DNA from: Georgenia sp. SYP-B2076
GTDB lineage: Bacteria; Actinomycetota; Actinomycetes; Actinomycetales; Actinomycetaceae
NCBI RefSeq assembly: GCF_003991205.1
Contig: NZ_RXOZ01000037.1
Location: forward strand, 177,379 to 209,378
Direction: 5' to 3'
DNA: 32,000 nt
Shown: positions 1 through 32,000 of the stretch, one piece after another
Layout of the letters: each line of letters opens with the position of its first letter
Position numbering within the stretch: position 1 is the first letter of the stretch
Notes under the pieces: generated by a model
What the model was told of the DNA's origin: nothing
The model's input: only the letters and a program-made list of their open reading frames with translations
Database searches by the model: none
Program-made: the position numbers and the translations under genes

Positions 1-2
1 GG

Positions 3-2174
3 GACCGGGTCGTGCGGGGCGCACGGGCGGGGCGGCGGCGCCTGGTGCTCGTGATCGACGGCCTCGACCAGGTCGGCGACCGCGAGGTCGACGAGGAGCT
101 CGTGACCCTCGGCCAGACCCACCAGGAGCTGCACCTCGCCCTCCTCATGCGCGCCCGCCGCCCGGTGGAGACGCTCGCCCGGGTCGCCCTGGACACTGTG
201 GTGCTGCGACGCGAGGACCTGGTGCTGGAGAGCGGGCAGGTCGCCGATCTCGCGCGGGCCATCGGCCGCCCGGTGAGCGCCGCCGAGGCGCGCCGGCTCA
301 CCGACGGCCTCGGCGGATGGGCCGGCCTCGTCCGCGCCGCCCTCCTGACCTCCGAGCCCGGCCCCGACGGCGTCCTCGCCCTGGAGATGGCAAGCCTCGC
401 CGACTACCTGCGCCTCGTGCTCCAGGACGGCGCGATGACCGCCGCCGCGCCGGCGGTCACCGCCCTGGCTGTCCCCGACCACGTGACCCCCGAGCTCGCC
501 GGCCGGCTCGCGGGGGCGGGGGCGCTCGCCGGCGCGGTCAGCCGGGCCCGGGAGGCCGGCCTGCTGCCCGAGCACGGCGGGGACGGGCCGGACGCGGTCG
601 CCTACCCCGCCATCGTGCGCGAGCTGCTCCTGCGGATCTTGCGGGAGGACGAGCCGGACCGGTACCGCATGCTCAACCGCGTCACGATGGAGCACTGCCT
701 GCGCGCCGGCGAACCGCTCGCGGCCCTGACCCACGCGGTACGCACGCAGGACCCCCGCGCCGTGGTCGCCGTCCTCGAGAGCGCCTGGCCGCAGCTGCTG
801 GCGCACCCCGAACCCGTCCGCGAGGCGCTCACGCTCGTTCCGGCCGAGCTGCTCGCCGCCAGCGCCAGGGGCCGCGTGGCCCGCGACCACATCCTGCCCG
901 CCGAGGTGCCGCGGTCCTTCCGCCTGGCGCTGGTCAGCGGGCTCAGGCACGGCGACTACGTGCCCGGGGCGGACGCCGCGCCGGCGCCCGGGCCGGGACC
1001 GGTCCGAGCGCCCGGGCCGGGACCGGGGGCGCACGCCGGGCCGGATGACGACCACGTGCACCAGCACCTCCTCCTCCTCGGCGCGACGCGGCTGCTCGAG
1101 GCCGACGTCGTCCGGGCCGCGCACGCCTTCACGGACGCCGGGCTGTGCGCGCAGGCGAGCGGTGACCGGTCCGCGACGGCGCAGGCCCACGGCGGCCTGG
1201 CGCTGAGCCTCGCCTTCCTCGGGCACCCGGACGCGGCCCGCAGGTACCTCGGCGAGCTGCCCGGGCCGGACGCACCCGGGCTCGCGCAGGTGGCCGCCCG
1301 GGTGGTCCCGGCCCTCCTCGCGCTGGACGGGCTCGACCCCCACACCGCCGACCTGGAGCTCGACCTGCCCGCGGACCTGGCGGGGCTCGAGGCCACCTCC
1401 CTCTACGTCCGCGCCGGGCGGGCGCTGCACGCCGGGGGCAGTGAGGAGATGCTGGGCCGCCTCGAGCGGTTCCACCGGGGCCCGGCGGGCGGCTCCGCGC
1501 TGGCGGAGAACCTCGTCGTCGCGGCGCTCGTGGACCTCTACCTCGCGACCGACCAGGCGGACCGCGCCCGGTCGCTGCTCGGCTCCGTCCCGGCGGCCGT
1601 CGCGGACCGGTCGGTCTGGCTGCGGGCCGCACGCGCGCGGGTGGCGCTCTACGCCGGGGACCACGAGCTCGCGCTCGAGCTCGGCGGCCGCAGCGCCGAG
1701 ATGGCGGCCCTGCGCCCCCGGGCCGCGCTGGGCCTCAGCCTGGTCCGCGCCGTCGCCGCCCATCGTGCGGGGCACCAGCTCGTCGCCATGGAGGCGCTCG
1801 AGCTCGCCACCTCCCTGGCGCTGAGCAGCGGCAACGTGCGCGCCTTCGTCCTGGTGCCGCGCGACGACCTCGAGGCGGTCGCGGCGGCCGTGCCGGCCGC
1901 CCGGGCGCTGCTGGTCCGCCCCGAGCTCGCCGCGTCCCCGCCGCTGCCGGCGCCGCACCGGGCCGTGCGGCTCAGCCGCAGCGAGCTGCGCGTGCTCGGC
2001 GAGCTGGCCTCGGGCCGGCCCGTCACGCACGTCGCGCGCCGGCTCTACGTCTCGGAGAGCACCATCAAGACCCAGGTGCGCAGCATCTACCGCAAGCTGG
2101 GCGTCCACTCGCGCGCCGACGCCCTGAGCCGGGCGAGGTCGCTGGGCATCCTCGCCCCCGACGCCCCGGAGTGA
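3..2174 (+). CDS. Large LuxR-family (MalT/LAL-type) transcriptional regulator, 5' end cut by the window edge
   Basis: The frame is open from the window start. It begins inside a Walker-B-like LVLVIDGLDQV. A long Ala/Leu-rich helical-repeat body follows. The C-terminus is a LuxR HTH (LSRSELRVLGELASGRPVTHVARRLYVSESTIKTQVRSIYRKLGV). It carries an in-frame 19-nt perfect direct repeat gcgcccgggccgggaccgg at 984-1002 and 1008-1026, encoding APGPGP twice. Confidence 0.8.
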   Translation, partial: DRVVRGARAGRRRLVLVIDGLDQVGDREVDEELVTLGQTHQELHLALLMRARRPVETLARVALDTVVLRREDLVLESGQVADLARAIGRPVSAAEARRLTDGLGGWAGLVRAALLTSEPGPDGVLALEMASLADYLRLVLQDGAMTAAAPAVTALAVPDHVTPELAGRLAGAGALAGAVSRAREAGLLPEHGGDGPDAVAYPAIVRELLLRILREDEPDRYRMLNRVTMEHCLRAGEPLAALTHAVRTQDPRAVVAVLESAWPQLLAHPEPVREALTLVPAELLAASARGRVARDHILPAEVPRSFRLALVSGLRHGDYVPGADAAPAPGPGPVRAPGPGPGAHAGPDDDHVHQHLLLLGATRLLEADVVRAAHAFTDAGLCAQASGDRSATAQAHGGLALSLAFLGHPDAARRYLGELPGPDAPGLAQVAARVVPALLALDGLDPHTADLELDLPADLAGLEATSLYVRAGRALHAGGSEEMLGRLERFHRGPAGGSALAENLVVAALVDLYLATDQADRARSLLGSVPAAVADRSVWLRAARARVALYAGDHELALELGGRSAEMAALRPRAALGLSLVRAVAAHRAGHQLVAMEALELATSLALSSGNVRAFVLVPRDDLEAVAAAVPAARALLVRPELAASPPLPAPHRAVRLSRSELRVLGELASGRPVTHVARRLYVSESTIKTQVRSIYRKLGVHSRADALSRARSLGILAPDAPE

Positions 2175-2342
2175 CCGCCCCGCACCGCGCCCGGGTGAGA
2201 CCGATCACCCCGGCCGCGGTTCCGTGGCGGGCGAGGATGCCGTAGGATTGTCCGCTGGGCATGGCATCACCGTGTCGGCGTGCGCCCGCACGACGGCCCG
2301 GGCCGGCACCAACCATCAGATCAACCTACGTTAGCGGGGGAC

Positions 2343-2564
2343 ATGGCGAAGAAGGACGGCGTCATCGAGATCGAGGGCAGCGTTGTCGAGGCCCTCCCGA
2401 ACGCGATGTTCCGTGTGGAGCTGAGCAACGGCCACAAGGTTCTCGCGCACATCTCGGGCAAGATGCGCCAGCACTACATCCGGATCCTCCCCGAGGACCG
2501 GGTGGTCGTCGAGTTGAGCCCTTACGACCTCACCCGGGGTCGGATCGTCTACCGCTACAAGTAA
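2343..2564 (+). CDS. infA: Translation initiation factor IF-1
   Basis: The 73-aa product [73 protein letters not shown] is a near-universal IF-1 sequence. The ATG lies at 2343 after gcggggga. Confidence 0.97.
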
Positions 2565-2629
2565 CCACCACGAACATGCGCCGTCGTGCTGACCCGGGTG
2601 GGTCGCGCATGCGCGGCGGCGGAGGAAAC

Positions 2630-2743
2630 ATGAAGGTCAAGCCCAGCGTCAAGAAGATCTGCGACAAGTGCAAGGTCATTCGTCGTCACGGCCGAGTCAT
2701 GGTCATCTGCGAGAACCTGCGCCACAAGCAGCGCCAGGGCTGA
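2630..2743 (+). CDS. rpmJ: 50S ribosomal protein L36
   Basis: The 37-aa product is [44 protein letters not shown] Shine-Dalgarno lies 4 nt upstream of the ATG. Confidence 0.97.
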
Positions 2744-2893
2744 GCCCAGGCATCCGCTGAGGGTCCGCCCTCGGCACAGCGCACCACCAGCGTCGCCGCC
2801 CAGGCGTCGGCGCCACCCTCGGCTCGGAGGCCGGGGCCCGCAGCAGCGGGAGGGCGGTGCTTCAGACCTCCGACCCCACAACAGGAGTCAAAG

Positions 2894-3274
2894 TTGGCAC
2901 GTCTTTCTGGCGTCGACCTCCCCCGCGAGAAGCGGCTCGAGATCGCGCTCACCTACATCTACGGCGTCGGCCGCACCCGCGCCAAGGAAACTCTCGAGGC
3001 CACCGGGATCAGCCCTGACCTGCGCGTCAAGGACATGACCGACTCGGACCTCGTCACGCTGCGCGACTACATCGAGGGCAACTTCAAGGTCGAGGGTGAC
3101 CTCCGCCGCGAGGTCGCCGCGGACATCCGCCGCAAGGTGGAGATCGGCTGCTACCAGGGTCTGCGCCACCGTCGTGGCCTGCCCGTCCACGGCCAGCGCA
3201 CCAAGACCAACGCGCGCACCCGCAAGGGCCCCAAGCGCACCGTCGCCGGCAAGAAGAAGGCCGGCAAGAAGTAG
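2894..3274 (+). CDS. rpsM: 30S ribosomal protein S13
   Basis: The product [32 protein letters not shown]...[34 protein letters not shown] is canonical S13. It has a TTG start with an AGGAG 6 nt upstream. Confidence 0.96.
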
Positions 3275-3281
3275 TCCGCGC

Positions 3282-3311
3282 CCCCGCCGCCGCACGGCGC
3301 CGGCGGCGGGG
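3282..3311 (+). other. Intercistronic GC hairpin between rpsM and rpsK
   Basis: ccccgccgccg (3282-3292) is the exact reverse complement of cggcggcgggg (3301-3311), with an 8-nt loop. There is no U tract. Confidence 0.4.
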
Positions 3312-3351
3312 ACCGGTCCGACGACCTCACACCCTGGAGAAGAAAGCGCAT

Positions 3352-3759
3352 ATGCCTCCCAAGACCCGTACGGCGACCGCGGCACGCAAGCCGCGCCGCA
3401 AGGAGCGGAAGAACGTCTCCCACGGCCACGCCTACATCAAGAGCACCTTCAACAACACGATCGTCTCGATCACGGACCCGACCGGCGCCGTGATCGCCTG
3501 GGCCTCCTCCGGCCAGGTCGGCTTCAAGGGCTCGCGCAAGTCGACGCCCTTCGCCGCGCAGCTCGCGGCCGAGGCCGCCGCCCGCCGCGCCCAGGAGCAC
3601 GGCATGAAGAAGGTCGACGTCTTCGTCAAGGGTCCCGGCTCCGGCCGCGAGACCGCGATCCGCTCCCTGCAGGCCACCGGCCTCGAGGTCGGCTCGATCC
3701 AGGACGTCACCCCCCAGGCGCACAACGGCTGCCGCCCGCCCAAGCGTCGCCGCGTCTGA
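3352..3759 (+). CDS. rpsK: 30S ribosomal protein S11
   Basis: The product ...[51 protein letters not shown]...[10 protein letters not shown] is canonical S11. Confidence 0.97.
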
Positions 3760-3771
3760 GCTGCGGCACAG

Positions 3772-3801
3772 GGGATGCGCGCACCGCGGTGCGCGCATCC
3801 C
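3772..3801 (+). terminator. Perfect 13-bp GC-rich hairpin 12 nt after the rpsK stop (attenuator, processing or stability element)
   Basis: gggatgcgcgcac / cgcg loop / gtgcgcgcatccc. All 13 pairs are Watson-Crick when checked base by base. No U tract follows. A weaker second stem ctgccgg...ccggcag lies about 30 nt downstream. Confidence 0.45.
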
Positions 3802-3899
3802 GCCGTGCTGCGTGTGCACCACCCCTGCCGGACGGACAGAGGACCGGCAGGTCCTGCCATGGCGTCATATAGCGGACGCCAGCTGAAAGGAACACCACC

Positions 3900-4928
3900 G
3901 TGCTTATCGCACAGCGCCCCACGCTGACCGAAGAGGTTGTCTCCGACTACCGCTCCCGGTTCGTCATCGAGCCGCTCGAGCCCGGCTTCGGGTACACCCT
4001 CGGCAACTCCCTGCGCCGGACCCTGCTCTCGTCCATCCCGGGCGCGGCGGTCACGTCGATCCGGATCGACGGCGTGCTCCACGAGTTCTCGACCGTTCCC
4101 GGTGTCAAGGAAGACGTCACCGAGATCATCCTGAACATCAAGAACGTCGTCGTCTCCTCGGAGAACGACGAGCCGGTCGTGATGTACCTGCGCAAGCAGG
4201 GCCCGGGTGTCGTCACCGCCGGTGACATCACCCCGCCCGCGGGCGTGGAGGTCCACAACCCGGACCTGCACATCGCCACCATCAACGCCAAGGGCAAGCT
4301 CGAGGTCGAGCTGACGGTCGAGCGTGGCCGCGGCTACGTCTCCGCCGTCCAGAACAAGAGCTCGGACGCCGAGATCGGTCGCATCCCGATCGACTCGATC
4401 TACTCCCCGGTGCTGAAGGTCACGTACAAGGTCGAGGCGACCCGTGTGGAGCAGCGCACGGACTTCGACAAGCTGGTCGTGGACGTCGAGACCAAGAACG
4501 CGATCTCGCCGCGTGACGCCATCGCGTCGGCGGGCAAGACGCTCGTGGAGCTCTTCGGCCTGGCCCGTGAGCTCAACGTCGAGGCGGAGGGCATCGAGAT
4601 CGGCCCGTCCCCGACGGACGCCGCCCTCGCCCAGGACCTGGCGATGCCCATCGAGGACCTGGGGCTCCTCTCGCGCTCGTACAACTGCCTCAAGCGTGAG
4701 GGCATCCACTCCGTGGGCGAGCTCGTCGCCCGCAGCGAGGCCGACCTCCTGGACATCCGCAACTTCGGCGCCAAGTCGATCGGCGAGATCAAGGAGAAGC
4801 TGTCCGGCCTGGGCCTCGGCCTCAAGGACAGCCCGGCGGACTTCGACCTCTCGGCGCACGTCGGTGCCGAGGAGGACGACGAGGAAGCTTACGGCGACAT
4901 CCAGTTCAGCGACGAGCAGCCCAGCTGA
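3900..4928 (+). CDS. rpoA: DNA-directed RNA polymerase subunit alpha
   Basis: The product [73 protein letters not shown]... carries a C-terminal domain with [15 protein letters not shown]. It has a GTG start after aaaggaaca. Confidence 0.97.
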
Positions 4929-4961
4929 CCTGCTGGCCCGACATATCTACTAGGAGTAACC

Positions 4962-5558
4962 ATGCCTACACCCGCAAAGGGTGCCCGTCTGGGCGGCAGC
5001 GCTGCGCACGAGCGGCTCATGCTGGCCAACCTGGCCACCGCACTGTTCGAGCACAAGAAGATCACCACCACGGAGCACCGCGCCCGGCGCCTGCGCCCGG
5101 TGGCCGAGAAGCTCATCACGCTCGCGAAGCGCGGTGACCTCTCCGCGCGCCGCCGCGTCCTGGCGACCCTGAGCCGCAAGGACATCGTCGCCGAGCTCTT
5201 CGAGCAGACGGCGCCGAAGTTCGCCGACCGCAACGGCGGCTACACGCGCATCACCAAGGTCGCCAACCGCAAGGGCGACAACGCCCCCATGGCGGTCATC
5301 GAGCTCGTGCTCGAGCCCGTGAGCCCGAAGCAGGCGACCGTGCGCGAGGCTGAGAAGGCCACCGAGCGCGCCGCCAAGGCGTCGGCTCCGGTCGAGGCGC
5401 CCGTGGCCGACGAGGCCCCCGCGGCCGACGCAGAGGCCCCCGAGGCTGAGGCCCCCGCGGCCGACGCCGCCGAGACCGAGGCCGTCGAGGCTGAGGCCCC
5501 CGCGGCCGACGCCGCCGAGGCCCCCGCCGCCGAGAAGGCGGAGGACAAGGAGGCCTGA
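4962..5558 (+). CDS. rplQ: 50S ribosomal protein L17 with an Ala/Glu/Pro-rich C-terminal extension
   Basis: The N-terminal 120 aa ([58 protein letters not shown]...GGYTRITKV) is canonical L17. An AGGAG lies upstream of the ATG. An acidic/alanine tail of about 70 aa follows. Confidence 0.95.
5445..5519 (+). repeat. In-frame tandem repeat inside the L17 tail
   Basis: The 30-nt string gctgaggcccccgcggccgacgccgccgag occurs identically at 5445-5474 and 5490-5519, a 45-nt period encoding [10 protein letters not shown]. Confidence 0.85.
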
Positions 5559-5576
5559 GCCTCCCTGCCCACGCTC

Positions 5577-5616
5577 GCGTGAAGGGCCCGGACCGCCTGG
5601 TCCGGGCCCTTCGCGC
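5577..5616 (+). terminator. rplQ operon terminator hairpin
   Basis: gaagggcccggacc (5581-5594), loop gcct, ggtccgggcccttc (5599-5612) form a perfect 14-bp stem. It is extendable by gcgt/gcgc to about 18 bp. It starts 19 nt after the rplQ stop. There is no U tail, which is common in high-GC actinobacteria. Confidence 0.6.
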
Positions 5617-5666
5617 ACCCCCGGGAAGCCGTTCGCCAGAGCCGGGCCGCGCCCTACGCTGGCGCC

Positions 5667-6500
5667 GTGAGCTCATCAGCGGGTGCCATGACGACGGGCA
5701 CGCCGACCGTCCTGCTCGTGCACGGGATCCGGGCGTCGTCGTCGATGTGGCGGCGTCAGGTCGACGCCCTCCGGGCGGCCGGCGTGCCCGCCGTCGCGCC
5801 GGACATGCCCGGGCACGGCAGCCGTGCCGGCGAACCGTTCACCGTCGACGGCGCGCTCGCGACCATCGAGGAGGTCGCCCGCCGTGTGGCGGCACCCGTG
5901 GTGGTCGCTGGCATGTCCATGGGCGGCTACCTCGCCCTGCACTGGGCCGCCCACACCCGGCGGCGGCCGGCCGCGGTGCTCGCGGCGTCGTGCAGCACCC
6001 AGCCGCAGGGGCTGCCGCTGTGGGCCTACCGGCGCCTCGCCCGCGCCATCGGCCGCCTCCCCGACGCCGGCGCCGGCCTGAGCGACGCGCTGGCGCGGCG
6101 CTTCCTGCCCGCGGACGCCCTCGCCGACGTGCTGGCCGGCGGGACGAACGTGGGCGTCATGGACCACGTCCTCGCGGGCATGGCCGGTGTTGACACGCTG
6201 GCGGACCTGCGCGCGATCGAGGCGCCCGTCTGGCTGGTCAACGGCCGCTGGGACCACTTCCGCGGCCACGAGCGCCGGTTCCTGCGTCAGTGTGCCGACG
6301 GGCGCCTCGTCGTCGTCCCGGGCGCCACCCACCTCGTCTCCCTCGTGCGGCCGGTCGCCTTCAACCGCGTCCTGCTGGACCTCGTCGAGGAGGTCCGCGC
6401 AGGCGGCGGTGGGCGGGACGGAGTCCGCACCGGCGGCGGCGGGCGGGACGGGGTCAGTGCCGGGGCGGGTGCGGGCCCGGCGGCAGCGCGTACGGCGTGA
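5667..6500 (+). CDS. Alpha/beta-fold hydrolase
   Basis: VLLVHGIRASSSMWRRQVDALRAAGVPAVAPDMPGHG, then the nucleophile-elbow-like GMSMGG, and a late H in PGATHLV. The start is ambiguous: GTG 5667 or ATG 5688. The C-terminus holds a 30-nt-period repeat (GGGGRDGVRT/GGGGRDGVSA, 6402-6455). It overlaps the convergent ABC ATPase gene by 47 nt. Confidence 0.75.
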   Translation: MSSSAGAMTTGTPTVLLVHGIRASSSMWRRQVDALRAAGVPAVAPDMPGHGSRAGEPFTVDGALATIEEVARRVAAPVVVAGMSMGGYLALHWAAHTRRRPAAVLAASCSTQPQGLPLWAYRRLARAIGRLPDAGAGLSDALARRFLPADALADVLAGGTNVGVMDHVLAGMAGVDTLADLRAIEAPVWLVNGRWDHFRGHERRFLRQCADGRLVVVPGATHLVSLVRPVAFNRVLLDLVEEVRAGGGGRDGVRTGGGGRDGVSAGAGAGPAAARTA

Positions 6501-7221
6501 CGACCGCACGCCGGCGGCCGCCCTCGCCGTACGTGATGGTCCGCACCTCCACGGCGTACAGCTCGGAGAGCGCGTCGTCGGTGAGCAGCGCGGCGGCGGC
6601 GCCGGTGCGCACGTCGCCCGCGCCCATCATCAGGACGGCGGAGTCGGCGAGGGACAGGGCGTGGTCGGGGTGGTGCGTGGTGAGCAGCACCGCCATGCCG
6701 TCCGCGACCAGCCGGCGCAGCAGCACCAGGATCCGGGCCTGGTTGTGCAGGTCCAGCCCGGTCGAGGGCTCGTCGAGCACGAGGGTCGGGCACTGGGAGG
6801 CCAGCGCGCGGGCGATCAGCACGAGCTGCTGCTCACCGCCGCTGAGCGTGGGGAACGCCCGGTCCCACAGGTGCGAGATCCCCACCCGGTCCATCGCGGC
6901 GAGCGCCGCGGCCCGGTCCGCGCGGCCGGGGGTCGAGAACATCCCGATGAGGCGCGTGCGTCCCATCACGACCATGTCGAGGGCGTCGTAGGCGAACGCG
7001 CCGCCCCGCGCCTGCGGGACGTACCCGACGGCGCCGTCGGTGGCGACGGTGCCCTCGCGCGGGGCCAGGAGCCCGGCGGCGCAGCGCACGAGCGTCGTCT
7101 TGCCCCGGCCGTTGGGCCCGAGCACGGCCGTGACGGATCCCGGTGCCACCCGGAAGCTCACCTCCCGGAAGAGCCAGCCTCCGCGCGGGTAGCGGAAGCC
7201 GAGGCGGTCGACCTCAAGCAC
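6454..7221 (-). CDS. ABC transporter ATP-binding protein (FecE/FhuC-like, iron-chelate/B12 class)
   Basis: Walker A GPNGRGKTT, signature LSGGEQQ and Walker B LVLDEPSTGLD are present. The GTG start overlaps the permease stop by 8 nt (GTGCTTGA). Confidence 0.9.
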   Translation of the reverse strand: MLEVDRLGFRYPRGGWLFREVSFRVAPGSVTAVLGPNGRGKTTLVRCAAGLLAPREGTVATDGAVGYVPQARGGAFAYDALDMVVMGRTRLIGMFSTPGRADRAAALAAMDRVGISHLWDRAFPTLSGGEQQLVLIARALASQCPTLVLDEPSTGLDLHNQARILVLLRRLVADGMAVLLTTHHPDHALSLADSAVLMMGAGDVRTGAAAALLTDDALSELYAVEVRTITYGEGGRRRAVVTPYALPPGPHPPRH

Positions 7222-8293
7222 TGTCCCAGATCCTGTCCCGGTTGCGGCGCAGCAGCACGAAGAAGGCCGGCGCCCCGACCAGCGCCGTGATGACCCCGAG
7301 CGGGATCTCCGCGGCCGTGGCCGTCCGCGCCAGGGTGTCGACGGCGATGAGATAGGCGCCGCCCGTGAGGAACGAGACCGGCAGCAGCACCCGGTGGTCC
7401 GGCCCCACCCACATCCGTGCCAGGTGCGGGACCACCAGCCCGACCCACGCCACGACGCCGCTGACCGCGACGCCCCCCGCGACGATGAGCGCGGCGGCGA
7501 CGAGCACGACCCACCTCATGCGGCCCGGCCGCAGCCCGAGCGCGGCGGCCTCCTCGTCCCCGAGGGACAGCACGTTGATGCGCCACCGCACGGCCACGAG
7601 GACCACCGTGCCCGCGAGGATCGGCACGACGGCGACCGCGAGCGTGGCGTAGGTGGCCGTGGCGACGCTGCCCAGCAGCCAGAACACGATCGCCGGCAGG
7701 GTCGTGTACGGGTCGGCGAGGTAGGTCAGCAGGGACACGAGGGCGGAGAAGAACGAGCCGGTCACCACCCCGCCGAGGACGACCATGAGCATCGAGGCGC
7801 CGCTGCGCCCGAGGGTGAGCAGGAACAGGAGGGTCAGGGCCCCGAGACCGAAGACGAACGCCCCTCCGACGAGGTACACGGTGCCCAGCCCGAGGAGCAG
7901 GGCGAGCGCCCCGCCGAACGACGCGCCCGCGGAGACCCCGATGATCTCCGGGCTGACGAGGGGGTTGCGGAAGGTCGCCTGCAGCGCGGCGCCGGCGATG
8001 CCCAGGCCGCCCCCGACGAGCAGGGCGAGCAGGATCCTCGGCAGGCGCACGAGCAGCACGATGTTCTGCTCGTTCCCGGCCGCGGGGCCGGCCGCCCCCA
8101 GCGCCCGGGCCGCCACGATCTGCGCGACGTCGGTCAGCGGGACCGGGAACCGGCCCACCGACAGCGCGACCAGGACCACCCCCACGAGGACCGCCGCCAT
8201 GACGAGGACCGGGAGGGCGGCCCGCCGCTGGTCGTCGTCCGATCGCCGGCGCCGCACCGCCCGGCCCGGCGCCCGGGCGTGGTCATCGGGCAT
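7214..8293 (-). CDS. FecCD-family ABC permease
   Basis: A multi-pass hydrophobic protein with the family-typical ...LQATFRNPLVSPEIIGVSAGASFGGALALLLG... and C-terminal GVITALVGAPAFFVLLRR. The ATG overlaps the binding-protein stop by 11 nt. Confidence 0.9.
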   Translation of the reverse strand: MPDDHARAPGRAVRRRRSDDDQRRAALPVLVMAAVLVGVVLVALSVGRFPVPLTDVAQIVAARALGAAGPAAGNEQNIVLLVRLPRILLALLVGGGLGIAGAALQATFRNPLVSPEIIGVSAGASFGGALALLLGLGTVYLVGGAFVFGLGALTLLFLLTLGRSGASMLMVVLGGVVTGSFFSALVSLLTYLADPYTTLPAIVFWLLGSVATATYATLAVAVVPILAGTVVLVAVRWRINVLSLGDEEAAALGLRPGRMRWVVLVAAALIVAGGVAVSGVVAWVGLVVPHLARMWVGPDHRVLLPVSFLTGGAYLIAVDTLARTATAAEIPLGVITALVGAPAFFVLLRRNRDRIWDSA

Positions 8294-9434
8294 CGAACTG
8301 TCCGTAGCCCGCCGAGCCGCCGTTGACCTCGGACCACAGGATCCGGCCCAGGTCCGCGTCCGTGGGCCGGTAGCCGTAGAGGAAGCCGTAGGCGTCGCGG
8401 ACGTCGTCCCGCAGGGGCCGGCCGTCGTCCCCGGGGAACACGATCCGGGAGAGCCAGCGCCACATCAGCGGGGACTCCTGGCCGGGCGGGTCCCACCGGT
8501 ACCCGCCCAGCGGCACCTTGTAGACGCGCCGCGACCGCACCGCGGACACGGGGCCCCACACCGCGTCGCCGTAGACGTCGTCGGGCATCGCCTCGTCGAA
8601 GTTGCCGAGCAGCACGATGTCGGGGTCCCAGCCGAGCACCTGCTCGACGTCCACCCCCACCATGCCCGGGCCCCGGACGCCGGTGGGCCCGGACGCCGGG
8701 TTCTCGGCGCCGACCAGCCGGATGTAGAAGTCGTTGTAGGTCCTCGGCCCGGCCACCTTGAGGCCGGCGGAGAAGCGGTTGAAATACAGGACCTTGGGCG
8801 CGGCGCCGGCCACCTTCGCGGTGCGCGCCTTCACCTCCCGCAGCGCGGCGTCGCTGCGGGAGATCATCTCCTTCGCGCGGTCCGGCTTGCCGAGGATGGT
8901 CGCGAACAGGGTCGTCCAGGTGTCGAGGTCGTCCTGGGTCCCGTAGGTGACGCCGAGCACCTTCAGCCCCGCGTTCTCCAGGGGGGCGATGATGCCCGTC
9001 CCCTCGTCGGCCCACTGCACGACCACGTCGGGCCGGAGCGCGAGGATGCTCTCCACGTTGGGGGTGAAGTCCTGCCCGGCCACGTCGTGGGCGATCCCGG
9101 TGGCCCTGGGGAACATCGTGGCCATGATCCCGTCGCGGATCGCCGTAAAGGACGCCTCGTTCATGCCCACCAGGTGGTCGGCGGAGGCGTCGACCGCGAT
9201 CGCGAGGGAGGCGGCCGGCATCGGCAGCGTGACGATCCTGGTGACGGGGCGGTCGAAGGTCAGCGTGGTGCCCCGCTGGTCCTGGACCGTGATCCCGCCG
9301 GCCGCGGTGGTCGCGGCGGGCTCCGCCCGCGACCCGCACGCCGAGAGGAGGCCGAGGCCCCCGAGCAGCGCGGCGCCCCTGAGGACCGAGCGCCGCGAGA
9401 TCGCCGGCAGCTCGCCGAAGGCCGGGGGACTCAT
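8283..9434 (-). CDS. ABC substrate-binding lipoprotein (periplasmic-binding-protein type 2, siderophore/B12 class) with a twin-arginine-like signal
   Basis: The start was chosen at MSPPAFGELPAISRRSVLRGAALLGGLGLLSACGS, which combines RR, an h-region and an LSAC lipobox. The body resembles FhuD/BtuF-type binders. The ATG at 9432-9434 overlaps the upstream gene's TGA (ATGA). Confidence 0.85.
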   Translation of the reverse strand: MSPPAFGELPAISRRSVLRGAALLGGLGLLSACGSRAEPAATTAAGGITVQDQRGTTLTFDRPVTRIVTLPMPAASLAIAVDASADHLVGMNEASFTAIRDGIMATMFPRATGIAHDVAGQDFTPNVESILALRPDVVVQWADEGTGIIAPLENAGLKVLGVTYGTQDDLDTWTTLFATILGKPDRAKEMISRSDAALREVKARTAKVAGAAPKVLYFNRFSAGLKVAGPRTYNDFYIRLVGAENPASGPTGVRGPGMVGVDVEQVLGWDPDIVLLGNFDEAMPDDVYGDAVWGPVSAVRSRRVYKVPLGGYRWDPPGQESPLMWRWLSRIVFPGDDGRPLRDDVRDAYGFLYGYRPTDADLGRILWSEVNGGSAGYGQFDAR

Positions 9435-10213
9435 GCGAGCATCCCGGCCGGCCCGGCCTCCGCGGCGGCGTTGACGATGTCCAGGTGGCGCCTCGTGTAG
9501 TGGCGCAGCGCCCGGACCTGCCGCTCGGTCACCCGGTCGCAGACCCACTCCCAGTGCATGGCCACCCAGTCACCCGCCCGCAGCGGGGAGCTGAGCCCGA
9601 GGCCGCCGATCGCGCGCTCGACCGTCTCGAGCTCGGGCTCGCCGAAGCCGAGCCGGCGCCCGTCCCAGGTGAGGTGCCGGGACTCCACGGCGACCCGGTC
9701 GCCGTGGAGGTGGACGACCCTGCCCCAGCGGATCCGGCACATGTCGAGCACGGTCAGGGCCTGCCCGGCCCGCCGGTCGTCGCCCAGCAGGCCCGTCCAC
9801 GGGTAGATGCAGAACACCGCGAAGCTGTGGTGCGGGACGCCCCCGGCGAGCACCCCGGCGGTGAGGTTGCCGAAGCGCGGGCCGGACCGGAACCGGAAGC
9901 GGTCCTCCATCGAGCTGCCGATCTTCGTCACGCCGACACGGTCCAGCCGGGGACTTCCGATCCAGTAGGCCTCGACGGCGCGCGGGTCGAGCGGGTCGGA
10001 GAGCCCCGTGGCCCCGGCGATGAGCTCGAGGTAGGGCCAGGCCCCGGCGAACTCGCGCGCCATGGCGCGCAGACCGCGGTCGTCGCCCCCGGTGCCGCTC
10101 TCGAAGAACGCCAGGTGGTCCGCCGGGCCGCAGTACCCGTGGTGGTTGGGCGGGAACGCGTACCGGGCGAACAGCACGGGGCCCGGCACGGCAGCGGACG
10201 GGGCCGTGGGCAT
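9431..10213 (-). CDS. Conserved hydrogenase-cluster protein of unknown function (I recall the name DUF6390; unverified)
   Basis: The 260-aa ORF starts MPTAPSAAVPGPVLFARYAFPPNHHGYCGPADHLAFFE... It lies 8 nt after the hypC stop and is stop/start coupled to the ABC binding protein. I recognise no catalytic motif. Confidence 0.7.
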   Translation of the reverse strand: MPTAPSAAVPGPVLFARYAFPPNHHGYCGPADHLAFFESGTGGDDRGLRAMAREFAGAWPYLELIAGATGLSDPLDPRAVEAYWIGSPRLDRVGVTKIGSSMEDRFRFRSGPRFGNLTAGVLAGGVPHHSFAVFCIYPWTGLLGDDRRAGQALTVLDMCRIRWGRVVHLHGDRVAVESRHLTWDGRRLGFGEPELETVERAIGGLGLSSPLRAGDWVAMHWEWVCDRVTERQVRALRHYTRRHLDIVNAAAEAGPAGMLA

Positions 10214-10221
10214 GTCGCCCC

Positions 10222-10470
10222 TCACCCGTCCGCGTCCCGACCGCCGCCCATGAGCTCGAGCCCCTCCATGGCGCGGGCCGCTCGGCCGGGGTCGATGACC
10301 TCCATGGCGAAGCCCATGTGGATGAGCACCCAGTCGCCGGGGCGGGGCGAGGGGCCGTCGAGCATGCCGAGGTTGATGGTGTCCCGCACGCCGCGCACGT
10401 CGGCGAGCGCGAGCATGCCGCCGTGGCCCTCCACGGCCTCGACGATCCTGCCCGGGATGCCTAGGCACAT
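10222..10470 (-). CDS. hypC: Hydrogenase assembly chaperone HypC/HybG/HupF
   Basis: MCLGIPGRIVEAVEGHGGMLALADVRGVRDTINLGMLD...GDWVLIHMGFAMEVI shows the canonical N-terminal MCLGIPG with the essential Cys2. The product is 82 aa. Confidence 0.93.
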   Translation of the reverse strand: MCLGIPGRIVEAVEGHGGMLALADVRGVRDTINLGMLDGPSPRPGDWVLIHMGFAMEVIDPGRAARAMEGLELMGGGRDADG

Positions 10471-10519
10471 CGCTGTCTCCGTCCTTCGGGTCGCTGAGCC
10501 TGCCGCCCTCGGTGGTCGG

Positions 10520-10627
10520 TCACATCCGCAGGAGCCGGTACTCGCGCTTGAGCGCGGGCAGCTCCTTGCGGGCCAGGTACACGAAGCCGACAGCGCCCGC
10601 CGCCGCCAGCGCCGCCTTGACCGGCAT
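10520..10627 (-). CDS. Tiny single-pass membrane protein (I recall 'DUF6893 family small protein' from hydrogenase loci; unverified)
   Basis: The 35-aa product is MPVKAALAAAGAVGFVYLARKELPALKREYRLLRM, with AGGAG 7 nt upstream of the ATG. An in-frame upstream GTG at 10729 also has a GGAGG 8 nt upstream and would give 69 aa, so the start is unresolved. Confidence 0.5.
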   Translation of the reverse strand: MPVKAALAAAGAVGFVYLARKELPALKREYRLLRM

Positions 10628-10764
10628 CGTCACGCTCCTGCCGGCCGTCCGCGCCGCCCGCCCGGGCGGCATCACCCCGCCCGCGGCCGACGTCCTGATC
10701 CGCCCGACCAACGTCCGCACGTCCTTCACCGTCCCCGCCTCCTGTCCGTGAGTGGGCCCGCCGC

Positions 10765-10968
10765 TCAGCCCGGCGGCAGGTTGGGCATTGCCGTGGAGAC
10801 GGGGTCGTGCTTGCGCGGGTTGATCCCCGTGGAGCGGCGCGCGTCGACGGTGTCGTCGGCGTGGTGGCCGCGCTGCTCCTCCACGGGGCCGCTGTTGCCC
10901 TGGTCCACCCCCTTGACGTGCGCCGACGCGTCGGGAGCGACGTCGCGCCTGCCTACCCGGATGCTCAT
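10765..10968 (-). CDS. Small hydrophilic hypothetical protein (67 aa)
   Basis: MSIRVGRRDVAPDASAHVKGVDQGNSGPVEEQRGHHADDTVDARRSTGINPRKHDPVSTAMPNLPPG. A strong AGGGAGGG lies 3 nt upstream of the ATG, 11 nt after the preceding gene's stop. It has no Cys and is probably disordered. Confidence 0.55.
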   Translation of the reverse strand: MSIRVGRRDVAPDASAHVKGVDQGNSGPVEEQRGHHADDTVDARRSTGINPRKHDPVSTAMPNLPPG

Positions 10969-10979
10969 GGACCCTCCCT

Positions 10980-11564
10980 TCAACGGTGCTCGGTGAGCTC
11001 GGCGAAGAACTGGTCGATGGCGGGCCACACCCGGCTCCCGCCGGACAGGCCGCGCCACTCACGCCGCACGACGGCGACCAGCCGGAAGCAGTCGTCGACC
11101 GGGACCAGCCAGTGGTGCCGGCTCCCGCGGGCGGTGTTGACCAGGAAGGCCTCCACCTCCGGGGTCAGCCCGGCCAGCTCGGGGCGGCGGCCCACCACGG
11201 TCCGCCACGCCAGCGGGTCGACCTCCCACTGGGTGGAGCCGAGGGGGCTCGGGTAGTGGGCGACCACCGCGCCGCCCGCCCCGCGGACGAAGTACGCCAG
11301 GCCCACCGGGACACCGAGCTCCTCGGTCGAGACCTCGCCCAGGCGCACGCGGCGCTCCGGCACGAGGCGGTAGTGGCCGAGGCTGGCGACGTCCCGGACG
11401 AAGAGCAGCGAGCACGGCTGGCAGGCGCACATCACGTCGCCCCGCTCGGTGTCGAGCAGGTGGCGGTGCCGCTCGCGCAGCGGGGCGCTGCACACGTCGC
11501 ACCGCTCGGCGAGCAGCGGCGCCGCCCCGCCGCGGACCACCCGCTCCAGCGCCCCGCTGCTCAC
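10980..11564 (-). CDS. Conserved hydrogenase-cluster protein with a 4-Cys (zinc-ribbon-like) N-terminus (I recall DUF5947; unverified)
   Basis: The 194-aa product contains CDVCSAPLRERHRHLLDTERGDVMCACQPC, read as CxxC-X20-CxCxxC. Its GTG start overlaps the NifU-like gene's stop (GTGA). Confidence 0.7.
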   Translation of the reverse strand: MSSGALERVVRGGAAPLLAERCDVCSAPLRERHRHLLDTERGDVMCACQPCSLLFVRDVASLGHYRLVPERRVRLGEVSTEELGVPVGLAYFVRGAGGAVVAHYPSPLGSTQWEVDPLAWRTVVGRRPELAGLTPEVEAFLVNTARGSRHHWLVPVDDCFRLVAVVRREWRGLSGGSRVWPAIDQFFAELTEHR

Positions 11565-12118
11565 GCCGATCCCCGCAGGGCCGCGGGGCGCTGGAACAGC
11601 GCCTCCACCGGGATCACCGTCGGCCCGCCCCTCGGCGGCTGGACCGGCTCCACCTCGGTCAGCTCCGGGGCCAGCGCGAGCACGGCGTCCGACACCGTCT
11701 GCTCGAGGGTGACGGCCGACGACGAGCAGCTCCCGCAGGCGCCGGAGAGCTGGACGTGGGCGACCCCGGCGTCGATGTCGACGAGCTCGACCCGCCCGCC
11801 GTGGGACTCGATGTAGGGCCGCACCGCGTCGAGCGCCTGCTCCACCCGGTCCTGGACGGGGTCGGGATGGATGTCGTGGACGACCATGAGGTGAGCCACC
11901 AGCTGGTCCCGGGCGAGGTCGGCGCGCAGCGGCTCGGGCGCCACCGCCAGGACGCGTCGCAGGCCTTCCCCGTAGATCTCCGCCAGCGTCCGGATGGCCT
12001 CGACCGCCGCCTCGGAGGTCGCGCCGGGTACCTGCTCGACCACGTCCAGCAGCTCGTCGAACCGGTCGAGCAGCTGCCCGACCGCCGCGTCGTCCAGGCG
12101 CGGGGCCGACTCACCCAT
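11561..12118 (-). CDS. NifU-like Fe-S protein (HhyE-like candidate redox partner or Fe-S scaffold)
   Basis: The C-terminal half RPYIESHGGRVELVDIDAGVAHVQLSGACGSCSSSAVTLEQTV matches the NifU C-terminal (Nfu) fold with CxxC. The ATG overlaps the hhyL stop by 8 nt. Confidence 0.75.
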   Translation of the reverse strand: MGESAPRLDDAAVGQLLDRFDELLDVVEQVPGATSEAAVEAIRTLAEIYGEGLRRVLAVAPEPLRADLARDQLVAHLMVVHDIHPDPVQDRVEQALDAVRPYIESHGGRVELVDIDAGVAHVQLSGACGSCSSSAVTLEQTVSDAVLALAPELTEVEPVQPPRGGPTVIPVEALFQRPAALRGSA

Positions 12119-13910
12119 GGGATGCCCCGAACATCGGCGAGTGCGTCTGCGAGATGGTGCGGCCCCCGCCGACGTACATGTGCACCCCGCACGGCAGGCA
12201 CGGGTCGAAGCTGCGGACGGCGCGCATGATGTCCACGCCGCGGAACTCATCCGGCCCGTTCTCCTCGAAGATCGGCATGTCCTGGACGGCGTCCTCGTAC
12301 GGCCCCGGGGTGCCGTAGCTGTCCCGCGGGCTGCCGTTCCACGGCGTCGGTGGGTAGGGGTGGTAGTTGGCGATCTTGCCCTCGCGGATGACGAGGTGGT
12401 GGGAGAGCACGCCGCGGACGGCCTCGTGGAACCCGCAGCCGATGGCCTCCTCCGGCACGTCGAACGTCTGGAACACCTTCTGGTCACCCCTGCGCACCCG
12501 CGTCAGCGCCTCCTCGAGGAAGTACAGGGCCATGCCGGCGGCGTAGGCGATGAAGTAGACCCGGGCCCGGTCCCGCTCGATCGCGTTCGACCACGGCGGG
12601 ATCCGCCACTCCAGCGTCGACTCCGGCAGCGAGGCGCTGCGCGGCAGGGAGATCTGCACGCCCGAGCCGGTCGAGCGCACGTACGGCGTCTGCACCTTGC
12701 CGGCGAGCGCCGTCGCGTAGAGCCGCGCGAACGGGCCGCCACCGGTGTCCAGCGCGAGGTGGTCCCCCGTGCGCCGGTCGAACCAGCGGGGGCTCATCAC
12801 CCAGCTGTACCGGCCGTCGAAGTCACGCTTGCCGGGGGCGGGCAGCGTCGTCTGGTTCCACGGGTGGCGCATGTCCACCGGGTTGCCGAGCGGGTCATGG
12901 GTGACGAACGGCGGCTCGGCGACCCAGTCCTCGTAGTAGGAGCTACCCAGCAGGATCCGGATGCCGAGGTTGATGTCGACGAGGTTGGAGGTGACGAGCT
13001 CGCCGTCGACGATGACGCCCGGGGTGACGAACATCGCGTTGCCCCACTCGTTCATCGTCTCGTACCGGTAGTCCACGACCTCGGGGTCCTGGAACGCCCC
13101 CCAGCAGCCCAGCAGGACGCGTCGCCGACCGACCTCCTCGTAGCCGGGGAGCGCCGCGTAGAAGAAGTCGAACACGTCGTCGTTCATGGCGACGGCCTGC
13201 TTGACGAAGTCGATGATCGACATCAGCCGGGAGAGGTAGTCGGTGAACAGCGTGGGGGTGGGCATCGTCCCCACCCCGCCGGGGTACAACGTCGAGGGGT
13301 GGACGTGGCGGCCCTCCATGAGGCAGAACATCTCCCGGGTGACCCGGCTCATGTGCAGCGCCTGCTTGTAGACCTCGCCCTCGAAGGGGTTGAAGGCGCG
13401 CATGATGTCGGCGATGGTCCGGTAGCCATGCATGCCGGCGTTCGGTGCCGGCGTGTTCTCCGCCCTGGCCAGGACGCTGGGGTTGGTCGCCTTGACCATG
13501 GCCTCGCAGAAGTCGACGAAGACGAGGTTGTCCTGGAAGAGGGTGTGGTCGAAGAGGTACTCCGCGGCCTCGCCGAGGTTGACGATCCACTCGGCCAGCT
13601 TGGGCGTCTTGATCCCGTAAGCCATCTGCTGGGCGTAGTTGGAGCACACGGTGTGGTTGTCGCCGCAGATGCCGCAGATCCGGCTGGTGATGAAGCCGGC
13701 GTCGCGCGGGTCCTTGCCCTTCATGAAGACCGAGTAGCCGCGGAACAGCGAGGAGGTGCTGTGGCACTCGGCGACCCGCTGGTTCTGGAAGTCGATCTTT
13801 GTGTAGATGCCGAGGTTGCCGATGATCCGGGTGATCGGGTCCCAGGACATCTCGACAAGCTGTTCCTGCTCCTGGCCCGGTCCGGCGCCCTTGCGGTCGG
13901 TGACGGTCAT
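12111..13910 (-). CDS. hhyL: [NiFe]-hydrogenase large subunit, group 1h (formerly group 5, high-affinity)
   Basis: The 599-aa product has N-terminal FITSRICGICGDNH and C-terminal SFDPCLPCGVH followed by a 22-aa cleavable tail. These are the published L1/L2 signatures of group 5/1h as I recall them. The ATG overlaps the hhyS stop (ATGA). Confidence 0.93.
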   Translation of the reverse strand: MTVTDRKGAGPGQEQEQLVEMSWDPITRIIGNLGIYTKIDFQNQRVAECHSTSSLFRGYSVFMKGKDPRDAGFITSRICGICGDNHTVCSNYAQQMAYGIKTPKLAEWIVNLGEAAEYLFDHTLFQDNLVFVDFCEAMVKATNPSVLARAENTPAPNAGMHGYRTIADIMRAFNPFEGEVYKQALHMSRVTREMFCLMEGRHVHPSTLYPGGVGTMPTPTLFTDYLSRLMSIIDFVKQAVAMNDDVFDFFYAALPGYEEVGRRRVLLGCWGAFQDPEVVDYRYETMNEWGNAMFVTPGVIVDGELVTSNLVDINLGIRILLGSSYYEDWVAEPPFVTHDPLGNPVDMRHPWNQTTLPAPGKRDFDGRYSWVMSPRWFDRRTGDHLALDTGGGPFARLYATALAGKVQTPYVRSTGSGVQISLPRSASLPESTLEWRIPPWSNAIERDRARVYFIAYAAGMALYFLEEALTRVRRGDQKVFQTFDVPEEAIGCGFHEAVRGVLSHHLVIREGKIANYHPYPPTPWNGSPRDSYGTPGPYEDAVQDMPIFEENGPDEFRGVDIMRAVRSFDPCLPCGVHMYVGGGRTISQTHSPMFGASHG

Positions 13911-15019
13911 CGGGGGCCTCCTGCGGTGGTGGGGACGTCGGGGCGCCAGCGCGGGTCGTAGCCGCTGGTGAGCTCGCCGCGGTTGTGCCGCCACCGCGGT
14001 TCCTTGTTCAGGGCGGTGTTGGTGATCTCGCGCATCTTGCGGACGAAGACGCCGTAGGGCTTGCCGAGCGCGGCGGAGAGGTAGCCGCCCGGCGGGACGT
14101 CCATGAACGGCATGAACTTGTCCGGGAAGCCGGGCATCGTGCAGCCGATGCAGATGCCGCCGACGTTGGGGCACCCGCCGATGCCGTGCATCCAGCCCCG
14201 CTTGGGCACGTTGCAGTTGACGACAGGTCCCCAGCACCCGACCTTGACCTGGCACTTGGGGGAGTTGTAGTCGTGGGCGAAGTCGGACTGCTCGTAGTAC
14301 CCGGCCCGGTCGCACCCCTCGTGCACCGTCTTGCCGAAGAGCCACTGCGGGCGCAGCAGGTTGTCCAAGGGGGGCGGCGGCGCCGCCCCGGCCGCGTGGT
14401 AGAGGATCCAGGCCAGGGTCTCCATGAAGTTCTCCGGCTGCACCGGGCAGCCGGGGACGTTGACGATCGGCAGGTCCCCAGCCGAGCGGAAGTCCCAGCC
14501 CAGGTAGTCCGCCAGCCCCATGGACCCGGTGGGGTTCCCCGCCATGGCATGGATGCCGCCGTACGCTGCGCACGTGCCGATGGCGACCACGGCCCACGCC
14601 TTGGGGGCGAGCCGGTCGATCCACCAGTTGAGGGTGAGTGGCTCGCCCGTGGCGAGGTCGTTGCCGAAGGACGTCCAGTAGCCCTCGCCGTTGATGTTCT
14701 CGTTCGGGATGGACCCCTCGATGACGAGGATGAACGGCGCCAGCTCGCCGCGGGCCGCAGCGCGGAAGGGCGCGAGGAACTCCTCGCCGCCCAGGGTGGG
14801 GGAGAGGACCTTGTTGTGCAGGTTGACCTTCGGCAGGCCGGGGATGAGCCCGGTCACGACGTCCTCGATCGACGGCTGGCTGGAGGCCGTGATGGAGACG
14901 GTGTCGCCGTCGCAGCTCATGCCCTCCGAGATCCAGAGGATGTCGATCTCGGGGAAGCCGGCGCGGTCCTCATAGGCGGCGCGCCGGTCACCCGCCGGGG
15001 TCGTGGCGGTCGTGGTCAT
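13907..15019 (-). CDS. hhyS: [NiFe]-hydrogenase small subunit, group 1h, no Tat signal
   Basis: The 370-aa product shows Cys patterns GMSCDGD, GTCAAYGG, GCPVQP, HEGCDR, KCQVKVGCWGPVVNCNV and GGCPNVGGICIGCTMPGFPD. The N-terminus MTTTATTPAGDRRAAYED lacks a hydrophobic h-region. AGGAGA lies upstream. Confidence 0.93.
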   Translation of the reverse strand: MTTTATTPAGDRRAAYEDRAGFPEIDILWISEGMSCDGDTVSITASSQPSIEDVVTGLIPGLPKVNLHNKVLSPTLGGEEFLAPFRAAARGELAPFILVIEGSIPNENINGEGYWTSFGNDLATGEPLTLNWWIDRLAPKAWAVVAIGTCAAYGGIHAMAGNPTGSMGLADYLGWDFRSAGDLPIVNVPGCPVQPENFMETLAWILYHAAGAAPPPPLDNLLRPQWLFGKTVHEGCDRAGYYEQSDFAHDYNSPKCQVKVGCWGPVVNCNVPKRGWMHGIGGCPNVGGICIGCTMPGFPDKFMPFMDVPPGGYLSAALGKPYGVFVRKMREITNTALNKEPRWRHNRGELTSGYDPRWRPDVPTTAGGPR

Positions 15020-15621
15020 CTCTGTCTCCTTCGTGGGCCTGGGCGCCGGTCGCCGTGGGCGGCCTCCGGCCGCGCGGCGGTGGTCTCGTGCGAGGGGCCG
15101 GGTGGCCCGGTGGCATCGCCGCGACGCTGCGGGCGGGCCGCGGCCCGCACGGCCGCGCCGGCCGCCTCGGTCCTGGCGAGCTCGACGACGAGGGGGACGG
15201 CCTCCTCGACGGCGGCCCGCACCGGCTCGGACAGCCCCAGGACCTCCTCGAGGACCTGCGGCTGGCACCCGACCACCAGCACCCGATCGATCGTCCCGCC
15301 GAGCCCGCGCAGGGCGCCCAGGACCACGTCGGGGCTCATCGCGTGGGCGTCGACGGTGCCCGGGGCGTCACCGGCCCGCCGGCTGGCGTCGAGGACGGCG
15401 ACGGTGCCCGGCGCCCGGCCGAGCGGGACCGCGTCGACGAGCACGAGCGTGGAGTACCGGCCCTCGAGGAGCTCGAAGGCGAGGTGGATGCCGCGGATGC
15501 CGTAGTCGGCGACGTCGACACCGTCCGGGACGGCGGCGCCCTGCAGCCGCCGCACCACCTCGACCCCGAACCCGTCGTCGCCGAGGAAGACGTTGCCGAT
15601 CCCCGCCACCAGCACGCTCAT
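15016..15621 (-). CDS. Hydrogenase maturation endopeptidase (HybD/HupD family) with a roughly 50-aa basic/Pro-rich C-terminal tail
   Basis: MSVLVAGIGNVFLGDDGFGVEVVRRL..., DYGIRGIHLAFELLEGRYSTLVLVDA and VDAHAMSP give the metal-ligand D/D/H pattern of the family. There are ATGA overlaps at both ends, with the 486-aa ORF and with hhyS. Confidence 0.85.
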   Translation of the reverse strand: MSVLVAGIGNVFLGDDGFGVEVVRRLQGAAVPDGVDVADYGIRGIHLAFELLEGRYSTLVLVDAVPLGRAPGTVAVLDASRRAGDAPGTVDAHAMSPDVVLGALRGLGGTIDRVLVVGCQPQVLEEVLGLSEPVRAAVEEAVPLVVELARTEAAGAAVRAAARPQRRGDATGPPGPSHETTAARPEAAHGDRRPGPRRRQR

Positions 15622-17078
15622 GCCGTGCCTCCGGAGCCTCCGGCGCCCCCGGTGTCTCCCGCGGCGACCGTGCCGGTGCCGACTGCGGGCGGCCCGTCGC
15701 CGTCGAGGGGTTCGACCTCGTCGGGGGCGAAGTAGTGGAACCGCCCGTACCACCTGTGCGGCTCGCTGGAGGGGTCTTCCAGGGTGACGGCGACGTGCCG
15801 GGCGTCGTCGACGTCGCGGAAGATCCCCTCGACCCGCGCCGTGCGGCCGGCGAGGAACATGTCGTGCGCGTCCGAGCCGCGGGCGCGCGGCCGCAGCCGC
15901 ACCCTGCTGCCCCGGGCGACGCGGACCCCGCCGACCGTGACCGTCTCGGACCCCGGGGAGACGGCGGGTTCCCACCGCGGCGGGGCGGCCGCGGCACCGT
16001 CCGGCGGGGCCGCGTGGGGCCGGAGCGACCGGATCGCGCCGTGCAGCCGCGCCATCACCTCCGGTGGCATCGCCTCGGCGCGGTCGACGATCGCGGCCGT
16101 CCGCGGGTCGGTCGCGCGGGCCTCGCGCTTCTCCCCGTCGGTGAGCGTCAGGGTGCGCAGCGAGAGGATCTCGTCGATCTCGGCGGCGTCGAACAGGTCC
16201 CCGGGGCTCTCCGGGGCGACCCGGGGGTGGTCGTACAGGATGATCGGCGAGGACAGGACGAGGTCGCGGCTGCCGGGCTCGCCGACCAGGACCGGGAACG
16301 TGCGGATGTTGGCGCACTGCCCTGCCGCCGCCTCCGCCCACGCCGGAGGCTCGAGCAGCGACAGGAACGACCCGGCGTCAAGGGCCAGCAGGGTGTGCGT
16401 CGCGATGAGGCTCGAGCGCAGCGCCACCGGCCGGGCCGCCGCCGGCGGCGGGCCGGCCGCCGCGTTCTCGGTGCGCACGCGCAGGCGGTGGAGCGGGAAC
16501 GGGGTGGGCATCCGCTCGAGGGAGAGCTGCGCGCGCGCCGTGAGGGGGCGGCGCCGGCGCACGACCCGGCCGACCGCCCGGCCCTCGCCGTCCGCCACGG
16601 GCTCGACGTCCTCGCCGCCGGGGGCCGCGACGTCGAGCGTGCGCGGCCGGGCGCGCAGCCCACCCAGGGGCACGGCGACGTCGGCCTCCCGCGGGACGGC
16701 CTCCTCGAAGCTCAGCTCGGTGCGGCCGCCCACCTCGAGGCGCTCGACCCGGTGGAACGACCCGTCCGGCCGGCGCTCCTCGATGTCGCGGGTCTGCAGC
16801 TGGAGGTAGCGCACGCGGACGCGGAGGGTCGCGGCGTCCGGCGCCTCGAGCAGGCACTCGGTCTGCTGCCACCACGACTCGCTGGAGCCCGCGACGCCGT
16901 CCACGGCGCCGCCGCGGGCGTCCACCCAGGCGCGCGGCGCGAGGATCCCGAACTGCCAGCGGACCTGGTTCTTCCCGGACGACTTGCGGTACGGGTAGAG
17001 GACGTAGCCCTCGTAGAGGACGGCGTCGGCGACGGTCAGGGCGCGCGCGAACGGGTCGTGGGGAACCGGATCGACCAC
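15618..17078 (-). CDS. 486-aa conserved hypothetical protein embedded in the hydrogenase operon
   Basis: The GTG start is preceded by GGGAGGGAGG with 6-nt spacing. The N-terminus reads LYEGYVLYPYRKSSGKNQVRWQFGILAPRAW. It has only 2 Cys, no TM segment, and a Gly-rich tail. The stop overlaps the protease ATG. Confidence 0.75.
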   Translation of the reverse strand: MVDPVPHDPFARALTVADAVLYEGYVLYPYRKSSGKNQVRWQFGILAPRAWVDARGGAVDGVAGSSESWWQQTECLLEAPDAATLRVRVRYLQLQTRDIEERRPDGSFHRVERLEVGGRTELSFEEAVPREADVAVPLGGLRARPRTLDVAAPGGEDVEPVADGEGRAVGRVVRRRRPLTARAQLSLERMPTPFPLHRLRVRTENAAAGPPPAAARPVALRSSLIATHTLLALDAGSFLSLLEPPAWAEAAAGQCANIRTFPVLVGEPGSRDLVLSSPIILYDHPRVAPESPGDLFDAAEIDEILSLRTLTLTDGEKREARATDPRTAAIVDRAEAMPPEVMARLHGAIRSLRPHAAPPDGAAAAPPRWEPAVSPGSETVTVGGVRVARGSRVRLRPRARGSDAHDMFLAGRTARVEGIFRDVDDARHVAVTLEDPSSEPHRWYGRFHYFAPDEVEPLDGDGPPAVGTGTVAAGDTGGAGGSGGTA

Positions 17079-17132
17079 CTCGCACCTCCCTCCCGCTTCT
17101 GCGGCGTCGTCGCCCGGCGCGGGGACGTCCGC

Positions 17133-17993
17133 CTAGGGCTCCGCCGCCACCGCCTCCCGGGCCGGCGCACGGGCGGCGAGCCAGCCGAGCCAGCCGCCGA
17201 ACCCCTCGCCGGTGGTCGCCGAGACGACCCGGGCGTCCGCCCGGGGGTTGAGCCGGCGGGCCTGCTCGACGCACCGCTCGACGTCGAAGTCGACGTAGGG
17301 GAGCAGGTCGGCCTTGTTGATGAGCACGAGGTCGGCCGCGGCGAACATGTGCGGGTACTTCAGCGGCTTGTCGTTGCCCTCGGTGACCGAGATGATCACG
17401 ACCCGGGCGGCCTCGCCGAGGTCGAAGAGCGCCGGGCACACGAGGTTGCCCACGTTCTCGATGAAGAGGTACGAACCCGGCCGCGGCGCGAGGCGGTCCA
17501 GCCCCCGGCGGAGCATGTCGGCGTCGAGGTGGCAGCCGGCCCCGGTGTTGATCTGGACGACGGGGGCGCCGGTCGCGCGGATCCGGTCGGCGTCGAGGAG
17601 CGTCTCCTGGTCCCCCTCGACGACGGCGACGCCGCGGTCGCCGGCCAGCTCCCGGATCGTCCGCTCGAGCAGGGTCGTCTTGCCCGCGCCCGGCGAGCTC
17701 ATCACGTTGACGGCGAAAATCTCCCGGCCCTCCAGCCAGCCCCGGTTGCGGGCGGCCAACAGGTCGTTCTTGGCGAGGAGGTTCTGCTCGAGGACGAGGG
17801 TCTCCGGACGCGCGACCTCGCCGCGCCCGTGGTCGTGGGGGTGGTCGTGCGCGTGGTCGTGGGGGTGGTCGTGCTCGTGGTCGTGCGTGTGGCCGTGAGG
17901 GTGGTCGTGCGCGTGCTCATGCTCGCGCTCCTGGTCGTCGGCGGTCGACACGCGGACCCCGGCCGCGTCGCTGCAGCCACACGTCGAGCACAT
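17133..17993 (-). CDS. hypB: Hydrogenase nickel-incorporation GTPase HypB
   Basis: It has the N-terminal MCSTCGC (CxxCGC Ni site), a His-rich stretch, the P-loop SSPGAGKTT, ENVGNLVCPA and NKADL. Confidence 0.95.
   Translation of the reverse strand: MCSTCGCSDAAGVRVSTADDQEREHEHAHDHPHGHTHDHEHDHPHDHAHDHPHDHGRGEVARPETLVLEQNLLAKNDLLAARNRGWLEGREIFAVNVMSSPGAGKTTLLERTIRELAGDRGVAVVEGDQETLLDADRIRATGAPVVQINTGAGCHLDADMLRRGLDRLAPRPGSYLFIENVGNLVCPALFDLGEAARVVIISVTEGNDKPLKYPHMFAAADLVLINKADLLPYVDFDVERCVEQARRLNPRADARVVSATTGEGFGGWLGWLAARAPAREAVAAEP
17829..17921 (-). repeat. His-rich (HD/HP/HE dipeptide) coding repeat in hypB
   Basis: It encodes HEHAHDHPHGHTHDHEHDHPHDHAHDHPHDH. The DNA shows reiterated gtggtcgtg(g/c) units. 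Confidence 0.85.
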
Positions 17994-17994
17994 C

Positions 17995-18324
17995 TCACAC
18001 CACCCTCACCGAGGTGACCGCGAGCTCCCGGCCGCTGCGGATCGCGACGTCGGCGCTGCCGCACGGGCACAGCAGGATCGGGTCGGAGATCTCGAAGTCG
18101 CGACCGCAGCTGCGGCACGTGGCCGCCCCGGCCGGCTCCTCGATGTTGAGCTGGGCGCCGGCGAGCGTCGTGCCCTCTGCCACCACGTCGAAGCAGAACC
18201 GCACGGCCTCAGGGACGACTCCCGAGAGCCGCCCGATCGTCAGGTTCACGGCAGTGACCTTCCGGCCGCCGGTGCGGTCCAGCACCGCGTCGACGACGCT
18301 CTGGGTGAGAGACAGCTCATGCAT
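17995..18324 (-). CDS. hypA: Hydrogenase nickel metallochaperone HypA
   Basis: It has the N-terminal MHELS (MHE Ni-binding motif) and the Zn site CRSCG...CPCG. The product is 109 aa. The stop lies 1 nt from the hypB ATG. Confidence 0.92.
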   Translation of the reverse strand: MHELSLTQSVVDAVLDRTGGRKVTAVNLTIGRLSGVVPEAVRFCFDVVAEGTTLAGAQLNIEEPAGAATCRSCGRDFEISDPILLCPCGSADVAIRSGRELAVTSVRVV

Positions 18325-18441
18325 CCACACAGCCTCGGGAAACAAGGTAATCCGCCCACCGCCCCCGGCACAACGGGTCCGACCGGGGCAATGCGCCCGG
18401 CGCGGGCGGGTGGCCGGGCGGCCGGGGAGCGGCCGGGCCGC

Positions 18442-19203
18442 TCAGCGCACCCGCAGGTCCCACGCGCGTACGCCGCCGATGATCCCGGCGCTGTTGGGCA
18501 CGATGACGACGTCGTCGCCGAGGCGCGCGAGCACCTGCGGGCTGATCCGGCGTGAGTTCCCGCCGCCGAGGTAGAGGCGGTCCCACATGTACATCGGGCG
18601 CAGGGCCTCCACGACCTTGCGCACGCGCCGCGACCACTGCGCGTCGCCCAGCCGGAGCCGCTCGTGCTCCCCGATGTAGTCGTCGTAGGTCAGCCCCCAG
18701 CGGACCGGGCCCTGGCTCAGCTCGACGTGCGGGGCCAGGGCGCCGCCGTCGAAGACCGCGTTGCCGAGGCCGGTGCCGAGGGTCACGATCATCTCCAGGC
18801 CCGCGCCGGCCACCACGCCGGCGCCGTGGACCTCGGCGTCGTTGAGGACCAGAGCCGGCAGGGCGAGGGCCTCCTCGACGGCGCCGCGCATGTCGAACCC
18901 GGACCAGTGGAGCACCAGCTCGGGCAGCACCCGGGTGCGGGGGCCGGACCGGGTGACGTAGTGCGGCGTCGCGACGACGACGCCGTGGCGCAGCATCCCC
19001 GGCATGCCCACCGTCACCCGCTGCGCCCGGGGCAGCTGCTCGGCCAGGGACGCGATCGTCGCGACGAGGCGTGCGGGCGGCAGCGGGTACGGCGTGGCGG
19101 TGCGCACGGGCTGGGCGTGCATGGTGCCCGCGGAGTCGAGGACCGAGGCCTTGATGCCGCCGCCGCCACAGTCCACGGCCAGCGTCGCGAGAGGGGATTC
19201 CAC
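18442..19203 (-). CDS. ROK-family sugar kinase, polyphosphate/ATP glucokinase-like
   Basis: LAVDCGGGGIKASVLD is an N-terminal phosphate-1 motif, and LNDAEVHGAGV and GTGLGNAVF are also present. At 253 aa the size is typical of actinobacterial PpgK. It has a GTG start. Confidence 0.75.
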   Translation of the reverse strand: MESPLATLAVDCGGGGIKASVLDSAGTMHAQPVRTATPYPLPPARLVATIASLAEQLPRAQRVTVGMPGMLRHGVVVATPHYVTRSGPRTRVLPELVLHWSGFDMRGAVEEALALPALVLNDAEVHGAGVVAGAGLEMIVTLGTGLGNAVFDGGALAPHVELSQGPVRWGLTYDDYIGEHERLRLGDAQWSRRVRKVVEALRPMYMWDRLYLGGGNSRRISPQVLARLGDDVVIVPNSAGIIGGVRAWDLRVR

Positions 19204-19228
19204 CCCGCGACGGTACTAGCCTCGCTGC

Positions 19229-20137
19229 GTGAGCAACGGCGAGGACCCCCAGCGCGCGGACGCCGTGCGGATCCGGCTCGACGTCGCCTACGACGGCGGG
19301 GCGTTCGCCGGGTGGGCGACGCAGCCGGGCCTCCGCACGGTGCAGGGCGTGCTGGAGGAGGCGCTGACCACCGTGCTGCGGCTGCCCGCGCCGGCCCGGC
19401 TGACCGTGGCGGGCCGCACGGACGCCGGCGTCCACGCGCGCGGGCAGGTGGCGCACCTGGACGTCCCCCGCGGCGCCTGGCTGGCCCTTCCCGGTCGCGG
19501 CGACCGGGCGCCCGGGCAGGCGCTCGTCGCCCGGCTGGCCGGGGTGCTCGGCCGGGGGCAGCGCCCGCGGGGGGCGAGCGACGTCGTCGTGCGCGGGGCG
19601 GGCGAGGCGCCGGCCGGCTTCGACGCGCGCTTCAGCGCCGTGTGGCGCCGCTACGCGTACCGGGTCGCCGACGACGCCCGGTTCCGCGACCCGATCCGGC
19701 GCACCGACGTGCTGTGGCACCCCCGCCCGCTGGACGTGACCGCCATGGACCACGCGGCGGCCGGGCTCCTCGGCGAGCACGACTTCGCGGCCTACTGCAA
19801 GCCCCGTGAGGGGGCCACGACGATCCGCACCCTCCAGGACTTCCGCTGGCGTCGGGTGCCGGCCGGCGCGCCGGACGCCGGCCTCGTGGTCGCCACCGTG
19901 CGCGCCGACGCCTTCTGCCACTCCATGGTCCGCGCGCTCGTCGGCGCGAGCGTGGCCGTGGGGGAGGGGCGCCGGGACGCGCCGTGGCCCGCGCAGGTGC
20001 TGGCCGGGCGCGAGCGGCAGCCGGGCGTCGCCGTGGTCGCCGGGCACGGCCTCACCCTCGAGGAGGTGGCCTACCCGGGCGACCACGAGCTCGCCGCGCG
20101 GGCCGCGGAGGCCAGGAACGTGCGCACGCTGCCCTGA
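19229..20137 (+). CDS. truA: tRNA pseudouridine(38-40) synthase
   Basis: [27 protein letters not shown]..., [17 protein letters not shown] (catalytic Asp) and [11 protein letters not shown] are present. It has a GTG start. Confidence 0.93.
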
Positions 20138-20167
20138 GGCCCGGGCGCGGCGGCCCGAGCCTCAGGG
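20132..20167. terminator. Bidirectional hairpin between convergent truA and the acidic-protein gene
   Basis: ccctgaggcccggg (20132-20145) pairs with cccgagcctcaggg (20154-20167) at 13 of 14 positions, with an 8-nt loop. The left arm contains the truA TGA. Confidence 0.5.
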
Positions 20168-20210
20168 GCGGTGCGTCGCCTCAGGGGCGGCCGGGCTGGC
20201 TCAGGGGCGG
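20161..20210. repeat. Three direct copies of ctcaggggcgg
   Basis: Copies lie at 20161-20171, 20180-20190 and 20200-20210, with periods of 19 and 20 nt. The last copy holds the stop codon and last codons (..DRP*) of the 176-aa acidic protein. Confidence 0.85.
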
Positions 20211-20731
20211 TCGTCCGGGTCGATCGTGCCGCCCTCGTCGACGGCGACGTCCTCCGTGTCAGTGAGGTGCATGGCGGCCTCCTCGGGCATGAAGCGGGCC
20301 CCGTCCAGCCCGACGTCGGAGGCAAGGACGTCCTGCATCTCGCCCGGCGTGTCGCTCGGGTCGTCGTCGTCGGGCTCGGCCACGAGACGGCCCACCGAGG
20401 TCTCGTCCACCCCGTCGGGTGCCGGCTCGCCGCCGGTGCCCGGCCCGGCGTGGGGCGAGTCGTCGGCCGGCCGCTCCTCCCACACCTCCGGCTCCTCGCG
20501 CGCCACCCGCTCGGCGATCGTGTCACCCTCCCGCTGGCCCGACTCGGTCAGGTCGACGCCCGCCAGGGGGTCGTCGTCGGGCGCGGTGAGGCCCTCGTCC
20601 AGCACGTCGTCCGACGGGTTGTCGAGGAGCATGTCCTCCTCGCTGGGCTGCCAGGACTCGTCGGCCAGGAACTGGTCGGAACCGGGGGATCCCTCGGTGC
20701 TCGGAACGCCTTCAGTGCTCTCTGTGCTCAT
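20201..20731 (-). CDS. Highly acidic protein, paralogue 1 (I recall the annotation DUF5709 domain; unverified)
   Basis: The 176-aa product has very high Asp/Glu content. Blocks shared with the neighbour are QFL-DESWQP, DDVL-EG, DPLAG-DL, GRLVA-PDDDD and EEAAMH. Confidence 0.75.
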   Translation of the reverse strand: MSTESTEGVPSTEGSPGSDQFLADESWQPSEEDMLLDNPSDDVLDEGLTAPDDDPLAGVDLTESGQREGDTIAERVAREEPEVWEERPADDSPHAGPGTGGEPAPDGVDETSVGRLVAEPDDDDPSDTPGEMQDVLASDVGLDGARFMPEEAAMHLTDTEDVAVDEGGTIDPDDRP

Positions 20732-20785
20732 GCAGCCAGCGTGCCACCGGCCGGGCGTGCTCGCAGAAGGAGGGGCCTCGGCCGC

Positions 20786-21304
20786 TCACCGCCGCTCGTC
20801 GTACACGGCCCCGTACGGGTCCGGGTCGTCGGTCAGGCCGCCGGCGTCGTCGTCGTCGGCCACGATGTGCATGGCGGCCTCCTCGGCGCTGAAATCCCCG
20901 CCCGCGACCCCGGCGTCCTCGGCGGCGATGCTCTGCTCCTCGCCGAGCAGGTCGGTGCTGTCGTCGTCGTCGGGCAGCGCGACGAGGCGGCCCACCCGCC
21001 GGTCGGGGTCGTCCCTGCGGTCCTCGTCCCCGAGCCCCAGGGCGTCCTCCTGCTCCTCGTCGTCGTCCTCGTCGCGCCGGTCGTCGGGCTCCTCCCGCCC
21101 CAGGCGCCCGCGCAGGGGCTCGCCCTCGACCTGCCCGCGCTGGCTGAGGTCGAGGCCCGCGAGCGGATCCTCTTCGGCCGCGGCCACGCCCTCCTCGAGG
21201 ACGTCGTCGGCGTCCGTCTCCAGCAGGCCGTCCTCCTTGTCGGGCTGCCACGACTCGTCGTCGAGGAACTGGCCGGGACCCGGGCTGACGAACTCGTTGC
21301 TCAT
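20786..21304 (-). CDS. Highly acidic protein, paralogue 2 (same family)
   Basis: The 172-aa product is colinear with the neighbour over the same conserved blocks. It also has an internal DEDDDEEQED run. Confidence 0.75.
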   Translation of the reverse strand: MSNEFVSPGPGQFLDDESWQPDKEDGLLETDADDVLEEGVAAAEEDPLAGLDLSQRGQVEGEPLRGRLGREEPDDRRDEDDDEEQEDALGLGDEDRRDDPDRRVGRLVALPDDDDSTDLLGEEQSIAAEDAGVAGGDFSAEEAAMHIVADDDDAGGLTDDPDPYGAVYDERR

Positions 21305-21440
21305 GACATCAGCGTGCCACCGGGGAGGGCCGGTGGCGCCGGACGGGCGTCCCGGAGGCGTCCCGGAGGTGTCGCTGACGGCGCGGGCGGCGCTCCGGGA
21401 TCCACGGTCCGCGCTGACCTGGCCGGGGACGACGGGGCCG

Positions 21441-21476
21441 TCAGCCGTGCGGCGCGTCCCTCAGCCGTGCGGCGCG
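21441..21476. repeat. Direct duplication of the fdhD 3' terminus
   Basis: tcagccgtgcggcgcg occurs at 21441-21456 and again at 21461-21476, a 20-nt period. The second copy carries the functional stop and the ..APHG codons. Confidence 0.85.
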
Positions 21477-22318
21477 GCGACCGTGCGCGCGATCCGGTCG
21501 GGCCTGGAGTAGACGTTCGCGCTGCTCCCACGGCTGAACCCGACCACCGTCAGCCCGGTCTCCTCCGCCAGCTCGATCGCGAGGGAGGAGGGGGCGCTGA
21601 CGGCGGCGAGCACCGGGACCCCGGCCATGTGCGCCTTCTGCACCAGCTCGAAGGACGCACGGCCCGAGACCTGCAGCACGGCTCCCCGCAGCGGCAGCAG
21701 CCCTTCCCGCAGCGCCCAGCCGAGCACCTTGTCCACGGCGTTGTGCCGGCCGACGTCCTCGCGCAGGCACACCAGGTCGACCCCGCCGTCACCGTCCGGG
21801 ACGAACAGGCCGGCGGCGTGCACGCCCCCGGTCCGGTCGAAGAGCCGCTGCCGGGCCCGCAGCCGCTCCGGCAGCCCGAGCAGCACCGGCAGGGGCACCC
21901 GGCAGCCGTCGTCGGCCACGGCGAACCGCGACGCCTTGGTGACCGCCTCGATGGACGCCGTGCCGCACACCCCGCACGAGCTGGAGGTGTACACGTGGCG
22001 CTCGAGCGACGCGCTCGGCGCGGCCACCCCGGGGGCGAGCCGGACGTCCACGACGTCGTAGCTCGCGGTGCCGTCCGGGTTCACCCCGGCGGCGTAGGAG
22101 ACGCCGGCGACCTGGTCCGGGTGCCACACCACGCCCTCGGACAGGAGGAAGCCCACCACGAGGTCGAAGTCGTCCCCGGGGGTGCGCATGGTGACGCTGA
22201 ACGCGGCGCCGCCGACGCGGATCTCGAGCGGCTCCTCGCCCGCGAGGGTGTCGGCGCGCCGCCGCTCGGTCCCGTCCGCCCGGAGCTGGAGCACCGGACG
22301 CAGCCGTGTCGTGCGCAC
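21461..22318 (-). CDS. fdhD: Formate dehydrogenase accessory sulfurtransferase FdhD
   Basis: [41 protein letters not shown] and [12 protein letters not shown] are present. The start is set at the GTG at 22318, with GGGAGG 5 nt upstream, giving 285 aa. The ORF is open up to an alternative GTG at 22384 (307 aa). Confidence 0.85.
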
Positions 22319-22501
22319 CGCCACCTCCCGGACCCGCTCATGTGGCCACGGCCGGCCCGGACCGCACCGTCGCGCAGCAGTCACTACGCTCGCAGGTTAC
22401 CGCCGACGGGGCGCGGGCACCGCGGAAGGACCGGCGCCCCGTCGTCGTGGCGGCTCTCCCGCCGTCGTGGCGGGTCTCACGCGAGCTCCCGGCCCGATGT
22501 T

Positions 22502-22531
22502 TTGACCGTGGGCGCCCCGCGGCAGTATCGT
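22502..22531 (+). promoter_or_regulatory. Candidate housekeeping-sigma promoter for rplM-rpsI
   Basis: TTGACC (22502-22507), an 18-nt spacer, then TATCGT (22526-22531, which fits TANNNT). This implies a 5' UTR of about 150 nt. It is sequence-pattern only. Confidence 0.3.
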
Positions 22532-22686
22532 GGGTAGTCGTTGTGCATCCCTATGCGCTCCCCGGTGCTCCCACTCGCCGGTGCAGCGGCGCGGATGCGC
22601 GCAGCGAGCACCACCTGACCATGGGTCGCAGCGCCGCCATCGCTGGGCCCGATCGAACGAACGCTGAAGAAACGAAGGCTACGCCC

Positions 22687-23130
22687 GTGCGCACGTACAC
22701 ACCGAAGCCCGGCGACGTCACGAAGAACTGGTACGTCATCGACGCTACCGACGTCGTCCTCGGCCGTCTGGCGACCCAGGTCGCCACTTTGCTCCGTGGG
22801 AAGCACAAGCCGACCTTCGCCCCGCACGTGGACAACGGCGATTTCGTCATCGTGATCAACGCTGACAAGGTCGCCCTCACCGGTAGCAAGCGCGAGCAGA
22901 AGCTCGCTTACCACCACTCCGGTTACCCGGGCGGGCTGAAGGCCACCTCCTACGCGCAGCTGCTGGCCACCAAGCCGGAGCGCGCCGTCGAGAAGGCCGT
23001 TGCCGGCATGATCCCGAAGAACTCCCTGGGCCGAGCCCAGATCAGCAAGCTGAAGGTCTACCGCGGTGCGGAGCACCCGCACAGCGCGCAGAAGCCGCAG
23101 GCCTTCGAGATCACCCAGGTTGCCCAGTAG
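22687..23130 (+). CDS. rplM: 50S ribosomal protein L13
   Basis: The GTG-start product (M)[61 protein letters not shown]... is canonical L13 at 147 aa. Confidence 0.95.
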
Positions 23131-23177
23131 CGCTCACGCGCCTGCAGGCACCGTTGGAACAGGACTGAAGGAGAACT

Positions 23178-23669
23178 GTGGCTGAGACCACTGCCGACAT
23201 CGAGCTGGACGACGAAAACGTCCCCAGCAGCTACACCAGCGAGAGCGAAGCTCCCGCGACCGGCCAGGGTCAGTCCCTGACCGCCCCGGGCCAGGCCCTG
23301 GGCCGCCGCAAGGAGGCCATCGCCCGCGTCCGGCTCATTCCCGGCACCGGTGAGTGGAAGATCAACGGGCGCACGCTCGAGGACTACTTCCCGAACAAGC
23401 TCCACCAGCAGCTGGTGAGCTCGCCGTTCGCGCTGCTCGACATCGCGGGTCGCTTCGACGTCATCGCCCGCATCAACGGCGGCGGCATCTCGGGCCAGGC
23501 CGGCGCGCTGCGCCTCGGCATCGCCCGCGCGCTCAACGAGATCGACCACGACTCGAACCGCCCGGCGCTGAAGAAGGCCGGATTCCTCAAGCGTGACGCC
23601 CGTGCGGTCGAGCGCAAGAAGGCCGGTCTGAAGAAGGCCCGTAAGGCACCGCAGTACTCCAAGCGCTGA
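23178..23669 (+). CDS. rpsI: 30S ribosomal protein S9
   Basis: [30 protein letters not shown]...[19 protein letters not shown]...[12 protein letters not shown] is canonical S9 with a short acidic N-terminal extension. It has a GTG start after AAGGAGAA. Confidence 0.95.
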
Positions 23670-23680
23670 CCGGCGCTCCC

Positions 23681-23716
23681 GACGGCCCCGCCACGCACCC
23701 GTGTGGCGGGGCCGTC
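23681..23716 (+). terminator. Hairpin after rpsI
   Basis: gacggccccgccac (23681-23694) is the exact reverse complement of gtggcggggccgtc (23703-23716), giving a 14-bp perfect stem 12 nt after the stop. Confidence 0.55.
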
Positions 23717-23841
23717 GTGCGTCCGGCGGCCCAGCAAGGCTCCGCCCGGCGCCCGGCGCCCGGCATCCCGCCCCCGGCGGCAGTGGCACCATGGCCACGC
23801 GCAACGACAGCACCACACGCAGATCTTTCGGAGGTAGACAC

Positions 23842-25191
23842 ATGGCACGGCTCTTCGGCACGGACGGCGTACGCGGCCTCGCCAACCGGCACGTCACCGC
23901 GGAGCTGGCCCTGGACCTCGGTGTCGCGGCCGCGCGGCAGCTGGCCGCCTCCGGGGACGTCGCCGGCCGGCGTCCCCGCGCCGTCATCGGCCGCGACACC
24001 CGCATCTCCGGGGAGTTCCTCTCCTCGGCCATCGCCGCCGGCCTGGCGAGCGCGGGCGTGGACGTGACCCAGGTGGGCGTCCTGCCGACCCCGGGCGTGG
24101 CCCACCTGACCGCGAGCACCGACGTCGACCTCGGCGTGGTCATCTCCGCGTCCCACAACCCGATGCCGGACAACGGCATCAAGTTCTTCGCGCGCGGCGG
24201 CTTCAAGCTCGAGGACGGCATCGAGGACGAGATCGAGGCGCGGCTCGGGACGGCGTGGGACCGCCCGGTGGGCGGCGACGTCGGCCGCATCACCGCGGAG
24301 ACCACGCTCGCGGACCGCAACTACATCGACCACCTGGTCGGCGCGGCGGGGGACCACCTGCGCGGCCTGCGCATCGCCGTGGACTGCGCCAACGGCGCCG
24401 CGAGCGACATCGCGCCCCTCGCCCTGCGGGAGGCCGGCGCCGACGTCGTCGTCATCAACGCCTCGCCCGACGGGCGCAACATCAACCAGGCCTGCGGCTC
24501 CACCCACCCCGAGCAGCTCCAGGCCGTCACGGTGGCGTCCGGGGCGGCCTTCGGCGTCGCCTACGACGGGGACGCCGACCGGTGCCTGGCCGTCGACCAC
24601 ACCGGCGGCATCGTGGACGGCGACCAGATCATGGGCCTGCTCGCGACGGCGATGAAGGAGGCCGGCACGCTCGCCGGGGACACCCTGGTCGTGACGGTGA
24701 TGAGCAACCTCGGGCTGCTGCTCGCGATGCGGCGGGCCGGGATCGCGACCGTCCAGACCGGCGTCGGTGACCGCTACGTGCTCGAGGCGATGCGCGCGGG
24801 CGGCTACACCCTCGGCGGCGAGCAGTCCGGCCACGTCATCAGCGCCCGCCACGCCACCACCGGCGACGGCGTGCTCACCTCCCTCATGCTCGCCGCGCGG
24901 GTCGTCGCCACGGGCCGCACCCTCGCCGACCTCGCGTCCGTCGTCACGCGCCTGCCCCAGGTGCTGGTCAACGTCCCCGGCGTGGACAAGACGCGCGCCA
25001 GCAGCGACGAGGGCATCAGCGACGCCGTCGCGGCCGTCGAGGCGGAGCTGGGGGAGACGGGCCGCGTGCTGCTGCGCCCCTCCGGGACCGAGTCCCTCGT
25101 GCGGGTCATGGTCGAGGCCGGCACCCAGGAGCAGGCCGACGCCGCCGCGAGCCGCCTCGCCGGGGTGGTGCACGAGCGCCTGGCCCTCTGA
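23842..25191 (+). CDS. glmM: Phosphoglucosamine mutase
   Basis: [15 protein letters not shown], the active-site [22 protein letters not shown] and GGEQSGH are present. GGAGG lies upstream of the ATG at 23842. Confidence 0.96.
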
Positions 25192-25358
25192 CGCCCGCGG
25201 CCGCGCGAGTCCGGGTCCCTGACGCCGCGCGGCCGGATGACCAGGGGCGTCGCCGGGGCGGGCACCGATGCCGCCGGCCGCGCGCGGTGACGTAACGTTG
25301 CCGGTGCGCCGACCCCGGCGCACGCGCCCGCTCGGCGTCCGGAACCTGGGAGTGATTC

Positions 25359-26057
25359 TTGCTAGATGCCTCGGCGGTGGAGGAGTTCGTCCTCGGGCTG
25401 ACGGGGTCGCCCTGGATCCTCGTCGCCGTCGCGGTGCTGGCCACCATCGACGGCTTCTTCCCGCCGGTGCCCAGCGAGTCGATCATCATCGCGGTGGCCG
25501 CGCTGACGATGCACGGCGACGGCCCGAACCTGTGGCTGCTCCTGGCCGCGGGGGCCGTGGGCGCGTTCTGCGGGGACGTGATTGCCTACACGATCGGCAC
25601 CAAGGTGCCCATCGACCGGCTGCGGATCTTCGCGTCCCCCCGCGGGCAGGCCACCCTGAACCGGACCAAGCACGCCCTGGCGCGCCGCGGCACCGTCTTC
25701 ATCCTCTCGGCCCGGTTCATCCCCATCGGCCGCGTGGCGGTGAACATGACCGCGGGGGCCGTCGGGTTCCCCCGGCGCCGTTTCGTCATCATCGTGGCGT
25801 TCGCCGCCGTCGTGTGGGGCGGCTACTCGACCCTCCTGGGCGTGGGCGCCGGCGTGTTCCTGCACGAGCATCCCATCGTCGCCGTGGCGGTCGGCGTGGC
25901 CGGCGGGGTGGTCATCGGCATCATCGTGGACAAGGTGCTCGGCATCGCCCAGCGACGCTGGTTCCCCCATATCCCCTCGCCCGAGGAGCGGATGAACCTC
26001 GCGGACGACGGCGACGAGGGGCGGGACGGGGCGCAGGCCTCGACGCCCGGGACCTGA
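25359..26057 (+). CDS. DedA/VTT-domain family membrane protein
   Basis: Several TM segments with FFPPVPSESIIIAVAAL and ...LSARFIPIGRVAVNMTAGAVGFPRRRF, typical of DedA. It has a TTG start, so the start is uncertain. Confidence 0.75.
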   Translation: MLDASAVEEFVLGLTGSPWILVAVAVLATIDGFFPPVPSESIIIAVAALTMHGDGPNLWLLLAAGAVGAFCGDVIAYTIGTKVPIDRLRIFASPRGQATLNRTKHALARRGTVFILSARFIPIGRVAVNMTAGAVGFPRRRFVIIVAFAAVVWGGYSTLLGVGAGVFLHEHPIVAVAVGVAGGVVIGIIVDKVLGIAQRRWFPHIPSPEERMNLADDGDEGRDGAQASTPGT

Positions 26058-26067
26058 GGTCCGCCGG

Positions 26068-27048
26068 CTACAGCTTTCGCAGCCGCATGCGGTGCATGCT
26101 GTGGTCCCCGGACTTCGTCAGCACGAGGGTGGCGCGCCCGCGCGTGGGCAGGATGTTCTGCGCGAGGTTCGGGGCGTTGATGGCGTCCCAGATCTCCCCG
26201 GCCTTGGCGACCGCCGCGACGTCGTCGAGGTCCGCGTACTTGCGGAAGTAGGAGTCCGGCGCGGAGAACGCGGTCCGGCGCAGCCCGAGGAACCGCTCGA
26301 CGTACCACCGCTTGACGTCCGCGCTGCGGGCGTCCACGTAGATCGAGAAGTCGAAGAAGTCGCTGACGGCGAGCGAGGACGTCCCGTTCGCGGTCGCCCG
26401 GGCCGGCTGGAGCACGTTGAGGCCCTCGACGATGAGCACGTCGGGGTGGTGCACGCTCTGCGAGCCGCCCGGCACGATGTCGTAGGTGACGTGGTCGTAG
26501 AGCGGGGCCGCGACCTCCGGCGCCCCGGCCTTGACCTCGGAGACGAAGCGCAGCAGGGCACGGCGGTCGTAGGACTCGGGAAAGCCCTTGCGCTCCAGCA
26601 GCCCGCGGCGCTCCAGCTCCGCGTTCGGGTAGAGGAAGCCGTCCGTGGTGATCAGCTCGACCCGCGGGGTCTGGGGCCAGCGGCGCAGCAGCTCGCGCAG
26701 CAGCCGCGCGGTGGAGGACTTGCCCACCGCCACCGAGCCCGCCACCCCGATGACGTAGGGGGTGCGGGTGGCGCGCTCGCCCAGGAACGTCGAGGTCGCC
26801 TGGTGCAGCGCGCGCGTGGCCGCCGCGTACAGCTGCAGCAGCCCGGAGAGGGGCCGGTAGACGACGTCGACCTCGGCCAGGTCCAGCGGGTCGCCCATCC
26901 CGCGCAGGTTCACGACGTCGGCGTCGGTGAGCGGCAGGGGGGTCGAGGCGGCCAGCCGGCTCCACGCGTCCCGGTCGAACTCGACGAACGGTGAGGCGGC
27001 GGTGGTCAGGGCGCGCGGGAAGGCTGGCACGCACCAAGTCTGGCGCAC
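26068..27048 (-). CDS. coaA: Type I pantothenate kinase
   Basis: [13 protein letters not shown], the P-loop [47 protein letters not shown] and the end RMRLRKL are present. The start is uncertain: GTG 27048 or GTG 27030. Confidence 0.92.
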
Positions 27049-27165
27049 GCCCGCCCGCCGCGCGGCAACCCCGCACCTCCGCGCCCCGGGGCCGGGGTGT
27101 GGGGCCCATCACGCAGTGACCGGTGTCATGCCCGGCGGGCGGCGCCGCCGGTTATCCTGACGCGC

Positions 27166-29022
27166 ATGTGTGGAATCGTCGGGTACGTAGGCCCCGCTAT
27201 GCCCAGCAACCGTCCGCTCGAGGTCGCCATGGAGGGCCTGGCCCGGATGGAGTACCGCGGGTACGACTCGGCCGGGGTCGCGCTGGTGGCCCCCATGGGC
27301 CTGGTCAGCGCGAAGAAGGCGGGCAAGCTCGCCAACCTGCGCGGCGTGCTCGAGGCCAGCCCGCTGCCGGAGGCGACCGTGGCCATCGGGCACACCCGGT
27401 GGGCCACCCACGGCGGCCCCACCGACGCCAACGCCCACCCGCACCTCAGCGAGGACGGCAAGCTCGCCGTCATCCACAACGGCATCATCGAGAACTTCGC
27501 GCCCCTGCGCGCCGAGCTCGCCGCCGCCGGGGTGACCTTCACCTCCGAGACGGACACCGAGGTGGTCGCGCACCTCCTGGCGCGCGAGTACAACGCCGCC
27601 CGGGACCTCACGCAGGCGATGCTGACGGTGACCCGGCGCCTGGAGGGCGCGTACACGCTCCTCGCGATCCACGCCGACGCCCCCGGGTCCGTGGTGGGCG
27701 CGCGGCGCAACTCCCCGCTGGTGATCGGCCTCGGCGACGGCGAGAACTTCCTCGGCTCCGACGTCGCCGCCTTCATCTCCCACACCAAGGACGCCCTCGA
27801 GATGGGGCAGGACCAGGTCGTGACCATCACTGCCGACGACGTGCGAGTCGTCGACGCCGACGGGAACCCCGCCGAGGGGCGTCGCTTCACCGTGGACTGG
27901 GACGCTGACGCGGCCGTCAAGGGCGGCTACGCCACCTTCATGGACAAGGAGATCCACGACCAGCCCAAGGCCGTGGCCGACACCCTCCTCGGGCGCACCG
28001 ACACCGCGGGCAACCTCGTCCTGGACGAGCTGCGCATCGACGAGACCATCCTGCGCAGCGTCGACAAGATCATCGTCGTCGCCTGCGGCACCGCCGCCTA
28101 CGCCGGCCACGTGGCCAAGTACGCCATCGAGCACTGGTGCCGGATCCCCGTGGAGGTCGAGCTCGCCCACGAGTTCCGCTACCGCGACCCGGTCGTGAGC
28201 GAGAAGACCCTCGTCGTGGCCATCTCCCAGTCCGGGGAGACCATGGACACGATCATGGCCGTGCGCCACGCCCGCGAGCAGGGCGCCAAGGTGCTCGCCA
28301 TCGTCAACACCCACGGCTCGACGATCCCGCGCGAGTCCGACGCCGTCCTGTACACCCACGCCGGCCCCGAGGTCGCCGTCGCCTCCACGAAGGCGTTCCT
28401 GGCGCAGATCACCGCCTGCTACCTCCTCGGGCTCTACCTCGCCCAGCTGCGGGGCAACAAGTACCCCGACGAGGTGGCCGGCTACCTCGAGGAGCTGGCC
28501 GCGCTCCCCGCGAAGATCCAGCACATCCTCGACAACGAGGAGGAGGTCCGCGCCGTGGCCCGCGCCATGAAGGACGCCACCTCGGTGCTCTTCCTCGGCC
28601 GCCACGTGGGCTACCCGGTGGCGCTGGAGGGTGCCCTGAAGCTCAAGGAGCTCGCCTACATCCACGCGGAGGGCTTCGCCGCCGGCGAGCTCAAGCACGG
28701 CCCCATCGCCCTGATCGAGGACGGCCAGCCCGTCTTCTTCATCGTCCCCACGCCCCGGCGCCCGCTGCTGCACTCCAAGGTCGTCTCCAACATCCAGGAG
28801 GTGCGGGCCCGCGGCGCCAAGACCCTGGTCATCGCCGAGGAGGGCGACGAGGCGGTCACGCCCTACGCCGACGTCATCTTCCGGGTGCCGAGGACCCCGA
28901 CGCTCATGATGCCGCTCGTCACCGTCGTGCCCCTGCAGATCTTCGCCGCCGAGCTCGCCGGCGCCAAGGGCTACGACGTCGACCAGCCGCGCAACCTCGC
29001 CAAGTCGGTGACGGTGGAGTGA
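27166..29022 (+). CDS. glmS: Glutamine--fructose-6-phosphate aminotransferase (isomerizing)
   Basis: The N-terminal MCGIVGYVG provides the Ntn-Cys. GHTRWATHG is present, followed by two SIS domains and the C-terminal [13 protein letters not shown]. Confidence 0.97.
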
Positions 29023-29047
29023 CGCGGGCGCCGGCCGGGCCGGCCTC

Positions 29048-29398
29048 ATGATCGTCGCCGTGGGCGTCGACGTGTGCGACGTCGCCCGGTTCATCGCCGA
29101 GCTCGACCGGGTGCCGCGCCTGCGCGAGAAGATCTTCACCCCCGAGGAGCGGGACCTGCCCGACGCCTCCCTCGCGGCCCGGTTCGCCGCGAAGGAGGCG
29201 ATCGCCAAGGCCCTCGGCGCCCCGGCCGGCATGCGCTGGCACGACTGCACGGTCCACCGGGTCACCGGCTCCGCCCCGGTCGTGGAGATCCGCGGCACGG
29301 TGGCCGCGCGCGCCGCCGAGCTGGGCATCACCCGCTGGCACCTGTCCATCTCCCACGACGCCGGGATCGCCTCGGCCATGGTGGTCGCGGAGTCCTGA
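29048..29398 (+). CDS. acpS: Holo-[acyl-carrier-protein] synthase
   Basis: [15 protein letters not shown]..., [20 protein letters not shown] and the ending [15 protein letters not shown] match AcpS. The product is 116 aa. Confidence 0.93.
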
Positions 29399-29453
29399 GC
29401 CCGGCGCCGGCCGATGCCGGGTCAGGGCCCGCCCGGCGCGGCACCATGGGCAC

Positions 29454-31109
29454 ATGATCACCGCGCACACCGCCGCCGCCGTCCGCGAGGCCGAGGAGCC
29501 GCTGCTCGCCGCCGGCGTGCCCCTCATGGACCGGGCCGCGTTCGCCCTGGCCGCCCACGTCGCCGCGGAGCTGCGCGCGCGCGGTCACCGCGTGAGCGGA
29601 TCGGTGGTGCTCCTGCTCGTCGGCGGCGGCAACAACGGCGGCGACGCCCTCCACGCCGGCGCGCACCTGGCCCGGCGCGGTTGCGAGGTGCACGCCGCCC
29701 TGCTGGCGGACCGCGTCCACCCGGGCGGGCTCGCAGCCGCCCGCACGGCCGGTGTGCGCCTGCACGACGTGCTCGGCGCGCTCGCGGACGACGGCGCCCG
29801 GGACGACGGCGCCCGCGCGGACGACGGCGCCCGGGACGGCGTCGTCCGGCTCGCCCGCGGCGCCGGGGTCTGGGTGGACGCCCTCACGGGGATCGGCGCG
29901 CGCGGCGGGCTCCGCGAGCCCCTTGCAGGGGTGGTCGCGGCCCTGGCCGCCGAGAAGGCGTCGTCCCCGGACGAGCCGGTGGTCGTCGCCGTGGATGTGC
30001 CCAGCGGCATCGGCGTGGACGACGGCGCCGTGGACGGCCCCGTCCTGCCCGCCGACGTGACGGTGACCATGGGCACCGCCAAGCCCGGCCTACTCCTGCC
30101 GCCCGCCGCGGCGCTGGCCGGGCGCGTGGAGATCGTCGACCTCGGCCTGGACGCCGCGCTCGCGGCCGCCGCGCCGTCCGTGTGCCGGCTGCTGGGCGCG
30201 GACGTCGCCGACCTCTGGCCGGTCCCGGGCCCCGCCGACCACAAGTACACCCGAGGGGTCCTCGGACTCGTCGCCGGCTCCCAGGCGTACCCCGGCGCGG
30301 CGGTGCTCGCCGCGTCCGGCGCCCTGGGCGCCGGCCTGGGCATGATCCGCTACCTGGGGCCGGGCACCCCCACCGCCCTGGTGCACGCCCGCCACCCCGA
30401 GGTCGTCACCGCGCGGGGCCGCGTCCAGGCCTGGGCCATCGGCTCCGGCATCGACCCCGCCGACGTCGGCCGCGCGGAGGAGATGGAGGAGCACCTCGCG
30501 GCCGCGCTGGCCGACCTGCTGCCTGTAGTGCTCGACGCCGGGGCGCTGACCCTCCTGCACGACGACCGGTTCCCCGACCTGCCCGAGACCGCCGTGCTCA
30601 CGCCGCACGCCGGCGAGCTGGCGGCGCTGCTCACCGCGCGCGGCGAGGCGACCACCCGGGCGGCGGTCGACGCCGCACCCGCCCGGCACGCCCGCCTGGC
30701 CGCCGAGATCACGGGCGCGACGGTGCTGCTCAAGGGGGCGACCACCCTCGTCGTCGCCCCCGACGGGCCGGTCCACGCCCAGGCCGACGGGACGGCGTGG
30801 CTGGCCACGGCGGGCGCCGGCGACGTCCTGGCCGGCATCCTCGGCGCGCTCCTGGCCGGGTACGGCGACGTGCTCGCCGCCGCCGACGACGGCGCCCAGC
30901 GGGCGAGCCTGCCGGCCCGGCTGGCCGCCGCGGCCGCGCTCGTGCACGGCCGGGCCGCGCGCCTCGCCGCCGGGCTCGCGGTGCCCGGGCCGGGCGGCGG
31001 CGGGCCGGGACCCGGCGAGCCGATGGCGACCGGCGGCCCAGGGGCGCCGATCACCGCCCTCGACGTGGCCGGGGCCGTGCCCGCCGCGCTGCGCACCCTT
31101 CTGGGCTGA
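29454..31109 (+). CDS. nnr: Bifunctional NAD(P)H-hydrate repair enzyme (epimerase plus ADP-dependent dehydratase)
   Basis: The N-terminal YjeF_N part carries LLVGGGNNGGDALHAG. The C-terminal carbohydrate-kinase part carries HKYTRGVLGLVAGSQAYPGAAVLA, LTPHAGE, LKGATT and GAGDVLAG. Confidence 0.9.
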   Translation: MITAHTAAAVREAEEPLLAAGVPLMDRAAFALAAHVAAELRARGHRVSGSVVLLLVGGGNNGGDALHAGAHLARRGCEVHAALLADRVHPGGLAAARTAGVRLHDVLGALADDGARDDGARADDGARDGVVRLARGAGVWVDALTGIGARGGLREPLAGVVAALAAEKASSPDEPVVVAVDVPSGIGVDDGAVDGPVLPADVTVTMGTAKPGLLLPPAAALAGRVEIVDLGLDAALAAAAPSVCRLLGADVADLWPVPGPADHKYTRGVLGLVAGSQAYPGAAVLAASGALGAGLGMIRYLGPGTPTALVHARHPEVVTARGRVQAWAIGSGIDPADVGRAEEMEEHLAAALADLLPVVLDAGALTLLHDDRFPDLPETAVLTPHAGELAALLTARGEATTRAAVDAAPARHARLAAEITGATVLLKGATTLVVAPDGPVHAQADGTAWLATAGAGDVLAGILGALLAGYGDVLAAADDGAQRASLPARLAAAAALVHGRAARLAAGLAVPGPGGGGPGPGEPMATGGPGAPITALDVAGAVPAALRTLLG

Positions 31110-31166
31110 CCGGGCCGCCTCAGGGTGGTGGCCGGCGCCGCGCCGGCGGGTGGAACACTGGACCCC

Positions 31167-32000
31167 GTGAGCCTTCCCGTTCCCGCCCTCCTCGGCGGCA
31201 CCCCCGCGCCCGGCGGCGAACCGACGCACCCCGTCCACCCGGCGCGCGCCGTGGTCGACCTCGGCGCCATCGAGGACAACATCGCGGTGCTGCAGGCCGC
31301 CGCCCCCACCGCCCAGGTCATGGCGGTCGTCAAGGCGGACGCGTACGGGCACGGGCTGCTGCCGGTGGCCCGCGCGGCGCTGGACGGCGGCGCCACGTGG
31401 CTCGGCGTCGCCCAGCTCGGCGAGGCCCTCGAGCTGCGCGCCGGCCTCGCCGCGGCCACCGGGGCGCCCGCCGCCGTGCCCGCGGCCCCCGCGGGCGGGC
31501 CGTCGGCCACCCCGCCGCGGATCCTCACCTGGATCTTCGCGCCCGGCGCCCCGCTGGACCGCGCGCTGCGGGCGGACCTGGACCTGTCGGCCTCCGCCCC
31601 GTGGGCGGTGGCCGAGATCGCCGCGGCCGCCCGGTCCACCGGGCGCCGGGCACGCGTCCACCTCAAGGTCGACACCGGCATGGGCCGCGGCGGCGCGCGC
31701 CCCGAGGCCTTCGGCTCGCTGCTCGGCGCGGCCCTGGCCGCCCAGGCGGAGGGCACGCTCGACGTCGTCGGCATCTGGTCGCACCTCGCGTGCGCGGACG
31801 AGCCGGACAACCCCGCCACGGCGAGGCAGGTGGGGATCTTCACCACTGCCGTCGCCCAGGCCGAGGCGGCCGGTGCGCGCCCCGAGGTGCGCCACCTCGC
31901 CGCCTCCTCCGGGACACTGTTCCACCCGGCCACGCACTTCGACCTCGTGCGGCCAGGGATCGCGGTCTACGGGCTCAGCCCCGCCCCGGCCGTGGCGACC
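31167..32000 (+). CDS. alr: Alanine racemase, 3' end cut by the window edge
   Basis: I translated this manually from the GTG at 31167; it is absent from the ORF track because no stop lies within the window. It reads ...VMAVVKADAYGHG (PLP lysine), HLKVDTGMGRGG, IWSHLACADEP and RPGIAVYGLSP. Confidence 0.9.
   Translation, partial: MSLPVPALLGGTPAPGGEPTHPVHPARAVVDLGAIEDNIAVLQAAAPTAQVMAVVKADAYGHGLLPVARAALDGGATWLGVAQLGEALELRAGLAAATGAPAAVPAAPAGGPSATPPRILTWIFAPGAPLDRALRADLDLSASAPWAVAEIAAAARSTGRRARVHLKVDTGMGRGGARPEAFGSLLGAALAAQAEGTLDVVGIWSHLACADEPDNPATARQVGIFTTAVAQAEAAGARPEVRHLAASSGTLFHPATHFDLVRPGIAVYGLSPAPAVAT

Follow-up and report, generated by a model that had tools for sequence, protein, structure and literature searches.

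The window, the whole 32,000-nucleotide stretch of DNA analyzed from the soil bacterium Georgenia sp. SYP-B2076, carries a minus-strand train of 15 genes that spans 11.9 kb, starts with hypA and ends with the ATPase gene of an ABC importer, the largest gap being 54 nt. From first to last, the genes of the train and the gene that follows it are:

17995-18345, minus strand: hypA, which opens the train (Pfam HypA, E 3.1e-31)
17133-17993, minus strand: hypB (Pfam cobW/HypB, E 3e-26)
15618..17078, minus strand: conserved protein of 486 aa without a Pfam or NCBIfam family (homologues of 42-50% identity in most surveyed hhy loci)
15016..15621, minus strand: HycI/HupD-type maturation protease (tblastn with the proteases of L001 and Georgenia ruanii, 48-80% identity; the G. 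ruanii counterpart matches Pfam HycI)
13907..15019, minus strand: hhyS, small subunit (Pfam Oxidored_q6 and NiFe_hyd_SSU_C; start ATG 15019)
12111..13910, minus strand: hhyL, group 1h/5 [NiFe]-hydrogenase large subunit (Pfam NiFeSe_Hases; L1 and L2 motifs; 94% identity to G. ruanii)
11561..12118, minus strand: hhyE, NifU-like putative iron-sulfur protein (Pfam NifU, E 1.1e-20; start from the G. ruanii comparison)
10980..11564, minus strand: DUF5947 protein (Pfam PF19372, E 8e-67)
10520..10968, minus strand: two small conserved ORFs of about 66 and 67 aa in the DUF5947-hypC interval (tblastn with G. ruanii gene calls, 80% and 60% identity)
10222..10470, minus strand: hypC, 82 aa (Pfam HupF_HypC, E 7.9e-22)
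9431..10213, minus strand: DUF6390 protein, 260 aa (Pfam PF19927, E 8.5e-90)
8283..9434, minus strand: substrate-binding lipoprotein, 383 aa, class III fold (Pfam PF01497 Peripla_BP_2, E 2.9e-24)
7214..8293, minus strand: FecCD-family permease, 359 aa (Pfam PF01032, E 7.6e-81, profile positions 2-311 of 311)
6454..7221, minus strand: ATPase, 255 aa, GTG start, final gene of the train (Pfam PF00005 ABC_tran, E 3.4e-23)
5667-6500, convergent: alpha/beta hydrolase gene, next after the ATPase and not kept in other loci

The group 1h/5 motifs of HhyL, the large subunit of this atmospheric-hydrogen enzyme, were read in the translation as TSRICGICGDNH and SFDPCLPCGVH. The name hhyE was taken from PMC6883350.

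Seven junctions within the train overlap. Direct reading of the sequence confirmed the overlaps of 4, 11 and 8 nt that the first-pass annotation had described at the importer end. The ATGA at 9431-9434 combines the TGA stop of the DUF6390 gene (9431-9433) with the ATG start of the binding-protein gene (9432-9434), the binding-protein stop (8283-8285) follows the permease ATG (8291-8293), and the permease stop (7214-7216) follows the ATPase GTG (7219-7221). However, the importer is not translationally fused to the hydrogenase genes, as had been stated; these are ordinary stop/start codon overlaps and the genes are separate. Because such overlaps are the rule along the whole train and are common in high-GC operons, the overlap by itself is unremarkable. 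A scan of the locus (74% G+C) for consensus promoters and terminators gave no usable signal; the importer and hydrogenase genes are probably co-transcribed. What goes beyond chance expectation is the neighborhood kept in other genomes.

The binding protein, permease and ATPase form a complete type II (BtuCD/FecCD-type) ABC importer, of the class that takes up siderophores, haem and B12. The Pfam matches and coordinates agree with the earlier assignment of a FecCD/type-2 binding-protein system at the distal end of the hypA train. The N-terminus of the binding protein has a twin-arginine (Tat) signal and a lipobox (SRRSVLRGAALLGGLGLLSAC). A Foldseek search with its AF2 model (pLDDT 87) returned 4OVK as the best match (TM 0.77/0.89), along with 4hn9, the molybdate binder MolA (3psa, rank 4) and H. 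pylori CeuE/NiuB with Ni-His (4ls3, E 4e-18). The structural genomics entry 4OVK, from Veillonella parvula, also ranks first by sequence (33% identity, E 1.2e-56) and, like the Georgenia protein, contains the GxYRWD motif and most of the conserved aromatic residues. However, it has Lys and Ser in place of H87 and H116, two histidines that are invariant in the hydrogenase-linked clade and, on comparison with non-linked relatives, specific to it.

The possibility was considered that the cargo is cobalamin or another corrinoid, haem, molybdate/tungstate or an organic cofactor, used by DUF6390 or in another hydrogenase-linked step. The top NCBIfam match of the permease is BtuC, the ATPase matches a corrinoid ABC ATPase, MolA is a structural neighbor of the binding protein, and another FecBCD set lies next to F420 genes in G. 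ruanii. However, the binding protein matched no NCBIfam equivalog (top score 62 bits, cut-off 325), the permease fell under every equivalog cut-off (e.g., BtuC, 213 bits vs. 461), and the BtuC/corrinoid-type scores are all far too low. Moreover, a search of the window and 5 related loci for riboswitches, of the cobalamin or any other kind, was negative, and to our knowledge group 1h hydrogenases have no need for B12, haem or Mo. Cargoes of this kind are considered rather unlikely. With no cobalamin riboswitch and BtuF/BtuC scores far under the cut-offs, cobalamin itself, and with it a B12 role of the importer, is unlikely.

A survey of the neighborhoods of orthologues had been proposed with the first-pass annotation, and the association was strongly borne out when the loci of the best 80 relatives of the binding protein in species-representative genomes were analyzed. 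Hydrogenase-cluster genes (hhy/hyp) lie beside 71 of these 80, although the loci are not independent phylogenetically and, because each scan took the best 80 matches, over-represent proteins closely related to those of Georgenia. The hhyL gene is no more than 10 kb away in 57 of the 80, and DUF6390 adjoins the importer in 69. The taxa include Micrococcaceae, Microbacteriaceae, Nocardioidaceae, Aeromicrobium, Kribbella, Ornithinimicrobium, an Ilumatobacteraceae MAG and a Mycobacteriales MAG. The linked binding proteins group as a single clade in an NJ tree, and the non-linked relatives fall outside it.

The 71 linked loci have at least 5 different gene arrangements, indicating that the adjacency survived rearrangements. 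Among the best 80, 13 are codirectional as in the window, 50 are divergent, 3 are convergent and others have the importer beside hypA. The divergent importers, mainly those of Arthrobacter and Pseudarthrobacter, form an operon separate from DUF6390, so that a common transcript is not what has been conserved. The conserved feature is adjacency to hypC-DUF6390, and in L002, L166 and L167 the hypC-DUF6390-importer unit lies apart from the structural genes. The coupling of importer and hydrogenase is not accidental; the importer clade is co-inherited with Actinomycetota [NiFe]-hydrogenase clusters, and in particular with their hypC-DUF6390 pair. In line with the first-pass annotation, the searchable literature yielded no description of the coupling. 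A table of M. smegmatis hydrogenase and hyp genes gives the hhy-cluster genes without any named transporter (PMC2799521).

In nearly all related loci, DUF6390 is immediately preceded by hypC. The AF2 model of DUF6390 (pLDDT 86) runs from a helical domain through a beta-barrel to a long helix, and its C-terminal region can be aligned to HypC with an hhalign probability of 77% (E 2e-5). When DUF6390 was used as the anchor, the best 80 matches yielded 64 informative metagenome contigs, 61 of which have an ABC importer directly 3' of DUF6390. The same sampling bias applies here. The pattern was also seen in 8 of 8 loci that were looked up individually. Taken together, the two surveys indicate that the conserved unit is hypC-DUF6390-importer.

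The importer following DUF6390 is of the FecBCD type on 12 contigs and Fbp/Afu-like on 49, and the two never occur on one contig. This second importer in most related clusters was absent from the earlier account. It takes the same place after hypC-DUF6390 as the FecBCD type; the two are mutually exclusive, and it is presumably the functional equivalent. However, it is non-homologous: the receptor is of the SBP_bac_1/11 type, the ATPase contains TOBE_2, and the permease, of about 550 aa, is a fused double BPD_transp_1 protein. Its genes are usually convergent and not codirectional. The tyrosine pair that marks true ferric-binding proteins is missing from its receptor, whose top family matches, phosphonate and polyamine binders, score far under the cut-off; an argument from a shared iron cargo is therefore weak. 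The receptor has invariant Arg and Lys residues and is similar to proteins that bind phosphonate, polyamine and sugar phosphate, features that would fit an anionic organic ligand.

The importer could also serve general iron-siderophore uptake and lie next to the hydrogenase island by chance, without a dedicated role in biogenesis. Sources annotate the family as 'iron complex transport system', and the frequency of stop/start overlaps in high-GC genomes is compatible with chance. In the window, the hydrogenase island has been inserted between rplQ and truA, so its neighbors could be passively co-mobilized. IdeR/Fur-regulated ferric-siderophore importers (FhuD-, FecB-, CeuE- and YiuA-type FecBCD) belong to the same three-component family and have the same fold. 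The nearest non-hydrogenase relatives of the binding protein (Pseudonocardia, Streptomyces; 46-55% identity) have IdeR boxes, which were found with 3-4 mismatches immediately upstream of the genes in three cases (L072, L074 and L078), none of them hydrogenase-linked. However, no IdeR box was found upstream of the linked importers in the binding-protein-anchored loci, and none with 4 or fewer mismatches in 718 kb of DUF6390-anchored loci and the window. The linked clade also differs in its two own histidines, its location in hyp/hhy clusters and the absence of siderophore synthesis or utilization genes near the importer. Moreover, the adjacency persists across the different arrangements in several Actinomycetota families, and the importer keeps with hypC-DUF6390 even where the structural genes lie elsewhere. 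General uptake is thus regarded as very unlikely; the importer would instead be expressed alongside the hydrogenase and not under general iron-starvation control. Other IdeR boxes in the binding-protein-anchored loci lie about 10 kb off, by unrelated genes. Profile matches of the window genes included no metallophore biosynthesis genes, as originally noted.

Since the importer travels with hydrogenase clusters in many actinobacteria, it probably supplies the enzyme with metal. Tentatively, the importer may bring in a chelated transition metal for building the hydrogenase, with iron slightly favored; both the import of metal and its use by the hydrogenase are what we infer. Regarding the cargo, an iron chelate was given the most weight, a nickel chelate the next most and everything else the least. 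Iron would be passed on the cytoplasmic side towards HypC/DUF6390 and HhyS/HhyE Fe-S assembly. The iron regulation of the nearest non-linked relatives, the 'iron(III)-type' architecture of the alternative importer, and the likeness of DUF6390 to HypC and its occurrence with hypD/hypE in other clusters are consistent with an iron cargo. Canonical Ni importers (NiCoT, NikA-like, ECF Nik/Cbi) lie beside these importers in 4 loci (L029, L064, L134, L168), suggesting a complementary cargo and tipping the balance slightly to iron. However, apart from the missing tyrosine pair, hydrogenase clusters classically encode nickel, not iron, transporters (HoxN, HupN). The gain of two invariant histidines and the lost IdeR control could also reflect a change to nickel, and an iron importer moving with a mobile hydrogenase island would be less obviously useful than a nickel importer.

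By analogy, a nickel complex (Ni-(His)2 or Ni-carboxylate) might be imported in a NiuBDE-like manner and supply HypA/HypB for the insertion of nickel into HhyL, a possible route although short of a probable one. The Helicobacter precedent invoked earlier is sound, as NiuBDE (CeuE/FecDE; H. pylori, H. mustelae) is a FecCD-type nickel importer (PMC5140060). It has the same three-part architecture (class III binding protein, FecCD permease, ATPase), and it serves [NiFe]-hydrogenase and urease with Ni-(L-His)2 as ligand and without dedicated metallophore genes. However, its binding protein has about 20% identity to that of Georgenia (E 5e-5 by sequence) and no orthology, the niu genes lie outside hydrogenase operons, and niuB is often unlinked from niuDE. 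The place of CeuE/NiuB among the top structural neighbors and the histidines and absent IdeR boxes that mark the linked clade speak for nickel. In L029 a NiCoT gene overlaps the ATPase stop in an operon divergent from hypA, and in L064 the order is NiCoT-hypA-binding protein; by guilt by association, both would be nickel modules. A co-transferred nickel importer would also be evolutionarily sensible for a mobile hydrogenase island. However, the likeness to NiuB is no better than that to haem, siderophore or molybdate binders, a second nickel importer would be redundant where canonical ones occur in the same clusters, and the usual neighbor is hypC-DUF6390, not hypA/hypB. Moreover, we know of no nickel importer of the Fbp/Afu type, which fills the same position in most clusters.

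Encoding a metal transporter with its client enzyme would be a feature shared with HoxN/HupN NiCoT, NikABCDE and ECF NikMNQO. However, these belong to other transporter classes and, where present, are added to the DUF6390-associated importer and do not replace it. NiCoT, NikA-like and CbiM/PDGLE systems are present in some related clusters.

The importer forms the distal end of a minus-strand train of 15 genes that runs from hypA to the ABC ATPase:

17995-18345, minus strand, hypA
17133-17993, minus strand, hypB
15618-17078, minus strand, conserved 486-aa protein between hypB and the protease gene, with no Pfam or NCBIfam family
15016-15621, minus strand, HycI-type protease
13907-15019, minus strand, hhyS
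12111-13910, minus strand, hhyL
11561-12118, minus strand, hhyE (NifU-like)
10980-11564, minus strand, DUF5947
10520-10968, minus strand, two small ORFs
10222-10470, minus strand, hypC
9431-10213, minus strand, DUF6390
8283-9434, minus strand, Peripla_BP_2 binding protein
7214-8293, minus strand, FecCD permease
6454-7221, minus strand, ABC ATPase

The HhyL translation contains both the L1 motif TSRICGICGDNH and the L2 motif SFDPCLPCGVH, which, by the definitions reported by Constant et al. (2011), are the signatures of group 1h/5 large subunits. The Pfam matches of the accompanying hhyS, hhyE and hyp genes identify the context as an Hhy cluster. Almost all hhy clusters of the survey have kept the 486-aa protein, at 42-50% identity. 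Both the binding protein and the DUF6390 protein of the window have a counterpart with 100% identity in Georgenia sp. SYP-B2076. The first-pass annotation had described the importer as translationally fused to the hydrogenase operon, and the three junctions on which this was based, when read from the sequence, were exact: ATGA at 9431-9434 between DUF6390 and the binding-protein gene, then overlaps of 11 nt and 8 nt within the importer. The word "fused" overstates them. The train has seven overlapping junctions, and none of its gaps exceeds 54 nt; because stop/start overlaps are the norm throughout the 15 genes, the DUF6390/binding-protein junction represents ordinary operon architecture. It is reasonable to infer that the importer is co-transcribed with the hydrogenase genes. 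A consensus scan of 5500-19500, uninformative at the 74% G+C of the window, returned no promoters and three weak terminator-like sites, two of them within the permease gene.

The importer is a type II ABC system (FecCD/BtuCD type) with a receptor, a permease and a cognate ATPase. The receptor has the Peripla_BP_2, class III two-lobe fold (Pfam E 2.9e-24); its AF2 model (pLDDT 87) matched 177 PDB chains in Foldseek at E <= 0.001, and all listed top matches have this fold. The N-terminus carries a twin-arginine (Tat) signal and a lipobox, as expected of a Gram-positive receptor lipoprotein. The permease matches PF01032 over profile positions 2-311 of 311 and is full length (E 7.6e-81), and the ATPase matches PF00005 (E 3.4e-23), with GPNGRGKTT and LSGGEQQ read in its sequence. 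By sequence, the importer is a generic family member that scores below every curated NCBIfam cut-off. Among solved structures, the closest to the receptor were 4ovk and 4hn9, structural-genomics proteins without a known ligand, followed by the molybdate binder MolA and the Ni-His-bound CeuE/NiuB of H. pylori, and then by haem and siderophore binders with similar scores.

The mechanistic precedent that had been pointed out in Helicobacter is real: nickel import by the FecCD-type system NiuBDE is proven, and it supplies urease and hydrogenase (PMC5140060). The Georgenia system is likewise of the FecCD type, although its receptor is not orthologous to NiuB. Orthology to NiuB/CeuE (HP1561) was rejected: phmmer gave an E of only 5e-5, identity is about 20%, and haem and siderophore binders score level with NiuB. 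A PDB query with the receptor N-lobe alone, directed at the nickel-binding residues of NiuB, returned WD-repeat noise and no CeuE alignment. Receptor residues E128 and E264 are invariant, outgroup included, and are the putative counterparts of NiuB Glu110 and Glu236 (PMC5140060), one permease-docking glutamate in each lobe.

Species-representative genomes, one for each species, were scanned with an alignment built from 23 relatives of the binding protein, and the best 80 loci were kept and searched by tblastn with all hydrogenase-cluster proteins of the window. The first-pass annotation had proposed to ask how often orthologues of the binding protein lie near hydrogenase genes, and the answer favours the coupling: a hydrogenase-cluster gene was found in 71/80 loci, DUF6390 in 69/80 and hhyL within 10 kb in 57/80, counts that, in this survey as in the one made from DUF6390, come from the best 80 matches in related lineages and describe a clade, not independent events. 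Nine loci had no hydrogenase gene; they were either short contigs or the relatives furthest removed (46-57% identity). The linked receptors, i.e., those encoded beside hydrogenase-cluster genes, formed one clade in a neighbour-joining tree built without bootstrap; those of Pseudonocardia, Streptomyces, Nocardia and Pelomicrobium fell outside.

The arrangement varied within this clade. DUF6390 and the importer were codirectional, as in Georgenia, in 13 loci (Nocardioidaceae, Marmoricola, Aeromicrobium, Ornithinimicrobium, Lapillicoccus and an Ilumatobacteraceae MAG), divergent over 120-370 bp in 50, mostly from Arthrobacter, Pseudarthrobacter and Paenarthrobacter, and convergent in three. The importer adjoined hypA/hypB in five related loci (L029, L061, L064, L065 and L070). 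In Kribbella sindirgiensis (L035, 5623-9826) it is divergent from hypC and another [NiFe]-hydrogenase, comprising a Fer4_22 protein, an Oxidored_q6 small subunit and a short large subunit, with DUF6390 and a P-type ATPase nearby. Since this hydrogenase differs, the importer link is not strictly confined to group 1h. The Pseudarthrobacter sp. N5 locus (L057, 6346-13029) retained DUF6390 and the importer, the hhy genes were absent within 10 kb, and an upstream IS21 IstB gene may mark a disrupted or relocated cluster.

In the window, rplQ (4962-5558) and truA (19229-20137) flank a block at 5667-19203 that comprises an alpha/beta hydrolase gene, the importer, the hhy/hyp genes and a ROK-family gene. 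Because rplQ and truA usually lie close together after rpoA, the block looks like an inserted island. Two of its genes were rejected as members of the module, homologues being found in 0/170 related loci for each: the alpha/beta hydrolase (5667-6500) and the ROK-family gene (18442-19203), which immediately precedes hypA in the same orientation and is probably outside the conserved cluster. Near the island are tandem DUF5709 paralogues (20201-20731 and 20786-21304) and an FdhD/NarQ sulfurtransferase gene (21461-22384). At the start of the window, 12-2174 encodes a LuxR-type regulator of 720 aa.

A DUF6390 alignment was then used to scan metagenome contigs, and 64 among the best 80 had enough downstream sequence. 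An ABC importer adjoined DUF6390 in 61/64, mostly starting or ending within about 100 bp. It was of the FecBCD type in 12 contigs and Fbp/Afu-like in 49; the two never occurred together. Eight gene-context look-ups agreed with the contig survey. Furthermore, in three related loci (L002, L166 and L167) hypC, DUF6390 and the importer are located apart from the structural genes. From the surveys and these three loci, the conserved unit is therefore hypC-DUF6390-importer, of which the FecBCD type is a minority variant. In the plasmid collection, DUF6390 was found only in one Mycobacterium intracellulare and one Sulfobacillus plasmid, both in hydrogenase clusters, where it follows hypD and hypE-tatA, respectively, with no adjacent ABC importer; the triad is thus not universal.

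The alternative importer has the FbpABC/AfuABC architecture and is non-homologous to the FecBCD type. The receptor belongs to SBP_bac_1/11, the permease (about 550 aa) is a fused double BPD_transp_1 protein, and the ATPase carries TOBE_2. This importer directly follows DUF6390 in most of the clusters L084-L170 (for example, 8777-12378 in L085 and 7788-11513 in L168). The tyrosine pair of ferric-binding proteins is missing from its receptor, in which Arg and Lys residues are invariant; because of this, and because the family matches are weak and mixed, the "iron(III)" label is unreliable.

HypC is a maturation chaperone that carries iron. With hhalign, the C-terminal segment of DUF6390 could be aligned, at a probability of 77% and E 2e-5, with the core of HypC and its GDWV..H motif, consistent with the C-terminal beta-barrel plus helix of the AF2 model. 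DUF6390 appears to be a two-domain protein, with an N-terminal helical domain and a HypC-like C-terminal domain. Invariant residues are C28 (in the HGYCGP motif), H129 and C159 in the helical domain, and H220, C225 and H243 in the C-terminal part. No solved structure matched DUF6390 over its whole length.

The conserved context supports a dedicated coupling of importer and hydrogenase, as had been suggested, and makes it quite probable that the importer serves hydrogenase biogenesis. Its cargo was considered next. The window, together with five related loci, gave no Rfam match at gathering score, and the ideas of a B12 and a NiCo riboswitch were therefore dropped. Cobalamin, one of the cargoes entertained earlier, is unlikely: besides the missing riboswitch, a BtuFCD importer was rejected on scores below cut-off (BtuF 25.7 vs 234, BtuC 212.9 vs 461). 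In three non-linked relatives, an IdeR box with 3-4 mismatches to the 19-mer consensus TTAGGTTAGGCTAACCTAA immediately precedes the binding-protein gene (position 9861 in L072, 2564 in L074 and 9922 in L078). None lay upstream of the linked importers in the binding-protein-anchored loci, where the other boxes were about 10 kb off beside unrelated genes, and none at <=4 mismatches occurred in the 718 kb of DUF6390-anchored loci plus the window. An IdeR-regulated ferric-siderophore importer was rejected, since the iron operator is absent at the linked importers and the siderophore-receptor cut-offs were not reached (FecB 33.9 vs 320, ferrichrome 20.6 vs 374, enterobactin 19.4 vs 205).

An iron complex is the foremost candidate, at somewhat under an even chance. 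The nearest relatives are iron-regulated, the importer that takes the same position in other clusters is of an iron type, and the partners are hypC and the HypC-like DUF6390. A nickel complex is a tentative second candidate: hydrogenase clusters as a rule carry nickel transporters, NiuBDE provides a precedent, and the same regulatory comparison indicates that iron regulation was lost in the linked clade. Furthermore, travel of the importer with a mobile island makes evolutionary sense if the cargo is nickel. Four receptor positions were at least 95% conserved in the linked clade only (71 linked vs 7 outgroup proteins). The most striking, H87 (mostly R/V in the outgroup) and H116 (S/G/T), are histidines that would suit nickel; F221 and G257 complete the four. 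All or most outgroup proteins also have the other conserved residues, those shared with all seven including GGYRWD 310-315, Y217, Y305, W141 and W269 as well as E128 and E264. Canonical Ni/Co importers lie beside DUF6390-type ABC importers in four related loci:

13059-14171 in L029 (Cryobacterium), NicO/NiCoT gene, with a 4-nt overlap between its start and the ATPase stop
1173-2315 in L064, NicO-hypA-binding protein, the binding-protein and ATPase genes being truncated there
1053-4522 in L168, NikA-like receptor (203 bits vs cut-off 393) and two permeases
14471-17088 in L134, ECF CbiM-PDGLE-CbiQ-CbiO, immediately preceding the Fbp-like operon

That some of these clusters also encode separate, canonical importers of nickel argues for iron, and the NiCoT-hypA-importer groupings, taken as association, argue for nickel. 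Some other cargo, or none, is rather unlikely. We infer this ranking of iron, nickel and other.

If the cargo is iron, the triad could be a dedicated delivery line for the [NiFe] active site, a proposal that is improbable as it stands. The importer would take up an iron complex, DUF6390, in which a Cys/His-rich helical domain is joined to the HypC-like one, would accept the metal, and HypC/HypD would obtain it from DUF6390 to assemble Fe(CN)2CO. The FecBCD-type and Fbp/Afu-like importers would have been recruited independently to this same task.

The component parts are of known kinds. What is new is that a distinct clade of importers accompanies [NiFe]-hydrogenase clusters, those of group 1h and occasionally others, together with the close association of this clade with DUF6390 and the replacement of the FecBCD type by a non-homologous importer at the same position. 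A search of freely accessible full-text literature found neither a paper on DUF6390 nor one that describes a transporter in hhy clusters, and a search on NiuBDE in Actinobacteria and on group 1h with ABC transporters found no description of the coupling. For M. smegmatis, the hhy-cluster genes include no transporter in the published table, which is one of hydrogenase and hyp genes (PMC2799521).

The importer, co-inherited with maturation genes, is a concrete and deletable candidate for a metal supply line, and it offers the first functional handle on DUF6390, an uncharacterised protein of thousands of hydrogenase clusters. Group 1h hydrogenases are the main biological sink of atmospheric H2 and sustain dormant soil bacteria; to our knowledge, the acquisition and routing of metal for the enzyme in these aerobes are poorly known. 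If the cargo is nickel, the NiuBDE principle holds for soil actinobacteria as well as for gastric Helicobacter. An iron cargo would bear on the origin of the active-site iron, and the delivery line, if true, would reveal where aerobic hydrogen scavengers obtain that iron, a source so far undefined. If the cargo is neither metal, the triad is still a useful genomic marker for cluster annotation.

In Georgenia ruanii (L083), a second, paralogous Peripla_BP_2/FecCD/ABC_tran set directly follows the first at 11891-14912. Between the two sets, the permeases and the ATPases share about 40% identity. An F420 ligase and a luciferase-like gene come after the second set, which the strain of the window does not have. 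In the Arthrobacter loci, only two back-to-back promoters were seen in the divergent intergenic region, with no operator common to the hypA and importer promoters and no Nur or Zur box recognised by eye. The importer leader sequences of these loci matched no Rfam family. The importer promoter, TTGACA-17 nt-GATCCT/GATGCT, lies at about 9900-10000 in L019, L022, L034 and other Arthrobacter loci. Downstream of it, one subgroup has kept CTGTGAAGAACCTACGCACAG, with 5-bp inverted arms, and a second subgroup has an importer leader of about 100 nt.

Follow-up and report, generated by a model that had tools for sequence, protein, structure and literature searches.

The 486-residue protein encoded just upstream of a hydrogenase maturation protease in Georgenia sp. 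SYP-B2076 (the target) belongs to a family that is strictly associated in its genomic placement with group 1h [NiFe]-hydrogenase (Hhy) clusters, and its translational coupling to the protease is conserved. The target is most likely, though far from certainly, a maturation factor dedicated to Hhy that acts together with the endopeptidase, and a soluble, cofactor-less orthologue of PHG069 from C. necator. The features on which this reading draws lie within the window, the whole 32,000-nucleotide stretch of contig NZ_RXOZ01000037.1 that was analysed, and are collected in Table 1.

Table 1. Features of the target gene, its product and the neighbouring hydrogenase genes in the window.
Feature	Positions	Strand	Basis
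DUF5947 protein (PHG067-like)	10980..11564	-	Pfam PF19372, E 8e-67
NifU-like protein (HhyE/PHG066-like), 185 aa	11561..12118	-	Pfam PF01106
hhyL, group 1h large subunit, 599 aa	12111..13910	-	motifs TSRICGICGDNH and SFDPCLPCGVH
hhyS, [NiFe]-hydrogenase small subunit, 370 aa	13907..15019	-	Pfam PF01058 and PF14720; tblastn vs C. necator, 68% identity
HycI/HybD-type hydrogenase maturation endopeptidase, 201 aa	15016..15621	-	Pfam PF01750, E 1.3e-15
ATGA stop/start overlap, target/protease	15618..15621	-	TGA 15620-15618, protease ATG 15621-15619
Target CDS, 486 aa, PHG069 family	15618..17078	-	GC3; identical annotated protein; homology to C. necator WP_011153991.1
Gly-rich tail, aa 459-486, non-conserved	15621..15704	-	alignment; variable protease linker at the same place in fusions
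Small SH3-like beta-barrel domain, aa 379-458, conserved DEVEPL at end	15705..15944	-	AF2 model; Foldseek
Variable Pro/Ala-rich linker, aa 348-378, predicted disordered	15945..16037	-	alignment, AF2, conservation
Second conserved block, aa 281-347, APESPGDLxDxxEIDEILxLR and acidic helices, invariant LHG at end	16038..16238	-	alignment, AF2, conservation
Large all-beta core, aa 65-280, mostly pLDDT >90, contains C75, H228 and C255	16239..16886	-	AF2 model; Foldseek
N-terminal motif LYEGYxLYPYRxSSxKNxxRWxFG, aa 21-50, most conserved part of the family	16929..17018	-	alignments A1 and A2, conservation profile, AF2 model
Shine-Dalgarno GGGAGGGAGG	17085..17094	-	read directly; GTG start 6 nt downstream
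hypB, nickel GTPase, 54 nt upstream of target	17133..17993	-	Pfam PF02492; tblastn
hypA, nickel metallochaperone	17995..18345	-	Pfam PF01155

The target gene and its operon

The minus-strand reading frame of 486 codons was confirmed, with its GTG start at 17078-17076, and the annotated hypothetical protein of Georgenia sp. SYP-B2076 is 100% identical to its product over 486 aa, with the same start. GC content by codon position is 0.79/0.56/0.97, a coding signature in a genome of 74% GC, and the third position bears out the G/C bias that had been judged by eye in the preliminary description. The Shine-Dalgarno sequence and the overlap of the stop codon with the protease ATG were likewise found as described there. 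The claim that the gene is locked between hypB and the protease stands on the protease side, through ATGA, but not on the other, where a 54-nt gap separates the target from the hypB stop (17133). ATGA also joins protease to hhyS and hhyS to hhyL, nifU and DUF5947 overlap by GTGA, and hhyL and nifU overlap by 8 nt; since nearly all operon genes in the window are joined by 4-nt overlaps, the target/protease overlap is unspecific on its own. A promoter and terminator scan of 9000-19500 yielded nothing exceeding chance.

HhyL is 72% identical to HofG and carries the group 1h large-subunit motifs L1 and L2, as quoted in PMC5364354. Its C-terminal extension after CGVH is 22 residues long and is presumably the substrate of the protease. 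The target lies inside this hhySL cluster, three genes upstream of hhyL in the same translationally coupled operon, and the hypA-hypB-target-protease block stands just before hhySL, a layout that matches the late steps of maturation. A further ORF (10520..11062) was considered as a divergent DUF6084 gene and rejected, as similarity was absent and its GC3 was not that of coding sequence; a DUF6084 gene is not detectable in the Georgenia window.

A conserved family linked to group 1h hydrogenases

At 50% identity the family falls into 3824 clusters. For the target, the Pfam and NCBIfam scans returned zero families at E up to 1; scans of all 52 members of alignment A2 gave only scattered chance matches, and the C. 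necator protein PHG069 matched no family. The target also fits none of the curated maturation models (HypA-F, HupF/HoxL, HyaE/HoxO, HyaF/HupH/HoxQ, HoxV and others). Eighty-two loci, drawn from Actinomycetota, Burkholderiales, other proteobacterial MAGs and Thermoanaerobaculia, had enough flanking DNA to be informative, and the family gene lies on the same strand inside an hhyS-hhyL-NifU-DUF5947 cluster in every one of them (82/82). In the plasmid collection, the 13 records with the target are also those with HhyL at 70% identity or more. The Methylacidiphilum cluster, by comparison, is described in PMC5364354 as comprising hhyS, hhyL and hupD only. The preliminary description had staked its reading on conservation beside hhySL in other genomes and had proposed co-occurrence with hhyL as a check; the linkage is present, so that the reading as a real and conserved protein tied to hydrogenases, with no function assigned, survives, and no confident match to an unrelated enzyme family emerged from Pfam, NCBIfam, the PDB or Foldseek.

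The homologue in C. necator is WP_011153991.1 (locus H16_RS31865, plasmid pHG1, 476 aa). By tblastn the two proteins are 38-39% identical: a search of plasmids with the target gave E 7e-39 (window-protein residues 15-353), and the C. necator protein searched against the window gave E 6.7e-66 over its residues 6-471. Either query recovers the same large family, and the joint alignment A2 (52 sequences) contains 54 invariant columns. Going by position and not by a tag read in the record, WP_011153991.1 corresponds to PHG069, one of four function-unknown ORFs of the actinobacterial-type hydrogenase (AH) cluster of C. necator (PMC4377017). The full-length homology to this ORF places the target in a PHG069-like, uncurated family of group 1h/5 clusters. 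The suggestion of an undescribed hydrogenase component has thus to be withdrawn, since the orthologue assigned by position is already listed in that paper; the Georgenia copy is an ordinary member of an uncharacterised but known family. Functional data on PHG069, the hha genes, the DUF proteins or MSMEG_2714-2717 were not found in the literature searched. MSMEG_2722 was considered as the M. smegmatis orthologue and rejected, MSMEG_2722 and MSMEG_2721 being hypA and hypB; the collections searched yielded no other candidate for it.

Coupling and fusion to the maturation protease

In most loci the protease gene follows directly downstream of the family gene, and 42 of the 44 adjacent pairs scored, that of C. 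necator pHG1 among them, overlap by exactly 4 nt (ATGA or GTGA). The target shares this overlapping position immediately upstream of the endopeptidase gene, and its proposed co-production with the protease is thereby upheld. Adjacency is not obligatory, since in about 24 loci with the Streptomyces layout the family gene lies directly upstream of hhyS and the protease is encoded elsewhere.

Among the 150 best cluster representatives, seven join target and protease in one polypeptide, so the fusion occurs in at least seven diverged lineages. The seven are mutually only 40-50% identical, with linkers ranging from zero to about 40 residues; four recur full-length in at least two contigs or assemblies, and an NCBI Acidimicrobiaceae MAG carries one of these four. 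For one fusion, the surrounding Hhy cluster is complete within its 52.7-kb contig, and any other protease gene is absent there. Other partners occur as well, in the form of DUF5947-target fusions (P0310, P0380) and a target-hemerythrin fusion (P0071, a single 3-kb metagenome contig), so the family may be tied to a larger accessory assembly and not to the protease alone. In the model of a natural target-protease fusion, the protease domain superposes on E. coli HybD (1cfz, TMt 0.76); overall pTM is 0.56 and the conserved loops, APESPG included, stayed disordered, so the model provides no structural support for an interface.

Sequence features and predicted fold

The target has two Cys residues, C75 and C255, and lacks P-loop and CxxC motifs. 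Its highest 19-residue Kyte-Doolittle mean is 1.54, so a transmembrane helix is not expected; on all these points the scan agrees with the preliminary description. No amphipathic anchor, transmembrane segment or cofactor motif was found in the sequence, the conserved regions hold no Fe-S, haem, flavin or nucleotide-binding motif, and the only GxGxxG sits in the non-conserved tail. The N-terminus was rightly called distinctive: LYPYR..KN..RW.FG is invariant across the family in alignments A1 and A2, and the AF2 model has low confidence in the loop at aa 31-37. The Gly-rich tail, singled out along with it, has a column conservation of just 0.05-0.11 and loses that status. C255, H228 and H346 are invariant in the family, C75 is near-invariant, and an invariant acidic block is formed by E290, D297, E300, D302 and E303.

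With a cut-off of E 10, neither a phmmer search with the target sequence nor one with the 52-sequence profile matched any PDB chain. A single group 1h enzyme has been solved, 5AA5 from C. necator, and it contains no homologue; judged on deposited structures only, the target is thus not present in the enzyme. Foldseek searches of the target model against the PDB and BFVD gave no whole-protein match. The C-terminal SH3-like domain resembles PetP (7r0w_V, TMt 0.74; 2n5u, TMt 0.65) and, more weakly, the beta subunit of nitrile hydratase. The top match, the DISARM helicase DrmA (7s9v_A, E = 4.8e-5 and 1.9e-4), recurs with the model of an independent homologue, at TMq 0.26/0.21, TMt 0.11, an rmsd of 23-24 Å and 10% identity; with TM no higher than 0.26 we rejected it as uninformative, and the P-loop is also absent from the target. 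Matches to secretins and viral glycoproteins are long-strand artefacts (TM around 0.1). The 50 matches that the fold searches listed include no Huc entry; the Huc structures, reportedly published in 2023, are presumed to be in the PDB copy. As to 5AA5 itself, crystallisation may have lost a loosely bound subunit.

Proposed role and alternatives

Because the family is recurrently coupled or fused to a protease that finishes the enzyme, an assembly helper is likelier than a part of the finished enzyme. Among the roles offered in the preliminary description, that of assembly factor is accordingly favoured, while the structural, tethering and quinone-docking roles found no support. For the physical complex with the protease, the exact step of action and the binding target, we infer the following. 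The target would associate physically with the HycI/HybD-type endopeptidase when the large subunit reaches its final maturation step, which comes after nickel insertion by HypA/HypB and in which the 22-residue extension of HhyL would be removed. Having bound the HhyL precursor, the target would position the protease or gate it, and then leave, so that it would not be part of the mature HhySL enzyme. A bolder version, which we regard as possible but doubtful, is that the group 1h endopeptidase is a two-component machine, with the ~50-kDa target as its obligate substrate-recognition or gating subunit, built on a beta-rich fold without a solved relative; this might explain why these enzymes need an accessory set of their own for maturing in air.

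A stoichiometric, non-catalytic subunit of mature Hhy, acting as scaffold, oligomerisation factor or membrane/quinone-docking tether, would also account for a gene that shares a transcript with hhyS and hhyL in the window, is translationally coupled to them and is universally linked to hhySL, and M. smegmatis Hhy is membrane-associated without a known anchor or a settled electron acceptor. We hold such a subunit, for which the preliminary description pointed to mycobacterial Huc, to be unlikely. A homologue is absent from all PDB chains, the purified and crystallised C. necator enzyme among them; the target lacks a membrane segment, an amphipathic anchor and a cofactor motif; and evolution ties it most closely to the protease, which does not remain with the mature enzyme. 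The activity band of M. smegmatis Hhy is of low molecular weight, and just HhyS and HhyL are listed for it in a proteomics table that gives "selected" proteins only.

About equally improbable, in our estimate, is a maturation factor for metal handling or oxygen protection, which would carry Ni or Fe or hand it over, or would protect the nascent active site in air, in place of partnering the protease. The conserved C255, H228, H346 and C75 together with the acidic block would suit metal binding, although these ligand residues are few and a His-rich or CxxC site is absent. The placement after hypA-hypB points the same way, as do the hemerythrin fusion, which is known from one 3-kb metagenome contig, and the likeness of the C-terminal domain to that of the nitrile hydratase beta subunit, though the SH3-like fold is generic; this reading would not account for the repeated fusions with the protease. 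We consider it very improbable that Hhy passes its electrons to the target, whether as physiological acceptor or as a relay protein. Only its genomic position speaks for this, no acceptor being settled for group 1h enzymes; with two Cys in all, just one of them invariant, and with Fe-S, haem, flavin and nucleotide-binding motifs absent, the target does not look like an electron-transfer protein, and the literature's candidates are the neighbouring NifU-like (HhyE) and DUF5947 (PHG067) proteins.

Comparison with known systems

PHG069 of the C. necator H16 (Ralstonia eutropha) AH cluster resembles the target in length, in belonging to a group 1h cluster and in its 4-nt overlap with the protease gene. 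The C. necator order is hofK-hofG-NifU-DUF5947-DUF6084-PHG069-protease, whereas in Georgenia the target-protease pair lies upstream of hhyS, after hypA-hypB, and the DUF6084 gene is undetected.

Group 1d hydrogenases have accessory proteins (HoxL, HoxO, HoxQ, HoxR, HoxT and HoxV of R. eutropha; HyaE and HyaF of E. coli) that are enzyme-specific, needed beyond HypA-F and absent from the mature enzyme. A rubredoxin-type example of such maturation proteins is mentioned in PMC6883350. The genes for the accessory proteins of these O2-tolerant enzymes likewise neighbour those for the structural subunits and the protease; the target differs in showing no Pfam or NCBIfam similarity and in having a predicted fold without a solved relative. 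To our knowledge, none of the group 1d factors is fused to an endopeptidase. The HybD/HycI/HupD endopeptidases (PF01750) are the neighbours and fusion partners of the target, and the fusions carry a canonical HybD-like domain, whereas the target itself has no protease-like domain. We know of no characterised endopeptidase of this type that needs a partner protein. The HucM-type extra subunit of mycobacterial Huc (group 2a) is, like the target, cofactor-free and encoded in a hydrogenase cluster, but nothing places the target in a mature enzyme, and the sequence and profile searches of the PDB gave no match.

Significance

Much of the atmospheric H2 that bacteria take up in soils is consumed by group 1h hydrogenases. 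Four or five conserved neighbour genes accompany these enzymes, and the target is one of them, a member of a family of 3824 clusters that has neither a curated model nor a solved structure. Its recurrent fusion to the protease provides a concrete, testable hypothesis for one group 1h neighbour gene, and it may also help the heterologous production of O2-insensitive, high-affinity hydrogenases.

Gene and operon

The 486-residue ORF is a real gene, tightly associated with the group 1h [NiFe]-hydrogenase (Hhy). G+C at its codon positions 1, 2 and 3 is 0.79, 0.56 and 0.97, the coding signature of 74% G+C genomes and matching the 74% of the window; the last value bears out a third-position bias judged by eye in the preliminary description. 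As also read there, the GTG start at 17078 follows a Shine-Dalgarno sequence (GGGAGGGAGG, 17094-17085, 6-nt spacer), and within an ATGA the TGA stop overlaps the start codon of the downstream protease gene. The annotation of Georgenia sp. SYP-B2076 carries the identical protein, with the same start, as hypothetical. The gene had been described as locked between hypB and the protease, which holds on the protease side only: hypB ends at 17133, leaving 54 nt between the two.

The ATGA is not peculiar to this junction, as overlaps link nearly all genes of the operon. It recurs between protease and hhyS (15016-15019) and between hhyS and hhyL (13907-13910), while hhyL overlaps the NifU-like gene by 8 nt (12111-12118), which in turn shares GTGA with the DUF5947 gene (11561-11564). 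The six-gene run from the target to DUF5947 is thus wholly chained by stop/start overlaps. HhyL carries TSRICGICGDNH and SFDPCLPCGVH, the motifs given for group 1h/5 enzymes (PMC5364354), and a C-terminal extension of 22 residues. With C. necator HofG, the one group 1h large subunit of solved structure (5AA5), it shares 72% identity. Directly after hypC lies a member of another uncharacterised family within the Hhy cluster, DUF6390, and an ABC importer that may provide metal or siderophore supply for maturation adjoins the cluster.

Genes of the Hhy cluster and its flank in the window
Feature	Coordinates	Strand	Remarks
hypA	18345-17995	minus	
hypB	17993-17133	minus	
Target	17078-15618	minus	
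HycI-type endopeptidase	15621-15016	minus	
hhyS	15019-13907	minus	
hhyL	13910-12111	minus	
NifU-like	12118-11561	minus	
DUF5947	11564-10980	minus	
hypC	10470-10222	minus	
DUF6390 protein	within 9431-10468, likely start near 10189-10225	minus	Pfam E 2.2e-89
ABC importer	6454-9548	minus	periplasmic binding protein (PF01497), FecCD permease, ATPase

Protein family and predicted structure

Judged by gene order, the target family corresponds to PHG069. The C. necator pHG1 homologue (WP_011153991.1) sits between a DUF6084 gene and the protease, with a 4-nt overlap with the latter, and the AH cluster has been described as hofKG (PHG064 and PHG065), hyp genes and hupD, and four functionally unassigned ORFs, one of them PHG069 by this reckoning, with the protease as PHG070 (PMC4377017). 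The component earlier called undescribed therefore adds a new member to an uncharacterised family already on record; the papers searched give no function for it. MSMEG_2722 was considered as an orthologue and ruled out, as it is hypA (MSMEG_2721 is hypB).

The family is large: no fewer than 7987 clusters of 90% identity match the target at E <= 1e-3, and of the 50%-identity clusters 3824 match at E <= 1e-3, 1087 of them at E <= 1e-30. Identity is ~60% across Actinomycetota and ~40% to Burkholderiales. Neither the target nor its C. necator homologue is matched by a Pfam or NCBIfam model, and the same holds for all 52 members of the family alignment. The profile search proposed earlier, run with these 52 sequences against PDB chains, returned no match at E up to 10, nor did the target sequence itself. 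The preliminary description had noted two cysteines, no transmembrane helix and no nucleotide-binding motif, in agreement with our analysis: the cysteines are residues 75 and 255, there is no P-loop or CxxC, and the maximal 19-residue hydropathy of 1.54 makes a transmembrane helix unexpected.

An AF2 model built from 52 sequences (pLDDT 80, pTM 0.69) consists of an N-terminal helix, a large all-beta core (residues ~65-280, pLDDT mostly >90), an acidic helical region (298-345), a disordered linker, a small beta-barrel (380-457) and a disordered tail. Foldseek found no relative of the whole protein; the C-terminal barrel alone clearly resembles SH3-like structures, namely PetP (TMt 0.74 and 0.65), and more weakly the nitrile hydratase beta subunit. 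DrmA (7s9v_A) recurred with a second model, but at TM <= 0.26 we treat it as uninformative. The most conserved blocks, residues 21-50 and 271-350, contain the low-confidence loops 31-37 and 288-293, a pattern typical of partner-binding or active-site loops, which these may be.

Association with hhySL across genomes

A scan with one genome per species confirmed at least 597 target loci, and Hhy-cluster proteins were mapped onto the best 80 of these and onto two plasmid loci. In every mapped locus with enough flank, the target lies on the same strand as hhyS-hhyL-NifU-DUF5947. In a plasmid collection, the same 13 records hold HhyL (>= 70% identity) and the target, the co-occurrence for which a check had been proposed. 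Together, these observations show that the gene is conserved next to hhySL in other genomes.

Two layouts were distinguished. Layout A (hhyS-hhyL-NifU-DUF5947-DUF6084-target-protease) is that of C. necator pHG1 and of a Mycobacterium intracellulare plasmid; it is also seen in many Streptomyces, in the Streptosporangiales, in proteobacterial MAGs and in one Thermoanaerobaculia MAG. In layout B, found in Georgenia, Micromonospora, Actinomadura and other Streptomyces, the target lies upstream of hhyS, either together with the protease or alone. In a Streptomyces sub-layout (loci L012-L020 and similar), the target immediately precedes hhyS at a distance of 32-660 nt, no protease gene adjoins it, and hypE, hypD, hypC and hypF are on the opposite strand.

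The place of DUF6084 in layout A corresponds in the window to a ~510-nt gap between DUF5947 and hypC (10471-10979, minus). With DUF6084 as query, tblastn found no match anywhere within the window, and layout-B clusters in general gave none. A 180-residue ORF (10520..11062) has a non-coding GC3 of 0.66-0.75, no family match and no likeness to C. necator DUF6084. A 97-residue ORF (10765-11058, minus) overlaps the end of DUF5947 and reaches into the gap; its internal ATG would give a ~67-residue product.

Coupling and fusion to the protease

Of 44 scored pairs in which the protease follows the target, 42 overlap by exactly 4 nt; a few further adjacent pairs were mis-scored in automatic stop finding. 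Among the best 150 representatives of 50%-identity clusters, seven are single polypeptides of target and HycI-type protease domain. These share 40-50% identity; the linker between the two parts varies from absent (…EEIEPLARSVLVAGIGN…) to ~40 residues long. Four of the seven were recovered full-length from at least two contigs or assemblies, in one case including an NCBI Acidimicrobiaceae MAG (MDQ1361239.1). On a contig of 52.7 kb that has no separate protease gene, one of the seven belongs to a complete Hhy cluster. In the fusion-bearing cluster, a 34-residue DUF6893 ORF and a YceI-family gene (L086:9935-10565) separate the fusion gene from hypA. One fusion was modeled (pTM 0.56); its protease domain aligns structurally with E. 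coli HybD (1cfz, TMt 0.76), and the conserved loop is still disordered.

Proposed role

The best-supported reading, which we judge somewhat probable, is a putative Hhy-specific maturation factor that would process the HhyL precursor in concert with the endopeptidase and be absent from the mature enzyme. HypA/HypB-dependent nickel insertion would come first; the target would then act jointly with the endopeptidase on the precursor, and would not be kept afterwards. The fusions and conserved coupling point this way, sharpening an earlier suggestion of an assembly factor to a partner of the maturation protease. So do the hypA-hypB-target-protease block in the window, the C-terminal extension of HhyL and a target devoid of cofactor or membrane features, the last sitting poorly with an electron carrier, which we regard as very improbable.

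A retained structural or tethering subunit, likened earlier to that of Huc, is unlikely: no PDB entry, 5AA5 included, contains a target homologue, and for the low-molecular-weight Hhy activity band of M. smegmatis only HhyS and HhyL are listed, in a table of selected proteins. Both observations favor the maturation factor, against which count the ~24 loci where target and protease are apart, a fusion model that is uninformative on an interface, and the existence of other fusion partners. The latter are rarer: DUF5947 on the N-terminus (family members P0310 and P0380, on 4 and 3 contigs) and a hemerythrin domain on the C-terminus (P0071, L084:430-2484, a single 3-kb contig). The invariant C255, H228, H346 and acidic block, with the near-invariant C75, would suit metal handling or O2 protection, a role we hold to be just as unlikely as a structural one.

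The existence of such ORFs is already familiar to hydrogenase specialists, and the PHG069 family is very widespread, without a curated model or solved structure. Its recurrent fusion to the protease offers a new lead that can be tested directly.
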